From an uncultured Holophagales bacterium (GTDB taxonomy: Bacteria; Acidobacteriota; Thermoanaerobaculia; UBA5066): a DNA stretch of 47,873 nt. This document shows, in pieces, positions 1 through 47,873 of this stretch. The stretch is taken from positions 1 to 47,873 of the forward strand of contig CAYLNK010000009.1 of assembly GCA_964384675.1 (NCBI GenBank), given 5' to 3'. A program made the translations under genes and the position numbers. The notes beneath the pieces were generated by a model. It ran no database searches. It was not told where the DNA came from and saw nothing but the letters and a program-made list of their open reading frames with translations. Numbering within the stretch: position 1 is the first letter of the stretch; the number at the start of each line of letters is the position of its first letter.

Positions 1-374
1 GACTCCCCGGCCCGGCGCGCCGCCACACGCAGCTCCCACACCTCGCCCCAGCCGGCGCCCGCTCCGAAGCAGAGGTCGCCACGGCCCCGGGAGAGGCCGA
101 CGAGGACGGGTGGCACGACGCGAGTCTCGAAGGGCCCGCCCGAAAGGCCAGCCGTCGGCCAGGGGGCGCTCCCCGGCGCGGCCAGGTCGAGCCGGGCGAT
201 TCGCGCCGCGCCATCGGCCTGGAGCAGCGTCTCCACACCGAGGGGATCGGACCGGCGAAGCCGCCCCTGCGCAGTCCCGAGGAGGAGGGAGAGCGCGAGG
301 AGGGAGACCGTGACCGTGAGGAGGAGGCCGACGAGGAGCGCGGTGCCGTGCCGCCCCGTCTTGCGATCGTTCAC
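1..374 (-). CDS. Hypothetical membrane-anchored protein, N-terminal part only (gene continues past window start)
   Basis: Reverse-complement reading from a GTG at about 372-374, preceded by a GGAGG SD, gives VNDRKTGRHGTALLVGLLLTVTVSLLALSLLLGTAQ... (one TM helix then a soluble region). The GTG overlaps the TGA stop of the upstream minus-strand gene (GTGA), suggesting translational coupling. Not in the ORF track as a full ORF because it runs off the window. Confidence 0.35.
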   Translation of the reverse strand, partial: MNDRKTGRHGTALLVGLLLTVTVSLLALSLLLGTAQGRLRRSDPLGVETLLQADGAARIARLDLAAPGSAPWPTAGLSGGPFETRVVPPVLVGLSRGRGDLCFGAGAGWGEVWELRVAARRAGE

Positions 375-1600
375 CTCGTGGCCTCCCAGAAACGTCTCGG
401 CACGTAGCTCAGCAGCTGGGCCCGCCGCGCGAACGAGGCCCCCTGTCCCGGGTACGGGCTGTAGCCGACGGGACCCGCGCCCAATCGGGTCCCGGTCGGC
501 GGCGGGGCGTCCAGGAGTCGGACTCCCTCCAGCCGCGACCGGTGGGAATTGCCCGCCAGCTCGACGCGGAGGTCGCGCACCGGACTCTTCTCGACCAGCC
601 CCACGCGGACCAGGCTCACCAGGGGCCTCCCCAGGTCGTCGACGAGGCGCGGTGCCACGTCCGGCCGATCCGGGACCCAGCGGCTCGCGCCACCCTCCGA
701 GATCCGGTATCCGACCTGCAGGTCCTCGATCTCGTCCGCGATGCGGACCACCTCGTATCGTCCGCCGCCGACGAAGCGCGCGACGGCGAGATACGGGTGC
801 GGGAAAGCGAGCGACTCCGGGTCGGCCGCGGCGAAGTAGTCCGGCGGCGCTCCCGGCTCGCCCCGCGCCACGAAGTACGTCAGGTCGTCGAGCAGCCCGA
901 GCGAAAGCTCGCCGCGCAGGCGGCGGGCGGCCGCGGCCCCGCCCGGAGAGAGCGGGAGGGCGTCGGGATCGTCGAAGCGGACCTTCACCTCCAGGACCCC
1001 CTCGCGCCTGCCCCCCTCCACGGCGGCGGACGTCAGCACCGCGGTCGCCTGGTGCCCCTCCTCGTCGGAGACGGCGCAGAAGACCTTGGCGGCGGTTCTG
1101 CCGGCGCGAGCCAGGAGACCGCCCCACTCCCCGACCTGCGGGAGCAATCCGAAGCCGACCGCCCCCGGTGCCGTGACCCGGATCCACTTCGGGGTCGGAT
1201 GGCGTGAGGCGATCCGGAACGTGGTCTCCCCCGAGGCAGGCGGTTGCGCCGGCTGGACCCGGAAGAGCGGCGAGCCGAGCACGCCCCGGATCTGGAGCTG
1301 ATCCGTACCCGCCCGGACCGCGACGTCTCCGAGCGCGGTCGAGAACCTCGCGCCCTTCCCCGAGTTGTTCGCCCGCGCGACGAGCGCGGCCGCCGCGGAG
1401 ATCCCGGCGCCGGCCGCCCGGACGTCGCGCGACAGGGCGTGAGCGGCAACCTGGATCGAGGCCCCGAGCTCCTGGGCCTGTCCTCCGAATCGGACCATGC
1501 GCGTCGTCCGGTCGAAGACGTTCAAGAGGCCGAGGACGAGGACCGAGAGGAACGCCAGGGTCAGCAGCGCCCCCGAGAACGGGAGCCGGGACGGCCTCAC
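371..1600 (-). CDS. Pilus-cluster membrane-anchored protein (409 aa) with an N-terminal hydrophobic pseudopilin-like anchor; function unknown
   Basis: 409-aa ORF with a GTG start (rc 'cac' at 1598-1600) overlapping the stop of the upstream pseudopilin gene (GTGA). N-terminus MRPSRLPFSGALLTLAFLSVLVLGLL, then a soluble domain. Strong GC3 bias. Lies in an operon with the minor pilins and PilY1. Confidence 0.55.
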   Translation of the reverse strand: MRPSRLPFSGALLTLAFLSVLVLGLLNVFDRTTRMVRFGGQAQELGASIQVAAHALSRDVRAAGAGISAAAALVARANNSGKGARFSTALGDVAVRAGTDQLQIRGVLGSPLFRVQPAQPPASGETTFRIASRHPTPKWIRVTAPGAVGFGLLPQVGEWGGLLARAGRTAAKVFCAVSDEEGHQATAVLTSAAVEGGRREGVLEVKVRFDDPDALPLSPGGAAAARRLRGELSLGLLDDLTYFVARGEPGAPPDYFAAADPESLAFPHPYLAVARFVGGGRYEVVRIADEIEDLQVGYRISEGGASRWVPDRPDVAPRLVDDLGRPLVSLVRVGLVEKSPVRDLRVELAGNSHRSRLEGVRLLDAPPPTGTRLGAGPVGYSPYPGQGASFARRAQLLSYVPRRFWEATR

Positions 1601-2010
1601 GGCACGAACCGCAGGACGGTCAGACGGACGCGAGGCGTCAACCCCGGAAGAGCCGCCGCTCCCCTTCCCGGCCTGCGGGCCGTCACACGGACCCGTTCCA
1701 GACTCTCTCTCGGACCCGGGACCACGTCGACGTCGACGACGACCGGCGGCGTCCCGTCGGGCCTCGAGGGGGGCGACTCCACGGCCTCGTGGGTGAGGGC
1801 TTCCTCCGCGGCGGACTCCGCGCAGAGGGCGGTGGTTCCGTCGTCCCCGGGACCGGCTTCCCGGCGACGACCGCGTAGCAGGAGCGGCACGACGACGGCA
1901 ACGAAGACGGCCACGAGGAGCACCGTGAGGACGGCCTCCAGGGTCGAGAGACCGCCGGGGCGGGAGGCTCGCCGAGTCGTCGGCCCGGCTCGCCGCGGGG
2001 GGAGGGACAC
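1597..2010 (-). CDS. Prepilin-type pseudopilin (PilE/GspI-like minor pilin)
   Basis: Contains the class-III signal / N-terminal helix ...SRPGG|LSTLEAVLTVLLVAVFVAVVVPLL, with Glu at +5 after the predicted cleavage Gly. The ORF-track start at 2070 is a TTG lying inside a perfect hairpin, so an internal GTG near 2010 (leader about 19 aa) is preferred. The C-terminal part is low complexity, hence moderate confidence. Confidence 0.45.
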   Translation of the reverse strand: MSLPPRRAGPTTRRASRPGGLSTLEAVLTVLLVAVFVAVVVPLLLRGRRREAGPGDDGTTALCAESAAEEALTHEAVESPPSRPDGTPPVVVDVDVVPGPRESLERVRVTARRPGRGAAALPGLTPRVRLTVLRFVP

Positions 2011-2052
2011 GCCCCGATTATCGGCTTGCTCGAGCGCAGCCCGCCCCGAAAG

Positions 2053-2082
2053 CGAGGGGCGAGGCGTCAACGCCTCGCCCCT
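2053..2082 (-). terminator. Perfect 13-bp inverted repeat GAGGGGCGAGGCG-tcaa-CGCCTCGCCCCTC (GC-rich hairpin) about 20 nt downstream of the pilY1-like stop. Likely an intrinsic terminator/attenuator or mRNA-stabilising stem.
   Basis: Read directly from the sequence. The palindrome sits between the PilY1-like gene and the downstream pseudopilin gene. There is no clear U-tract (GCTTTCGGGG follows on the transcribed strand). Confidence 0.4.
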
Positions 2083-2104
2083 CTCCCGACCGGTCGCTCG
2101 GGAC

Positions 2105-5100
2105 TTACTTCAGCTCACGCCACCACGTGGGCGTCAGGTGCGCCGGGGGCGGCTCCAGCTGGACGTCGGTGACGAGCTGGGTGTACGCGTGGTCACCGCT
2201 CTTCGAGATGATGACGTCCCCCTGCGGGGTGATCGAGAACCCGCCGCCGGCTCCTTCGCCACCGTCCGTCGACTCGACCGGCTCCGCCTGGACCTCGCAG
2301 TCCACGGAGGTGAAGGTCAGCTTCACGACGTATGTCCGCCCGAGGCAGCCGTTGTCCGGGTCGAACACCAGGAAGAGCGCGTCGGACGTGCCGATGCCCG
2401 AGCGCGGCACGACGATGAACGGAGACGCGATGACCTGGGTGTGCTGTCCCAGGTTGCCCGCGCCGGCCGGATCCCCTGCCGGGCGCGGAATGTCGCGCAG
2501 GCGGACCCGGAACATGCCCGGATCCGACGGGCTGCTGTCCATGGGCGAGACGCCCTTGGGCTTGACGGCGAGATAGAGGCTCGGCTGGAAGTACTGGTCG
2601 CTGTCGTCGCCGATCTGCGACCCGGACACGGCGTCGCTCTCCTCGTAGAACGAACCGCTCCCGAACGTGAAGAGATCGCAGCCCGAGCCCCTCGGACCGT
2701 AGCCGCTGACGGCGGTCGTGTAGTAGAGCGGCTGGGACTGTCCCACGAACTTCGAGGCGTCGATGCCGACGACGAAGGTGTCGAACGCCGCGGGCGCGCT
2801 CGAGGAGACGAACCAGATCCGTCCGTTCAGGTCCGGGACGAGGCCCAGATCGGCCTTGTTGTCCGGGAGGAAGGACGGAGCGTCGGTATCGAGGAACCCC
2901 GCGTGCGCCACGGCCTGGTTACCGACCCACGGCGGGTTCGTCGCGTCGTTCGTGGTGTTGTGGGGAGCGCTCGGGGTCTGGAACGTGCCATCGGTCACGT
3001 CCAGCACGAACGCCTTCGGCGCGACGGGCGTGGAAACGGTGCTGGCCGGATTCTCTCCGCCCCCGAAGACCATCCGCCACTTGTCGGCTGTGACCGGCGC
3101 GACGCCCGGAATGCTCCACGTCTCGAACACGTTCGCGATCCCGTCGGTGGCCGTGGCGCCGTCGAGAGTCCAGAGGACCTTCACCGGCTCGGCCGGGCTC
3201 GTGACGGCGCCGTCGAACGTGCCGTAGCTCGGGTCGGTGGGCGACGGGTGGGTGATGTCGATCGCCGCGATCAGCCTCCCGGCAGGCCCCTCGGTGATGA
3301 TGCCGACGGTCTTGTAGGTCGGCTCGGGCAGCGCGTTCGGGAAGTAGACGTCGAGGTAGCGGAGCGAGCTCGCCACCCCGTAGACGTGGTTGGTGAAGCC
3401 GGACAGCTGTCCCGTCGGGCTGTCGGCGGCGTTGATCAGGTAGTTCTGGTAGAAGGTGATCTGCCGGGCCAGGAGGTTCGGCGGCAGGAGGGCGGTGATC
3501 TCGCTCCCGTCCTCCGCGTTGAAGCAGTGCAGCATGCCGTCGTCGGAGCCGACCCAGACCACCGGCTTGCGCTGGGAGTAGGCGGCCTCGAATCCGGCGT
3601 GGTTCTGAACGGAGAGGTTGGAGTAGCGAGTCGGCGGCGTCACGACCGCGGGGGTCGAGTTGATGATGCCTCCCAGCATCCACTCGCGCCGGGCGCCCTG
3701 GGCCAGCGCGCTGGTACCGGAGCCGTCGTTGCCCAGGATGAAGTCGATCACTCCCGGGGTGAAGGTGCCCGCGGGCGAGCTGGTCAGGACGTCGAGCGCG
3801 TTCCTCGTCGCGGCCGAGTAGTCGATCTTGATCAGGGCCCCGCTCGAGGGGTTCCAGGTGTAGATCTTGCGAGTGGCGGGATCCGTGGACCGGAGGACCT
3901 GACCCGCGTCCCACTTCTCGTACAGCGGGTCGGACGGGAGCCTCGAGACGTCGAGAGCGTAGAAGTGTCCCTTCCACTCGGGGTAGTCGACCGACGAGAG
4001 GTACTGGGTGTTCTGCTGGCCGTCGATCGTCCCGCCGCTGACCGGCGCGGTCGTGACGTAGTCACCGGCGGCTCCGGCGTCGGCGATCTTCTTGAGAGCG
4101 GCGGCCAGGGAGTCCGGGTCGTTCGCGAAGATCGCGTAGTTGCCGTGGTTCGCGGTGCCGTACTCGAAGGTGTTGGGCGGGAGGTAGCTGCCGGCGTTCG
4201 TGATCCCGAAGTCGGCGAGCGCGGCGTCGGTGCGCCCCCGGTACGCGATGCGGTTCAGCTCGCACGGCCCGACGATGTCGCTGATGCCGATGACGAACGT
4301 GCGCACGCGAAGGGCCGGATCCGGCAGCAGCGGGACGCCACGCTGGAGCTGGAGGTCCCAGGCCAGATCGGCGGACCCGGCGCCGAACTGGGTGTAGTTG
4401 TTGTTCGGGATGGCGCTCGGGTCGGCGTCGGAGCAGTTGAATCCGCTCGCGGGCGGCACCGCGCCCGCGCCGTCGCAGCAGGCCCCGAAGACGGGGTTCA
4501 CGGTGTAGCCGGTACACGGCAACGAGGCCGGCGCCGGGTCGCCCAGCGCGTCCACGCACTCGGCGAAGCAGAGCGCATCCGGGTAGCGGTGGGTACAGTC
4601 GGCGAACCACGCGCCGTCGTTGGGGTTACAGGTGTTCGAGAGACCATCGGTGATCAGGACCGTGCCGTAGCCGCGGTTGCACTTGTAGAGCGGATCGACG
4701 TCGAAGATGTCCTGATGGGACTGGAGCGCGAGGTCGAGCGCCGACTTGGTCGGCGTCCAGCCCGATGGCGTCAGTCCTCCGCTGGCCGAGAGCTGCAGAT
4801 AGCCTTCGATCGCGGTCACGTCGTGGTTGTCCACCGGCTGGATGTTGTCCCGGATGTCCACGAGCTGCTGGACGTTCGCATACTGGCACTTGATGGCCTC
4901 GGCCGCGGTGTACGGGACCGGAAGCGTCGTGCCGTAGGTGATGAGGCCCCAGTTCACCGAGAACCGCGTCTGGCCGACGACGTCCTTCGGAGCCGAGACC
5001 GTGAAGGTCCCCAGGACGGGCTGGCCAACGCTGCAGCCGGCGTCGCTCACACCGCAGGCCTGGAAGGGGATGCCCGGATCCTCCAGGTAGTTGTCGGGTC

Positions 5101-7018
5101 CGGCCTCCAGCGTGTAGACCCACGTATCGACCGTCCCGACCGAGTTGGTGGCGGTGGTGATCACGACTCGCGGGAAGGTGACGTCGCTGGCCGTCGGGGG
5201 TGAGCTGGGCGGGAAGACGCCGCCGGCCACCGTCCAGGCGGCGGTGAGGAGCGGGCTGTTGGTGATGATGTCGGGAGCCACGTACTCGGGGATGATCGCG
5301 ACGGAGTTCCCCATCGCGTTCTTGGCCGAGGCCATGCGCGACGGGAGGTCGAACTTGAGGGTGTAGCTCCACTTGTTGAAGCCGGTGAAGCCGGGGACGA
5401 GCGGATCGGCGTCGCAGTCCTCGTGGGGCTCCTGCGGCAGGGCGGCGCCCATCGCCGGCTCCTGATGGCCGGAGGCGCCCGGATCCGCGAGCGGCGCGGG
5501 CGATGCCTCGGAAACCCGTCCGGGCCGGAAAGGCGGAACCTCGGTGGGCGTCCGGGTCGGCGTCCGCGTCCGTGTCGACGTGGGCGTGACCGTCGCGGTC
5601 GCCGTCGGCGTCCGCGTGCTCGTCGGCGTCGGCGTGATCGTCGGCGTCTGGGTGGGCGTGCTGGTGTTCGGCGGCGTGGCCGTCGGCGTGAGCGTCGGCG
5701 TCGACGTGAACGTATGGGTCGGCGTCCGCGTTATGGTCGGCGTCACCGTCGGCGTGTTCGTGTTGGGCGGCGGCGTCGTCGTCGGGGTCCGCGTCGGCGT
5801 CGAGGTCGGCGTGAACGTGAACGTGGCCGTGGGCGAGATCGTCGGCGTCTGAGTCGGCGTGCGCGTCGGCGTCCGCGTGAACGTGGACGTCGGGGTGCGC
5901 GTCGGCGTGATCGTCGGCGTGTTCGTCACGGTCGGCGAGATCGTCGGCGTCTGGGTCGCGGTCCGCGTGGGTGTCCGGGTCGGCGTGCGCGTCGGGGTCT
6001 GGGTGACCGTGAACGTCGGCGTGATCGTGGCGGTCGGGGAGATGGTCGGCGTCCGGGTGGCGGTGCGCGTCGGCGTGCGCGTCGGCGTCGACGTCGGGGT
6101 GAACGTCAGGGTGAAGGTGGGCGTGATCGTCGGCGTGGGTGTGATGGTCGGCGTGCGGGTCGGTGTGCGCGTCGGCGTCCGGGTGGGCGTGGCCGTCGGG
6201 GTGAACGTCGGGGTGAACGTCGGCGTGATCGTGGCCGTCGGCGAGATCGTCGGCGTGCGGGTGGGCGTACGGGTCGGCGTCCGGGTGGGCGTCTGAGTCG
6301 ACGTCGGGGAGATCGTTGCCGTGGACGTCGGCGTCACCGTCGGCGTCACCGTGAACGTGGCGGTTGCGGTCGCCGTCGGTGTGCGCGTCGGCGTGGCGGT
6401 CCCGGTCGTCGTCGGTGTGCTCGTCGGCGTCACCGTGGGCGACGCCGTGGGCGTCCTCGTCGGCGTGGACGTCTGCGTGGCGGTCGGCGTGGACGTCGCG
6501 GTGGACGTCGGCGTCACGGTCGGCGTGCTCGTGGAGGTCGGCGTCTGGGTCGGGGTCGTCGTGGGCGTCGTCGTGGGGGAATTCGTGGGCGTCGTCGTGG
6601 GCGTGCTCGTCGGCGTCGTCGTCGGCGTCGCGGTGGGGGTCTCGGTCGGTGTCTCGGTCGGCGTGGACGTGGGAGTGACCGTCGGGGTCTCGGTCGGCGT
6701 GAAGGTCGGCGTTGCCGTGGGCGTCTCGGTGGGCGTCGGCGTCGGGCCGGGGTTGGCGTCGGCGCAGGACCGCGACCAGCTCAGGAGGCCGGTCGAGTCG
6801 GCGCCGTGGACCAGCCGGGTCCCGTACTTGTCGAGGGCCATCGAGCCGCTCAGGTCGAGCACGATGATCAGGTTCTGCGGGATCTGGAGGCGCGAGATCT
6901 GGCGGAGCGGGTCGAGCCCCTCGGCCTCGGCCGTCGGCGTGACGGGCCCGACCGGCCCGAGCCCGAACAGGACGGCGGTGAAGAAGGCGACGCTCTTGCG
7001 CAGGATTGCGTTTCTCAT
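2105..7018 (-). CDS. pilY1: PilY1/PilC-family pilus tip adhesin (about 1637 aa): signal peptide, split VWA domain carrying a huge Thr-Pro repeat and an inserted beta-rich domain, and a C-terminal PilY1 beta-propeller domain
   Basis: Signal peptide [20 protein letters not shown]. The VWA beta1/MIDAS motif [10 protein letters not shown] is later completed by ...[11 protein letters not shown]...VLITDGLSN. The C-terminal region has the PilY1/PilC signature [21 protein letters not shown] and [14 protein letters not shown] at 7018 (M6 of the track ORF) with a GAGGG SD; the track start at 7033 is a GTG. Sits directly after the pilX-like gene, the canonical position. Confidence 0.8.
5534..6751 (-). 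repeat. About 1.2 kb tandem repeat (period 12 nt = 4 codons, with a higher-order unit of about 36 codons) encoding roughly 100 T-P-T-x units of the PilY1-like protein
   Basis: Plus strand reads gtcggcgtg / gtcggcgtc / ggcgtgcgc... repeated. In the PilY1 frame this gives [18 protein letters not shown]...[25 protein letters not shown]... over residues about 95-500. The other two frames give VGVRVGV (antisense) and HADRDAD artefact ORFs. Confidence 0.85.
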
Positions 7019-7029
7019 GATCGGCGCCC

Positions 7030-7683
7030 TCACTTCGCGATACTCCCGGTCGAGCCCGGGTCACAGTCGGCCTGGAGACAGGCCGGAATCGACTCGTTGG
7101 TGAGCTCGAGCTGCTCCTCGAGCACGCGGGTCACGGCGTTCTGCCCGTTCACGAGGACACTCCCCACCGCGATCAGGTTCACCTTGTTGTCACCGTCCGA
7201 GCCCGGGTCGGGCACGCCGGAGGGAGACAGGGCCCCGCGATCTTCCACGTTGTTGCGGATGTAGAGGGAGTACTGGGCCCTCAGGTAGAAGGCGCTGCCC
7301 GAGTCGGCGGACGCCTGGAGCCGCGGAACGTCCCGGTTCAGGTACGTGATCGATCCGACCCGGAACGACTTGGCCTGGGCACCGCCGCCCGGAGGGTTGA
7401 ACACCCCCGATGGTGCCGAGGCGCCGAGGAGCGTGCTGATCGGATTCCCGGCCCGCGAGTAGTTGGCCAGGACCTCCTCTCCCGTCCGGAGGCCGGTCTC
7501 CGCGGCGTAGAAGCTCGTCTTGGCCAGCCGGTCGTTGCCCGAGATCCGGTCTTCCACCTGCGTGAAATAGGCGATCCCGATCCCGACCACGGTCAGGATC
7601 AGGACGACGAGGATGACCGTGATGAGGGCGCTCCCTCGAGCGGGGGTTCTGCGACGGCGGCGCGGGGCCCGGCTGGCAGTCAT
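7030..7683 (-). CDS. PilX/GspK-like minor pilin (pseudopilin lacking Glu5)
   Basis: ATG at 7681-7683. N-terminus [17 protein letters not shown]|[35 protein letters not shown] has a prepilin-like leader and hydrophobic helix without the conserved E5, as in PilX/GspK. A 6-nt gap separates it from pilW-like; 11 nt separate it from pilY1. Confidence 0.6.
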
Positions 7684-7689
7684 GGCAGA

Positions 7690-8967
7690 TCAGCTCCCAA
7701 GGACTCGGTTGCGGAACAGCAAGGTGGTGGTGAGGCGGTAATACTCGTAGAGCGGGTCGCCTGCCGCGGGGACCGCACCGGCGGCGTGATCCTCGACGGC
7801 GGGGCGAAAGTGGTTGGCCAGGGCACGAGCGCCCGCACCGGAGGCGAGCGACCGCGCCGCGATGGTCAGCCGCGGCGAACGGGCGACGACCGTGACGCGG
7901 AGCCCGATGACGAATTGGGCGTCACGCGTGGCGTCGAACGGCGTGGCCGAGGAGCTGCACGTACCGGTGGTCAACCCCTGGCACGGGCCAGCTTGCGGAG
8001 GGATGCCCCCGGTGAAACCGGCATCGGCGAGCCGGTTCGTCCCGGAGTTCCCGACCGTGCCGTTCGCGTAGAGGTACGCCACCTGCAAGTCGACGATGTT
8101 CTCCACGATCGGGACGAAGTTCGTCCCCGGCGCGTCGACGTCGGCGTCGAAGATCCCGAGCTTCTGCTCGAGGTTCCCGTTGCGGACCCGGAACGACACG
8201 TACTGGACCCCAGCCGCGAGCGTGACCGGGGCGACGAGAGCCAGCTCCCCGTTCGGGGCTATCCCCTTCCACTCCGAGACCCCGAGGTCGAACTTCACGC
8301 CGGTGATGTAGTTCGTCGCCCCGCCCGAGATCGTGCAGTCGCTCGCGCCGTAGTCGGTGATCTGGAAGTACTGCCAGTTCCCCTTGTTGTCGATGAGGGT
8401 CAGGAGCCCCGACTGCTCGGTGGCACCCACGGTGTGAGCCCCCGTGAGCTGCTTGAAGAGCTCCATGTTGGTGCTCGGGCAGCCGGCGGAAAAGTTGACG
8501 GCGTGGCCCCCCGCCGCGTGCTTGTCGCCCCCGAGCGTGATCACCACCTTCAGGGGGTTCTCGGAGACGGAGAGCGAGACGATGTCGGTCCCCAGGTCGG
8601 CCAGGCTGCTGCTGGAGACGTCGTTGTAGGACCCCTGCTTCAGGACGTTCGGCGTGGCCTCGTTCGCCCCGTACCAGCAGATGAGGGCATTGGGGTTGTT
8701 CACCCCGGGCGAGACGTTTCGGACGGCCCGCACGTAGTTCAGGTCCGCCGCTCCCTGGACGTTGAACGTCAGGTAGTCGACCGCCCGGCGCGCCGCCTGG
8801 CGAGGCATCGTGACCATCTGCTGGCGCTCGGCGAACGCCTTCATCTGGAAGAGGAGCGTCAACGCCACGATCATCACCAGCACCAGGAGGGCCAGCGAGA
8901 CCGTGGCCTCCATCAGGGAGAAGCCCCTGCGATCGTCAGATCGGCGACGTGAGAATGCGCGCGACAT
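7690..8967 (-). CDS. PilW/GspJ-like minor pilin
   Basis: MSRAFSRRRSDDRRG|FSLMEATVSLALLVLVMIVALTLLFQ carries the classic prepilin motif G/FxLxE. 425 aa. Lies between the PilV-like and PilX-like genes in canonical fimU-pilVWXY1 order. Confidence 0.6.
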   Translation of the reverse strand: MSRAFSRRRSDDRRGFSLMEATVSLALLVLVMIVALTLLFQMKAFAERQQMVTMPRQAARRAVDYLTFNVQGAADLNYVRAVRNVSPGVNNPNALICWYGANEATPNVLKQGSYNDVSSSSLADLGTDIVSLSVSENPLKVVITLGGDKHAAGGHAVNFSAGCPSTNMELFKQLTGAHTVGATEQSGLLTLIDNKGNWQYFQITDYGASDCTISGGATNYITGVKFDLGVSEWKGIAPNGELALVAPVTLAAGVQYVSFRVRNGNLEQKLGIFDADVDAPGTNFVPIVENIVDLQVAYLYANGTVGNSGTNRLADAGFTGGIPPQAGPCQGLTTGTCSSSATPFDATRDAQFVIGLRVTVVARSPRLTIAARSLASGAGARALANHFRPAVEDHAAGAVPAAGDPLYEYYRLTTTLLFRNRVLGS

Positions 8968-9547
8968 AGTCGATCCTCTTGGCGTTGAGCGTGAATTCGC
9001 CGGGGGTGACCTGCCGTTGGCTGAAGTAGCGCCGGGCGGTCGTGGACGTGGACGCCTCTACGGTGACCGTGACGATCACGGACTCGTCCGAGCTCGAGGT
9101 CGCGGCAGCGTTCCGGATGTTGAACCGGATCTGATACGGACCGTCGTCGATCTCCATGACGTTCGCGCCGGCCGGGCCCCAGAAGGCCCAGGCGGTGGCA
9201 TCCGCCGCCGCGTTGTCGGGAAGCACGAAATCGGTGTCGGGAGGCGCCCCCCCGGGCGAGAGCGGCAGGGGGATCCCGCAGCCCGACGGGGGGACGAAGT
9301 TGTAGTCGAAGACGGCCGAGGCGCGGTACATGCCGTAGACGATCCGGATGTTCTCCACCACCTGCTGGGCCTTGAACGTCATCTGCGTGCGGGCCGCCGC
9401 GCCGGCGTTCACGACGAGGGAGAGCGAGTACATCTCGAGGATCCCGACCATCAGGAGGGCCAGCACCGTCATGGCGATCAGGACCTCGATCAGGCTGCTC
9501 CCCCGAGCTCGACGCGGCCTGCGCAGGGACCTTCTGAGCTGCTTCAT
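8936..9547 (-). CDS. PilV/GspI-like minor pilin
   Basis: MKQLRRSLRRPRRARG|SSLIEVLIAMTVLALLMVGILE prepilin motif. ATG at 9545-9547 with a GGGAGAG SD. 203 aa. Confidence 0.65.
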   Translation of the reverse strand: MKQLRRSLRRPRRARGSSLIEVLIAMTVLALLMVGILEMYSLSLVVNAGAAARTQMTFKAQQVVENIRIVYGMYRASAVFDYNFVPPSGCGIPLPLSPGGAPPDTDFVLPDNAAADATAWAFWGPAGANVMEIDDGPYQIRFNIRNAAATSSSDESVIVTVTVEASTSTTARRYFSQRQVTPGEFTLNAKRIDYVARILTSPI

Positions 9548-9560
9548 CTTCTCTCCCTGC

Positions 9561-10172
9561 CTAGTACAGCGACCTGTTGGCCTGGACGCTCCAGACCGGG
9601 CTGACCCGGACCTGGAGCAGGACGGGAGGCTTCAGCGCGGGGTTCGAGCCCACCATCCGGGTGTGGGTGAGGCTCAGCGTGGCGATTCCGGCGATCTGGC
9701 CGGCGGCCGAGGCGAAGGTCCGGGTTCTCAGGTCACAGCCGAGCCAACGCACCGTCGAGGCCGACGTGCCGTTGGCGGACCAGAATGCCGACTGCACCTC
9801 TCCGGCGTTCGTCGTGGAGAAGGCGATGTCGCCGGGCAGAGTCAGCGTCTGGATCACCGCGTCGGTCGAGGTGTCGGGTACGTTGTCCTGGTTCGTGTCC
9901 GCCACGAGCTGGAACTGGCGGGCCGCGCCGTCGAAGACCACGAAGATCGAGGTCCCCCGGGTCTGCATCTCGGAAGGGGCACGCGACATCAGGGTCGTCA
10001 GGTCGGAAGCCGCGGACGCGAGGCGCTGCTTCTGGATCGCCTTGAGGCCCTCGACCGAGGCGATCACGAAGGTCAGGCCGAGGACCAGCACCACAGCCAG
10101 GAGCTCGATCATGCTGAAGCCGCGCCGTCCGGAGCGCCGCCCAACCGCCGAAACCCGTGCCCTGACCGTCAC
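9561..10172 (-). CDS. FimT/FimU/GspH-like minor pilin
   Basis: The prepilin motif RRG|FSMIELLAVVLVLGLTFVIA lies about 72 aa into the track ORF (9561..10340). An internal GTG near 10172, preceded by GGGAGG, gives a 16-aa leader, so that start is preferred. First gene of the minor-pilin operon. Confidence 0.55.
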   Translation of the reverse strand: MTVRARVSAVGRRSGRRGFSMIELLAVVLVLGLTFVIASVEGLKAIQKQRLASAASDLTTLMSRAPSEMQTRGTSIFVVFDGAARQFQLVADTNQDNVPDTSTDAVIQTLTLPGDIAFSTTNAGEVQSAFWSANGTSASTVRWLGCDLRTRTFASAAGQIAGIATLSLTHTRMVGSNPALKPPVLLQVRVSPVWSVQANRSLY

Positions 10173-10204
10173 GCGTGGAATCCTCCCTTGCCACGGGCGA
10201 CAAA

Positions 10205-10218
10205 GCCATTCTCGTGCC
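10205..10218 (-). promoter_or_regulatory. Candidate σ54-type (-24/-12-like) promoter cGGCAC-gagaa-TGGC about 29 nt upstream of the FimT-like start
   Basis: The reverse-complement strand reads GGCACGAGAATGGC with GG-N10-GC spacing as in σ54 promoters. Related CGGCAC-N5-TTGA elements sit at the same distance upstream of both major pilin genes. Sequence-only call. Confidence 0.25.
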
Positions 10219-10224
10219 GCCGCG

Positions 10225-10247
10225 ATTGGCCCGATGGCAAGGCCAAT
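10225..10247. promoter_or_regulatory. Inverted repeat ATTGGCC-N9-GGCCAAT in the divergent minor-pilin / pilT control region; candidate regulator binding site
   Basis: Read from the sequence (attggcccgatggcaaggccaat). Lies in the 243-bp divergent intergenic region. Confidence 0.3.
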
Positions 10248-10308
10248 TGGATCAATACCTTGGCGTGGTTTCGCGATCTGCGACCCTGTCTCGGCCCCGG
10301 AGTCGATC

Positions 10309-10323
10309 GTTACGATTCGTAAC
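10309..10323. promoter_or_regulatory. Near-perfect 15-bp palindrome GTTACGA-t-TCGTAAC; candidate operator upstream of the HEAT-pilT gene
   Basis: Read from the sequence. AT-rich relative to the genome, about 95 nt upstream of the 10415 start. Confidence 0.3.
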
Positions 10324-10414
10324 ACGTCTCGTTCGCTCACGGCGATGCTCCCTTCGTTCCGGCCACGGTGATTCGGCTACGATTATCCTCTTCCCGGATC
10401 CGAGGAGGTCGAGC

Positions 10415-12934
10415 GTGGTCCTAGACAAGCTCCGGAAGGGACTGAGAGCCGAGCCCCCCGTCGTCGCGGCCCTGCGGGCCCACCAGTGGTCCTCGGAGGG
10501 TCAGAAACGCGACCTGATCCAGAAGTTCAAGCTGGCCCCGGACCTGGAGATCGACGAGGTCGTCTGGACCGCGCTCGACCAGACGGCCGAGATCCGCGAG
10601 GCCGGGATCGAGGTCCTGAAGCGGCGACCCGACCCGCACGCCGTCCTCGAGGCGCTGGTCCCTCTCCTCCGGACCCGCTCCGAGGCCGCTCGCCGGGCCG
10701 TGCAGCGGTTCCTCCAGGAGGTGGCCGGGGACCAGCTGGGCCCGTTCCTCTCCCAGCAGTGCGAGGAGGGGGACGACTTCGGCCGGCTCGCCGCCGTGGA
10801 GCTCGCCAAGAGCCTGCCCGGCGACGGCGCCATCTCGATCTACAAGCGGCTGGTGCGGGACCCGAACCTGGGGATCCGCCGCCGGGCGCTGAAGGCCCTC
10901 AGCGAATCGACTCTCCCCGGCGCCGCCGCGCTCGCCTCGAACATGGCGGTCAAGCTGCTCGAGGACGAGGACGAGGAGATCCGGCTCGCCGCGCTCGCGC
11001 TGCTGGAGAAGAACCCCGACGAGGCTCACATCGGCTCGATCCTGCAGCTCGCCGCGGCGGGCGCCGGGCGGATCGCGGACGCGGCGTTCTCGGCCCTGCG
11101 GCGCCTCCTGCCGCTCTCCAAGGCGGACCACACCAACGACATCCTGCCTCTCCTCGCCAGCGGCAGCGCCAGCGTCCGTACCGGAGCCCTCTCGCTCCTG
11201 GAGCGGACCCCGCCCGACCCCCTCGCCCGGGCGTTCGTCGAGCAGTTCAACGGCTCCTTCGTCTGGGTCCGCGACCGGGCGCTCGAGACCCTGAACCGCG
11301 CGTTCCCGACCTTCCTCCCGGCGCTCCTGCGCCTGACGGCGGATCCGGACCGGAAGGTCGCCGGCGGAGCCGCGGAGCTCGCGCTCATCGCTCCCGACCC
11401 ACGAGCCCTGCCGGTCTGGATGAACCTGCTCGACAACCCGGACTGGTGGATCAGGAGCCGCGCGCTCGAGAGCCTCGGCAAGTACGGCGCGGGCCGGGAC
11501 GACGTCTACCAGAAGCTGGCGGGGGCCCTGCGCGTGCCCGAGCTGACCCTCTCGGCGGCGTCCGCGCTCGGTGAGTTCGGCGACCCCCGGGGCCTGCAGC
11601 CGTTGGGACAGGCGTTCCAGGCGGCGATGGCCGCACCCGACGAGCAGCTCGAGATCCTCGACTCCATGGCCAAGCTCGGCGCGAAGGACCCGAGGGTGGG
11701 TGCCTACCTCGGGAACGTCTCCAAGCACCCGTCGTTCGACGAGAGAGTCCGCGAGAGGGCGCGTGACCTGGTGGGCCGGCTCCAGGGCGCCGCGGCGATG
11801 GCCGCCATCCCCTCGGTCGCGTCGAGCCCGCAGCGGCTCGACCTGGCCAACGTCGAGAACGCCAGGCTGGTCGACTTCCTCGCGGACACCGTCGCCAAGG
11901 GCGCGTCCGACTTCCACCTGGCCACCGGTTTCGCTCCCCACCAGCGGATCAACGGCGCGCTGACCTCCCTCGACGTGCCCGGATTCTCACGGGAGCGGTC
12001 GCGCCAGCTGCTCAAGCAGGTCCTGACCGACGAAGAGTGGCGCCGGCTCGAGCAGGATCGGCAGCTCGACATCTGCCTGAAGGTGGCCGGGCTGGGGCGC
12101 TTCCGGGCGAACCTCTTCTCTCAACGGAGCGGCTTCGACGCGTCCTTCCGCGTCATCCCGCACTCGCTCCCGACGCTGTCCGAGCTCGGGCTGCCCCAAT
12201 CCGCCTGGGAGCTGACCCGGTACACGCAGGGGCTCGTCCTGGTGACCGGCCCGGCCGGCTGCGGCAAGTCGACCACGCTCGCGACGCTGCTCGACCGCGT
12301 GAACGAGACACGGCGCGGCCACATCATCACGGTCGAGGACCCCGTCGAGTTCGTGCACGTGAACAAGGAATCCCTGGTGAACCAGCGGCAGGTGCCCCAG
12401 CACACGAAGTCGTTCGCCCGGGCCCTGAAGGCCGCGCTCCGCGAGGACCCGGACGTCATCATGATCGGCGAGATGCGCGACCTCGAGACGATCTCGCTCG
12501 CGATCTCCGCGTCGGAGACGGGGCACCTCGTCTTCGGCACCCTCCACACGACGACCGCGACCGGCACGATCGACCGCGTGATCAACGCCTTCCCGGCCGG
12601 CCAGCAGGGACAGATCCGCGCCATGATCGCCGACTCGCTGAAGGCGGTCATCTCGCAGGCTCTGCTCCCGAGGCGGGGCGGAGGCGGGCGCGTGGCGGCG
12701 TTCGAGATCCTGCGCGGCACGCAGAACGTCGCCGCTCTCATCCGCGAGGCGAAGACCCACCAGCTGCCGTCCGCGCTCCAGACGGGACAGCTCGCCGGAA
12801 TGGTCACGATGGACCAGGCGCTGATCCGGCTCGCCGAGGACGGCAAGGTCGACCTCGAGGCCGCGTACGACCGGGCCCTGAAGAAGGAGCCCTTCGAGAA
12901 GCTGCTCAACGAGGAAAGGCAGGCCCTGGCATGA
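10415..12934 (+). CDS. PilT/PilU-family twitching-motility ATPase with an N-terminal HEAT-repeat extension of about 480 aa
   Basis: C-terminal half has Walker A GPAGCGKST, Asp box VIMIGEMRD, His box GHLVFGTLHTTTA and the PilT signature AALIREAK. The N-terminal half shows repeated HEAT/PBS-lyase-like units (PDPHAVLEALVPLL, DPNLGIRRRALKAL, DEEIRLAALALL, NPDWWIRSRALESL). Start chosen at GTG 10415, 6 nt after GAGGAGG; the track start at 10175 lacks an SD. Confidence 0.8.
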   Translation: MVLDKLRKGLRAEPPVVAALRAHQWSSEGQKRDLIQKFKLAPDLEIDEVVWTALDQTAEIREAGIEVLKRRPDPHAVLEALVPLLRTRSEAARRAVQRFLQEVAGDQLGPFLSQQCEEGDDFGRLAAVELAKSLPGDGAISIYKRLVRDPNLGIRRRALKALSESTLPGAAALASNMAVKLLEDEDEEIRLAALALLEKNPDEAHIGSILQLAAAGAGRIADAAFSALRRLLPLSKADHTNDILPLLASGSASVRTGALSLLERTPPDPLARAFVEQFNGSFVWVRDRALETLNRAFPTFLPALLRLTADPDRKVAGGAAELALIAPDPRALPVWMNLLDNPDWWIRSRALESLGKYGAGRDDVYQKLAGALRVPELTLSAASALGEFGDPRGLQPLGQAFQAAMAAPDEQLEILDSMAKLGAKDPRVGAYLGNVSKHPSFDERVRERARDLVGRLQGAAAMAAIPSVASSPQRLDLANVENARLVDFLADTVAKGASDFHLATGFAPHQRINGALTSLDVPGFSRERSRQLLKQVLTDEEWRRLEQDRQLDICLKVAGLGRFRANLFSQRSGFDASFRVIPHSLPTLSELGLPQSAWELTRYTQGLVLVTGPAGCGKSTTLATLLDRVNETRRGHIITVEDPVEFVHVNKESLVNQRQVPQHTKSFARALKAALREDPDVIMIGEMRDLETISLAISASETGHLVFGTLHTTTATGTIDRVINAFPAGQQGQIRAMIADSLKAVISQALLPRRGGGGRVAAFEILRGTQNVAALIREAKTHQLPSALQTGQLAGMVTMDQALIRLAEDGKVDLEAAYDRALKKEPFEKLLNEERQALA

Positions 12935-14049
12935 GCGCCGGCGCACCGACACCCCAGGCCTCCGAAGCCCGTCGCATCGACGCCCTCCTGCGTCTCGTCC
13001 TCGAGAAGAAGGCCTCGGACCTCCACCTCGCCGTCGGCTCGCCGCCGATGATCCGCGTCGACGGCGAGCTCGAGCGGGTGAAGTGGCGCACCCTCACCGA
13101 GGAGGAGTTCGTGAACCTGATCGGCCCGATCGCGCCCCCGAAGCTGTTCGCGGCGTGGCGGGAGACGGGCGACACGGATTTCGCCTACGCGATGGGCAAC
13201 CGCGCCCGCTTCCGCGTCAACGTCTTCAAGCAGGAGCACGGGCCCGCCGCCGTCCTCCGGATGATCCCGCCCCGCGTGCTGACGATCGAGGAGCTCGGCA
13301 CGCCGCCCCAGGTGGCGAGCGTCGCGAAGGTGCCGCGCGGCCTCGTCCTGGTCACCGGGCCCACCGGCTCGGGGAAGTCGACCACGCTCGCGGCTCTCCT
13401 GGACTGGGTGAACCGGACTCGCGCGTTTCACATCGTGACGATCGAGGACCCGGTGGAGTTCCTCCACGTCTCCCAGAAGTCGATCATGACGCACCGCGAG
13501 GTCGGCTTCGACACGATGTCGTTCTCGGAGGCGCTGAAAGCGGCGCTGCGCGAGGACCCGGACGTCGTCCTCGTCGGCGAGCTGCGCGACCTCGAGACCA
13601 TGACCAACGCGCTCCAGGCCGCGGAGACCGGCCTCCTGGTCTTCGGCACGCTTCACACGAACTCGGCGTCCAAGGCGATCGACCGCCTCATCGACGGCTT
13701 CCCGTCCGAGGAGCAGGACCAGACGCGGACGGTGCTGGCCGAGGTGCTGAAGGCGGTCGTGGCCCAGGTCCTCCTGAAGAAGAAGGGAGGCGGCCGCATC
13801 CCGGCCTTCGAGGTGCTCCGGGGCTCGCCGGCCCTGTCGAACGCGATCCGGGAGGGGAAGACTTCCATGATCACCACCCTGATCCAGACGGGGAAGTCCC
13901 AGGGGATGATCTCCATGGACCAGTCGCTCGCCGACCTCGTGGTGAACGACATCGTCGACATCGAGGAGGCGTTCGACAAGGCGCTCGAGAAGGACGCCTT
14001 CCGGGCCCTCGTGGAGAAGAGGCGCGCGGCGGCGAACGCCGCCACCTGA
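12931..14049 (+). CDS. pilT: Type IV pilus retraction ATPase PilT (372 aa)
   Basis: ATG at 12931 overlaps the upstream TGA (ATGA). Walker A GPTGSGKST, DVVLVGELRD, GLLVFGTLHTNSA, AIREGK. The track ORF 12037..14049 carries a spurious N-terminal extension in the same frame. Confidence 0.9.
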   Translation: MSAGAPTPQASEARRIDALLRLVLEKKASDLHLAVGSPPMIRVDGELERVKWRTLTEEEFVNLIGPIAPPKLFAAWRETGDTDFAYAMGNRARFRVNVFKQEHGPAAVLRMIPPRVLTIEELGTPPQVASVAKVPRGLVLVTGPTGSGKSTTLAALLDWVNRTRAFHIVTIEDPVEFLHVSQKSIMTHREVGFDTMSFSEALKAALREDPDVVLVGELRDLETMTNALQAAETGLLVFGTLHTNSASKAIDRLIDGFPSEEQDQTRTVLAEVLKAVVAQVLLKKKGGGRIPAFEVLRGSPALSNAIREGKTSMITTLIQTGKSQGMISMDQSLADLVVNDIVDIEEAFDKALEKDAFRALVEKRRAAANAAT

Positions 14050-14062
14050 GGCGGCGACCGGG

Positions 14063-15877
14063 TCACGCCACGGGGAGCGACAGGACGAACCGGGCCCCCG
14101 GAAGGACGCGGCCCCGCTCGACCGCCACCGAGCCACCGTGGAGCGCCGCGATCTTCGCGACGAGCGCGAGGCCGAGGCCGGTGCCCGTCTCCTTGGTCGA
14201 GGTGAACGGCACGAACAGCTTCGCCGTGACCTCGACGGGAACTCCCTGGCCGTCGTCCTCCACCGCGATCCGCGCCAGCCCGGCGGTCACACCTTCCCCC
14301 AGGACGACGACGCGGCCGCCGCCCCCTTCGGGGCCCGGATCTCCGGCGCCTGCGGCCGCCGCCTCTCGCGCGTTGCGCACCAGGTTCACGAGCGCCCGGC
14401 GCAGGAGCGCTCCGTCGCCCCGGACCACCGCGAACGTCCCGTCGGTGTCGAACGCGATCGCGGAGTCGGCCATCCGTTCCTCCTCCACGATCTCCCGCGC
14501 GAGGGGTCCGAGATCGACCGGACCGGGAGTGAACCGCCCGGGCCGCGCGAAGAACAGGAAGTCTCCGGTCACGGTCGCGATGTGGTCGGCCTCGGCGCGG
14601 ATGGCCGCGAGGTGCCGCGCCCGCGCCTTCGGGTCCTCGGTCGACGCGGCCAGGCGGGCCCAGCCCTGCAGGGTCGCGGTGGCGTTCCGGAACTCGTGCG
14701 CGATGCCGGCCGACATCTCGCCGAGGGCCGCGAGCTCCCGCCGTGCCGAGAGCTCCCTCTCCAGACGGCTCGTCCGGGTGCGGTCCTCGAGGAACACCAG
14801 CGTGCCGAGGGGCCGGTCGGCCGCATCGACGACCGGAGCCGCGGTGACGACGAGCCGGCGTCCGCTCGTCTCCTCCCCGAGGACGAACTCGCGACCGAGC
14901 GTGGCCTCTCCGCGGGAGGCGCCGTGCACCGCCCCCTCGAGGACCGGATAGGCGGCGAGCGCGCGCGCCGCGGCCCCGCCGACGGCCTCGGGCGGCAGAT
15001 CCAGGAGCCGCCGGGCCGGCTCGTTCGCCTGCGACAGCGCCCCGCCGGCGTCGATGACGAGGAGCCCGCCCGGGTGCGATCGGACCAGGGTCTCCGCCGT
15101 CACCGCCAGGGCGTCGGCCCGCTCCTTCTCACGGCGTCTCAAGTCGTCGAGCTCGGTGGTCCGCTTGCGCAGCTCCTCGATGGTGCGTGCGAACGTGGAG
15201 ATCGCGTGGTCCGCCTCGTCCCGCCCCGGCTCCTCCGGCAGGAGGCCCGAGGCGTCGCGGGCCGTCTCGGCGAGCGCCTCGATCGGGGAGAGGAGGCGCC
15301 GGAGGAACGGGATCACCAGGAGCCCGAGCGTGACGGCGGCGAGCGGCACGACGAAGGAGAGGATCCGGACGTTGCGCTCGGCCTCCGAGAGGAGCGAGCC
15401 GTCGTACCCGATGCGCAGGATCCGCGTCCCCCCGGCGAAGGACGCGGTGACGATCGCGAAGCCCGGCCCTCCCTCCGACGTCGCGCCGGCCGCCACGGTC
15501 TCACCGGGGAGCGGCACCTCGCCCGCGGAGAGCGTCTCCTCTCCCTGCGCGACGTCGGGCAGGAACGGCGCCTCGGCGAGACGGGCCCCTTCCGCGTCGT
15601 ACAGGCCGGCATGGCGGGCTCCCGCGTCGCGCAGGAGGGTCGCGACCCGGGCGTCGCCGCCGAGCGCGAAGGAGGCGTCGCCCGACAGGAGGAGGCGCTC
15701 GACGACGATCCGCGTCTCGGCGGAGAGCCGGGCCAGATGCTCCCGTTCGGCCCACGCCGTGACGTTCCGGAGGAGGACGAGGGTGAGGCCGGAAAGGAAC
15801 AGCAGGAAGAGCAGGCCTCCGACGACGATGTGCCGGACCTCGCGCTCGAAACGGCGGTCCCGGGGCCCGTCGCTCAC
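14063..15877 (-). CDS. Sensor histidine kinase: two TM helices flanking a periplasmic domain, HAMP/PAS-like region, HisKA and HATPase_c domains
   Basis: H-box GIAHEFRNATATL, N-box LVNLVRNAREAA, G-boxes DDGQGVP and GTGLGLALV. GTG start overlaps the pilD stop (GTGA). No response regulator gene is in the window. Confidence 0.85.
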   Translation of the reverse strand: MSDGPRDRRFEREVRHIVVGGLLFLLFLSGLTLVLLRNVTAWAEREHLARLSAETRIVVERLLLSGDASFALGGDARVATLLRDAGARHAGLYDAEGARLAEAPFLPDVAQGEETLSAGEVPLPGETVAAGATSEGGPGFAIVTASFAGGTRILRIGYDGSLLSEAERNVRILSFVVPLAAVTLGLLVIPFLRRLLSPIEALAETARDASGLLPEEPGRDEADHAISTFARTIEELRKRTTELDDLRRREKERADALAVTAETLVRSHPGGLLVIDAGGALSQANEPARRLLDLPPEAVGGAAARALAAYPVLEGAVHGASRGEATLGREFVLGEETSGRRLVVTAAPVVDAADRPLGTLVFLEDRTRTSRLERELSARRELAALGEMSAGIAHEFRNATATLQGWARLAASTEDPKARARHLAAIRAEADHIATVTGDFLFFARPGRFTPGPVDLGPLAREIVEEERMADSAIAFDTDGTFAVVRGDGALLRRALVNLVRNAREAAAAGAGDPGPEGGGGRVVVLGEGVTAGLARIAVEDDGQGVPVEVTAKLFVPFTSTKETGTGLGLALVAKIAALHGGSVAVERGRVLPGARFVLSLPVA

Positions 15878-17058
15878 GGCAGGAGGCGTGCTCCGGGAAC
15901 GGCGGGATCGCCGAGGAGGTAGGCGAGACAGAGCCGCCCCGTCGCGAAGGCAACCAGCGATCCCGCGGCGAGGAACACGCCGAAGGGAATGTCCGACCGT
16001 CCGACGAGGACGAGGATCCCGGACTCGAGCCTCTCGGCTCTCGCCGAGACGACGCGGAAGAAGTGGTCGCCTTCCTCCAGCATCAGGCGGTGGGACTCGG
16101 TGGCCGCTCCGAGCCGGGACCGCCGCTCGGCCAGACGGAGAAAGGCGACGAGCGGCCGGCCCGCCTTACCCGACGACCGGTACGGCGCGCCGACCCGGGC
16201 GGCTCCGGGGACGTCGCGCCAGACGGGGCCCGCGGCCTTCACGATCCCTCCGGCCACCAGGAGGCCCTCCCGCTCGGCGGCGGCTCGCGCCGCCGACGGG
16301 TCGCGGCCCGACGCGCGGAACCGCGACGCCCACCTCGCCCTCCGGGCCAGCAGGTAGGCACCTCCGCCGAGAGCCCCCGCCGCGGAGGCGAAGAGGAGGG
16401 TCAGGAGCACGCCGGCCGCCCCTCCGACGGCCCCGATCATCGCGATCATGTGGACGTCGCCCAGGCCCATCCCTTCCGCGGCGCGCAGCCACTCGTACGC
16501 CTTCCGAACCGCGAGGAGCAGGAGCGCCCCCAGCGCCGCGCCGCCGACCGACTCCACGAGATGGCTCGTCGACAGGGCGAGCGGCGCGCCGCCGGGCCGG
16601 AAGAGACTCGCCGCGTCCCTCGCCGCGGCGAGGAGGAGGCCGGCGGCGAGCACGCCGAGCGTGATCTCGTCGGGCAGGATCCGCGCCTCGAGATCGGTCG
16701 CCACCAGGACCACCGCGGCGAAGGAGAGGAGGCCGAAGGCGACGGCCGAAGGCGAGGGTCCGAAGAGGACGGCGCCCAGGAGGAAGAGGAGCGCCACGGT
16801 CAGCTCCACCAGGGGATAGCGGATCGAGATCGGCCGGCGACAGCGGCGGCAACGACCGCGCAGCACGAGCCACGACAGGACCGGGACGTTGTCGAGGGCG
16901 GCAATGGGATGCCCGCAGCCCGGGCAGCGGGAGCGCGGCCGGACCACCGACTCGCCTCGCGGGAGGCGGTGGATGCAGACGTTCGCGAAAGAGCCGAACA
17001 CGGCCCCGAACGCGAAGAACGAGACGCGAAGGACGAGTGTCACGCCGGGATCGATCAC
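15874..17058 (-). CDS. pilD: Prepilin peptidase / N-methyltransferase PilD (A24 family) with an about 110-aa insertion in a cytoplasmic loop
   Basis: N-terminus FGAVFGSFANVCIHRLP. Tetracysteine motif CPGCGHPI...CRRCRRPI. GLGDVHMIAMIGA. C-terminal IPFGVFLAAGSLVAF. GTG start overlaps the stop of the upstream YfhO-like gene. Confidence 0.85.
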   Translation of the reverse strand: MIDPGVTLVLRVSFFAFGAVFGSFANVCIHRLPRGESVVRPRSRCPGCGHPIAALDNVPVLSWLVLRGRCRRCRRPISIRYPLVELTVALLFLLGAVLFGPSPSAVAFGLLSFAAVVLVATDLEARILPDEITLGVLAAGLLLAAARDAASLFRPGGAPLALSTSHLVESVGGAALGALLLLAVRKAYEWLRAAEGMGLGDVHMIAMIGAVGGAAGVLLTLLFASAAGALGGGAYLLARRARWASRFRASGRDPSAARAAAEREGLLVAGGIVKAAGPVWRDVPGAARVGAPYRSSGKAGRPLVAFLRLAERRSRLGAATESHRLMLEEGDHFFRVVSARAERLESGILVLVGRSDIPFGVFLAAGSLVAFATGRLCLAYLLGDPAVPGARLLP

Positions 17059-19364
17059 GGCAGCCTCGGTTCCGGCCCGCCGGCCAGGAGGAGGCCCGCG
17101 AGGATCACGGCGGAGATGACCGAGAGGGCCGCACCGACACGGAAGGAGAGAGGACGGTACCGCAGCACCACCCGGTGCTCGCCGGCGGGAACGGTGAAGC
17201 CGATGAAGAAGAGGTCGGTCCGCACCGCACGCACCGGAAGGCCGTCCACCTCGACGCGCCAGCCCGGATCCCAGCTCCGGGTCAGGACGACCGACGCGGG
17301 CTCGGAGGACACGGTGGAGATCTCGGTCTCCTCCGCGAGGTCCCGGACGAAGCGCAGTGCCGAAAAGCCCTTGCCGCTGCGAGGCGGCGGGATCGGCCCC
17401 GGGTCATCGGCGAAGAGGGCCAAGTCCTCCGGGTCGAATCCGGGCCTCGTCAGCGCCGCGATCACGACCTCGTCCGCGGCGACCCTGCCGCCGCGGGCGA
17501 AGAACGCCCGGCCGAGCGGCCCGGCCAGGTTGTAGGCGTAGACGCCGGGCCCGCGCCCGGCGGGTCCGCGCGTGGAGCGTGGCGGCGGCGACGGCGACAC
17601 GACCAGGCGAGCGTCGCACAGACGGAGGATCGAGTCGGGGATACGTCCCGCGAGGGAGTCGTGGAGAAGAGCGAGCCGGAGCAGGCTCTGGAGGGGCGAT
17701 CCCGACGTCGCGGCCGGGATCCCGGCATCGAGGTTGGTGTAGCCGGCCAGGAGTACCCGTTCCTTGAGCGGTGTGGTCGGGGCCCAGGCCCCGCCCGGCA
17801 TCGCGTAGCCGACGACGGCCCGCGCGTCGAGCGTGTCCACGAGCAGCCGGCCCGGAGCGGAGCCGAACATCCGGCGCACCTCCTCGGTGGACGAGCGCAG
17901 CGCGGCCGCGGGCACCGCCTCGAGGGGGTCCCGGGCCGTGGCGGGCAGCGTGGCGACGAGGAGCGCCACTACCAAGTAACCGGTCGCCGGCGCGCCGAGC
18001 CCCGTCCTTCCCCGCAGCGCGAGGAGGAGGACCGCGGCACCGAGGGCCCCGAACGCGAGGCGGGCCCGGCCAGGGTCCCGATCCCGGAGCGACCCGAGCG
18101 CCGCGACCGCGAGCAGGACGACCACGCACACCGTCAGGCCGGCGCCGATCCAGGCTCGCCCCACCCAGGCTCGCTCCCGGGCGAACCCGTCGTCTTCCGG
18201 GCGCGCACAGACGCGAAACCGGCCATAGAGGAAACCGTCCAGACCGGCGCCGGCGGCCACGGCGAGGCCGAGATGCGTCAGCAGGAACCACCGACCCGGG
18301 AACCTGAGGCCTCGGAGCAGCCCGGTCCGGTACAGGAGAGGAGCGAGCGCTCCCCGGGACCCGAGCGCGAGGAGGAGGCCGATCACCGCGAGGCCGAGGA
18401 GACCCAGGAGCAGGCGCGGGCGGCCCGGGAATCCCGCGGCCGCGCCCGCCACGAGCAGGAGGGCCAGCGGACCGAGCGCGAGCGAGGCGAGGTAGCCCCC
18501 CCGCTCGCCCGCCGGGGTTCGTGTGGCCGCCGGCGTCGGAGGCGCGACGAGGTCGGCGAGCGCGCCCGATCCGACGGGACGGGCCATCGCCTCCTCGGGC
18601 GAGGCATTCGAGATCCGGCCCGTCCTCACCACGAGCTCGAGAAACGGAAGCGACGCCGCGGCGGTGAGGGCGAACGCCAGACCGAGCCCGAGGGCGGCTC
18701 TCGCGGCGGCCCGGCCCGGACGGATCGAAGGAACGCCCGTGCCCTCGGACCAGGTCAGGGCCGCGAGACCCAGGGCCGCCGCGGCCCCCGCGAGCGCCAC
18801 GCTGGGCTCACCCGCCAGGAACGCGAGGGCGACAGGAAGGGCGAACCCGGCCAGCCCACCGCCCGACACCAGCCGGCGCGCCCCGACGAAGATCCAGGGC
18901 AGCCACGCCGCCGCGCAGGCGTTGTTGTAGTAGGGGAAGAGAGAGAGGAACGCGCCGGCACCCGCGTAGACCACGCCGCCCGCGAGCGACGCCGGGCGCG
19001 AAGATCCCAGGCTGTCGAGCCAGCGGGCCATCCCCGCCGAGGCGAACGCGAGATGGAGCGTGATCGCGAGGAGAGCGCCCCATGGCATCCCGAGGAGGAA
19101 GGGCAAGTCCCCCGGATAGAGCACACCGGACTGGAGCTGGGCCAGCCAGGGCTCGCCGCAGCCGGCCAGGGGGTTCCAGAGGGGGATCTCGCCAGCGGCC
19201 CAACGCGCGGCGGTGTACGCCTTCATCGGCCAGAAGAAATCGGGCAGGTCGCCACGAGCTGGGATCCGTGCGCTCCAGGCCGCCGGACCACCCGAGATCG
19301 CGCCCACCAGGACGCCGAGGAGTCCTCCGAACGCCGTGACACGTCCCGGCGACTCCCCGCTCAT
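17055..19364 (-). CDS. YfhO-family polytopic membrane protein (predicted GT-C glycosyltransferase)
   Basis: 769 aa with more than 12 predicted TM helices. N-terminal motif FFWPMKAYTAARWAAGEIPLWNPLAGCGEPW. C-terminal YfhO-like WDPGWRVEVDGLPVRAVRTDLFFIGFTVPAGEHRVVLRYRPLSF followed by a final TM. Co-transcribed with pilD. Confidence 0.65.
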   Translation of the reverse strand: MSGESPGRVTAFGGLLGVLVGAISGGPAAWSARIPARGDLPDFFWPMKAYTAARWAAGEIPLWNPLAGCGEPWLAQLQSGVLYPGDLPFLLGMPWGALLAITLHLAFASAGMARWLDSLGSSRPASLAGGVVYAGAGAFLSLFPYYNNACAAAWLPWIFVGARRLVSGGGLAGFALPVALAFLAGEPSVALAGAAAALGLAALTWSEGTGVPSIRPGRAAARAALGLGLAFALTAAASLPFLELVVRTGRISNASPEEAMARPVGSGALADLVAPPTPAATRTPAGERGGYLASLALGPLALLLVAGAAAGFPGRPRLLLGLLGLAVIGLLLALGSRGALAPLLYRTGLLRGLRFPGRWFLLTHLGLAVAAGAGLDGFLYGRFRVCARPEDDGFARERAWVGRAWIGAGLTVCVVVLLAVAALGSLRDRDPGRARLAFGALGAAVLLLALRGRTGLGAPATGYLVVALLVATLPATARDPLEAVPAAALRSSTEEVRRMFGSAPGRLLVDTLDARAVVGYAMPGGAWAPTTPLKERVLLAGYTNLDAGIPAATSGSPLQSLLRLALLHDSLAGRIPDSILRLCDARLVVSPSPPPRSTRGPAGRGPGVYAYNLAGPLGRAFFARGGRVAADEVVIAALTRPGFDPEDLALFADDPGPIPPPRSGKGFSALRFVRDLAEETEISTVSSEPASVVLTRSWDPGWRVEVDGLPVRAVRTDLFFIGFTVPAGEHRVVLRYRPLSFRVGAALSVISAVILAGLLLAGGPEPRLP

Positions 19365-19402
19365 CCGTGGATTGTAAACGTCAACTGCGGGACCAAGTGA
19401 AA

Positions 19403-19424
19403 GGCCCCCGGTTTCCCGGGGGCC
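19403..19424 (-). terminator. GC hairpin GGCCCCCGG-tttc-CCGGGGGCC immediately downstream of the first pilin gene; putative partial intrinsic terminator
   Basis: 9-bp perfect stem read from the sequence. On the transcribed strand it is followed by CUUUCACUU, a weak U-tract. Sits between the pilin stop (19454) and the YfhO-like start (19364). Confidence 0.35.
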
Positions 19425-19453
19425 AGTCCAGAACGATCGAGGAACGAGGAACG

Positions 19454-19945
19454 CTACTTCTGCTGGCCTTCCGCGTACTGGATGAACTGGCCGTCGACGA
19501 AGATGATGTCGTTGTTGAAGCTGGTCGTCGGGCCGTACCCGGCAACATCCGGCCCCGTGGTCGTGTCCTTGCCGAAGGAGACGAGGATGTAGTCCTGGTT
19601 CGAGTTGCCCGTGGTGTACTTGATCGTCTCGTTCCAGCCATCCTGGGTCGGAACGATCCGGATGTACGTGGGGGAGAGCTGGCCGATCACAGTCGTGCTC
19701 ATCGCGGCGGTCGGATAGCCCAGGCCGCTGGGCAGGGTGGCGGCAGCCGCCGGGTACTGGTTGTTGTCGACGGCGTACGCCTCGGCCGCGGTGCCGATGC
19801 TGCGCATGTCACCCATCGTCCTCTTCTGCTTCGCGCGCTGGATCGCGTTCAGCAGGTTGGGAATCGCGATGGCCACGATGATGCCGATGATCGCGACGAC
19901 GATCAGCAGCTCGATGAGGGTGAAACCCTTCCGATTACGCTTCAT
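19454..19945 (-). CDS. Major (pseudo)pilin, GspG-type (T2SS major pseudopilin-like / PulG-type type IV pilin)
   Basis: MKRNRKG|FTLIELLIVVAIIGIIVAIAIPNLLNAIQRAKQKRTMGDMRSIGTAAEAYAVDNNQYP, then QDGWNETIKY...DYILVSFGKDTTTGPDV...NDIIFVDG, matching the GspG family layout. AAGGAGG SD. The track ORF starts 9 codons earlier. Confidence 0.8.
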   Translation of the reverse strand: MKRNRKGFTLIELLIVVAIIGIIVAIAIPNLLNAIQRAKQKRTMGDMRSIGTAAEAYAVDNNQYPAAAATLPSGLGYPTAAMSTTVIGQLSPTYIRIVPTQDGWNETIKYTTGNSNQDYILVSFGKDTTTGPDVAGYGPTTSFNNDIIFVDGQFIQYAEGQQK

Positions 19946-19969
19946 GTAGATAGCCTCCTTGACTGCGAG

Positions 19970-19986
19970 CATTCAAGAGCGGTGCC
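19970..19986 (-). promoter_or_regulatory. Candidate σ54-like promoter cGGCAC-cgctc-TTGAa about 27 nt upstream of the pilin-1 ATG
   Basis: The same CGGCAC-N5-TTGA element is found 29 nt upstream of pilin-2 (about 20650-20663). It matches the σ54 -24 box (TGGCAC) but the -12 reads TTGA rather than TTGC, so the call is tentative. Confidence 0.3.
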
Positions 19987-20027
19987 GCTCCCGTCTTCAG
20001 CGGCTCCAAGCCGGTCCGGGCGAGTGA

Positions 20028-20043
20028 TCGACAAAATTTTGTC
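20028..20043. promoter_or_regulatory. Perfect 16-bp AT-rich palindrome CGACAAAATTTTGTCG about 90 nt upstream of pilin-1; candidate operator or enhancer-binding (bEBP) site
   Basis: Read directly from the sequence. A striking AT-rich dyad in a GC-rich (above 70% by eye) genome. A second related dyad, ACAAAGTGTCGACAGTT, follows about 30 nt away. Confidence 0.35.
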
Positions 20044-20125
20044 GGACGTGCCCGGTCCACCGTCCACAAAGTGTCGACAGTTCCAGGACGCTGGAAGGGG
20101 GCGAGCGGCTGTCGGATGGAGACCT

Positions 20126-20620
20126 TCACTTCTGGGTCCCGTCCGGGTACTGCACGAATCCCCCGTCGACCAGGATGATGTCGTCGTTGAAGTTCGTCGA
20201 TGCCCCGTAGGTGGGAGACGACTGCTGCGCCTGGTCTCGCCCGGTGGAACGGAGGGCGTAGTCCGCGCCGTCAGCCGAGGTGGTGTACAGGAAGAACCCG
20301 AGCCACGGATCGTAGAGCGGAACCGCCCGCATGTAATTGGGCTGGAGCTTCCCGATGACGCCCGGCGTGAAGCTGGCGGTCGGGAGCGAGAGGCCGGTGG
20401 GCAGGGTGAAGACCGCCGCCGCGGACGGGTAGGTGCTGTGGTCGACGCTGTACGCCTCGAGGGCCGTGGCGATCGCCCGCAGGTCGGCCATCGCCCTCTT
20501 CTGCCGCGCCCTCTGGATGGCGTTGAGGAAATTGAATACCGCGATCGCGATGATGATGCCGATGATCGTCACGACGACCAACAGCTCGATCAACGTGAAG
20601 CCACGCCTGTGCTTCCTCAT
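20126..20620 (-). CDS. Major (pseudo)pilin paralog, GspG-type
   Basis: MRKHRRG|FTLIELLVVVTIIGIIIAIAVFNFLNAIQRARQKRAMADLRAIATALEAYSVDHSTYP...DDIILVDGGFVQYPDGTQK. ATG at 20620 with a GAGGGG SD. The track ORF carries a spurious 52-aa Arg/Pro-rich N-terminal extension. Confidence 0.8.
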   Translation of the reverse strand: MRKHRRGFTLIELLVVVTIIGIIIAIAVFNFLNAIQRARQKRAMADLRAIATALEAYSVDHSTYPSAAAVFTLPTGLSLPTASFTPGVIGKLQPNYMRAVPLYDPWLGFFLYTTSADGADYALRSTGRDQAQQSSPTYGASTNFNDDIILVDGGFVQYPDGTQK

Positions 20621-20649
20621 GGTGTTGCCCCTCGATTCGAAGTCAGGAA

Positions 20650-23600
20650 TCAAGAAGCGTGCCGGGCCTCGACGAGGGTCCGGAAGTCCCGGTGCCGCTG
20701 CCAGACGAGCTCGAGCGCCTTCCGGAAGGCCGGGACGTGCCGGAGCGGGACGAGCGCCCGGTCCCGCTCGATCCACGGCGCGTTCCAGTACCCGAGGTCC
20801 GCGGCCTTCCCGATCCAGGCGACGGCGGCGTCAGGCTGCGAGAGCGCGGCGCGCACCTTCGCGATCCAGTACGTGAAGGTCCCGTCCGCAGCGGCTCCCG
20901 GCTCGGCGGCGGCCAGCTGCTGCTCGGCGCGCTCCCGGTCGCCGGTCTGGGCCAGGACGAAGGCGTAAACCCCCCGTGCGATGAAGTTGTCGGGGTCGAG
21001 CTGGTAGCCGCGCTCGACCCACTCGCGCGCCCGGCCGAGGTCCCCGGCGTAGTAGTGGACGATCCCCTTCCAGTAGTGGAAGTGCCCGAACCGGGGCCGC
21101 TCGGCGAGGAGCGCGTCGGCCTCGGCGTGCGCCTCGGGCAGCCTCTCCTGGTAGATCAGCGCCGAGAGGCGCGGGATGGAGTGAGCCCAGGCCGGATCGA
21201 TCGACCCGGCCGCCTCCTGCGCCGCCAGACACCGGTCCCACAGCCCGGCGTTCTTGTAGAGGTAGGCGAGCGTGGCGTGCGCCGGGGCGTAGCCGGCGTG
21301 CTCGGCGAGCACGGCGTAGAGGTCGACCAGGGCGCGCTCGTTCTGTCCGCGTTCGATCCTTACCAGAGCGAGGATCCGGCGCGCCTCGGCGGCGAGCGGC
21401 CCCCGGGGATCGGCCTGGAGCGCCTCGGAGACGGCGGCTTCGGCGCGGTCGTACAGCCGCACGTCTCCGACGATCTCGGCGGTCTCGCTCTGATGGCGAC
21501 CGAGACGGGTGAGCAGGCGAACCCGCTCCCGGAGCGCGACGTCCCCCGTCAGCCGGTCGGCGAGGGCGACCGCGCGCTCGAGGAGGGGGCCGGCCTCGCG
21601 CGGGCTGCGCCGCACGGCGTTCGCCGCCGCCTGCTCGAGGGCGGCGATCGCCCGGGGGAACTCCCGCCCCTTCTCGAAATGGACGGCGAGGACCGCCGCG
21701 ATCGAGGCCGCCCGTTCCACCGACGCCGGGTCGTGGCCCCCTTCGTGACGACCCGCCAGGTACCGGCCCAGGGCGGAATGCCACGCCGTCCGCCTCTTCG
21801 GCGGGATCGAGCCGTAGAGCGCGTCCTCGTAGAACGCGTGGACGAACCGGAAGCCCGAGGAGAGCGTGCCGTCGGGGTGCTCCAGCTCGCCCGTCGGCTC
21901 CACCAGCCCGTGCACCCGGTGCAGCCGGTCGAGCCGGTCCTCCACGTCGAGCTCGTCGGCGCCCAGCACCGAGGCGACCGCGCCGGAATCGAACCGCTCG
22001 CCCTGGACGCTCGCCACCTGGAGGAGGCGGCGGTCCTCCTCGTCCAGGCGGTCGAAGCGGGAGAGGATGACGCCGGTGATCCCCTCGGGCACCTCGTCCC
22101 CGAGGTCGTCCAGCGAGCGGGCCGCCACCATCCGTCCGGCGTCCTCCCGGAGCGCCCCGAGGGCCCTCAGGTGGCGCAGGACGTTCACCACGAAGAGGGG
22201 GTTCCCCTCGGTCTTCCCGTGCACGAAACGGACGACCTCCGGCGCGACGCCCATCCCGAGCTCTCGCATGAGGAAGGCCTCCACCTCGGGTTCCGTGAAC
22301 GGCGGCGGGGCCACCTCCGCGCCCGACGACGACAGCCCCCGCAGGGCCTGCCGGAGGGGATGGCGGGTCACCTCGATCTCGGAGCGCCGGTACGTCGCCA
22401 CGACCAGCAGCCTCATCTCGACGATCCGGCGGGCCAGGTACGCCAGCAGGTCGACGCTGGCGTTGTCCGCCCAGTGGAGGTCCTCGAGCACCAGCACGAT
22501 CGGGCGCACCGTCGAGAGCGCCGCGAGGAAGTCGCTCAGCTCCCGCGGCATCCGGTCCTGGGCCGGAGGGGCCGCGCCCGCGGCCTCCAGCCGCTCGTCG
22601 AGGGTCGCCCCGACGAGGAGAGCGGGAAAAAGCCGCGCCCAGGACGGAGCGAGCGACCGCAGGAACCCGGCCACGCGTCCCTCCTCCAGCCCGTTCACGA
22701 GGCGGGAGACGATCTCCAGGAACGGCAGGTACGCCTCGCCCGAGCCGAAATGCTCGGAGCAGCGCCCCACCGCGGTCAGGATCTCCGGCCGGGCCCCGGT
22801 CTCGCGCGCCAGGAAGGCGTCCACGAGGGTCGTCTTGCCCGAGCCCGGCTCTCCGGAGACGAAGAGGAACCCGCCCCGGCCGCGCAATGCCGCGAGGAGC
22901 CGGCTGTTCATCACGTTGAGAGGCCCGTCCCGGCCGATCGGCCCCGGGACGACCGCGGGGGCGAAGCTCACCCCCGTCGAATCGACCGAGAGCGTCGTGA
23001 TCGCGGGGAGCGGCTTCGTCTCGGCTCGCGCGTCGGGCGCGCGCGGGGCTCCCCGCAAGAGCGGAGCGAGCGCCTGGACCAGCTCCCCCACCGTCTGGTA
23101 GCGCCGGGCCGGGTCCTTCTCGAGCGCCTTGAGGACGGCCGCCGAGATGGGAAGGGGGATGGCGGCATCCGCGGCGTGAAGCGGGCGGGGCAGCTGGGTG
23201 AGGTGCTTCATCAGGACCGACATCACCGAGGCCCCGGAGAACGGGACGAAGCCCGTCAGCATCTCGTAGGCGATCACCCCGAGCCCGTAGACGTCGCTCC
23301 TCGGGTCGGCCGGACGCCCCTGGGCCTGCTCCGGGCTCATGTAGTGAGGCGTTCCGACGGCGTGGTCGCCGGTCAGCCCCGGCGACGGGTCGTCCTCCGA
23401 GAGCGAGGCGAGGCCGAAGTCGGCCACCTTCACGGCCCCGCGCGAGAGGAGGATGTTCGCCGGCTTCAGGTCGCGGTGGACGATCCCGGCCTCGTGGGCC
23501 GCCCCGACGGCCGCCCCGACCGCCTCCAGCACGTCCGCGACGCGGTCGAACGCCAGCTTTCCGTCGCGGGACAGCTCGTCCGCGAGGCTGCCGCCCTCGC

Positions 23601-23901
23601 ACAGCTCCATGACGAGGTACGCCTCCTCGCCCGAAAGGCAGAAGTCGTGGACCACGACGACGTTCGGGTGGAGGAGCCGCCCGGCGGCGCGCCCCTCGCG
23701 CCGGAAGCGCTCCAGGGCCTGGCCGGCCCGATCGAGCTCGCCTCCGAGGAGCTTGATCGCGACGTTCCGGCCCATCTCCTCGTGCCGGGCTTCGTAGACC
23801 ACGCCTCGACCGCCCGCGCCGAGCCGCCGGACCAGCCGGTACCGCCCGTCGAGCAGGCGTCCCTCGCGAGGGTCACCGCAGGTGTTCGAGAGCCCATCCA
23901 T
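20650..23901 (-). CDS. STAND-type Ser/Thr protein kinase (PknK-like): N-terminal kinase, AAA/NB-ARC-like NTPase and C-terminal TPR repeats
   Basis: Kinase motifs GAGGRGVVYEA, AIKLL, HRDLKPANILL, DFGLA. Walker A GEPGSGKTT. Walker B VLVLEDLHWAD. C-terminal TPR-like repeats. 1083 aa. Confidence 0.85.
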   Translation of the reverse strand: MDGLSNTCGDPREGRLLDGRYRLVRRLGAGGRGVVYEARHEEMGRNVAIKLLGGELDRAGQALERFRREGRAAGRLLHPNVVVVHDFCLSGEEAYLVMELCEGGSLADELSRDGKLAFDRVADVLEAVGAAVGAAHEAGIVHRDLKPANILLSRGAVKVADFGLASLSEDDPSPGLTGDHAVGTPHYMSPEQAQGRPADPRSDVYGLGVIAYEMLTGFVPFSGASVMSVLMKHLTQLPRPLHAADAAIPLPISAAVLKALEKDPARRYQTVGELVQALAPLLRGAPRAPDARAETKPLPAITTLSVDSTGVSFAPAVVPGPIGRDGPLNVMNSRLLAALRGRGGFLFVSGEPGSGKTTLVDAFLARETGARPEILTAVGRCSEHFGSGEAYLPFLEIVSRLVNGLEEGRVAGFLRSLAPSWARLFPALLVGATLDERLEAAGAAPPAQDRMPRELSDFLAALSTVRPIVLVLEDLHWADNASVDLLAYLARRIVEMRLLVVATYRRSEIEVTRHPLRQALRGLSSSGAEVAPPPFTEPEVEAFLMRELGMGVAPEVVRFVHGKTEGNPLFVVNVLRHLRALGALREDAGRMVAARSLDDLGDEVPEGITGVILSRFDRLDEEDRRLLQVASVQGERFDSGAVASVLGADELDVEDRLDRLHRVHGLVEPTGELEHPDGTLSSGFRFVHAFYEDALYGSIPPKRRTAWHSALGRYLAGRHEGGHDPASVERAASIAAVLAVHFEKGREFPRAIAALEQAAANAVRRSPREAGPLLERAVALADRLTGDVALRERVRLLTRLGRHQSETAEIVGDVRLYDRAEAAVSEALQADPRGPLAAEARRILALVRIERGQNERALVDLYAVLAEHAGYAPAHATLAYLYKNAGLWDRCLAAQEAAGSIDPAWAHSIPRLSALIYQERLPEAHAEADALLAERPRFGHFHYWKGIVHYYAGDLGRAREWVERGYQLDPDNFIARGVYAFVLAQTGDRERAEQQLAAAEPGAAADGTFTYWIAKVRAALSQPDAAVAWIGKAADLGYWNAPWIERDRALVPLRHVPAFRKALELVWQRHRDFRTLVEARHAS

Positions 23902-23926
23902 CGTCGAAGGCCCCTAGAATAACCGC

Positions 23927-25459
23927 GTGATCCCCAAGCCGCCGTTCGTGTCCGACCTCACGCCCGAGCTCGAGAAGGCGGAGTTCGAGAAGCTCAAGCC
24001 GAAGCTGCTCGAGGTGTGGGACTCGATCTCCCTGCGCGACGCCGAGCCGCACACCTCGGTCGTCGTGCCGTCCCTCACGCTCGACCAGAGCGAGCTCTCC
24101 AAGCTCGACGGCGCGAGCTTCTACGAGGAGCGGCTCCTGTTTCTCCTGATCCGGCTCCGCAACCCCCGGGCGCGGGTCGTCTTCGTGACGTCGCAGCCGG
24201 TCCACCCGCTCATCCTCGAGTACTACTTCCAGCTCCTGGTCGGCATCCCCGCGAGCCATGCCCGCGCCCGGCTCACGATGCTCTGCGCCCACGACGCGTC
24301 GCCCCGGTCGCTGACCGAGAAGATCCTGGAGCGCCCCCGGCTCCTGGAGCGGATCCGGGCCGCCATCCCCGACCGCTCGCGGGCCTATCTCACGGTCTTC
24401 AACTCGACCCCTTTCGAGCGGAAGCTGGCGGTCCTGCTGGGCGTCCCGATGAACGGCGTCGACCCCGACCTGGCGTACTGGGGGACCAAGTCCGGCAGCC
24501 GGAGAGTGTTCCTGGAGGCCGGCGTCGCACTTCCCCTCGGCATGGAGGACCTCCAGACCGAGGACGACGTCCACCGCGGACTCGTCGATCTGAAGGCCGC
24601 GCGTCCCGGCCTCCGGAAGGCCGTGATCAAGCTGAACGACAGCTTCTCGGGCGAAGGAAACGCGATCTACCGGTACCCCGAGACGCCAGACCCCGGGGCG
24701 ATCCGCGCCGCGATGCAGGAGGTGGAGTTCGCCGTCACCTGGGAGACGTACGACGATTACTTCGCCAAGTTCCGGCGCATGGGCGGCATCGTCGAGGAGT
24801 TCCTCGAGGCCGAGGACAAGCGCTCCCCGAGCGTCCAGCTGCGGGTCGACCCGCACGGCGTCGCCCTGCCCATCTCCACCCACGATCAGATCCTGGGCGG
24901 CAACAGCGGGCAGGTGTTCCTGGGGGCTTCGTTCCCGGCGCGGGACGAGTACCGGATGAAGATCCACGACGCCGCGATGCGGATCGGCGCCGTGCTCGCC
25001 TCCAAGGGGGTCGTCAGCCGTTTCGCGGTGGACTTCCTGGTGACCCGCTCGGCCGCCGAGCCGGAGTGGCAGGTCTACGCTCTCGAGATCAACCTCCGGA
25101 TGGGGGGCACGACCCACCCGTTCCTGGCGCTCCAGTTCATCACCGGAGGCCAGCTCGACCCGAAGTCGGGCCTCTTCATCTCGCCGCGGGGCCTGGCGAA
25201 GTACTACCGCGCCACCGACAACCTGAAGTCCGGCACCTATCGCGGCCTCCTGCCGGAGGACCTGATCGAGATCCTCACGATCAACGGACTCCACTACAGT
25301 CACAACACCGAATCCGGCGTCCTCTTCCACCTGATCGGCGCGCTCTCGGAGTTCGGGAAGCTCGGCATGACCGCAATAGGGAACACCCGGGAGGAGGTCG
25401 AGGACATCTACGCGCGGACCCTCCAGATCCTGGACCGCGAGACCATCTACGGGCACTGA
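23927..25459 (+). CDS. ATP-grasp-fold protein with an N-terminal pre-ATP-grasp-like extension (putative carboxylate-amine/peptide ligase; function unknown)
   Basis: 510 aa. ATP-grasp-like segments VIKLNDSFSGEGNAIY and RFAVDFLVTR...WQVYALEINLRMGGTTHP. Starts with GTG. Strong GC3 bias. Family assignment from motifs only. Confidence 0.5.
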   Translation: MIPKPPFVSDLTPELEKAEFEKLKPKLLEVWDSISLRDAEPHTSVVVPSLTLDQSELSKLDGASFYEERLLFLLIRLRNPRARVVFVTSQPVHPLILEYYFQLLVGIPASHARARLTMLCAHDASPRSLTEKILERPRLLERIRAAIPDRSRAYLTVFNSTPFERKLAVLLGVPMNGVDPDLAYWGTKSGSRRVFLEAGVALPLGMEDLQTEDDVHRGLVDLKAARPGLRKAVIKLNDSFSGEGNAIYRYPETPDPGAIRAAMQEVEFAVTWETYDDYFAKFRRMGGIVEEFLEAEDKRSPSVQLRVDPHGVALPISTHDQILGGNSGQVFLGASFPARDEYRMKIHDAAMRIGAVLASKGVVSRFAVDFLVTRSAAEPEWQVYALEINLRMGGTTHPFLALQFITGGQLDPKSGLFISPRGLAKYYRATDNLKSGTYRGLLPEDLIEILTINGLHYSHNTESGVLFHLIGALSEFGKLGMTAIGNTREEVEDIYARTLQILDRETIYGH

Positions 25460-25495
25460 CGCCCTGACCGGGGAATCGGCGCACGCGCGAAGGCG

Positions 25496-27769
25496 TTGAG
25501 CCGAGAGCCCATGGCCCTGCCGTCCCTGCCGGCTCTCCCAGCCTCTCCGCCCTCCGTTCCGCCCGAGAAGCTCGCGACCGCCTCGGTCGGGCTCTCGGTC
25601 ACCGGAATGCACTGCGCCTCGTGCGTCGCGCGGCTCGAGAAGGCGCTCGTCGCGGTCCCGGGCGTCTCGGGCGCGTCCGTGGATCTCCTGGCCGGACGCG
25701 CCACCGTCCGTCTGGCCGACGCGGGCCTGCCCCACGCCGCGCTCCTCGCCGCGGTCGAGGAGGCCGGCTACGAGGCGACGGTCGAGGTCCCGGAGGACGA
25801 CGGGCTGCGGGACGCGCTGGAGGCGGCGGCGCGCGACCTTTCGCTCGCGGGCCTCTGGCGCCGGTTCGCCGTCGCCGCGGCGATCGCGCTGCCGGTGGCG
25901 CTGGTATCGATGCTCGACGTGCGGTTCGCGGGCCGCGACCTCGTCCTCCTCGTCGCGACCGCGTTCGTCCTCGGCTTCTCGGGCCACGGCTTCTTCTCGA
26001 GCGCGTTCGAGGGGGCCCGGCGGGGGCGGGCCGACATGAACACGCTGATCGCGCTCGGCACGGGCGCGGCGTTCCTCGGCTCCTCCGCCGTGACGCTCTT
26101 CCCCCAGGCGTTCCACCTCGGTACGGGCCATCCCCCGGTCTACTTCGAGGCGGCCGCCGTCATCATCGCCTTCGTCCTCCTGGGCCGGCTGCTCGAGGAA
26201 CGGGCCAAGGCCGCCGCCGGAGAGGCGATCCACCGTCTGGCGGCGATGGGGGCGAAGACGGCTCGCCGCCTCCGGGGAGACGCCGAGGAGGAGGTCGCCG
26301 TGACGGCCCTCCGGAAGGGGGACCTCGTGAGGGTGCCGGCGGGCGAGAAGGTGCCGGCCGACGGGAGCGTCGTGTCGGGCCGCTCGGCGGTCGACGAGGC
26401 GATGGTCTCGGGCGAGCCGATCCCGATCGAGAAGGGGCCCGGAGACCCGCTGATCGGTGCCACGCTGAACGGCGACGGCGCCCTGGTGATGCGCGTGACG
26501 GGCACGGGCCGTGACACGGTGCTGGCGCAGATCGTCCGGATGGTCCGCGAGGCGCAGACCGAGAAGGCCCCTCTGCAGCGGCTCGCCGACCGCGTCGCCA
26601 GCGTCTTCGTCCCCGCGGTCCTGGCGATCGCCGCCGGCACCTTCGCGGTGTGGGCGACCATCGGACCGGAGCCCCGCCTCCTGCGCGCCCTGACGGCCGC
26701 GGTCGCCGTCCTCGTCGTGGCCTGCCCGTGCGCGCTCGGCCTCGCGACGCCGACCGCCCTGCTCGTCGGGACCGGACGGGGCGCCGAGTCGGGAATCCTG
26801 ATCCGGAACGCCACCGCGCTCGAGAAGGCGTATCGCGTCGACACCCTCGTCCTCGACAAGACGGGCACGCTCACGCGTGGGAAGCCGACGCTCGCACGGC
26901 TGGTCCCGGCGCCCGGGGTGACCGAGAACGAGCTCCTCACGACGCTCGCGACGCTCGAGCAAGGCTCGTCCCATCCTCTCGCCGCGCCCCTCCTCGCGGC
27001 CGCGCAGGCACGGAGGCTCACGTTCCCGAAGGTCGACTCCCGGAGCGTGGCCGGAGGCGGTCTGGCCGGGGCGTCGTCCGGCGAGACGCTCCTCGCGGGT
27101 TCCGCCGCTTTCCTCTCGTCGCAGGGCGTCGCCGTCGACCCGGACCCTGCCGCCTCCGGCACCGTCGTCCATGCGGCCCGCGGTTCCCGTTGGCTCGGGG
27201 CGGCCGTCCTGGAGGACGCGATCAAGCCGGGCGCCCGGGAGGCGGTGAGCGCGCTCCGTGAAGCGGGGATCCGTGTCCTCCTCGTCACCGGAGACCGCCT
27301 GGACGCGGCGTTGAAGGCCGCCCGGGAGGCGGGGATCGCCGACGCGGACGTGAGGGCCGACGTCCCGCCCGGCGGCAAGAAGACGATCGTCGACGCGCTG
27401 CGCCAGGGCGGCGCCGTCGTGGCCGTGGCGGGAGACGGCATCAACGACGCGCCGGCGCTCGCGGCGTCCGACCTCGGGATCGCGATGGGCACCGGCACCG
27501 ACGTCGCCATGGCCTCCGCCGACGTCACCCTGGTGTCGGGCGACCTGCGCGGCGTGGCCCGCGCGCTCTCGCTCTCGCGAGCGACGGTGAGGAACATCCG
27601 GCAGAACCTCGCCCTCGCGTTCGTCTACAACGTGGTCCTCATCCCGGTCGCGGCCGGGGCCCTCTACCCGTGGCTCGGGATCACGCTCGACCCGATGCTG
27701 GCCGGCGGTGCGATGGCGCTCTCCTCCGTCTCCGTCGTGACGAACGCCCTCCGCCTGCGACGGGCCTGA
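25496..27769 (+). CDS. copA: Copper-translocating P1B-type ATPase (CopA-like)
   Basis: HMA domain GMHCASC. TM CPC motif (ACPCALGLATP). Phosphorylation site DKTGTLT. Hinge motif GDGINDAPAL. 757 aa. Confidence 0.85.
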   Translation: MSREPMALPSLPALPASPPSVPPEKLATASVGLSVTGMHCASCVARLEKALVAVPGVSGASVDLLAGRATVRLADAGLPHAALLAAVEEAGYEATVEVPEDDGLRDALEAAARDLSLAGLWRRFAVAAAIALPVALVSMLDVRFAGRDLVLLVATAFVLGFSGHGFFSSAFEGARRGRADMNTLIALGTGAAFLGSSAVTLFPQAFHLGTGHPPVYFEAAAVIIAFVLLGRLLEERAKAAAGEAIHRLAAMGAKTARRLRGDAEEEVAVTALRKGDLVRVPAGEKVPADGSVVSGRSAVDEAMVSGEPIPIEKGPGDPLIGATLNGDGALVMRVTGTGRDTVLAQIVRMVREAQTEKAPLQRLADRVASVFVPAVLAIAAGTFAVWATIGPEPRLLRALTAAVAVLVVACPCALGLATPTALLVGTGRGAESGILIRNATALEKAYRVDTLVLDKTGTLTRGKPTLARLVPAPGVTENELLTTLATLEQGSSHPLAAPLLAAAQARRLTFPKVDSRSVAGGGLAGASSGETLLAGSAAFLSSQGVAVDPDPAASGTVVHAARGSRWLGAAVLEDAIKPGAREAVSALREAGIRVLLVTGDRLDAALKAAREAGIADADVRADVPPGGKKTIVDALRQGGAVVAVAGDGINDAPALAASDLGIAMGTGTDVAMASADVTLVSGDLRGVARALSLSRATVRNIRQNLALAFVYNVVLIPVAAGALYPWLGITLDPMLAGGAMALSSVSVVTNALRLRRA

Positions 27770-27792
27770 GCGCGCGTGGTAGAACAGGGGCG

Positions 27793-28314
27793 ATGAGCAA
27801 GCGTCGACTCGCGCTGGCCCTTCTCCTCTCCTCGATCGCCGCCCTCCCCGCCGCTGCCGCGCCTCCCGAGAAGGGGACGTTCGCGCTGGCCGGCGCGCTC
27901 GGTGGCAACTTCCCTCTCGAGAGCGACTACGAGGTCGGCTTCCAGCTCGACGCCTCGGTCGACTACTGGCTCTCCCGGGAGGTCGGGGCGCGTGTGAGCG
28001 CCGGGTATCTCCGGGACGGCTCGAAGCTCGACGCGAGCTTCTCGAGCGGCTATTTCCTCGGCTCGGCGGTCTACCAGTTCAACCTGGAGGATTTCCGGCC
28101 ATACGCCATGGTGGGCATCGGGTTGTACGCCGTGGATCCTCCGGTCGGCGGCCAGGCCGGGCGCTTCGGCGTCCACGCCGGCGCCGGCGTGGAGATCTCG
28201 CTCCGCCGCCGGATCTTCGCGTTCGGCCAGCTGCTCTTCCACGGGGTCGGCAGCGTGGGGGATCGGAAGGCGTCGTTCTTCGGGCTGACCGCCGGGATCC
28301 GCTACTACTTCTGA
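27793..28314 (+). CDS. Small outer-membrane beta-barrel protein (OmpW/OmpA-like beta-barrel family)
   Basis: Signal peptide MSKRRLALALLLSSIAALPAAAA. Alternating amphipathic strands. C-terminal ...GIRYYF ending in Phe. ATG at 27793 with an AGGGG SD. Confidence 0.6.
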   Translation: MSKRRLALALLLSSIAALPAAAAPPEKGTFALAGALGGNFPLESDYEVGFQLDASVDYWLSREVGARVSAGYLRDGSKLDASFSSGYFLGSAVYQFNLEDFRPYAMVGIGLYAVDPPVGGQAGRFGVHAGAGVEISLRRRIFAFGQLLFHGVGSVGDRKASFFGLTAGIRYYF

Positions 28315-28315
28315 C

Positions 28316-28344
28316 CGGGGGGACCTCCATCGCCGGTCCCCCCG
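28316..28344. terminator. GC-rich hairpin (CGGGGGGACC-N9-GGTCCCCCCG) between convergent genes; putative bidirectional terminator
   Basis: Read from the sequence immediately after the TGA of the beta-barrel gene. No clear U-tract. Confidence 0.3.
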
Positions 28345-28406
28345 CGCCCCCCCTTGGCGGGGCACCTGGGACCCACGAGCAGCGTCGGTCTGCCCGGCGT
28401 CGAGCT

Positions 28407-29147
28407 CTACGCCGCCGCCTCTCCCGAGCGGTCCTCGGTGATGCGGCCGTCGCGCACCTCCACCACGCGCCCCGCGCGCTTGGCGAGCCCCGGATCGTGC
28501 GTGATGACGACGAGCGTCCGCCCTTGCTTCCAGAGGTCGGTGAAGAGACCCATGATGTCGCCGCCCGCCGACGTGTCGAGGTTCCCGGTCGGCTCGTCGG
28601 CGAGCACCAGGTCCGGCTCCATCGCCAGAGCCCGCGCGATCGCCACACGCTGCATCTGGCCGCCCGAGAGCTCCGTCGGACGGTGGTCCATCCGGTCCGC
28701 CAGGCCGACCGTCGCCAGGAGCTCGGTGACGCGCTCCCGCCGCTTCTTCACCGGCACCCCGCCGAAGAGGAGCGGCATCTCGACGTTCTCGAACGCGGTG
28801 ATGTGCGGCAGCAGGTTGAAGCTCTGGAAGACGAAGCCGATCCGCCGGTTCCTCACGCTCGCGAGCTGGTCGCGCGTGAACGTGGAGACGTCTTCGCCGC
28901 CCAGCAGGTAGCGCCCCGAGGTGGGTGTGTCGAGGCAGCCGATCAGGTTCATGAGCGTCGACTTCCCCGAGCCCGACGGCCCCACGATGGCGGTCAGCTC
29001 CCCCTTGTGGACGGTGAGGTCCAGGCCCTTCAGCGCCTCGACCTTCACCTTGCCCGTGTCGTAGACCTTCCGGATCCCCTCCATCTGGATGATGGTGGTC
29101 GGGAGCGTCGTCTCGCCCTTCTTCGTCTCGGTCGCCATCAGCCTCAC
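28407..29147 (-). CDS. ABC transporter ATP-binding protein (MacB/LolD/DevA type)
   Basis: Walker A GPSGSGKST, LSGGQ, Walker B LVLADEPTGNLD, H-loop ITHD. Start is GTG at 29147 or the ATG 9 nt downstream. Confidence 0.85.
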   Translation of the reverse strand: MRLMATETKKGETTLPTTIIQMEGIRKVYDTGKVKVEALKGLDLTVHKGELTAIVGPSGSGKSTLMNLIGCLDTPTSGRYLLGGEDVSTFTRDQLASVRNRRIGFVFQSFNLLPHITAFENVEMPLLFGGVPVKKRRERVTELLATVGLADRMDHRPTELSGGQMQRVAIARALAMEPDLVLADEPTGNLDTSAGGDIMGLFTDLWKQGRTLVVITHDPGLAKRAGRVVEVRDGRITEDRSGEAAA

Positions 29148-29151
29148 CCTT

Positions 29152-30411
29152 CTACTCGTAGCGCAGCGTCGACGCGGGGTCGACCGCCGCCGCGCGGCGC
29201 GCCGGGAAGTACCCCGCGGCCAGCCCGATCAGCCCGAGGATCCCCGCCGTCGCGAGGCCGATCGGGATCGAGAGCACCGGCTTGCCCATGAACTCCAGCG
29301 CCTTGACGCCCTCGGTCGGGACCAGCGCCAGCCCCCCGACGATGAGCGTCGCCAGGACCAGCCCCGCCGCCCCGCCGATCAACGTGTAGAGCAGCCCCTC
29401 CAGCACGAAGGGCCCGACGATCCAGGCCCGACGCGCGCCGAGCGCCATCTTCACGCCGATCTCGCGGGTCCGCTCCTTCACCACCGCGTACATGATGTTG
29501 GCGACCCCGACGCCCCCGATCAGGAGAGTCAGGGTGCCGATGACGCCGAGGAACGCCTCGATCCCGATCAGCACGTTGAGCGTGACCTGATTCGACTTCA
29601 CCGTGTCCCAGGCGCCGAGCGCGCGATCGCCGTCGGTCGGGTCGAACTGGTACTTGGTGGCGAGCACCCCGTGGACCCGCTTGAGCGCCCCCTTCATCTC
29701 GTGAGGACGCTTCACCTGGATCAGGAGGTTCGAGAGCTGCTCCCGCCCGAACTGGCCCCGGCACGTCGAGATCGGGATGACCGCATGGTTCGCGTCGGGC
29801 CCGCCGTACATCCCCATCTGGATCTTCTTCTGCATCACCCCGATCACGGTGTACGGGCTGTTGTTCACGAGAAGCGTCTTGCCGACCGCGGGCTCCTTGC
29901 CGAAGAGGTCCGTCGCGAGCTCGTTCCCGAGGAAGATCACCCGGCGTTTCTCGGCCTCGTCGGCCGGGCCCAGGAAGCGCCCGCCCGCCTGGGCGTAGTG
30001 CTTGCGCGTCTCGCCGTACCGCCAGCTGACTCCGATGACCCGGCCGGAGACGGTCTTCCGGCCGTAGCTGAGGGTCGTGCGCGGGGCCCGCACCTCCCCG
30101 ACCACGGCTTCCAGATCCGGGAGCCGCTGCGCCACGAAGTCGACGTCGTCGATCGTGGGGCGGATCGGGCGTCCCGCCGGGAGCCCCTTCCAGGTCTTGC
30201 TCGTCTCCCCGGGCCAGATCACTGCGATGTTCTCGCCCATGGCGCGCTGGTTCTTCGAGAGCTGTCGCTTCAGACCCTCGCCGAACGCCAGGAGCAGCAG
30301 GATGGCGACGGTGCCCCACGCGATGGCGGCGATCGTGAGGGTCGCGCGCCGGCGCTGGAGCCTGGCGGAGCCGGCAAACAGCCTGAAGATGACGGCCAGG
30401 TCGTGCTTCAT
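29152..30411 (-). CDS. ABC transporter permease, FtsX/MacB-type (permease 2)
   Basis: N-terminal TM, large periplasmic domain and C-terminal FtsX-like four-TM bundle (ERTREIGVKMALGA). ATG at 30411. Confidence 0.8.
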   Translation of the reverse strand: MKHDLAVIFRLFAGSARLQRRRATLTIAAIAWGTVAILLLLAFGEGLKRQLSKNQRAMGENIAVIWPGETSKTWKGLPAGRPIRPTIDDVDFVAQRLPDLEAVVGEVRAPRTTLSYGRKTVSGRVIGVSWRYGETRKHYAQAGGRFLGPADEAEKRRVIFLGNELATDLFGKEPAVGKTLLVNNSPYTVIGVMQKKIQMGMYGGPDANHAVIPISTCRGQFGREQLSNLLIQVKRPHEMKGALKRVHGVLATKYQFDPTDGDRALGAWDTVKSNQVTLNVLIGIEAFLGVIGTLTLLIGGVGVANIMYAVVKERTREIGVKMALGARRAWIVGPFVLEGLLYTLIGGAAGLVLATLIVGGLALVPTEGVKALEFMGKPVLSIPIGLATAGILGLIGLAAGYFPARRAAAVDPASTLRYE

Positions 30412-30487
30412 CGAACCTCTCCCGGCCCGCTGGGGGGGGCCTGGGGGCCCGGCGTCGAGCCGCCGGAGGCGGCGGGGGCCTCCGGCT

Positions 30488-31723
30488 TCATGACAGCTTC
30501 ATCGCCACCACGGGGTCGAGCCGGGAGGCGTCACGCGCGGGGAAGTAGCCGGCGAAGAGGCCGATGGCGCCGAGGATGGCGACCGTGACGAGCGCCAGCG
30601 CCGGCGAGACCTCGGGATTGCCCACGTACTGCGTCAGGCCCAGGCTGGGGATCACACCGCAGATCGCGAGCGTGACCCCGAAGCCGATCGCGCCACCGAT
30701 GCCGGTGAGGAGCAGCGTCTCGAGGAGGAGCTGCGACAGGATCCAGCGCTGCTTGGCGCCGAGCGCCATCTTGATGCCGATCTCGCGGGTCCGCTCCTCC
30801 ACGACCACGTTCATGATGTTCGAGACTCCGATCCCGCCCACGACCAGGGTGAGCGAGCCGACGATGCCGAGGAAGAGCTGGAAGCTCAGCATGAAGGTGT
30901 CGAAGAACTTGAACTGCTCCGTGGTGTCCCAGACCGCCAGCGCCTCCTTGTCCTGTGGCGCGAAGCGGAGCTTCCGGGACAGCACGCGGCGCAGCTCCGC
31001 GGTGGCCTGCTCGGTGCGGGCGTTGTCCCTCGCCTGGTAGACGACGTTCGAGACGAACTTCTGGCCGGTGATCGCCCGGAACGTCGTGCCGGGGATGAAC
31101 GCCTGAGAATGATCCCGGCCCCGGTAGCTCGAGTCCTGCTCCTTCTCCTTGAGGACGCCGACGACGAGGAACGGCGAGCCGTGGAGGATCACGGTCTTGC
31201 CGACCGCGGGGGCGCCGCCGAAGACGTCCTTGGCGAGCTCGTTCCCCAGGAACGCCACCCGCTTCTGCTCCGCCTGGTCGAGCGGGTCGACGAAGCGGCC
31301 CCCCGGCTCCGGGATCAGGTTCCGCATCGCGCCGAACTCCGGCGAGACGCCGGTCACGTCCACGGCCAGCGTCTTCATCCCGTAGTGGAGCTTCAGCGTG
31401 TCGGCGTACTCGCTGGAGATCCGGCGCAGCTCCGTCCCCTGCTTGCGCGCCAGGTCGATGTCCTCCTCGGTCAGCCGGATCCGGCGGCCCTTGCCCAGAC
31501 CCTCGAACGGGATCGACGTGAGCCCGGGCCAGCCGATGACGATCCGGTCGCCGAGCCCCGCGGTCTGCTTGATGAGCTTCCCCTTCAGGCCGTGCCCGAA
31601 CGCCAGGAGGAGCGTGACGGCGACGGTGCCCCAGACGATGCCGAAGACGGTCAGGAACGTGCGCAGCTTCTGGCTGCGGACGTCCCGGATCATCTGCTTG
31701 AGCACGTCCTTGATGTCGAGCAT
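30488..31723 (-). CDS. ABC transporter permease, FtsX/MacB-type (permease 1)
   Basis: Paralogous to the 29152..30411 gene (ERTREIGIKMALGA). ATG at 31723. Confidence 0.8.
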   Translation of the reverse strand: MLDIKDVLKQMIRDVRSQKLRTFLTVFGIVWGTVAVTLLLAFGHGLKGKLIKQTAGLGDRIVIGWPGLTSIPFEGLGKGRRIRLTEEDIDLARKQGTELRRISSEYADTLKLHYGMKTLAVDVTGVSPEFGAMRNLIPEPGGRFVDPLDQAEQKRVAFLGNELAKDVFGGAPAVGKTVILHGSPFLVVGVLKEKEQDSSYRGRDHSQAFIPGTTFRAITGQKFVSNVVYQARDNARTEQATAELRRVLSRKLRFAPQDKEALAVWDTTEQFKFFDTFMLSFQLFLGIVGSLTLVVGGIGVSNIMNVVVEERTREIGIKMALGAKQRWILSQLLLETLLLTGIGGAIGFGVTLAICGVIPSLGLTQYVGNPEVSPALALVTVAILGAIGLFAGYFPARDASRLDPVVAMKLS

Positions 31724-31949
31724 CGGTTGCTTCCTCGTGACGGTCGCCTGGCGTGATGTGCGAGTGGTTCGTCGGCCGGGGAGGGGGTGCGGGGGAACCC
31801 TCCCGCACCGTTGCTAGTTGGCGCCGCAGGTCGCGAAGCGGCCGAGGGGAAGAAGGGGAACCCGAGCCATGGCGAGGGTCTCTGGGATGGGGCCGGCGTA
31901 CGCGCCCGGCGCCATCCAGTAAACCCGCCTGACGGGTTTCCCGATCACT

Positions 31950-33056
31950 TCAGCTGATCTCCTTGGGCGGCCGCTCCACGACCCTGTCGCCCTTCTTGAG
32001 ACCCTCGAGCACCTCCACGTTGAGCCCGTCCGAGATGCCGAGCTTCACCTCGGTCTTCTTCGGCTCCCCCTTCGGGTCGGCCGGCGGCAGCTCGACGAAC
32101 GCCTTCTTGCCGCCGTCCTCGAAGATCACCAGGCGCTCGGCCAGCGTCACGACGTCCTTCTTCTCCCGGATGATCAGATCGGCGTTGGCCGAGTAGCCGG
32201 CGCGAAGGACGATCTTGTCGGTCCGGTCGAGCTCGATCTCCACGTCGAAGAGCGTCGCCCCGTCCTTCTGCTGTGCCTGCGGGGCGATCCGTGCGACCTT
32301 GCCGCTCACCACGTCCGTCGGCAGAGCGCCGACCTTGATGCGGGCCGGCAGGCCGGCTCTCAGCTTTCCGACGTCGATCTCGTCGACCGTCCCCTTGAAG
32401 ACGAGGTCCCGCATGTCCGCGATCGTGGCGAGCTCGGTGCCCGGCTGGTAGGACGTGAGCGGAACCACCGGGTCGCCCGGGTTCACCGTGCGGGTCAGCA
32501 CCGTCCCCGCGGCCGGCGCCCTCACGACGGACTCCATGGCCGAGTCCGCGTTCGTGACCCGCCCCTTGCGGGTCAGCTCCCGGTCCTGCTCGGCCTTCTT
32601 GAGGGCGATCCGGGCCAGCTCGAACGACTCCTTCTTGGTGTCGAGCTCCGACTTCGGCAGCACGCCGGAGCGTGACAGCTCGCCCGCGCGGTCGTATTCG
32701 GACTTCGCCCGGTTGAACGACGCCTGCGACGATTCGAGGCGCCGGTCGACCTCGGTCAGCTCGAGCGGCGTCGGGTCGGGGACGATCTCGAGGATGGGGT
32801 CGCCGGCCTTCACCGTGTCCCCCACCTCGACCAGGCACCGCTTCACGATCCCGGAGATCTTCGACTTCACCTGGAACTTCTGGCGGGGCTGGACTTGGCC
32901 CACGGCGAGGGCCTTCTCGGTGATCGAGCCGGTCTCGGCCTCGACGAGCTTCCACTTCTCGTCGCCCTTCTTCCCGCCCTTCGTCACGGCGTAGACGCCG
33001 GACGCGGCCCCGCCCAGGAGGACGAGGACGATGAGGGTCTTCAGCAGCTTCGGCAT
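31950..33056 (-). CDS. Periplasmic adaptor / membrane-fusion protein (HlyD/MacA/DevB family)
   Basis: N-terminal signal anchor, biotinyl-lipoyl-like hairpin and coiled-coil, beta-barrel region. 368 aa. First gene of the ABC efflux operon. Confidence 0.8.
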   Translation of the reverse strand: MPKLLKTLIVLVLLGGAASGVYAVTKGGKKGDEKWKLVEAETGSITEKALAVGQVQPRQKFQVKSKISGIVKRCLVEVGDTVKAGDPILEIVPDPTPLELTEVDRRLESSQASFNRAKSEYDRAGELSRSGVLPKSELDTKKESFELARIALKKAEQDRELTRKGRVTNADSAMESVVRAPAAGTVLTRTVNPGDPVVPLTSYQPGTELATIADMRDLVFKGTVDEIDVGKLRAGLPARIKVGALPTDVVSGKVARIAPQAQQKDGATLFDVEIELDRTDKIVLRAGYSANADLIIREKKDVVTLAERLVIFEDGGKKAFVELPPADPKGEPKKTEVKLGISDGLNVEVLEGLKKGDRVVERPPKEIS

Positions 33057-33112
33057 CTGGGCTCCTTCCCGTTCAAACCCAGATACGACGATCCGGGGGA
33101 TTGGTTCCCCGG

Positions 33113-36100
33113 CTATCTGCCGCGGAGGAGCTGCTCGAGCGCCGCCCGGGCCGAGGCCTCCTCGGGGTCCAGCTCCAGCGCCCTCTGATACGCCACCTGG
33201 GCGTCCCCGGCGGCCCCGGCCAGGAGGAGGACGTCCCCGAACGCTTTCCAGGTGCCGGCCTCGGGCGGGATCAGCCCCGCCACCGCCTTCAGCTGCTCCT
33301 GGGCGTCCGGGACTCGCTGCGCCGAGACGAGCGCCCGGGCGGCCCCGAACCTCAGACCGAGGTCCGTGGGCGACGCCTGGACGCCCCGGAGGAGGAACGG
33401 GAGGGCCTCGGCGTCACGCCCGGCCTGGAGAAGCAGCGAACCCAGGGCTCCGTTCACGGAAGCGGGCGGGGTCGGGAGCGTCAGGGCCTCCCGCAACGCC
33501 GCCTCCGCCTCCTCGGACGCGCCCAGCGCCCCGGCCGTACGGGAGAGGCCCAGGATCGCCTCCTCGTCACCCCGGTCGAGCGCGAGGGCCGCCCGGAACG
33601 CGGCGGCCGAATCCTGGAGCCGTCCCGTGCGCTCGTACTGGTTGGCGAGGCCGATCCGGAACTTGGCGTCCGACGGATCGAGGGCGACGGCCCTTTCCAT
33701 CAGCTCGATCCCGGCGTCGAGCCGCTCCAGCGACGCGTAGCCGAAGCCGAGGAGGTAGAGCGGCCGCGCGGGCAGCGACGCCTCCTCGAGGCCGGTGAGG
33801 CGCGCGGGAAAGCGGCGGGTCTGGAGCTTCCGGAGCGCCTGGTCCGTCGCCTCGGTGTTGTCGAGGTAGAGCTGGCGCGGCGTCCGGAACTCGATCTCGG
33901 GGTGGTCGTCCGTGTGGATGCCGGCACGTCCGGCCAGGCGCGCCAGGTCGTCCCCGTCCAGGAGGAACGCCGCGAAGACGGCCACCGGGTCCCAGATCCC
34001 GATCGATCGCAGGTCCTCGCCCACGCCGGGGATCTCGAGCTTCTTCCGGAGCGTCTCGAGGGGGAGCGGGGCCGCGTCGCGCCCCACCAGGAGGATGTCC
34101 GACCGGGAAAGGCGCCACAGGGACGCGTCGGGAAAGACCGCCCGCATCGTCGCGGCCAGGATCCGGAGCTCCTCGACGGTCAGGGAGTGGGTGTGGAGCC
34201 ACTGCGCGAAGACGCCGCCGGGCTTCAGCCGTTTCCGGGCGAGCGAGTAGAACTCCTTGGTGAAGAGGTTGCCGACGCCGGCGACCCACAGGTCGGACGG
34301 GTCGGCGATGATCACGTCGTACCGCGCCGGTCGGGCGAGGAGCGCGTTGCGCCCGTCGGCGACCCGGTACGACACCCGCGGGTCCGAGAGGATCCCCCGG
34401 TTCACCGAGTCGAAGAGCTCGATCGCCCCCCGGCCCTTGGCCTCGATGTCGAAGATCTCGATCGACCGGACCGGGTAGCGCGCGGCCGCGGCCGCGCTCG
34501 CGCCCGTTCCGAGCCCGAGCACGAAGACGTCCGCGTTCGCCGGGTCGGGGTGGAGCAGCATCGGCACCTGTCCGATCAGCACCTGCACCGCCAGGTCGTG
34601 CGGATGGGTCGAGGCGTCGGTCTTCCCGTTCGAGCGGTAGAAGAGGTGGCCGTCGCTGCGGTCCACGGAGATGGTGGTGTTGAGACCGTCCGCGTAGTAC
34701 AGCACCTCGGACCGCACGGCCCCCGCCCGCCACGCCTGGGCGGAGGCGAGCTGCGGTGCGCTGAAGCCGGCGCCGCTCGCGAGGAGCTGCTTCGACCAGG
34801 GCGGGACGAGCGCGCCCAGGAGGAGACCGCCCAGAAGCGTGCCGGTCGCGACCCGGCGCAGGGTCACGTCGGCCGCCGGCGCGGCGACCCGGGCGGCGAG
34901 CGCCGCGATCCCGACGAGGGCGAGGAGCGTCTCCCGCAGGCCCAGCCCGGGGACGAGGACGAAGCCCGCGAGGAGCGAGCCGGCCACGGTGCCCGCCGTG
35001 TTCGCGACCGTGACCCGACCGAGAGACCGGCCGACGTGCTCCGCCGAAGAGACCGCGGTCGCGATGGCCGGGAACGACAGGCCGAAGAGCACGGACGGCA
35101 CCAGGCAGAGCACGGCGCCGACGAAGACCTGGGCCGCCAGCACGCGGCCGAACGCCGTGTGGTCCGCCGGGAAGAGCTCGACGAAGAGGCCGCCCAGGGA
35201 CGCCGCGAAGAACGTCGAGAAGAGGACCCAGGCCGCGATCCCGAGCTGCGCCCAGACGAACGCGCGCCGGGCCTCCCTCCCCGAGGGACGGAGCCGGCCC
35301 AGGAGCGCGCTCCCGGCGGCCGAGCCGGCGAGGAAGACCAGCACGACGACGCCGAACGCGTAGACCGAGCTGCCGATCGAGAGGACGAGGATCCGCGACC
35401 AGGCGACCTCGCCCACCATCGCGGCGAAGCCGGAGAGCGCGGTGCCGAGGAGAAGAGGCCACACCTCGGTCCCCACGTCGCGCGAGACGGATCCGGCCGC
35501 GACGGGCCGGACCGGGGCAGGACGGGCCGTGGGCTCCCCGGTCGTCGCGGCGCGCACCGCCCAGGCGAGGGCGGCGGCGCCGAGATTGAGCGAGAGCGCG
35601 ACGAGCTCCGTTCCACGCTGCCCGAGGCGCGGCAGCAACGCCACGAGCACCAGGGCGATCCCGCCCGCGGCGCCCACCGTGTTGGCCGCGTAGAGCTGGG
35701 AGAGCTTCTCGCCGAGTCGCTCGTCTCCGCGGGTGACCGCGCGCGCCACCAGCGGGTACGTGCCGCCCATCAGCGTCGTGGCCGGCAGGAGCACGATCGC
35801 GACGAGCACGGCCTGGGCGACCAGGAACAGCGCCGGCACACGCTCCAGCGCCGGATAGAGACGCAGGTAGAGGGGCGCGACGGCGGCGAGGAGGAGCGGC
35901 ACGACGAGGCCCGAGAGCCCGATGCCGGCCTCCACCGCGGCGTAGAGACCCAGGGTGCGCCGCGGGTCGAGCCGGTCGGCCCGGGACCCGAGGAGCCACG
36001 CGCCGAGCGCGAGGCCGCCCATGAAGACGGCGAGCACGGTGGCCGTCGCCAACGTCGTCGAACCGAAGACGAACGTGATGCGCCGGATCCAGACCACCTG

Positions 36101-36193
36101 GAAGACGAGGGCGGCGGCCCCCGACAGGACCGCGGCCGCCAGCAGGCCGGCGGGAACGCGGCTCTCCGTGGGCGGGGGCACCATGGGCGACAT
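33113..36193 (-). CDS. Fused polytopic membrane (MFS-like) / spermidine-synthase-like (aminopropyltransferase fold) / TPR-repeat protein
   Basis: About 480 aa of TM helices. SpeE-like core ...IEIFDIE...VIIADPSDLWVAGVGNLFTKEFYSLARKRLKPGGVFAQW. C-terminal TPR repeats. 1026 aa. Confidence 0.75.
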   Translation of the reverse strand: MSPMVPPPTESRVPAGLLAAAVLSGAAALVFQVVWIRRITFVFGSTTLATATVLAVFMGGLALGAWLLGSRADRLDPRRTLGLYAAVEAGIGLSGLVVPLLLAAVAPLYLRLYPALERVPALFLVAQAVLVAIVLLPATTLMGGTYPLVARAVTRGDERLGEKLSQLYAANTVGAAGGIALVLVALLPRLGQRGTELVALSLNLGAAALAWAVRAATTGEPTARPAPVRPVAAGSVSRDVGTEVWPLLLGTALSGFAAMVGEVAWSRILVLSIGSSVYAFGVVVLVFLAGSAAGSALLGRLRPSGREARRAFVWAQLGIAAWVLFSTFFAASLGGLFVELFPADHTAFGRVLAAQVFVGAVLCLVPSVLFGLSFPAIATAVSSAEHVGRSLGRVTVANTAGTVAGSLLAGFVLVPGLGLRETLLALVGIAALAARVAAPAADVTLRRVATGTLLGGLLLGALVPPWSKQLLASGAGFSAPQLASAQAWRAGAVRSEVLYYADGLNTTISVDRSDGHLFYRSNGKTDASTHPHDLAVQVLIGQVPMLLHPDPANADVFVLGLGTGASAAAAARYPVRSIEIFDIEAKGRGAIELFDSVNRGILSDPRVSYRVADGRNALLARPARYDVIIADPSDLWVAGVGNLFTKEFYSLARKRLKPGGVFAQWLHTHSLTVEELRILAATMRAVFPDASLWRLSRSDILLVGRDAAPLPLETLRKKLEIPGVGEDLRSIGIWDPVAVFAAFLLDGDDLARLAGRAGIHTDDHPEIEFRTPRQLYLDNTEATDQALRKLQTRRFPARLTGLEEASLPARPLYLLGFGYASLERLDAGIELMERAVALDPSDAKFRIGLANQYERTGRLQDSAAAFRAALALDRGDEEAILGLSRTAGALGASEEAEAALREALTLPTPPASVNGALGSLLLQAGRDAEALPFLLRGVQASPTDLGLRFGAARALVSAQRVPDAQEQLKAVAGLIPPEAGTWKAFGDVLLLAGAAGDAQVAYQRALELDPEEASARAALEQLLRGR

Positions 36194-36408
36194 GCTACCC
36201 GCCCGCCGGTCCGATTCGCCTTGACGCCGTCACGGGCGGGCACCAGATTCTCCACATGACACGCTCGATCTGGACCGTTCCGGTGCTCTGCAACGGCGAC
36301 ACGCACGACGACGCGAAACCCGTCGTGCCCGCCGGCACGCCGTAGAACGTCCGTCGTTCGTTCTCGCTCGACGCAATCCGATCTCCCGACCTCTCGAAAG
36401 GAGCTCCC

Positions 36409-38451
36409 GTGCTCACCGTGTTCGGTCCCTGGACCGTCCCCGTCTATGTCCTCGGCCTCGCCCTGCTGGGCCTCCACCTCTTCCTCCGCTACATCCCGAA
36501 CGACCGTGCCGGGATCGTCGAGAAGCTCTTCAGCTCGAAGGGCTCCGTGCCAGGAGGGCTCATCGCCCTCCACGGCGAGTCCGGCTTCCAGCCCGAGGTC
36601 CTGCGCGGCGGCTGGCACGTCCTCTTCCGCTTCCAGTACCGGATCCACCGCGTGCCGCTGGTGACGATCCCGCAGGGGAAGATCGGCTACCTCTTCGCGC
36701 GGGACGGCCGCCCGCTTCCCGCGGGCCAGGCCCTGGCCTCGAACGAATCGGCCCGCGACGTCGAGGACGTGCGCGCGTTCCTCGCCAAGGGCGGGCAGAA
36801 GGGCCCGCAGCGGATGATCCTCCGCGAGGGGACGTACGCCCTCAACCTCGCGCAGTTCGTCGTGCTGGCCGAGTCGGGGGCCCTCTACCTGCCCCTCGAC
36901 CACCAGGAGGCGGAGTCGTTCAAGCGGATGGGCCAGCTCGTGGCGGAGCGGCAAGGCTTCGCGCCGATCGTGATCAAGGGCGCCGACGACCTGCTCGGCG
37001 TGGTCACCGTGCACGACGGCCCGTCGCTCGCGCAGGGGGAGATCATCGCGCCCACGGTGGGGGACGACCCGCGCAGCGAGGCGACGTTCCACAACAACTT
37101 CCAGGACCCGGAGCGTTTCCTCCGCGCCGGCGGCTACCGCGGCCGACAGCTGCAGGTGCTCGTGGAGGGGACGTACTACGTCAACCGGCTCTTCGCGACG
37201 GTCGAGATGATCCCGAAGACGGTCATCGAGGTCGGCAACGCCGGCGTCGTCGTCTCGTACGTGGGCGAGGCGGGCATCGACGTCTCCGGCTCGAAGTACA
37301 AGCACGGCGAGCTGGTGGTCGAGGGGACCCGGGGCGTCTGGGAGACGCCTCTCCTGCCGGGCAAGTACGCGTTCAACACGTACGCCGGCAAGGTGGTCGT
37401 GGTCCCGACGACCAACATCATCCTGAAGTGGGTGCGGAGCGAGACGGGCTCGCACAAGCTCGACGAGAACCTCTCCGAGGTCGGCCTCATCACCAAGGAC
37501 GCCTTCGAGCCGTCGCTCCCCCTCTCGGTCGTCCTCCACATCGACTACAAGAAGGCCCCGCTCGTCATCCAGCGCTTCGGGGACATCCGGCGACTCGTGG
37601 AGCAGACCCTCGACCCGATGGTCTCGGCCTACTTCAAGAACATCGGGCAGACCCGCACCCTGATCCAGCTCATCCAGGACCGGAGCGCGATCCAGGCGCT
37701 CGCCGGCGAGCAGATGAAGGAGAAGTTCACCCACTACAACCTCGAGCTCGAGGAGGTGCTGATCGGGACGCCCACGTCCGGCACCGGCGCGCAGATCGAG
37801 CAGATCCTCACCCAGCTCCGCTCGCGGCAGATCGCCGAGGAGCAGGTGGAGACCTACACGCGGCAGGAGAAGGCCGCGGTGAAGGAGCGCGAGCTGCGCG
37901 AGGCCGAGGCGCGCGCCCGCCAGCAGGCCGCGATGACCGAGTCGGAGATCTCCATCACCGTGCAGAGCAACCAGGGCAAGGCGGAGTACCAGCGCTCCAT
38001 CCAGCAGGCGGCCCAGATCCAGGCGCTGGCGGAGGCCGAGGGGCGGAAGGTGCGCATCCTGGCGGACGCCGAGGGCGGACGGATCAAGGCCATCGGCGAG
38101 GCCGAGGCCGACAAGGCGGCCCGGGTCGGCGTCGCGCAGGCGATCGCGATCGACGAGCAGGTGAAGGCGTACGGCGGCCCGCGTCTCCAGGTGACCCAGC
38201 AGGTGATGAGCCGCTTCGCCGAGGCGATCGAGCGGGCGCGCGTCGACATCGTCCCGAAGATCGTGATGGGCGGCGGCGGCGGGGGCGACGGGGCGTCGGG
38301 CGGCACCAACGTCCTGCAGGCGCTGCTCGGCGTCCTCCTGTCGGAGAAGCTGGGCGACTCGGTGCTGCCCGTCACCGGGAGGAGCCCGGAGGCGGACGGA
38401 TTGATGAAGCACCTCCGGCAGGGGCTGAAGGACCGGCCGCTCGAGGTCTGA
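36409..38451 (+). CDS. Flotillin / SPFH (band-7) domain protein (YqiK-like)
   Basis: GTG start 5 nt after AAAGGAG. N-terminal TM, SPFH domain and a long EA-rich coiled coil (AEAEGRKVRILADAEGGRIKAIGEAEA). 680 aa. Confidence 0.8.
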   Translation: MLTVFGPWTVPVYVLGLALLGLHLFLRYIPNDRAGIVEKLFSSKGSVPGGLIALHGESGFQPEVLRGGWHVLFRFQYRIHRVPLVTIPQGKIGYLFARDGRPLPAGQALASNESARDVEDVRAFLAKGGQKGPQRMILREGTYALNLAQFVVLAESGALYLPLDHQEAESFKRMGQLVAERQGFAPIVIKGADDLLGVVTVHDGPSLAQGEIIAPTVGDDPRSEATFHNNFQDPERFLRAGGYRGRQLQVLVEGTYYVNRLFATVEMIPKTVIEVGNAGVVVSYVGEAGIDVSGSKYKHGELVVEGTRGVWETPLLPGKYAFNTYAGKVVVVPTTNIILKWVRSETGSHKLDENLSEVGLITKDAFEPSLPLSVVLHIDYKKAPLVIQRFGDIRRLVEQTLDPMVSAYFKNIGQTRTLIQLIQDRSAIQALAGEQMKEKFTHYNLELEEVLIGTPTSGTGAQIEQILTQLRSRQIAEEQVETYTRQEKAAVKERELREAEARARQQAAMTESEISITVQSNQGKAEYQRSIQQAAQIQALAEAEGRKVRILADAEGGRIKAIGEAEADKAARVGVAQAIAIDEQVKAYGGPRLQVTQQVMSRFAEAIERARVDIVPKIVMGGGGGGDGASGGTNVLQALLGVLLSEKLGDSVLPVTGRSPEADGLMKHLRQGLKDRPLEV

Positions 38452-38499
38452 CGGAAGTCGTGGGGGGCCGGAGCGGCGGCGCCCCGGCCCCCCCACGCG

Positions 38500-39651
38500 T
38501 CAGGCCGCGTCGCGCAGGAGCTGCACGATCGAACGCCGCGTCAGGCTCAGGGAGGGAATCAGCCCCGCGCCGACGGTGAGGAGGATCGAGATCCCGAGCG
38601 AGAGGACGGCCACGGTCGCGTTCGGCTTCAGGAGCGACCCGAGGCCCGCCATCGCCGTCGTCTCGAGCGCCCGGTTCAGGACCTTCCCGAAGAGGCTGGC
38701 GAGGCCAGTCCCCAGGGCCGCGCCGAGGAGCCCGTAGATCGCCGCCTCGACCAGCAGGAGCCCCGCCACGGTCCCCTTCTGGAAGCCGAGGATCCGGAGG
38801 AGGGCCGCCTGGCCTCGCCTCTCCCGCGCCGCCATCGCCAGGGTGTTGCCGGTGATCAGGAGGAGCGCGAACGCCGTGGCGAGCCCGATCGAGCCGAGGA
38901 GCGCCTTCACGTTCCCGAGCATCTGCATGAAGCTGAGCTGCCACTGCTTCTCGGTCATCGCCTGGATCGGGACGGGCGCGTTGGTGAACGCCTCGTCGAT
39001 CGCCTGCGTGACCGGGACGACGTCGTCCCGGGTCTTGGCGAGGATCCAGAACATCGCCGCCTGCCCCTCGTTTCCGGAAAGGCCTTCGAAGTACCGGCGG
39101 TGGACGTAGACGCCGTTGTCGAGGTCGTACTGCATCACGGCACGGACCGTCGTCTCCACCACGCCGCCCTTCACCGGAGCCTTCAGGACGATCCGGTCGC
39201 CCACCTTCCAGCCGTACTTCTTCACCAGGATCTTCCCGATCATGGCGCCGGTCGGATCGGCCAGGAACGCAGCTCGCTCCGGCTCCGACAGCTTCGCCTC
39301 CTTGTAGACGTTCAGGAGGTGCTCGACCGGCGAGGCGCTCACCGGGACCTGGTTCTCGGGCCGGTCGTCGCGGTAGGAGCCGATCAGGAAGTCGAACGGG
39401 GCCACGTCCAGGACGCCCGGCGTGGCCTCGATCTTCGACAGGTAGGCCATCGGGATCTTGTCGAAAAAACCGGTCTTGGCGATCACCACCACGCGCTGCC
39501 CGACGAACGGCGAGAAGTCGTTCTTGAGCGCCTCGTCGAGGAGGACCAGGAACGACAGGAGCCCCACCGAGAACGACACGGCGACCACGGTGAGGACCGC
39601 TCGCAGCGGCCGGGCCCGAAGCTGTCTGAGGGCCAGGCCGCCGAGCGTCAT
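38500..39651 (-). CDS. ABC transporter permease, FtsX family (no cognate ATPase adjacent)
   Basis: N-terminal TM, periplasmic domain and C-terminal FtsX-like four-TM module. 383 aa. Confidence 0.7.
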   Translation of the reverse strand: MTLGGLALRQLRARPLRAVLTVVAVSFSVGLLSFLVLLDEALKNDFSPFVGQRVVVIAKTGFFDKIPMAYLSKIEATPGVLDVAPFDFLIGSYRDDRPENQVPVSASPVEHLLNVYKEAKLSEPERAAFLADPTGAMIGKILVKKYGWKVGDRIVLKAPVKGGVVETTVRAVMQYDLDNGVYVHRRYFEGLSGNEGQAAMFWILAKTRDDVVPVTQAIDEAFTNAPVPIQAMTEKQWQLSFMQMLGNVKALLGSIGLATAFALLLITGNTLAMAARERRGQAALLRILGFQKGTVAGLLLVEAAIYGLLGAALGTGLASLFGKVLNRALETTAMAGLGSLLKPNATVAVLSLGISILLTVGAGLIPSLSLTRRSIVQLLRDAA

Positions 39652-39666
39652 CGTGGGATCAGGGCC

Positions 39667-40671
39667 TCAGGGCACCATCCGCTTGGCGAGGTCGCGGCAG
39701 CGGCAGGCGTAGCCCCACTCGTTGTCGTACCAGGCGAAGACCTTGACGAGGTTCCCGAGGAGAACCCGGGTGAGCGGCGCATCGACGATGGCGGACGACG
39801 CGACGCCGATGAAGTCGACCGAGACGAGCGGCTCGCGGCTCACCTCCAGGATGCCCTTGAGCGGACCGTCGGCCGCGGCCTCGTCGAACGCGGCGTTGAT
39901 CTCGTTCACGGTCGTCGACTTCTCGAGCTCGAGGACGAAGTCGATCAGCGAGACGTCCTCGGTCGGGACGCGCACCGCCAGCCCGTCGAACTTCCCCTGC
40001 AGCTCCGGCAGCACCAGGCCGATGGCCGCGGCCGCCCCGGTCTTCGTCGGGATCATCGACATCCCCGCCGCCCGGCCGCGCCGGAGGTCCTTGTGGGGGA
40101 GGTCGAGCAGCCGCTGGTCGTTCGTCATCGAGTGCGTCGTCGACAGGAAGCCGCGCCGGATGCCGAACTTCTCGTGCAGCACCTTGGCGACCGGCGCCGC
40201 GCAGTTCGTGGTGCACGACGCGTTCGAGACGATCTTGTGCTTCTCGGGATCGTACAGGTGGTCGTTCACGCCCAGGACCACCGTGAGATCCGGGTCCTCG
40301 GCCGGGGCGCTCACCATGACCCGGGGAGCCCCCGCAGTCAGGTGCTTGCTCACGTCCGCACGGCTCGTGAACTTGCCCGTCGACTCGATGACGAGGTCGA
40401 CGCCCAGCCCCTCCCAGGGGATCTTCGCCGGGTCCTTCTCGCTCAGGATCCGGATGCGATCCCCCGCCACGACGAGGTCGTTCCCTTCGATGTCGACCGG
40501 CCGTCCGAAGCGGCCGTGCACCGAGTCGTAGCGCAGGAGATGCGCCATCGTGCCGATGTCGGTGATCTCGTTGATGGCGGCGAAATCGAACGAGGCGTCC
40601 CCCAGGCAGCACCTCACCAGGGCCCGTCCGATCCGCCCGAAACCGTTGATGCCGACTCGAATCTTCCGCAT
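39667..40671 (-). CDS. gap: Glyceraldehyde-3-phosphate dehydrogenase (type I)
   Basis: INGFGRIGR NAD-binding motif and active-site SCTTNCAAP. 334 aa. Confidence 0.9.
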   Translation of the reverse strand: MRKIRVGINGFGRIGRALVRCCLGDASFDFAAINEITDIGTMAHLLRYDSVHGRFGRPVDIEGNDLVVAGDRIRILSEKDPAKIPWEGLGVDLVIESTGKFTSRADVSKHLTAGAPRVMVSAPAEDPDLTVVLGVNDHLYDPEKHKIVSNASCTTNCAAPVAKVLHEKFGIRRGFLSTTHSMTNDQRLLDLPHKDLRRGRAAGMSMIPTKTGAAAAIGLVLPELQGKFDGLAVRVPTEDVSLIDFVLELEKSTTVNEINAAFDEAAADGPLKGILEVSREPLVSVDFIGVASSAIVDAPLTRVLLGNLVKVFAWYDNEWGYACRCRDLAKRMVP

Positions 40672-40742
40672 GGACCGATCTTACGTCCGCGGGGACCGCC
40701 CGGGCGCGCCGGGTCCCTGATGCATTTGGGGGATGCCGGGGC

Positions 40743-42641
40743 TCATTTCTCCCGGAACGTCTTCAGGTCGATCTGGGCCGCGAGGAGCTTGCGGAAGTCC
40801 TCCGCCGGGATCGAGGCGACCTGGCGCCCCGTCTCGAACTCGATGGCGTGCAACGCCTTGGCCCACACCAGCTCGCGGCGGGCGATCTCGTCGAGGTCCC
40901 GCACCTTGCCGAACTCCTGCACGAACTTGTTGTGCCGGCAGAGCATCCGGAACGCGTGCTCGGTGCTGGGGCGCCGGATCGGCAGTCCCAGGATCCGCAC
41001 GTCGTTCCCGACGTCGTGGATCGGCTGCCCCCATTCGCCGTAGCCGCCGAAGATCGTCCCGAGCTTCTCGAGCGCGTTGGCGAGCTTCGGCTCGTTCATC
41101 CTCTCGAGGGCCGCCTTCACGATCGGGAGGGTCAGGTTCCGGAAGAGGGTCGGGTCGGTGAGCCGGACATTGATCCCGATCTCCTCGCGGGTGATCCGGA
41201 TGATGTCCTCCGTCCGGATCCGGTTGTCGGTCGCGAGGTGGATCCGCTCGCCGATCGCCTCCGGCACGGTGAGCGCCGCCACGATCCCCTGGCAGACGCG
41301 GTCCACCGGCACCAGGTTCAGCTCCGCCGTGCCGTCCCCGGGGAAGCTCAGCGCCACCGCTCCGATCGCCCACGCCTTGCCGCGGCCGACGAGGTCCCCC
41401 TGCAGCTTGTCGGTCGCCTCCTTGGAGCGCCCGAAGGCGTTGACCGGCGCGTTGAGCACCTTGGTGTCGCCGTAGTTGTTCCCGTTCTCGGAGTGCCCGA
41501 TGACGATGGACGGCAGGAGCTGAGCCACGCGCAGCCCCTTCTCGATCATGAACTTGTCGGTCTCGATCGAGGCCATCGCCTTGGTCAGCTCGTAGAAGTT
41601 GTTGTAGAAGTTCCGCGGGAAGACGAGCCCGCTCTCCTGCGCGATCGAGCGCTTCTTCCGCCCGTGGATGTACGACGTCTCGATGGCGATGTGGTGGATG
41701 AAGCGGGAGCCCTTCGCCGACTGCACCGACATCGCGAAGTCGAGCGCGTTCTTGCAGCCCATCACGTTGGCCCGGTACGAGTTCTCGTAGGTGTCGTCGA
41801 ACGAGACGCTGGCCGCGCAGTGGATCGTGTTGGTGAGCGCCTTGCGGAGACGGTCCAGCTCGGCCGGGGCGATCCCGAGGTTCGGCTTCTCGACGTCGCC
41901 GTCCACGAACTCGAACTTCCGCGCCCTGGCGCCGGTGATGCCGAGCCGCTTCAGCAGGATCGCGCCCCGTTCCTTCGGCGAGAGGACCTTCACGACCTCC
42001 TTCGTCTTCGGATCGCGCACCTTCTCGGGCCGGACCACGCAGATCAGCTTCTCGACCCGCCGGTCGTCGAGCACCTGGACGATGATCTCCTTGCCCAGGA
42101 ACCCGGTGGCGCCGGTGAGGAGGACGTGCAGCTTCGGGCTCCGGCCCCGCGCCTTCAGCGCGGCCCGCGCGTCCCGCTGGGCCTTCTCCACCCGCGCCTT
42201 GACCTCTTTCTCCGAGAGGTGGGTCGGCTCGCGGAACTGGAAGAAGACGTCGCGATCGACGACCCCGATCAGCTTCTTCGCCTGCTTCTCCACGGCCCGG
42301 CTCCCGGTTGCCGACCCGAGCGAGTGGGCGAGCTTGGCGCCGAGCGAGTTCATCCTCTTCAGGCCGTCGCGGACCCCTTCCTCGTTGCCCGTCAGCTGGA
42401 TCAGCCGGCTGGCCACGAACTGCGCCGTCACGTCGATCGGGTTCTTGTCCCGGTGCGCGTGGACGAGGAGCTCCTCGGGGTCGATCGGCCGGAGGACCTC
42501 CTTCCGGGTGACGAGGCTGATCTTGGCGATGTACCGCGACGGGGAGCTTTCCCACATCATCTCGCCCTGCGGGTTCAAGGTGGGGCTCACCTGGGGCGCC
42601 TCGGAGGAGGCGGTCTTCGTCTGGGTCTCGGCGCTCGTCAT
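40743..42641 (-). CDS. Thioester-reductase (TD) / NAD_binding_4 domain SDR-family protein (fatty-acyl-CoA/aldehyde reductase-like)
   Basis: LLTGATGFLGKEI Rossmann motif about 190 aa in, male-sterility/TD-type domain, and about 150-aa N- and about 80-aa C-terminal extensions. 632 aa. Confidence 0.7.
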   Translation of the reverse strand: MTSAETQTKTASSEAPQVSPTLNPQGEMMWESSPSRYIAKISLVTRKEVLRPIDPEELLVHAHRDKNPIDVTAQFVASRLIQLTGNEEGVRDGLKRMNSLGAKLAHSLGSATGSRAVEKQAKKLIGVVDRDVFFQFREPTHLSEKEVKARVEKAQRDARAALKARGRSPKLHVLLTGATGFLGKEIIVQVLDDRRVEKLICVVRPEKVRDPKTKEVVKVLSPKERGAILLKRLGITGARARKFEFVDGDVEKPNLGIAPAELDRLRKALTNTIHCAASVSFDDTYENSYRANVMGCKNALDFAMSVQSAKGSRFIHHIAIETSYIHGRKKRSIAQESGLVFPRNFYNNFYELTKAMASIETDKFMIEKGLRVAQLLPSIVIGHSENGNNYGDTKVLNAPVNAFGRSKEATDKLQGDLVGRGKAWAIGAVALSFPGDGTAELNLVPVDRVCQGIVAALTVPEAIGERIHLATDNRIRTEDIIRITREEIGINVRLTDPTLFRNLTLPIVKAALERMNEPKLANALEKLGTIFGGYGEWGQPIHDVGNDVRILGLPIRRPSTEHAFRMLCRHNKFVQEFGKVRDLDEIARRELVWAKALHAIEFETGRQVASIPAEDFRKLLAAQIDLKTFREK

Positions 42642-42711
42642 CGGGTCCTCCGCGTCGGTTCGGTACGGCGGAGCTTAGCGGAACGGCCGCTCCGGCGCGG
42701 GGAGCGGGCCG

Positions 42712-44049
42712 TCACTCCGAGAGCCAGCGCTTCAGCCGGTTGACCACCTGGCCGTCCTCCCGCGCCTTCCGCTCCGCGGCGTCCGCCGCGTAATCGACGA
42801 GGCCCCGGAAGACGGCGTCCGGGGGCCAGAAGACGAACCGGTAGAGCCAGCGCTCCCTGGCCGCCATCGCCGGGACCGCCTCCACGAGCCGGTAGTGGCG
42901 GGTCTCGAAGAGGAGGGCCATCCCCGGCGACCAGCCGGTCTTCTCGCGAGCCGTGGAGAGGACGAGCGCGAAGTCCGACGCCTCGGTGTCGTCTTCCAGC
43001 ACGAGGTCGCCGCTCGACAGCCGCCGGCGCCGCACGCTCCCGCCCCGCGGGCGCCGCAGCTCGGCCGCGAGCTCCCCCGCCGTCGCGAACCGTTTCTCCC
43101 GGTCCTTCTCCAGGCACTTCAGGATCGCCCGCTCGAGCCACGCGGGCAGCTCGGGCCGGATCTCCCGCGGCGCCGGCGGGATCTCGGTGCGGTGCTTCAG
43201 GGCGATCCCGATCGGCGTGTCGCCGTGGAACGGCAGCCGCCCGGTGACCAGCTCGTACAGGACGACGCCGAGAGAGTAGACGTCGCTCCGCCCGTCGACG
43301 CGGTGACTGTCCAGCTGCTCGGGCGACATGTATTCCGGCGTCCCGAGCGTCACGTCCGTGGCCGTGATCGTGGCCATCGTGCGCGTCACGCTCCGCGCGA
43401 TGCCGAAGTCGAGGAGCTTGACGGAGCCGTCGGTGGCGATCCGCACGTTGTGCGGCTTCACGTCCCGGTGGACGATGCCGAGCCCGTGCGCCGCGTCGAG
43501 CGCGTCGGCCACGGCCGCCACGATCTCCACCGCGCGCGGCACCGGCATCGGCGCGGGCGCGTCGCGCACCAGGATCGACTTGAGGTCCTCCCCCTCGACC
43601 AGCTCCACGACGAGGTACGCCTCTCCGTCCTCCTCGCCGGACGCGAGCACCGCGGGCACCGCCGGGTGACGCATCCGCGCCAGGAGGCTGGCCTCGCGGC
43701 GGAAGCGGTCCAGCCCGTCGCGCGCCCCGGAGAGGAACGGGTGGAGCACCTTCAAGGCGACGTCGCGATCCGCGATCAGGTCGCGGGCGCGATAGACCGC
43801 GCCCATCCCGCCCCGTCCCAGGAGCGCCTCGATCCGGAAGCGCCCCCCGAAGGTCTCGCCCGGGCCCCGGTCACGCCCGCGGGTGCGGGCCGCGATCGTC
43901 CGCTGCTGGTCGGGCGAGAGGCTGACGGTCGGGATGCCGGTGGGGGCCGCGTGACCCGCCCCGGCGGGAGCGGCGTGGACGTCCCCGCAGAGGGGACACG
44001 CCTCGCCCTCGAGGGCCTGCTCGTAGCCGCAGAACCGGCAGGTGGACAC
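42712..44049 (-). CDS. Ser/Thr protein kinase with an N-terminal zinc ribbon and a C-terminal domain of unknown function
   Basis: CRFCGY...CPLCGD zinc ribbon. Kinase motifs GRGGMGAVYRA, ALKVL, HRDVKPHNV, DFGIA, GTPEYMSPE. Start taken as the GTG at about 44049; the upstream part of the track ORF is antisense to ndh. Confidence 0.7.
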   Translation of the reverse strand: MSTCRFCGYEQALEGEACPLCGDVHAAPAGAGHAAPTGIPTVSLSPDQQRTIAARTRGRDRGPGETFGGRFRIEALLGRGGMGAVYRARDLIADRDVALKVLHPFLSGARDGLDRFRREASLLARMRHPAVPAVLASGEEDGEAYLVVELVEGEDLKSILVRDAPAPMPVPRAVEIVAAVADALDAAHGLGIVHRDVKPHNVRIATDGSVKLLDFGIARSVTRTMATITATDVTLGTPEYMSPEQLDSHRVDGRSDVYSLGVVLYELVTGRLPFHGDTPIGIALKHRTEIPPAPREIRPELPAWLERAILKCLEKDREKRFATAGELAAELRRPRGGSVRRRRLSSGDLVLEDDTEASDFALVLSTAREKTGWSPGMALLFETRHYRLVEAVPAMAARERWLYRFVFWPPDAVFRGLVDYAADAAERKAREDGQVVNRLKRWLSE

Positions 44050-44079
44050 GGCGCGATCAGTGTATTGCAGACTAGACGG

Positions 44080-45369
44080 ATGGATGACCGAAGGCACCAC
44101 GTGGTCCTGGTCGGAGGCGGGTTCGGCGGTCTCTATGCCGCCCGCGAGCTGGCCGATGCCGGCGCGCGCGTCACCCTGATCGACCGGCGCAACTTCCACC
44201 TGTTCCAGCCGCTCCTCTACCAGGTGGCGACGGGCGCCCTCTCCCCCGCCAACATCGCCGCGCCGCTGCGCGGGATCCTGCGCTCGCAGCGGAACGCCGC
44301 GGTGCTGCTCGCCGAGGCGGTCGACCTCGACGCCGCCGGCCGGCGCCTGATCCTCGCGGACGGCGAGCTGCCCTACGACACGCTGATCGTGGCGACCGGA
44401 GTGACGCATCACTACTTCGGCAACGACGCCTGGGAGCCGCTCGCGCCCGGCCTGAAGTCGATCGAGGACGCCACCGAGATGCGGCGGCGGATCCTCCAGG
44501 CGTTCGAGCGGGCGGAGCGCGAGACCGATCCCGCCGCGCGGCGCGCGTGGCTCACGTTCGCCGTCGTCGGCGGCGGGCCGACCGGCGTCGAGCTGGCGGG
44601 AGCGCTCGGCGAGATCTCGCGCCACACGCTGCGCGAGGACTTCCGCTCGATCGACCCGGCGGACGCCCACGTCCTCCTGGTCGAGGGGCAGGAGCGGATC
44701 CTCCCCTCCTACACCCCGGACCTCTCGGCCAAGGCCGCCCGCTCCCTGGCCGCGCTCGGCGTGGACGTCCGCACCTCGACCCGCCTCCTCGAGGTCACGC
44801 CCGAGGGCGTCGTGCTGGAGCGCGACGAACGCGACGAGGCGGTACCCGCACGCACCGTCCTCTGGGCGGCGGGCGTGAAGGCGTCGCGGATGGGCGCGGT
44901 CCTGGCGGAGAGGGCCGGCGCGCCGCTCGACCGCGCCGGGCGGGTCCGCGTCGCGCACGACCTGACGGTGCCGGGGCACCCGGAGATCTTCGTGCTCGGC
45001 GACCTCGCCTCGCTCGACGGACCGGACGGCAGGCCGCTCCCCGGGGTCGCGCCGGTCGCGATGCAGCAGGGCCGCTTCGTCGCGGACGTCGTGAAGGCGC
45101 GCCTGCGCGGGAAACGGCCGGCCGACGCCTTCGTCTACCGGGACAAGGGGAGCATGGCCACGATCGGGCGCGCGGCGGCCGTGGCCGACCTCGGCTTCGT
45201 CCGTTTCGGCGGCTTCCTCGCCTGGATGGCGTGGCTCTTCATCCACATCATGTACCTGGTGCAGTTCTCGAACCGCGTGCTGGTGCTGATCCAGTGGGCC
45301 TGGAGCTACGTGTCGTGGAGCCGTTCCGCGCGCCTGATCACGGGCGAGAGGGCCTCCGGATCCAGCTGA
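44080..45369 (+). CDS. ndh: Type II NADH dehydrogenase (NDH-2)
   Basis: ATG at 44080. Dinucleotide-binding motifs VVLVGGGFGG and AVVGGGPTGVE. C-terminal membrane-anchor helix. 429 aa. Confidence 0.85.
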   Translation: MDDRRHHVVLVGGGFGGLYAARELADAGARVTLIDRRNFHLFQPLLYQVATGALSPANIAAPLRGILRSQRNAAVLLAEAVDLDAAGRRLILADGELPYDTLIVATGVTHHYFGNDAWEPLAPGLKSIEDATEMRRRILQAFERAERETDPAARRAWLTFAVVGGGPTGVELAGALGEISRHTLREDFRSIDPADAHVLLVEGQERILPSYTPDLSAKAARSLAALGVDVRTSTRLLEVTPEGVVLERDERDEAVPARTVLWAAGVKASRMGAVLAERAGAPLDRAGRVRVAHDLTVPGHPEIFVLGDLASLDGPDGRPLPGVAPVAMQQGRFVADVVKARLRGKRPADAFVYRDKGSMATIGRAAAVADLGFVRFGGFLAWMAWLFIHIMYLVQFSNRVLVLIQWAWSYVSWSRSARLITGERASGSS

Positions 45370-45434
45370 CCCGCACCGGGCCCGACCGCCCGGCCAAGGG
45401 GGGCTCGGGGGGACCGGACGCGGAGGTCCCCCCG

Positions 45435-46154
45435 CTATCCCAGCGCGACGATGACGTCCGGCGACGAGAAGCCGATGGCGAGCGCCGAGTCGTTCCCCGC
45501 CTGGAGGTAGAGCGTCGCCGTCGGGTCCGCGATCGTCAGGAGCTCGCCGCCCCGGACGTCGAGCGGCTCGTCCCCGCCCAGCACCGTCAGCTTCCCGGTG
45601 AAGACGGCGAGCGTCCGCACACCGACCAGGACCCATCGGACACCGGGCGGCGGGCCGAGCCGCAGGAGCGCCGCGTGCGGCGTCCGGTGGACGGCGCGAA
45701 TGCCGGTGATGCCCGGGAAGCCGCGGCCCGCCAGGTCGTCGCGCCCGAAGCGTCGGGCCTCGCCCGGACCCGGCGCGGCGACGTCCGCGAGCAGGACGGC
45801 GCCGGCGAGGCTGCGCAAGGTGAGGCCGGCGGTCGCGATCAGCGAGTCGCCCGGCCCCAGAGGCGGAAGTCCCTCCGGCTCGACGAGGCCCGAGAGAACG
45901 ACGAAGCCGGAACCTCCGGCGGACACGTGCGCGGCCCCCGCGGCGAGGGTCAGGACCGCGCTCTGGGCCGCGCGCGGCCCTCCCGCCGCGACCTCGACGG
46001 ACTCACCGAACCGGTGCCGGACCACGCCCGGCGTCTGGGGCGTCGGGGGTGGCGGCGGAGCCGGGCCGTACCTCTCCGCCGGGATCTCCGAGGTCAGGAC
46101 GGGCGTCCGCTCGGGGAGCGGCGGCGCCTTCTTCCCGAACGGCCAGAAGCCCAC
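45435..46154 (-). CDS. Hypothetical protein (possibly cupin/HutD-like), co-directional with the radical-SAM gene
   Basis: 239-aa ORF with near-uniform G/C third positions. 9-nt gap after the radical-SAM gene. No diagnostic motif. Confidence 0.5.
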   Translation of the reverse strand: MGFWPFGKKAPPLPERTPVLTSEIPAERYGPAPPPPPTPQTPGVVRHRFGESVEVAAGGPRAAQSAVLTLAAGAAHVSAGGSGFVVLSGLVEPEGLPPLGPGDSLIATAGLTLRSLAGAVLLADVAAPGPGEARRFGRDDLAGRGFPGITGIRAVHRTPHAALLRLGPPPGVRWVLVGVRTLAVFTGKLTVLGGDEPLDVRGGELLTIADPTATLYLQAGNDSALAIGFSSPDVIVALG

Positions 46155-46163
46155 CGACGGGCG

Positions 46164-47522
46164 CTACTTCCCCGCGGCGGCAGCCGGCAGAACGGGCAGG
46201 CCGGTGTGGTGCGGCGGCAGGTCGGGAATGGGCATCGGCCGGACCGCCGCGACCGCCGCGATCGACGGGAGGTACTGGCCCGAGAGCGGGTCCCAGATCC
46301 TCTTCCCGTCCGCGGTCTCCACCTCCAGCGGGCGCCGGATGAACGTCTCACGGGCCGCGTTGTGCGCGCACATCGAGACGAACCCCTTGTCCGTCGCCAC
46401 CATGAAGCTGCACGACGCGATCCGCTCCGGGTCGAGCTTCCTCGCGTCCATGAAGTTGTGGATGATCAGCGTCAGCTTCCGCAGCTCCTTGCGGCCGCGC
46501 CAGAGCGCGGCGGCGTGGCGCGAGGCGAACATCGCGAGGTGCCGCGCGAAGAGGAAGAGCAGCATCGGGCGGGCGAGCGCCCAGAGCGCCACCTTCAGCG
46601 CGGTGCCGATCGCGTCGACCCGGGCGAGCTTGAAGTCGCTGGTCTCGCGGATGATCGCCGCGTAGAGCTTCGGGTCGCGGTTCAGGTCGAGGAACCGGTC
46701 CTTGGCGACGAGCGTGAACGCCAGCGAGTTGCAGTCCGGGTGGCCTACCCGGATGTTGTCCCAGGCGAGGTCGGTCTCGCACGCCTCGGCGATCCGCTTC
46801 CTCACGTTCATCAGCGTGATCGTCTCGCTCCGGTCGTGGATCACGCCGCGGCCGGTGTCGGCCTGGATCTGGAACGACGCGAGGCTCACCACGTCCGCGT
46901 TGTCCTTGAAGAACCTCACCAGCGTGGGGATCTCGGCGAAGTTCCCATCGAAGACCGTGGTGTTGAAGATGATGTGGAGACCGAGGCCGCGCACCCGCTC
47001 GATGTACTCGCTCCTCACCGCGTGGAGCGATTCCTCGGTGGGATAGCCTTTCCGCTCCTGGGTCAGGTCGACGTGGATGGCGATGTCGACGAGACCGGCC
47101 TCCTTCAGCTCCAGGGCGAGGTCGCGCGTCAGCTTGATGCCGTTCGTCATGAGGGACGGCTCGAGGCCGAGACGGGCCGTCTCACGCACGATCGCGACCA
47201 GCTCCTCCCGCTTGCGCAGCGTCGGGTCGCCGCCGGTGATCTGGACCGACACACCGTCCCCGAACGTCTCCCGCACGCTCCGCAGGCGCTCGAAAACCAG
47301 CTCCACGGGTATGTCCTTCACCTTCTCCGACGACTCCGAGAGGTAGCAGAGCGTGCAGTCGAGGTTGCAGCGCTGGGTGATCTCGACCGCGACGCAGCCT
47401 ATGGCGTAGCGCCGGCCGATGGCCTGAGTCTCCACGCGCACCTTCTCCGGCAGGCGGTCGTAGGCCTTCTTCAGGCGGACGTGCCGTCCGGGGAGATCGT
47501 CGAAGACGGGGAGAGGCCTCAT
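46164..47522 (-). CDS. Radical SAM enzyme (possibly with a SPASM/auxiliary-cluster C-terminal region)
   Basis: CNLDCTLCY CX3CX2C motif at residues about 52-60, followed by a glycine-rich SAM-binding QITGGDP motif. Additional C-terminal cysteines (CNSLAF, CSFMV...SMCAH). 452 aa. Confidence 0.8.
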   Translation of the reverse strand: MRPLPVFDDLPGRHVRLKKAYDRLPEKVRVETQAIGRRYAIGCVAVEITQRCNLDCTLCYLSESSEKVKDIPVELVFERLRSVRETFGDGVSVQITGGDPTLRKREELVAIVRETARLGLEPSLMTNGIKLTRDLALELKEAGLVDIAIHVDLTQERKGYPTEESLHAVRSEYIERVRGLGLHIIFNTTVFDGNFAEIPTLVRFFKDNADVVSLASFQIQADTGRGVIHDRSETITLMNVRKRIAEACETDLAWDNIRVGHPDCNSLAFTLVAKDRFLDLNRDPKLYAAIIRETSDFKLARVDAIGTALKVALWALARPMLLFLFARHLAMFASRHAAALWRGRKELRKLTLIIHNFMDARKLDPERIASCSFMVATDKGFVSMCAHNAARETFIRRPLEVETADGKRIWDPLSGQYLPSIAAVAAVRPMPIPDLPPHHTGLPVLPAAAAGK

Positions 47523-47570
47523 TCGGGTTCCTCCTCGGGGGCCACCTTTTCCTGGAGCTGCTGGCGGAAG

Positions 47571-47873
47571 ATGATAGGGCAGCTGAGGTACGAGACCGAG
47601 TCCAGATCCGGATCACGACGCCCCGGGCGTGCCCGACGGGCCGCGATCGCCTTGACGACCCTCGCCGTGACCCTGCTCGGAGCCGAGGGCGCCCTCCGGC
47701 TCCTGGACCCCGAGGTGTACCGGTTCGTCCACGAGGCCAGGCAGATCCACCGGTACGACCGGGCCTGGCGGGTCGCGCCCCGGCGGGGCTCGGCCCGCTA
47801 CCGGCTCACGCGACCGGCGCTCTCGTTCGACGTGACCCTGGACGCCGGCGGCCGCCGCGTGCCGCCGGGCGGC
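47571..47873 (+). CDS. Partial CDS (5' end only): membrane-anchored or secreted hypothetical protein
   Basis: Open frame to the window end reading ...RRAAIALTTLAVTLLGAEGALRLLDPEVYRFVHEARQIHRYD..., a signal-anchor-like helix with high GC3. The exact start (ATG 47571 or a downstream GTG/TTG) is uncertain. Confidence 0.3.
   Translation, partial: MIGQLRYETESRSGSRRPGRARRAAIALTTLAVTLLGAEGALRLLDPEVYRFVHEARQIHRYDRAWRVAPRRGSARYRLTRPALSFDVTLDAGGRRVPPGG

Follow-up and report, generated by a model that had tools for sequence, protein, structure and literature searches.

A long Thr/Pro-rich loop in the VWA domain of a putative PilY1-type tip protein from an uncultured Holophagales bacterium

Described pilus tip proteins and the Holophagales homologue

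PilY1 proteins of the vWA type, such as those of P. aeruginosa, Legionella and M. xanthus (PilY1.3), combine a signal peptide, an N-terminal VWA domain with a MIDAS and a C-terminal beta-propeller, and are encoded after fimU, pilV, pilW and pilX. Cysteines of the vWA domain are functionally important in these proteins. In P. aeruginosa PA14, surface signalling requires Cys147 and Cys152, which are spaced as C-x4-C and alter force signatures (PMC8806160). A 2026 survey of PilY1 architectures lists vWFA and DUF4114 as the only N-terminal features (PMC13190605). In the large tip proteins PilC1 and PilC2 of Neisseria, too, the propeller leads into a short disordered tail, which is proposed to contribute a strand to the minor pilin PilK/PilX; their N-terminal module, however, is lectin-like and not a VWA domain. 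The concept of such a C-terminal 'plug' docking onto a minor pilin comes from recent work (bioRxiv 10.64898/2026.09.18.752573). VWA domains also stand at the pilus tip in RrgA, SpaC, PitA, GBS104, Mfa5 and S. sanguinis PilB, where extra 'arms' are inserted near the MIDAS face.

The protein considered here is encoded in a stretch of 47,873 nucleotides from an uncultured Holophagales bacterium, which as a whole is called the window. Judged from its sequence, it is a PilY1/PilC-type non-pilin tip protein, with a presumed location at the pilus tip. Its family profile matches P. aeruginosa PilY1 (C-terminal domain, PDB 3HX6) at E 8.8e-23. The same structure is the top Foldseek match of the predicted model (E 5.6e-14, TM 0.57, 17% identity in the alignment), which has a pLDDT of 80.9 and a pTM of 0.81. 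Together with the minor-pilin operon, these matches bear out the family assignment of a preliminary, sequence-only description of this DNA. All residue numbers are counted from an in-frame GTG at 7033, which overlaps the stop of the pilX-like gene and opens a minus-strand ORF (2105..7033) of 1642 aa with a GC3 of 0.94. The likely gene start is the ATG at 7018, with GAGGG 8 nt upstream, and the resulting gene has the coordinates given in the preliminary description. The features are as follows.

371..1600, minus strand: protein of 409 aa, family unassigned, conserved directly 3' of pilY1 in 21 related loci
1597..2070, minus strand: small downstream protein with a prepilin-like N-terminus (G/LSTLEAVL), as read from the sequence
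2105..7018, minus strand: pilY1-like gene, ATG 7016-7018 the likely start
2108..2143, minus strand: disordered C-terminal tail, residues 1631-1642 (ending TWWRELK), candidate 'plug' for the PilX/PilK minor pilin
2144..4063, minus strand: PilY1-type beta-propeller region, residues 991-1630, with the PF05567 match at residues 1120-1182
4064..5374, minus strand: remainder of the VWA domain, residues 554-990, with hairpin strand 554-562, alpha1 566-574, T760 and D796
5375..5542, minus strand: non-repeat rest of the loop, residues 498-553, with Cys540; the public gene call begins here (M528)
5543..6748, minus strand: Thr/Pro-rich (T-P-T-x)n tract, residues 96-497, from composition, repeat analysis and predicted disorder
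5544..7103, plus strand: three antisense ORFs publicly called as genes (5544-5852, 5859-6296, 6321-7103), (V-G-V-R)n mirror artefacts of the Thr/Pro codons
6749..6838, minus strand: conserved GADSTG..W segment with the first hairpin strand (83-91) and Cys90
6839..6922, minus strand: conserved N-terminal motif EGxDPxRQI and VWA strand beta1 with MIDAS DxSxS (D60, S62, S64); strand 53-60 has a pLDDT of 94
6923..7018, minus strand: Sec-type signal peptide, M6-A37 (basic n-region, hydrophobic core, AEA/EG), read directly from the sequence
7030..7683, minus strand: pilX-like minor pilin (PilX_N, GspK-like)
7690..8967, minus strand: pilW-like minor pilin (N_methyl motif)
8936..9547, minus strand: pilV-like minor pilin
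9561..10340, minus strand: fimU/gspH-like minor pilin

The four prepilin-type genes lie directly upstream of the pilY1-like gene on the same strand. Of 80 related loci, about 45-60 keep this gene order, and about 60 retain the minor-pilin operon. An HMM search of the small protein at 1597..2070 gave no match. The signal-peptide layout recurs in full-length homologues. At the other end of the protein, the last 12 residues have a pLDDT below 50 and contain a nearly invariant WWxEL motif (family consensus WWxELQ, WWRELK here); the plug sequences of Neisseria PilC1/PilC2 differ from it.

Two sets of profile searches proposed in the preliminary description, with PF05567 and with Pfam VWA models, had unequal outcomes. 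PF05567 does match the single window sequence, although at 22.2 bits it stays under the gathering score of 28.1; two homologues (P0051 and P0067) exceed that score. The window protein is thus remote in sequence from P. aeruginosa PilY1, and the Ca-binding motif is only partly kept: in a profile alignment extended by hand, the EF-hand-like loop of the propeller has Asp only at the positions of D855 and D859 (P. aeruginosa numbering), while D851 and N853 are not conserved. The Pfam VWA models (PF00092, PF13519 and similar) gave no match to the window protein at E up to 1 and none in 11 homologues at E up to 0.01. The sole sequence-level VWA signal is a profile match to the VWA domain of complement factor B (E 0.006).

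The VWA reading is carried by the fold and its key residues. The protein has an alpha/beta Rossmann-like VWA fold, and the MIDAS residues D60-L-S62-G-S64, T760 and D796 (in VLITDG) are fully or almost fully conserved in 44 sequences, in line with the MIDAS motif first proposed from the sequence. Across 44-53 homologues, the key residues of all checked VWA and PilY1 motifs are likewise invariant or nearly so. The top structural matches include VWA pilus adhesins of Gram-positives and Bacteroidota, whose inserts are folded beta-arms, whereas the window protein has a predicted disordered polymer of 400 residues; moreover, most of these adhesins are part of sortase or type V pili and are not PilY1 propeller proteins.

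Topology and composition of the loop

Relative to vWA-type PilY1 proteins, the window protein adds a Cys-bracketed, mostly Thr/Pro loop of 449 residues after beta1, together with beta-rich and Cys-rich inserts. In the predicted structure, strands 83-91 and 554-562 flank a low-confidence segment (pLDDT about 30), and the VWA fold restarts at residue 554 with strand 554-562, helix 566-574 and strand 580-585. The embellishments outside the VWA core are a beta-rich insert of ~100 aa (586-690) and a Cys-rich segment of ~80 aa (800-880). An inserted domain of 330 aa, after which the fold was proposed to resume, therefore had the wrong extent.

The tract starts and ends on one beta-hairpin, located between helix alpha1 and the DxSxS loop, and Cys90 and Cys540 flank it on either side; the model thus places it in a closed loop at the hairpin tip of the VWA domain. 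The stalk or spacer envisaged in the preliminary description has a different topology and is not upheld. Nearly every family member has exactly two Cys in the loop segment, spaced as C-x4-C in minimal members and as C-[240-555 aa]-C in expanded ones, and the Cys90-Cys540 pair probably forms a disulfide. Loop length ranges across the family from ~31 to ~555 aa or more. Since the minimal members lack the tract, it is dispensable for core PilY1 function. In the window protein, 402 of the 449 loop residues belong to the tract; we estimate a contour length of about 150 nm for this loop and a reach of at most about 70 nm.

The tract itself comprises 197 Thr, 86 Pro, 24 Ser and 23 Arg, that is 49% Thr, 21% Pro and 55% Ser+Thr, while Thr makes up ~8% of the rest of the protein. 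Its net charge is about +19, and it is predicted to be disordered (pLDDT about 30). No second such tract occurs in any frame of the whole window. A long Thr/Pro tract had been recognised at the outset as about 100 near-perfect TPTx units; the tract stands, but its repeat is degenerate, with 69 exact TPTx matches in a (T-x)n pattern that has Pro at about half of the x positions. TRF finds a period of 6 at 57% matches and a 102-nt higher-order unit (x4.7) at 78%, which corresponds to a protein unit of 34 aa x4.7. Full-text literature searching found no paper describing such a Thr/Pro tract in a PilY1, in agreement with the novelty suggested by the preliminary description.

Relatives, selection and gene calls

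Between the same two Cys, similar tracts of 150 aa or more occur in at least 27 of 80 related acidobacterial species-level loci, some of these loci on contigs of 0.7-3.9 Mb. In the tract-bearing relatives (27-29 loci), the tract has 37-49% Thr and 12-31% Pro and is always net positive, with charges of +1 to +32. A sister subfamily (P0061, P0069, P0082, P0086) has a PA14/GLEYA domain inside this loop along with a long Thr-rich tract, whereas no PA14 domain occurs in the window protein. In fungal Epa/Flo adhesins, a PA14/GLEYA domain is carried on a Ser/Thr-rich glycosylated stalk. The resemblance to the sister subfamily is convergent only.

In the closest orthologue (L087), the tract is colinear and shares 80.6% aa identity, compared with 68.8% in the folded part. 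The two tracts differ by indels of 4, 24 and 28 aa, equal to 1, 6 and 7 TPTx units. Mismatches at the three codon positions are 0.155/0.144/0.50 in the tract and 0.237/0.186/0.392 in the folded part, as obtained from a protein-guided alignment of repetitive sequence, a method that favours amino-acid identity. Because the divergence is biased to the third codon position, the sequence comparison indicates purifying selection on the tract. Tract DNA has a self-identity of 65% at a 12-nt shift and a longest exact duplicate of 23 nt; with the 57% TRF matches, these values show that the tract lacks the long runs of identical short units expected of a contingency locus. The preliminary description had expected a hotspot of slipped-strand variation. 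The orthologue indels in unit multiples agree with that expectation, but the DNA repeat is degenerate and is therefore not a slippage hotspot. Furthermore, two full and four partial assemblies, all short-read consensus, showed no variant, and purifying selection speaks in the same direction.

Public gene calls give a different picture of the locus. They start at an internal ATG (M528) and yield a product of 1115 aa. Truncation of the gene at the repeat by gene callers has kept the feature largely out of protein databases. If this annotation were right, the upstream region would hold three plus-strand ORFs or a decayed remnant; otherwise, the repeat could be an assembly artefact. The same call recurs on six or more independent contigs, a like appearance is seen in roughly a quarter to almost half of the database relatives, and four short-read contigs stop within the repeat. 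These four match elsewhere at 99.97-100%, however, and two independent assemblies (JGI 3300024349 and Logan SRR10823763) agree base for base over all 4929 nt, which answers the concern over an artefact raised in the preliminary description. Moreover, the 1115-aa product would lack the signal peptide, VWA beta1 and the DxSxS residues. The 95 residues at the upstream end agree with the N-terminus of the family and stay in frame through 1.2 kb of stop-free sequence, and AlphaFold gives beta1 a pLDDT of 94. Translation of the antisense ORFs gives (VGVR)n, as follows automatically from reading ACN/CCN codons on the opposite strand, and the third-position bias fits the T-P-T-x frame, which settles the earlier choice between frames. 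Twenty-seven further species show the same in-frame architecture, in some cases on contigs of Mb scale. A correct public annotation or an artefactual repeat is thus very improbable and already contradicted by the present evidence.

Possible roles of the loop and a glycosylation lead

The best explanation as a whole, with a probability of roughly 0.6, is a type IV pilus tip protein whose VWA hairpin loop has grown into a functional Thr/Pro polymer. The protein would be exported via its Sec signal peptide, and the C-terminal beta-propeller and disordered tail, by analogy with known systems, would dock onto a FimU-PilV-PilW-PilX cap. The N-terminal VWA domain with its complete MIDAS would then point outward. 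In the window protein, the short C-x4-C hairpin-tip loop of minimal members would have expanded to its present length and, closed by a disulfide, would project as a floppy loop from the ligand-binding end of the adhesin. At the apex of the pilus, the tract may form a polymer brush or tether that is extended, resists proteases and probably carries O-glycans. This could widen the capture radius and give the pilus a multivalent and partly electrostatic hold on anionic surfaces. The loop may also act as an insertion platform, as in the sister subfamily, which displays a PA14/GLEYA lectin on a similar tract. Tract length would change by duplication or loss of whole TPTx units under purifying selection and not in the manner of a hypervariable contingency repeat. 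For all members, we infer tip localisation, the disulfide, glycosylation and adhesion.

Neutral low-complexity expansion in a permissive surface loop, with length drifting by replication slippage or unequal recombination, would account for the wide range of loop lengths, the minimal members without a tract and the orthologue indels in unit multiples; the 102-nt higher-order repeat also records past duplications. Nonetheless, composition is tightly kept across tract loci, the tract is more conserved than the folded part in the closest orthologue with mismatches mostly at third positions (0.50 vs 0.15), and Thr periodicity is retained even though the DNA has diverged, all of which makes neutral drift unlikely. 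A regulatory or mechanical loop appears similarly unlikely. It might shield the MIDAS sterically or act as a disulfide-gated entropic spring that alters the VWA response under pilus tension. Such a role would suit the position of the loop, which emerges directly behind the MIDAS residues DxSxS and is enclosed by two conserved Cys. The analogy is with Cys-dependent mechanosensing by the P. aeruginosa PilY1 vWA domain, whose pair Cys147/Cys152 resembles that of the minimal members in its C-x4-C spacing. On the other hand, the PA14 lectin inserted in the same loop of the sister subfamily favours ligand capture, and no signalling partner was identified within the window.

Going beyond the functional-polymer reading, the loop could mark a widespread, annotation-hidden class of acidobacterial tip adhesins, in which a disulfide-closed, polycationic, probably glycosylated Thr/Pro loop beside the MIDAS constitutes a new pilus-tip device. 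We consider this extension doubtful. If true, the loop would be a 'fishing-line' capture device able to carry lectin modules, or else an extensible element, gated by redox state or force, by which mechanosensing is tuned. A polymer brush, and not a folded binding site, would then account for part of the adhesion by the pilus.

O-glycosylation of the tract is plausible, and the window contains a candidate enzyme. A YfhO-family GT-C membrane protein is encoded at 17055-19364, overlapping the prepilin peptidase gene and 10 kb from the pilY1-like gene. In streptococci, YfhO-type enzymes O-glycosylate extracytoplasmic Ser/Thr-rich disordered regions and shield them from proteolysis (PMC12041528). 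The order kinase, PilD, YfhO is also found in a related locus whose PilY1 has no tract (L074); therefore, the YfhO-like protein may act on pilins or something else. The tract resembles mucins in being a long Ser/Thr/Pro-rich, disordered tandem repeat in a predicted exported protein. Like the tracts of S. mutans Cnm/WapA (Pgf system) and the streptococcal Ser/Thr-rich IDRs, it would be extracytoplasmic, disordered and Thr-rich. Secreted glycoside hydrolases have comparable Pro/Thr linkers. All of these are terminal stalks or inter-domain linkers, in contrast to the closed intradomain loop predicted for the window protein.

Identity and gene model of the PilY1-like protein

What a type IV pilus adheres to, and how a surface is sensed by the cell, is decided by PilY1/PilC proteins, whose N-terminal modules vary and define their function. 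The protein encoded in the window belongs to a known kind, the PilY1-type tip proteins with a VWA domain. What is new, and previously undescribed, is a clade-wide giant disordered loop within that domain.

2105..7033, minus strand: pilY1-like ORF, uninterrupted, 1642 aa from GTG (residue 1), GC3 0.94
5543-6748, minus strand: Thr/Pro tract, residues 96-497, 402 aa

With a GC content of 70% and its Ser/Thr kinases, the window could suggest a Myxococcota origin, which is rejected because the related loci, 80 in number, all belong to Acidobacteriota. Translation likely starts at the ATG at 7018, as judged from a GAGGG motif 8 nt upstream, which agrees with the gene coordinates of the preliminary description. 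That account also proposed HMM searches for PilY1 and VWA domains, of which only the former gave a hit, below threshold. In a single-sequence Pfam scan, PF05567 (PilY1 propeller) was the sole match, with 22.2 bits against a gathering score of 28.1; some homologues pass this threshold. No Pfam VWA family was found in that scan, and an NCBIfam scan of the protein returned nothing. Because the single-sequence scans were sub-threshold or empty, profile and fold comparisons were used instead. A 53-sequence family profile matched P. aeruginosa PilY1 (3HX6; E 8.8e-23) and the VWA domain of complement factor B (E 0.006). For a model of residues 498-1642 (pLDDT 80.9, pTM 0.81), the top Foldseek match was again 3HX6 (E 5.6e-14). 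Since this C-terminal model retrieved propellers only, a second model covering residues 1-1000 was built for the VWA question. The residues of the VWA metal site (MIDAS; D60, S62, S64, T760, and D796) show little or no variation across the family. The genes immediately upstream, on the same strand, are prepilin genes resembling gspH/fimU, pilV, pilW, and pilX, an order kept before pilY1 in about 45-60 of 80 related loci. Together, these data uphold the proposed assignment to the PilY1 family with a VWA MIDAS. The last 12 residues are disordered and close with a nearly invariant WWxEL motif, resembling the recently described "plug" tail of PilC/PilY1.

Public annotation presents a different gene. 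The identical database protein (P0001) comprises 1115 aa only and begins at M528, an internal ATG at window position 5452 (minus strand). Public contigs also carry three antisense "genes" of 260, 145, and 102 aa over the repeat.

6321-7103, plus strand: antisense ORF, (V-G-V-R)n, 260 aa in the public call
5859-6296, plus strand: antisense ORF, (V-G-V-R)n, 145 aa in the public call
5544-5852, plus strand: antisense ORF, (V-G-V-R)n, 102 aa in the public call

By their sequence, these ORFs are spurious, a stop-free mirror of ACN/CCN codons. Several observations contradict the public model. Residues 1-95 of the long ORF match the conserved N-terminus of full-length homologues (signal peptide, EGxDPxRQI, LIVLDxSGSM), the T-P-T-x frame has no stop across 1.2 kb of repeat, and AlphaFold builds strand 53-60, the VWA beta1 strand bearing DxSxS, with a pLDDT of about 94. 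Mismatches with the closest orthologue (L087) at the three codon positions are 0.155/0.144/0.50 in the tract and 0.237/0.186/0.392 in the folded part, a pattern consistent with a tract that is translated in the T-P-T-x frame and subject to purifying selection. On the third-position bias and the mirror nature of the antisense ORFs, expression of the alternative frame is rejected. The long ORF is thus the real gene, and the public annotation cuts off its N-terminus. An assembly artefact, which the preliminary description had named as a concern, is likewise contradicted by two independent assemblies that are identical over all 4929 nt of the ORF. Four further contigs end within the repeat, and their remainder matches at 99.97-100%.

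The Thr/Pro loop of the VWA domain

The tract contains 197 Thr, 86 Pro, 24 Ser, and 23 Arg among its 402 residues (221 Ser/Thr in all), and has a net charge of about +20. No second tract of this kind was found in any frame anywhere in the window. A TPTx repeat is present as first described, but a count of about 100 near-perfect units overstates it: 69 literal TPTx units occur within a looser (T-x)n pattern, with Pro at roughly half of the x sites. The underlying DNA is a degenerate repeat. Tandem Repeats Finder reports a period of 6 with 57% matches and a higher-order unit of 102 nt (34 aa) repeated 4.7 times with 78% matches; self-identity peaks at 65% at a 12-nt shift, and the longest exact duplicate spans 23 nt. 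In the model of residues 1-1000, segment 101-538 is predicted to be disordered (pLDDT about 30).

Elements of the VWA domain in the model of residues 1-1000, all encoded on the minus strand
Residues 53-60: beta1, then a short helix
Residues 83-91: first flanking strand
Residues 554-562: second flanking strand
Residues 566-574: canonical alpha1 (sequence [11 protein letters not shown])
Residues 580-585: strand after alpha1
About residues 586-690: beta-rich embellishment
About residues 800-880 (about 4394-4633): Cys-rich insert of ~80 aa following the VWA TDG strand, low-confidence
Up to about residue 990: remaining VWA elements

A strand (554-562) and alpha1 (566-574) directly follow the loop, so in this model the VWA fold resumes at once and not after the inserted domain of ~330 aa that had been proposed. 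Between DxSGSM and WxYxL..PSRM, almost all family members carry exactly two Cys. In minimal members the pair is spaced C-x4-C (e.g., CSDSKC) and in expanded members C-[240-555 aa]-C; here it comprises Cys90 and Cys540. Strands 83-91 and 554-562 would pair as a hairpin, and the two Cys would form a disulfide. The tract would in that case form a closed loop, located in the VWA domain at its MIDAS end, in place of the inter-domain stalk or spacer envisaged earlier. The separate Cys-rich insert carries ..[21 protein letters not shown].. and lies perhaps close to the MIDAS face, as an embellishment knotted by disulfides.

Recurrence and evolution of the tract

Thermoanaerobaculia and Holophagales (Acidobacteriota) form a large, environmentally abundant clade. 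In a survey of 80 species-level related loci from raw DNA, all came from Acidobacteriota MAGs, chiefly of these two groups, with a best identity of about 43%. Tracts of at least 150 aa occupy this loop in 27 of the 80, and likewise in L087; several lie on contigs of 0.7-3.9 Mb. Their composition is conserved (Thr 37-49%, Pro 12-31%), and net charge is positive throughout the 29 loci compared (+1 to +32). Acidic residues are very few in these tracts, and the x position is often taken by Arg or Lys. The cationic bias could reflect electrostatic adhesion or a recognition pattern for a glycosyltransferase. The clade repeatedly places a cationic Thr/Pro polymer of 200-550 residues into one Cys-bracketed loop beside the MIDAS.

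In a sister subfamily (P0061, P0069, P0082, and P0086; loci L060 and L064 included), the same Cys-Cys loop holds first a PA14/GLEYA lectin-like domain and then ~270 aa of Thr-rich tract. This layout is convergent with that of fungal adhesins, in which PA14 sits on a Ser/Thr-rich stalk. In three Holophagales loci (L011, L033, and L036), the loop spans 519-656 aa with three Cys, and a non-repetitive segment (..GNGFLR..DGQWFTADD..) that may be another inserted folded module precedes the tract.

The N-terminal features named in a 2026 survey of PilY1 architectures published so far are vWFA and DUF4114 alone (PMC13190605). Within the literature library searched, nothing relevant turned up on Thr/Pro-rich or glycosylated PilY1 or on acidobacterial PilY1, in keeping with the first impression that such a tract was undescribed. 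Standard gene callers truncate genes of this type at the repeat, so databases hold many PilY1 homologues without signal peptide and MIDAS strand. The family profile retrieves 538 clusters at an E of 1e-30 or better. Among the best 79 cluster representatives, about 20 lack beta1 and begin with the second hairpin strand or slightly ahead of it, and only 2 are called full-length with a Thr/Pro-rich loop; beta1 is absent from about 45 of 100 word-index matches. Between about a quarter and nearly half of the family's relatives in databases are therefore truncated at the N-terminus, and such records, together with spurious antisense ORFs, will mislead domain surveys and structure predictions.

Relative to L087, the tract is colinear with 80.6% identity, and the folded part shares 68.8% aa identity. 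Tract indels of 4, 24, and 28 residues equal 1, 6, and 7 TPTx units, indicating that length changes by whole units over evolutionary time. To this extent the suggested hotspot of length variation stands. A slipped-strand contingency locus is rejected on the low DNA self-identity and the short exact duplicates, and DNA degeneracy combined with the selection signature argues against a rapidly switching repeat. Neutral expansion of the tract is argued against by its conserved composition across loci and by the third-position bias against L087.

Possible roles of the loop and neighbouring genes

The structural placement of the loop, its recurrence, its selection signature, and its systematic mis-annotation are solid. 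An exported PilY1-like protein with VWA domain and MIDAS bears, at one defined position, a Thr/Pro loop that is disordered, cationic, and both conserved and recurrent in the clade; the function of this loop is inferred. The propeller and tail would place the protein at the pilus tip, and the disulfide would close the loop. The loop would widen the reach of the protein by serving as a polymer brush or tether, extended and resistant to proteases. It would add multivalent, partly electrostatic adhesion and serve as a platform also able to display a lectin. Less probably, the loop shields the MIDAS site or gates it mechanically; a possible parallel is the C147/C152 pair of P. aeruginosa PA14 PilY1 (PMC8806160). 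Should the loop prove functional, the known pilus-tip repertoire would gain adhesion by polymer brush or tethered lectin, and the family would offer a natural system for the effect of a giant disordered loop on a force-bearing VWA domain.

O-glycosylation of the tract is plausible from its Ser/Thr content, and a candidate O-glycosyltransferase of pilin or PilY1 is encoded nearby.

17055-19364, minus strand: YfhO-family GT-C membrane protein, about 11 TM segments, periplasmic domain, C-terminal TM
15874-17058: prepilin peptidase gene, overlapped by 4 nt by the end of the YfhO-family gene
19454-19972 and 20126-20776: T2SSG-type pilin genes, with the YfhO-family gene downstream of both

The YfhO-family protein weakly matches PgfM1/PgfM2 of S. 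mutans, and in streptococci enzymes of the YfhO type glycosylate disordered extracytoplasmic regions rich in Ser/Thr (PMC12041528, PMC5856776). The link to the tract is weak. Locus L074, the one locus in which the 10-kb flanks reach the YfhO-like gene, has the same gene order (YfhO-like with prepilin peptidase) and a PilY1 without tract, so co-occurrence gives the link no support; in most loci these flanks stop short of the gene.

Other genes of the window are as follows.

10175-12934, plus strand: PilB-like secretion ATPase with N-terminal HEAT repeats, 919-aa ORF (839 aa in the public call)
12931-14049, plus strand: PilT-like ATPase, 372 aa, following the HEAT-ATPase
1597-2070, minus strand: small protein with prepilin-like G|LSTLEAVL N-terminus, downstream of pilY1
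371-1600, minus strand: 409-aa protein, downstream of pilY1
20650-23901 and 42712-45636, minus strand: a large Ser/Thr protein kinase each, AAA_16 and TPR present in one of them
14063-15877, minus strand: PAS histidine kinase, adjoining pilus genes

The ATPase pair is divergent from the minor-pilin operon; the HEAT fusion is unusual, and the identity of this ATPase is around 60% in the majority of 24 related loci. No family match was found for the products of 1597-2070 and 371-1600. The 409-aa protein directly follows pilY1 in 21 related loci, most of them with large Thr/Pro loops, and the kinase-PilD linkage is seen again in L074 and L080.

Follow-up and report, generated by a model that had tools for sequence, protein, structure and literature searches.

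The locus analyzed here probably encodes a dual retraction-motor module of the type IVa pilus (T4aP), which consists of three parts on two polypeptides and in which a HEAT-repeat solenoid would serve as scaffold. The window, i.e. the whole stretch of 47.9 kb of DNA under analysis, contains a fusion gene (positions 10415-12934, forward strand, GTG start) that encodes a protein of 839 aa plus stop, and this protein carries an N-terminal HEAT solenoid and a C-terminal PilT-family ATPase core (Pfam HEAT_2 and T2SSE). A gene for a second PilT paralog of 372 aa plus stop (12931-14049, forward strand) follows it, and the start codon of this partner lies on the stop codon of the fusion gene in an ATGA overlap (12931-12934, forward strand). 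Moreover, we found that the HEAT module also occurs as a standalone protein, which is new here. Taken together, the sequence comparisons suggest that the HEAT module is a third component of the pilus retraction machinery that has not been described so far.

The ATPase core of the fusion (aa 485-839; 11867-12931, forward strand) is of PilT type. Pfam T2SSE was detected at aa 488-752 (E 1e-45), and the pilT_fam model TIGR01420 scored 426.5 bits against a cutoff of 319.1, with aa 485-824 aligned to model positions 2-341 of 343. Walker A GPAGCGKST (aa 612-620), Asp box EDPVE, Walker B DVIMIGEMRD and His box GHLVFGTLHT are all intact, and the catalytic set (GPAGCGKST, EDPVE, GEMRD, ETGHLVFGTLHT) is complete with both His-box histidines, H704 and H711. 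AIRNLIRE is a marker motif of PilT; the corresponding C-terminal motifs are NVAALIREAK in the fusion and ALSNAIREGK in the partner, in which the LIRE/IRE core is retained and the AIRN part is altered. The matches to the PilB equivalog TIGR02538 (142.9 bits, cutoff 675.65) and to TIGR02533 (140.9 bits, cutoff 630.25) are confined to the shared ATPase core. In phmmer searches against PDB, the fusion core reached 331 bits with Aquifex PilT, 330 with P. aeruginosa PilT and 235 with P. aeruginosa PilU (9n32), while the partner reached 361 bits with PilT and 231 with PilU; both cores score as PilT, not as PilU or PilB. The preliminary description had reported a complete PilT-type core with Walker A, His box and AALIREAK, all of which were found as quoted, and had seen no PilB-type N1/zinc-finger region, in agreement with a PilB equivalog match far below cutoff.

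In front of the core is a HEAT solenoid (aa 11-465; 10445-11809, forward strand) of about 28 helices or about 14 repeats, which is joined to the core by a flexible linker (aa 466-484; 11810-11866, forward strand). The linker is predicted as coil with falling pLDDT in both AF2 models and is poorly conserved in the alignment. The HEAT arm, first proposed from the letters of the DNA, passes the Pfam domain search: HEAT_2 (PF13646) matches in three stretches (E 1.8e-20, 73 bits against a cutoff of 27.7), so that the region is a HEAT repeat both by gathering threshold and by its alpha-alpha solenoid fold, predicted at high confidence (pLDDT 91). Its structural likeness is to generic HEAT scaffolds only, and a Foldseek search with the full-length fusion model, whose core is of low confidence, returned PilT structures only. 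The invariant residues W284, R286, R288 and W345 were considered as a ligand site and rejected, since the HEAT_PBS/alphaRep repeat consensus has the same residues; thus the conserved Trp and Arg of the solenoid allow no binding site to be read from the sequence.

The fusion proved to be a conserved family of proteins of 825-840 aa with one architecture, found in many independent assemblies, in Acidobacteriota MAGs named Thermoanaerobaculia or Holophagales by NCBI. When 1.84 billion representatives were searched exhaustively, the best 150 matches included at least 25 more 50%-identity clusters, whose proteins of 794-938 aa carry a PilT core at the C-terminus, and a scan of genome contigs with the N-domain, by single-protein patterns, gave two close Holophagales loci. 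In all 11 fused loci (the window and 10 others), even beside flanking genes unrelated to pili, the gene after the fusion encodes a second PilT, and the 4-bp overlap is kept in nine of them. In Planctomycetota MAGs, the HEAT part is present as an uncharacterized protein of about 485 aa, named "HEAT repeat domain-containing protein", which is homologous and colinear to the fusion N-domain (hhalign probability 100%, E 5e-51, 469 columns). In each of the four split loci the HEAT gene lies directly after two tandem PilT genes, forming a PilT-PilT-HEAT operon. Here we define a HEAT plus dual-PilT module by two features, a homologous HEAT part of about 470 aa that is either fused or encoded next door, and at least two PilT-family genes in the same operon; the window, the 10 other fused loci and the four split loci all contain such a module. 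The occurrence of HEAT as a fused part in one group and a separate gene in another (Rosetta stone) argues for HEAT as a partner dedicated to a motor of two PilTs, and the separate gene strengthens the earlier idea of a built-in scaffold. Our literature search found nothing relevant on HEAT together with a retraction ATPase or PilT. The standalone proteins differ from the fusion in that they are separate polypeptides encoded downstream of the ATPases and end in a conserved short LxMxNxxLN peptide, which looks like a docking motif and is absent from the fusions. The stretch LANVENARL in the linker of the window protein was considered as a remnant of the standalone LxMENxxLN peptide and rejected, as it is not conserved among fusions.

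HEAT solenoids are generic protein-docking surfaces, and the arm could instead be regulatory or localizing: it would control the time and place of retraction, either as a docking site for a signalling protein such as a c-di-GMP effector or polarity factor, or by auto-inhibition of the fused ATPase. None of the partners suggested at the outset, a c-di-GMP effector, a polar landmark or a clutch, is favoured by the present data. A conserved PAS sensor kinase in the neighbourhood is in line with such a role, as are the distant fused loci and the Planctomycetota operons, which lie outside pilus gene clusters. Moreover, the second His-box histidine of the fused core is replaced by Ser, Asn or Gln in several fused sublineages, and one family member, P0262, is a pseudo-ATPase; some fused ATPases may therefore be regulatory rather than motors, and a non-motor fused subunit is conceivable. 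However, Pfam and NCBIfam show no ligand-binding or signalling domain in the N-domain, the gene that strictly co-occurs is a second PilT and not a regulator, and the window protein keeps every catalytic motif. We consider a regulatory arm unlikely, and a structural scaffold remains the preferred reading.

The second motor is also a PilT by TIGR01420 (435.1 bits, cutoff 319.1) and shares 46% identity with the fused core. It had been taken for a standard 372-aa PilT overlapped by the stop of the fusion gene; the length and the ATGA overlap were borne out, but the protein is not standard, since the first His-box histidine is replaced. In the alignment with P. aeruginosa PilT (aaetgLlvfgtlht in the partner, aaetgHlvfgtlht in the reference), Leu235 takes the place of this histidine (ETGLLVFGTLHT) and H242 is retained. 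The partner clade has ETG[L/M/T/A]L in place of ETGHL: the first histidine is absent from the partner-type paralogs in 11 of 11 loci and kept in 13 of 13 reference or generic PilTs. In P. aeruginosa PilT, H222A at the site of this first histidine makes retraction threefold slower (10.1101/2020.02.12.946426), and H229A abolishes twitching (PMC10187167).

We built a neighbour-joining tree of the cores from Kimura distances (numpy, 100 bootstraps). The partner clade, monophyletic in 98 of the 100 bootstraps, is its sole well-supported clade; all fused cores were monophyletic in 21, and the partner group joined one Planctomycetota paralog group (PLA1) in 29. Neither the deep nodes of the tree nor the group-mean identities allow a one-to-one pairing of the fused core and the partner with the two Planctomycetota paralogs, and the fused and split architectures could thus have recruited their PilT pairs independently.

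A further arrangement would place PilT-a (the fused paralog) and PilT-b (the partner) in mixed heterohexamers, with HEAT setting their stoichiometry or geometry and translational coupling giving equimolar output. This would agree with the conserved 4-bp overlap and with the partly complementary changes in the His box, where the partner lacks the first histidine and some fused cores lack the second. Nevertheless, we regard it as distinctly improbable: the paralogs are only about 46% identical, the fused core of the window has both histidines and needs no complementation by the partner, and the PilT and PilU that have been studied are homohexamers (PMC6821130).

The gene surroundings of the fusion are those of a pilus locus. 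A PilX-like gene and three minor-pilin genes (7030-10340, reverse strand; Pfam PilX_N and N_methyl), which correspond to the T4aP priming complex, are divergent from the fusion gene, and the same divergent arrangement is present in loci L001, L008 and L009; at L006, the upstream region yielded only a PilX_N gene, which has the orientation of the fusion gene. Beside them, in a position matching that in other T4aP loci, is a gene for a giant PilY1-like protein of 1642 aa (2105-7033, reverse strand), with a weak PilY1 beta-propeller match (E 7.8e-5) that is below the cutoff. On the other side are a PAS-HisKA-HATPase sensor kinase (14063-15877), the prepilin peptidase PilD (15874-17058) and a pilin with N_methyl and a T2SSG-like domain (19454-19972), all by Pfam and on the reverse strand. 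The synteny of kinase and PilD is kept in L001, L006 and L009, while at L008 the kinase is present and PilD is absent. When the core was compared with the whole window by tblastn, only the two ATPases were found, the next match having an E of 0.13, and Pfam scans of the other high-GC3 ORFs of the window gave no PilB, PilC or PilMNOPQ. The earlier claim of two PilT-family ATPases and no extension ATPase thus holds by tblastn and Pfam as a statement on the 47.9-kb window, not on the genome. Since PilB, PilC and PilMNOPQ were also found at none of the retrieved loci, the assignment to a full T4aP is based on the nearby genes for pilin, PilD and PilX.

If the HEAT-PilT were itself the extension motor, with HEAT in the role of PilB N1 and docking to PilM or PilC, this would account for the lack of PilB in the window and at every retrieved locus, and the N-terminal placement of the extra domain is as in PilB, GspE and PilF. 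Such a function is very improbable, however: the core is PilT by descent (426 bits for pilT_fam and 143 for PilB, whose cutoff is 676), the PilT-type LIRE motif is kept, the PilB insert is absent, and pilB is usually encoded elsewhere in the genome, together with pilC. We know of no PilT-clade ATPase that serves as a dedicated extension motor. In the MSHA pilus of V. cholerae, both extension and retraction are reportedly promoted by PilT (PMC9815625).

The fusion gene itself is well supported in its long form. A Shine-Dalgarno-like GAGGAGG (10403-10409, forward strand) was read directly 5 nt 5' of the GTG, and GC3 in the frame of the gene is 0.93-0.98 for each block of 120 codons, the HEAT half included. 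An identical copy of the protein (P0001) is on record, along with more than 30 full-length homologues, and at least 30 of 825-840 aa can be aligned from residue 1, which supports the long form. The alternative of a downstream Met as true start, raised at the outset, is not borne out. That the fusion is an artefact, made by assembly or frameshift from two genes or by a misplaced start, is essentially refuted, for although NCBI calls a PilT of 351 aa for one orthologue (P0060) and the HEAT part is in a different frame in the nanopore-like assembly of L009, the reading frame runs through without a break in the window as well as in over 30 independent assemblies, GC3 is uniform, the long start has a good ribosome-binding site, the alignment of fusions contains no conserved internal Met in the linker, and the ORF of L008 stays open across the HEAT region, so that the 351-aa annotation is an under-call. 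The closest apparent standalone PilTs, P0060 and P0063, were accordingly rejected as under-called or frameshifted fusions. In practice, the fusion gene is cut to a plain PilT in some annotations.

In the dual retraction-motor module that we favour, the first part would be PilT-a, a catalytically complete PilT-family ATPase; the second, the 14-repeat HEAT solenoid on its N-terminus, joined to it through some 20 flexible residues; and the third, PilT-b, a second paralog made from the same mRNA through the ATGA overlap and naturally lacking the first His-box histidine. The HEAT module may originally, or alternatively, have been a separate subunit, the state seen in Planctomycetota, and its tether would have turned covalent in the Acidobacteriota lineage of the window, placing six HEAT arms on the N-terminal face of each PilT-a hexamer. 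By analogy with the stacked PilC-PilT-PilU assembly proposed for PilT/PilU, PilT-a and PilT-b would form separate hexamers that jointly drive retraction rather than extension. As a protein-protein scaffold, the HEAT arms would either keep the two motors together or tether them to some other part of the pilus base. More tentatively, and with rather less than even expectation, HEAT might be the defining third subunit of a distinct and undescribed class of dual-PilT retraction motors, fused in Acidobacteriota and split in Planctomycetota, which couples two PilT hexamers, or the pair to the platform, in place of the PilU C-terminal tail; the His box of the partner might then set another speed and give a two-gear machine.

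How two retraction ATPases work as a pair is currently under active study, and stacked PilT-PilU models have been available only since 2025-2026. The present family offers a natural experiment: Acidobacteriota have the scaffold fused to a motor, Planctomycetota have it as a free protein, and it is always accompanied by two PilT paralogs that carry natural changes at positions known to determine how fast the pilus retracts. The pilus retraction motor is among the strongest molecular motors known, and the binding partner of the HEAT arm, once identified, would reveal a new mode of assembly or control for it. In Acidobacteriota and Planctomycetota, two phyla that are abundant in the environment, surface motility and DNA uptake have, to our knowledge, hardly been studied, and such an identification would also provide a first functional handle on their pili.

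Among the closest known systems is PilT/PilU of P. aeruginosa, V. cholerae, Neisseria and M. xanthus, which, like the window pair, are PilT-family paralogs transcribed together from neighbouring genes within or close to pilus loci. In the current model, PilT and PilU each form a homohexamer, and the two are stacked and retract the pilus jointly (10.1101/2025.10.30.685630; PMC6821130; PMC6762196), and in the stacked PilC-PilT-PilU model the PilU C-terminus sits on the N-face of PilT (10.1101/2025.10.30.685630; PMC13584747). The preliminary description had called the fusion pair reminiscent of PilU/PilT yet architecturally different, and both halves of this view stand. Neither window paralog is PilU-like, as both have higher bit scores to solved PilT than to solved PilU; one carries a HEAT solenoid of 465 residues, which no described PilT or PilU has, and the unfused one lacks the first His-box histidine. 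Since the C-terminal extension typical of PilU is absent from both, the analogy is functional only. PilB/GspE with their N1 domain, Thermus PilF with its triplicated GSPII and MshE, whose N-domain binds c-di-GMP, resemble the fusion in having an accessory N-terminal domain on a hexameric T2SSE-family motor, where it serves machine docking or ligand control; however, these ATPases drive extension or secretion and their extra domains have GSPII/N1 folds, whereas the window motor is of the PilT clade and its extension is HEAT. The bacterial PBS-lyase-type HEAT proteins (CpcE/F, NblB, YibA) and the synthetic alphaRep are similar in fold only: the fusion is not a member of the PBS-lyase/NblB/CpcE families (32.7 bits with NblB NF045915, cutoff 300), and the window protein has no bilin context. 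Finally, MXAN_6705/MXAN_6706 of M. xanthus are a conserved tandem of extra PilT paralogs, one with a longer N-terminus (PMC13584747), but the extension of MXAN_6705 is described as intrinsically disordered, whereas that of the window protein is a HEAT solenoid.

The window has a G+C content of about 70%, so that long ORFs are present in all frames. Despite this, the ORF at 10415-12934 (+), which encodes the 839-aa fusion of a HEAT domain with a PilT-family ATPase (PilT-a), is clearly a genuine gene: GC3 is 0.93-0.98 in each 120-codon block of its frame, a GAGGAGG site lies 5 nt 5' of the GTG start at 10415, P0001 is an identical 839-aa protein, and about 30 homologues of 825-840 aa can be aligned from residue 1. 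The site and the homologues support the long start rather than a downstream Met. In Pfam, the protein matched HEAT_2 in three stretches (E 1.8e-20) and T2SSE at aa 488-752 (E 1e-45). Its core matched the NCBIfam model TIGR01420 (PilT/PilU family) end to end over aa 485-824 with 426.5 bits (cutoff 319.1), while the PilB and GspE equivalogs gave only about 143 bits against cutoffs of >600. Walker A (GPAGCGKST), the Asp box (EDPVE), Walker B (GEMRD), both His-box histidines (ETGHLVFGTLHT) and a LIRE-type C-terminal motif are found in this core. The fusion's stop codon and the ATG of the 372-aa partner PilT-b (12931-14049 (+)) overlap as ATGA at 12931-12934; the partner reached 435 bits against TIGR01420 and shares 46% identity with the fused core. 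Whole-window tblastn with the core found these two ATPases only, and in Pfam scans no PilB, PilC or PilMNOPQ appeared among the other high-GC3 ORFs of the window. The preliminary description, namely HEAT repeats before a PilT-type core without PilB character, overlapping a second PilT, with no extension ATPase in the window, is correct in every checkable detail. Its term "standard" for the partner does not strictly hold, as the first His-box histidine is replaced.

By its sequence, the HEAT part belongs to the HEAT_2 repeat class and falls outside the NblB and CpcE families. AlphaFold2 on the family alignment predicted an all-alpha solenoid at aa 11-465 (pLDDT 85-94), followed by a coil of about 20 residues (aa 466-484) leading to the N-domain of PilT. 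Modelled by itself, the HEAT domain gave a mean pLDDT of 91, a pTM of 0.75 and 28 helices, or about 14 repeats. The family-invariant residues, including R155, R190, R255, R286, R288 and W345, were considered as a pointer to a specific ligand, but match the HEAT_PBS repeat consensus and thus give no such pointer.

The taxonomic distribution of the fusion had been proposed earlier as a check. With the HEAT domain alone as query we obtained about 35 clusters (90% identity) sharing the HEAT + T2SSE architecture, whose named members are [quoted passage not shown], and a search of genome contigs showed that two Holophagales MAGs carry the fusion. An exhaustive HMMER search of 1.84 billion representatives found 19 proteins with E <1e-30 and 339 with E <1e-10; at least 25 clusters (50% identity) of 794-938 aa with a C-terminal PilT core are among the best 150 matches. 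We inspected 11 fused loci (the window, L001-L004, L006-L009, L014 and L015), leaving out L005, a second contig with the same gene pair as L004. A PilT paralog lies 3' of the fusion in all of them, with the identical 4-bp overlap in nine and a gap of 46 nt in L015. At L014:7001-11929 there is a 919-aa fusion variant with about 90 additional N-terminal residues, and two further PilT genes after it make three consecutive PilT-family ATPases. Two proteins that at first looked like unfused PilTs closest to the fused core were rejected as such. For P0060 (351 aa), the ORF at L008:4474-7056 (GCA_050257975.1) continues without interruption through a HEAT region in the same frame, and the public annotation shortens this orthologue to a 351-aa PilT. 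For P0063 (393 aa), the HEAT part lies upstream in a different frame (L009:4755-7182), and is therefore attributed to a frameshift or assembly error. Separately, the PilT-family proteins P0051 (582 aa), P0104 (546 aa) and P0109 (544 aa) are extended N-terminally by about 190-230 residues without a Pfam domain and may be further undescribed PilT architectures.

The exhaustive search also found at least 20 clusters whose members are 478-497 aa long, lack the ATPase part, match the HEAT domain of the fusion end to end and are named [quoted passage not shown] at NCBI. Aligning the profile of the fusions to that of these standalone proteins gave a probability of 100% and an E of 5e-51 over 469 colinear columns (fusion residues 15-493, standalone residues 12-483). 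In all four Planctomycetota loci examined, the standalone gene (L010:6001-7452, L011:3739-5196, L012:8001-9437 and L013:8001-9461; alignment A2) lies directly 3' of two tandem PilT-family genes, the first of which was split by the gene caller in L011. When tested, both genes of the L010 pair scored above the TIGR01420 cutoff. At the C-terminus of the standalone proteins, a variable linker of 25-35 residues leads to a conserved peptide, L-x-M-[E/V/A/Q]-N-x-x-L-N; this peptide is missing from the fused proteins and looks like a putative short docking motif. A HEAT solenoid of about 470 residues and two PilT paralogs thus make up one homologous module that occurs both split and fused. Such a Rosetta-stone pattern is classical evidence and argues that the HEAT protein works as a physical partner of the PilT pair.

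The two paralogs of the fused loci differ in their His boxes. The partner clade was monophyletic in 98 of 100 NJ bootstraps, and the first His-box histidine is changed to L, M, T or A in a partner-type paralog at each of the 11 loci (Leu235 of PilT-b, 13633-13635), against 13 of 13 reference or generic PilTs that keep it. This position is equivalent to H222 of P. aeruginosa PilT, where H222A made retraction three times slower with unchanged binding rates (10.1101/2020.02.12.946426). At the second His-box histidine, H229A in P. aeruginosa PilT abolished twitching and lowered ATPase activity (PMC10187167); fused cores of a Holophagales subgroup have Ser here (P0011, P0013, P0015-P0017 and P0019), and those of another subclade have Asn (P0034, P0035, P0181, P0183, P0185, P0193, P0227 and P0321) or Gln (P0254). 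The fusion P0262 has lost this histidine as well as the Walker A Lys and Walker B Glu, and from the latter two losses is likely a pseudo-ATPase. As to the Planctomycetota paralogs, the Glu preceding the first His is changed in the first (AA[A/S]TGH), and the AIRNLIRE region is degenerate in the second. The NJ tree and group identities gave no resolved deep branching among the fused cores, the partners and these two paralogs.

The pair lies in an accessory locus for type IVa pili. Divergently oriented 5' of the fusion are a PilX-like gene, a gene for a PilY1-like protein of 1642 aa and three minor-pilin genes; on the 3' side of the pair, a PAS histidine kinase, PilD (the prepilin peptidase), a YfhO-like membrane protein and a pilin are encoded convergently. 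These flanks are kept in the close relatives L001, L006, L008 and L009 and missing in the distant L004, L007 and L015, and therefore the conserved unit is the ATPase pair itself. The 1642-aa protein (2105-7033 (-)), which adjoins PilX and the minor pilins, has a sub-threshold PilY1 beta-propeller as its sole match (E 7.8e-5) and on this basis is probably a tip adhesin of the PilY1 type that has diverged strongly. The YfhO-like polytopic protein (17055-19364 (-); L001:16280-18499, L006:16599-18965, L009:10808-13015) could be a pilin glycosyltransferase. In the window, L001 and L009, its gene separates PilD from the pilin gene(s); in L006 it comes after PilD, with no pilin gene within the fetched DNA. 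An ATP-grasp (IQCH-like) + PGM1_C protein is also encoded near the pilin genes (23927-25459 (+); L001:19904-21463). Two large Ser/Thr protein kinases, at 20650-23901 (-) (AAA_16 + TPR) and 42712-45636 (-), have no apparent relation to the HEAT-PilT finding as far as visible.

PilT-family ATPases are hexameric motors for pilus retraction. PilT and PilU form separate, cooperating homohexamers (PMC6821130; PMC6762196), and modelling, genetics and tomography support stacked PilC-PilT-PilU rings with the PilU C-terminus on the N-terminal face of PilT (10.1101/2025.10.30.685630; PMC13584747). By analogy with this pair, we infer that the fused and partner paralogs together would be a dual retraction motor. 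Six HEAT arms per PilT-a hexamer would be placed on its N-terminal face and, as to their inferred function, would serve as a protein scaffold, either coupling the two PilTs or anchoring them to a further component. We speculate that PilT-a as the distal ring, or arms embracing the other ring, would be sterically easiest for so large an N-terminal appendage. Alternatively, though less likely, the arm may be a regulatory or localisation adaptor, or PilT-a and PilT-b may assemble into heterohexamers. The fusion as an extension motor, or as an artefact, is poorly supported beside its PilB and GspE scores and its coding evidence.

Our literature searches found no paper linking a HEAT domain or HEAT protein with PilT, and in public annotation the proteins are labelled only "PilT" or "HEAT repeat protein". 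Both the triad, in its fused and split forms, and the naturally varying His boxes are directly testable and bear on the current question of motor coordination in pili. Compared with PilT/PilU, both window ATPases are members of this family by sequence and, by score, PilT-like, not PilU-like. The system is not categorically new, but a known motor family with a conserved accessory module not previously described.

Follow-up and report, generated by a model that had tools for sequence, protein, structure and literature searches.

A predicted YfhO-family GT-C glycosyltransferase of 769 residues is encoded by a yfhO-like gene with an ATG start (17055..19364) on the minus strand of the window, the whole 47.9-kb stretch of DNA analysed here. 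The codon-position GC content of the ORF is coding-like (GC3 0.88 and GC2 0.59, window GC approximately 71%). The host organism is known from metagenomes alone. The stop codon of yfhO overlaps, by GTGA, the GTG start of pilD (15874..17058, minus strand), the gene of a 394-residue prepilin peptidase/N-methyltransferase (A24_N_bact 1.2e-35, Peptidase_A24 1.2e-13) with an insertion of approximately 110 residues following the GxGD motif. This stop/start overlap bears out the translational coupling proposed in a preliminary description of the DNA. The pilD stop in turn overlaps, also by GTGA, the start of a histidine kinase gene (14063..15877, minus strand), the third gene of a yfhO-pilD-HK unit. 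From the two overlaps, tandem translation is predicted for yfhO and pilD, and likewise for pilD and the kinase gene. The kinase has two TM helices, a periplasmic domain and PAS, HisKA and HATPase domains. The possibility was considered that it is a six-TM PilS that senses pilin in the membrane, but this was rejected because there are only two TM helices together with the periplasmic domain.

As noted in the preliminary description, two pilin genes lie directly upstream of yfhO. Both are GspG/T2SSG-like ORFs on the minus strand with N_methyl and T2SSG matches. The likely start of the proximal one (ORF 19454..19972), at MKRNRKG^FTLIELL, gives a gene at 19454..19945, and that of the distal one (ORF 20126..20776), at MRKHRRG^FTLIELL, a gene at 20126..20620. 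Between the stop of the proximal pilin gene and the start of yfhO there is an intrinsic-terminator-like hairpin (19403..19424, minus strand) of 9 G-C pairs with a loop of 4, followed by TTTCACTT; an equivalent hairpin is found in 43 of 44 related loci. Further along the minus strand are the minor pilin genes (7030..10340), one for a PilX_N protein (7030..7683) and three for N_methyl proteins. Two ATPase genes lie on the plus strand, one for a HEAT-repeat–PilT fusion (10175..12934) and one for a plain PilT-type protein (12937..14049). Both are transcribed towards the yfhO-pilD-HK unit, a convergent arrangement that is kept in related loci. An ORF on the minus strand (12121..14136) was rejected as a gene, since the frame plot identifies the plus-strand PilT ATPase gene as the real one there.

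The YfhO-like protein matches PF09586 (YfhO) with 44.8 bits against a gathering cutoff of 28.5 (E 7.8e-12), in an alignment that joins only residues 691-748 to profile positions 778-835. The same profile was matched by 33/33 members of the clade. The N-terminal membrane domain gave a weak, colinear match (residues 92-183 against profile positions 87-180, E 0.06), and the corresponding domains of four relatives were marginal at E 0.15-3 in two and unmatched in the other two. Because the direct N-terminal matches are only marginal, a bridging homologue, P0178, was used, which spans the clade profile over its full length (E 2e-68) and PF09586 from position 7 to 598 (E 2e-29). The NCBIfam models of PgfM1/PgfM2 match the C-terminal block of the protein (E 4e-7). 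Wzy_C (PF04932) was not matched by hmmscan at E <= 0.01, nor at E <= 10 when the two halves were searched, and no profile match was obtained to the PMT, PMT_2 or ArnT-type families (PF02366, PF13231). Thus, when PF09586 was set against Wzy_C and PMT/ArnT, a comparison that the preliminary description had proposed, PF09586 scored above its cutoff and the others were unmatched.

Hydropathy and an AF2 model (pLDDT 84.5, pTM 0.89) place 13 TM helices in the protein, confirming that it is polytopic. The helices extend to residue ~478, apart from the last one at 738-760. The first periplasmic loop (residues ~30-94) bears Asp38, and in the model a beta-rich periplasmic domain of 255 residues (482-736) precedes the C-terminal TM helix. 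This topology, the prediction of which had also been called for, matches that reported for B. subtilis YfhO. The top structural matches are active transferases. A PDB sequence search with the clade profile returned no match at E <= 10, and hence no YfhO relative of known structure. The model shows a predicted GT-C fold combined with YfhO topology. Both motifs quoted in the preliminary description are present; the N-terminal one, there called YfhO-type, falls outside the Pfam alignment and is the most conserved block within the yfhO-pilD clade. Taken together, the profile matches and the model indicate that the gene product is a divergent YfhO-family (PF09586) GT-C glycosyltransferase.

A conserved acidic residue in the first extracytoplasmic loop is a hallmark of GT-C enzymes, and D38 is the putative catalytic residue. 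It lies directly after TM1, at the start of the first periplasmic loop, in the motif RGD38LxD41, and is invariant in 40 sequences of 20-49% identity. A canonical DXD, DDX or EXD motif is absent from the first 100 residues. The residue and its motif are kept even in relatives that have no pilus context, as would be expected if the active site has been retained.

The gene order was compared among relatives. The same order is present in five contigs of relatives at 42-50% identity, and a sister clade at 31% identity has the pilin–YfhO–PilD–HK layout as well. Of 44 evaluable species-level loci in Thermoanaerobaculia/Acidobacteriota genomes, 43 have pilD after yfhO, and pilins lie upstream of yfhO in 41 of 47. 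The yfhO/pilD junction is an NTGA overlap in 35 of 39 cases, TGATG in 2/39 and free of start/stop overlap in 2/39. This synteny is new evidence for a link between yfhO and the pilus, and the gene is conserved as part of the type IV pilus cluster in Thermoanaerobaculia-type Acidobacteriota. In one sub-clade of about ten genomes, an rRNA operon rather than the pilin genes lies upstream of yfhO-pilD, and adjacency to the pilins is therefore dispensable. Because of this sub-clade and of the conserved terminator between the pilins and yfhO, the tightest link of yfhO is to pilD and not to the pilins.

A metagenome scan for YfhO-like loci was run with a single protein, P0162, as the query. Among the more distant YfhO-like loci, which served as a control, pilD was found in 0/80, and 78 of the 80 sampled have no pilus link, so family membership alone does not predict a pilus acceptor. 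One of the 80, L076, has the order pilin–YfhO–methyltransferase–PMT_2–GT2–PMT_2–pilin, and its GT2 is GtrB-like with two C-terminal TM helices. The surroundings of the sister-clade loci contain additional YfhO-like, PMT_2, GT87-like and GT2 genes, with a GT2-methyltransferase close to locus L063. A donor synthase was sought nearer to the gene itself. The window has no GT2, GtrB-like, GtrA-like or sugar-nucleotide gene among the 30 ORFs scanned, which are nearly all of its candidate coding ORFs, and no GtrB- or GtrA-like or sugar-nucleotide gene occurs in the 10-kb flanks of close relatives. Hence, within the window and these flanks, the linked polyprenyl-phosphate GT2 of a YfhO/GtrB/GtrA-type system is absent.

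Two kinds of candidate acceptor are encoded in the window. In both pilins, Ser/Thr residues are conserved at mature positions ~66-76, a region expected to be the alpha-beta loop, and neither pilin has a Ser/Thr-rich disordered region like the targets of characterised YfhO-type enzymes. The PilY1-like protein (2105..7033, minus strand, 1642 residues), a possible acceptor, has in order a signal peptide, the start of a vWA domain with the MIDAS motif, a (TPT)n stalk, the remainder of the vWA domain and a PilY1 propeller. The nearby Thr-rich stalk of the preliminary description is thus present, 10 kb from yfhO. It is 431 residues long (about 5459..6751), with 46% Thr and 22% Pro, and recurs at the same vWA loop in a PilY1 of 34% identity whose contig also carries yfhO-pilD.

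The YfhO-like protein is a strong candidate for an enzyme that would glycosylate type IV pilus proteins by a new route. In the proposed mechanism, a cytoplasmic GtrB-type GT2, encoded elsewhere in the genome, would put a monosaccharide on undecaprenyl phosphate, and the lipid-linked sugar would be flipped to the periplasmic face. The YfhO-like enzyme, via D38, would then move the sugar to Ser/Thr hydroxyls of pilus proteins at the periplasmic face of the inner membrane. The most likely acceptors would be the membrane-anchored pilins, during their processing by PilD at the cytoplasmic face; an additional one may be the Thr/Pro stalk of PilY1. From sequence and gene context we infer that pilins or PilY1 may be glycosylated by this enzyme. 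Counted against a pilus acceptor are the unlinked donor genes, the terminator between pilin and yfhO, the rRNA-operon sub-clade, the marginal N-terminal Pfam match, the pilins without Ser/Thr-rich disorder and the 78 of 80 distant loci without a pilus link. With these points weighed, the chances are about even that a divergent YfhO-family GT-C enzyme, conserved in the pilus cluster, glycosylates pilus proteins by such a mechanism.

The possibility was considered that the protein is instead a general periplasmic glycosyltransferase, acting on many Ser/Thr-rich envelope proteins, or on LPS core, exopolysaccharide or glycolipid, in which case the adjacency to pilD would reflect shared regulation or history. 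Among the characterised relatives, the acceptors are teichoic acids (PMC5836110) or a wide range of membrane-associated proteins (PMC12041528). The lack of donor genes in the window, the sub-clade in which yfhO-pilD lies beside the rRNA operon without pilins and the 78 of 80 distant relatives without pilus context all agree with such an enzyme. However, the yfhO/pilD overlap is kept between clades at just 31% identity, which is hard to explain without a functional partnership, and in L076 a YfhO relative and a GtrB-like synthase are flanked by two pilin genes. Moreover, we know of no role for PilD beyond pilin-like proteins. A general enzyme is therefore possible, although on the unlikely side.

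Alternatively, the sugars could go not to the major pilins but to the Thr/Pro stalk of PilY1 and possibly to further Thr/Pro linkers; mucin-like O-sugars would stiffen the stalk and protect it from proteases. The PilY1 gene shares the strand of yfhO and belongs to a separate block at a distance of 10 kb; the two opposite-strand PilT ATPase genes intervene. Furthermore, yfhO is coupled to pilD and usually adjoins the pilins, whereas PilY1 is not a PilD substrate. At least one homologue among the PilY1 proteins compared, P0126, is stalkless, and the YfhO-like gene of L076 adjoins pilins and not PilY1. These observations have to be set against the preference of characterised YfhO-type protein glycosyltransferases for Ser/Thr-rich disordered regions (PMC12041528), since the composition and length of the stalk are of this kind, the pilins have no such region and a comparable stalk at the same vWA loop accompanies yfhO-pilD in the 34%-identical PilY1. 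We consider it rather improbable that the stalk is the acceptor in place of the pilins.

Glycosylation of pilus proteins by the YfhO-like enzyme may also be given a more specific form, in which YfhO and PilD constitute a physical pilin-maturation unit in the inner membrane that couples cytoplasmic cleavage and methylation of every prepilin to periplasmic O-glycosylation before assembly, the same enzyme giving the PilY1 stalk a mucin-like sugar coat. This elaboration is doubtful. If it were true, the enzyme would be the first glycosyltransferase translationally coupled to a prepilin peptidase. Finally, a catalytically dead YfhO-like protein with a scaffolding or chaperone role towards PilD or the pilins in the inner membrane would account for the tight, stoichiometric coupling to pilD, but is very unlikely, as D38 and the first-loop motif are invariant down to 20% identity, including in relatives without pilus context, and the best structural matches are active transferases.

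Pilin glycosylation influences how pili function, recognition by phages and the immune system, and the chemistry of the surface, and the known pilin glycosylation enzymes are PglL/TfpO of the Wzy_C family and TfpW, an Emb-like GT-C enzyme. A literature search on YfhO with pilin or type IV pili, and on Thermoanaerobaculia with pili, returned nothing relevant and no paper that connects YfhO with type IV pili. If the proposal is correct, a YfhO-type GT-C enzyme in the pilus locus, co-translated with PilD class-wide in Acidobacteria, would represent a third, independent enzyme family. It would extend YfhO protein O-glycosylation from Firmicutes to diderm bacteria and provide a concrete candidate for the modifier of the very long Thr/Pro stalks in PilY1-type adhesins. 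The NTGA overlap of yfhO and pilD is a searchable genomic signature, and D38, the two pilins and the PilY1 stalk make a simple set of test targets.

Among known systems, TfpO/PilO and PglL glycosylate pilins in the periplasm, and the TfpO gene lies just downstream of pilA. TfpO/PglL move a preassembled glycan en bloc from undecaprenyl diphosphate and, as Wzy_C enzymes, differ in fold and family from the window protein, which has no Wzy_C match. Archaeal AglB, with the prepilin peptidases PibD/FlaK, differs in being an STT3-family enzyme of N-linked, en bloc transfer, and the genes do not form a single translational unit. B. subtilis YfhO and its Listeria homologue glycosylate lipoteichoic or wall teichoic acid, neither of which is expected in a diderm Acidobacterium, and the partner gene csbB lies in the same operon in B. 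subtilis whereas yfhO of the window has no linked GT2. The B. subtilis protein, which functions in teichoic acid glycosylation, has 13 TM helices, the last two of which are joined by a large external loop (PMC5836110), and the Pfam family and topology of these proteins are common to the window protein.

In Pseudomonas aeruginosa Pa5196/PA7, the gene of the GT-C enzyme TfpW lies downstream of pilA, and TfpW glycosylates pilin by transferring a polyprenyl-phosphate sugar to Ser/Thr (bioRxiv 10.1101/2020.04.19.049825). [quoted passage not shown] However, motifs and domains set it apart as a different GT-C family: the Emb-like YX6PFX7P is absent from the window protein, the loop-1 motif is DDX rather than RGDLxD, and the C-terminal domain is TPR rather than a beta-rich domain with a terminal TM helix. 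Unlike the window gene, tfpW is not coupled to pilD.

A precedent from the same family is that of PgtC2 (S. pyogenes, S. pneumoniae) and PgfM1 (S. mutans), YfhO-family enzymes that O-glycosylate Ser/Thr-rich extracytoplasmic regions of proteins, with GtrB or PgfS as the donor synthase (PMC12041528). The statement in the preliminary description that characterised YfhO proteins act on teichoic acids (LTA/WTA) is consequently out of date. PgtC2 and PgfM1/PgfM2 take a single sugar from undecaprenyl-phosphate-sugar, for which a GtrB-type GT2 is the synthase, and attach it to Ser/Thr residues of extracytoplasmic proteins (PMC12041528). They have in common with the window protein the Pfam family, the GT-C fold and an acidic extracytoplasmic-loop residue or motif; the sequence similarity is confined to the last ~60 residues. 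Their hosts are monoderm Firmicutes, they are not linked to a prepilin peptidase, and what they modify is not pilus proteins but the Ser/Thr-rich disordered tails of adhesins and membrane proteins. This precedent helps the idea of the PilY1 stalk as an acceptor, and with it the route can less readily be called entirely new. The proposed distinction from PglL, TfpO and TfpW stands insofar as the protein has no Wzy_C match and no DDX, YX6PFX7P or TPR, while the route, given PgtC2/PgfM1 and TfpW, would be a variation on known ones.

The window has a G+C content of about 71%, and long spurious ORFs are therefore common in it. The ORF at 17055..19364 on the minus strand (yfhO) has an unbroken frame plot and codon-position GC of the type seen in real genes (GC3 0.88, GC2 0.59). 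Its 769-aa product contains both motifs quoted in the preliminary description, the stop codon of the ORF shares the reported GTGA with the start of pilD, and two genes with N_methyl and T2SSG domains (19454..19972 and 20126..20776, both minus strand) lie directly upstream, as expected from its assigned position just downstream of the two pilin genes. The observation on this ORF was thus confirmed.

The pilD gene (15874..17058, minus strand) encodes a prepilin peptidase (A24_N_bact, 1.2e-35; Peptidase_A24, 1.2e-13) and is followed, again with a GTGA overlap, by a gene for a PAS–HisKA–HATPase kinase (HK). On the plus strand are a PilT-family ATPase fused to a HEAT-repeat N-terminal region of ~560 aa (10175..12934) and, directly after it, a plain PilT ATPase (12937..14049), a pair kept in almost all related loci. 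Four minor-pilin genes, one of them encoding a PilX_N protein, lie further along the pilus locus, and a PilY1-like gene (2105..7033, minus strand) encodes 1642 aa with a 431-aa stalk, of which Thr makes up 46% and Pro 22%. The profile scores of the two major pilins point to GspG-type pseudopilins rather than classical PilA (TIGR01710, 80 and 75 bits, just below the cutoff of 88.85), while the neighbouring PilT, PilX and PilY1 are of the kind found in type IVa pili. Genes for PilB, PilC and PilMNOPQ were not found within the window. An ATP-grasp protein (23927..25459, plus strand; ATP-grasp_IQCH and PGM1_C; the family resembles peptide ligases) shows 72-79% identity among loci L002-L061 from related genomes, a conservation far above that of the pilins. 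In almost all of these loci its gene is the divergent neighbour of the distal pilin gene; in the window the two are separated by a Ser/Thr kinase–AAA_16–TPR gene (20650..23901, minus strand). The 1026-aa product of 33113..36193 (minus strand) combines a spermine/spermidine-synthase-like domain with a long series of TPR repeats behind it; no domain was assigned to its first ~530 aa.

The closest YfhO homologues (45-76% identity) all come from Thermoanaerobaculia, Holophagales or Acidobacteriota MAGs. On five gene-called contigs the order is pilin–pilin–YfhO–PilD–HK, opposite-strand PilT and HEAT–PilT, then minor pilins. Synteny was scored in 56 species-level genome loci, counting only those that were evaluable. 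The yfhO gene is followed by pilD in 43 of 44 loci, the sole exception being a 39-aa fragment at a contig edge, and preceded by pilins in 41 of 47. The yfhO/pilD junction is an ATGA, GTGA or TTGA overlap in 35 of the 39 that could be read; two others are TGATG and two have no start/stop overlap. Furthermore, a G+C-rich hairpin with a T-run lies between the proximal pilin gene and yfhO (19403..19424), and an equivalent element occurs there in 43/44 related loci. The hairpins and overlaps together indicate that the pilins are a separate, or attenuated, transcription unit and that yfhO–pilD–HK is a translationally coupled one. In one sub-clade, a complete, co-oriented rRNA operon (16S, two tRNAs, 23S, 5S) replaces the pilins directly upstream of yfhO–pilD (L036:4646-9811, also L001, L016, L020, L026, L027 and L058; 3' parts in L008, L010, L013 and L053), and the invariant partner of yfhO is therefore PilD.

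The YfhO-like protein exceeds the Pfam gathering score of PF09586 (YfhO) solely through its last ~58 residues. The membrane domain gave a weak, colinear match (E 0.06); two of four relatives matched equally weakly (E 0.15-3) and two gave none. A profile search of 1.84 billion representatives recovered 67,237 relatives (E <= 1e-3), among them P0178. This protein can be aligned over the full length with the clade profile (E 2e-68) and also matches PF09586 positions 7-598 (E 2e-29), and sequence comparison through this intermediate establishes homology to the YfhO family over the whole protein. No sequence relative was found in the PDB. Hydropathy and an AlphaFold model (pLDDT 84.5, pTM 0.89) gave 13 TM helices, a first periplasmic loop at aa ~30-94 with short helices, and, ahead of the last TM helix, a beta-rich periplasmic domain of 255 aa, matching the published topology of B. 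subtilis YfhO (PMC5836110). Within the clade, conservation peaks in the first-loop block RGD38LxDFFWPMK…PLWNPLSGCGEPWLAQLQ, and only seven residues, Asp38 (D38) among them, are invariant across 40 sequences with identity down to 20%. The catalytic base of GT-C enzymes is usually an acidic residue that opens the first external loop, and by analogy D38 is a candidate catalytic residue. The protein belongs to the YfhO family and the GT-C superfamily. Membership of TfpW, PglL/TfpO or PMT/ArnT was rejected by profile and motif searches.

The best-supported reading, which we hold with about even confidence, is an O-glycosyltransferase that serves the pilus system specifically and uses a polyprenyl-phosphate sugar as donor. 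The enzyme would be produced jointly with PilD, which would let the two work on one pool of membrane-anchored pilins. The pilus association is well supported as a genomic link; pilus glycosylation as the function is unproven. That the protein is instead a general envelope glycosyltransferase merely co-located with pilus genes is considered rather unlikely.

The sister clade of P0154 type (31% identity, likewise from Thermoanaerobaculia) retains the pilin–YfhO–PilD–HK order. Its PilD is of ordinary length (263-264 aa) and lacks a ~110-aa, apparently cytoplasmic insertion between the GxGD and C-terminal PFG motifs that is present in the window PilD (394 aa) and the whole close clade (390-392 aa). 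Two sister-clade loci (L063:1-5851 and 11021-12106; L064:117-4798) have additional glycosylation genes. One or two further YfhO-like paralogues of ~780 aa (hhalign probability 98.9% over 649 columns) precede the pilins, and L063 also carries PMT_2, a gene fusing GT2 to a methyltransferase, and a GT87-like gene that separates pilD from the kinase. In 80 metagenome loci of more distant YfhO-like proteins, examined as a control, pilD was found in none and a pilin gene directly upstream in only two. One of the two, on a metagenomic contig of 62% G+C (L076:607-9084), reads pilin – YfhO-like – methyltransferase – PMT_2 – GT2 – PMT_2 – pilin, the last pilin being ComP_DUS-like. In its GT2, two C-terminal TM helices come after the catalytic domain, the architecture of GtrB/ArnC-type polyprenyl-phosphate glycosyltransferases. 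The island has the look of a cassette for pilin glycosylation by several enzymes, three of them GT-C enzymes. The linked GtrB-like synthase suggested as a check was thus present in this distant relative and absent from the window.

As to the acceptor, Ser/Thr are kept at mature positions ~66-76 in both pilin families. These positions are expected to form the alpha-beta loop, the glycan-bearing region in Neisseria and P. aeruginosa group IV pilins, and by this analogy the residues are only suggestive as possible glycan acceptors. That the PilY1 stalk is the acceptor instead of the pilins is considered unlikely. The (TPT)n stalk interrupts the N-terminal vWA domain in a loop that follows the MIDAS motif LDLSGSM. 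In the public database the gene is called from a start past the stalk (P0121, 1115 aa), so that the annotation shortens PilY1 and drops both the signal peptide and the MIDAS motif. On the contig of the yfhO–pilD locus L023, a homologue with 34% identity (L062:2200-3990) shares this N-terminus and carries ~600 aa of TPT sequence at the corresponding position, where the MAG assembly shows frame changes. The insertion is lacking in another homologue, P0126. Streptococcal YfhO-family enzymes glycosylate exactly such Ser/Thr-rich disordered regions (PMC12041528). Finally, a role as a non-catalytic partner of PilD is very improbable, because D38 is invariant even in relatives without pilus context.

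No literature linking YfhO with type IV pili was found. Among known systems, TfpW shares position and fold with the YfhO-like protein, and PgtC2/PgfM1 share its family and probable chemistry. New here are the fixed place of a YfhO-type enzyme in the type IV pilus locus of a diderm phylum, the translational coupling of its gene to that of the prepilin peptidase, and the very long Thr/Pro stalk of the PilY1 encoded in that locus.
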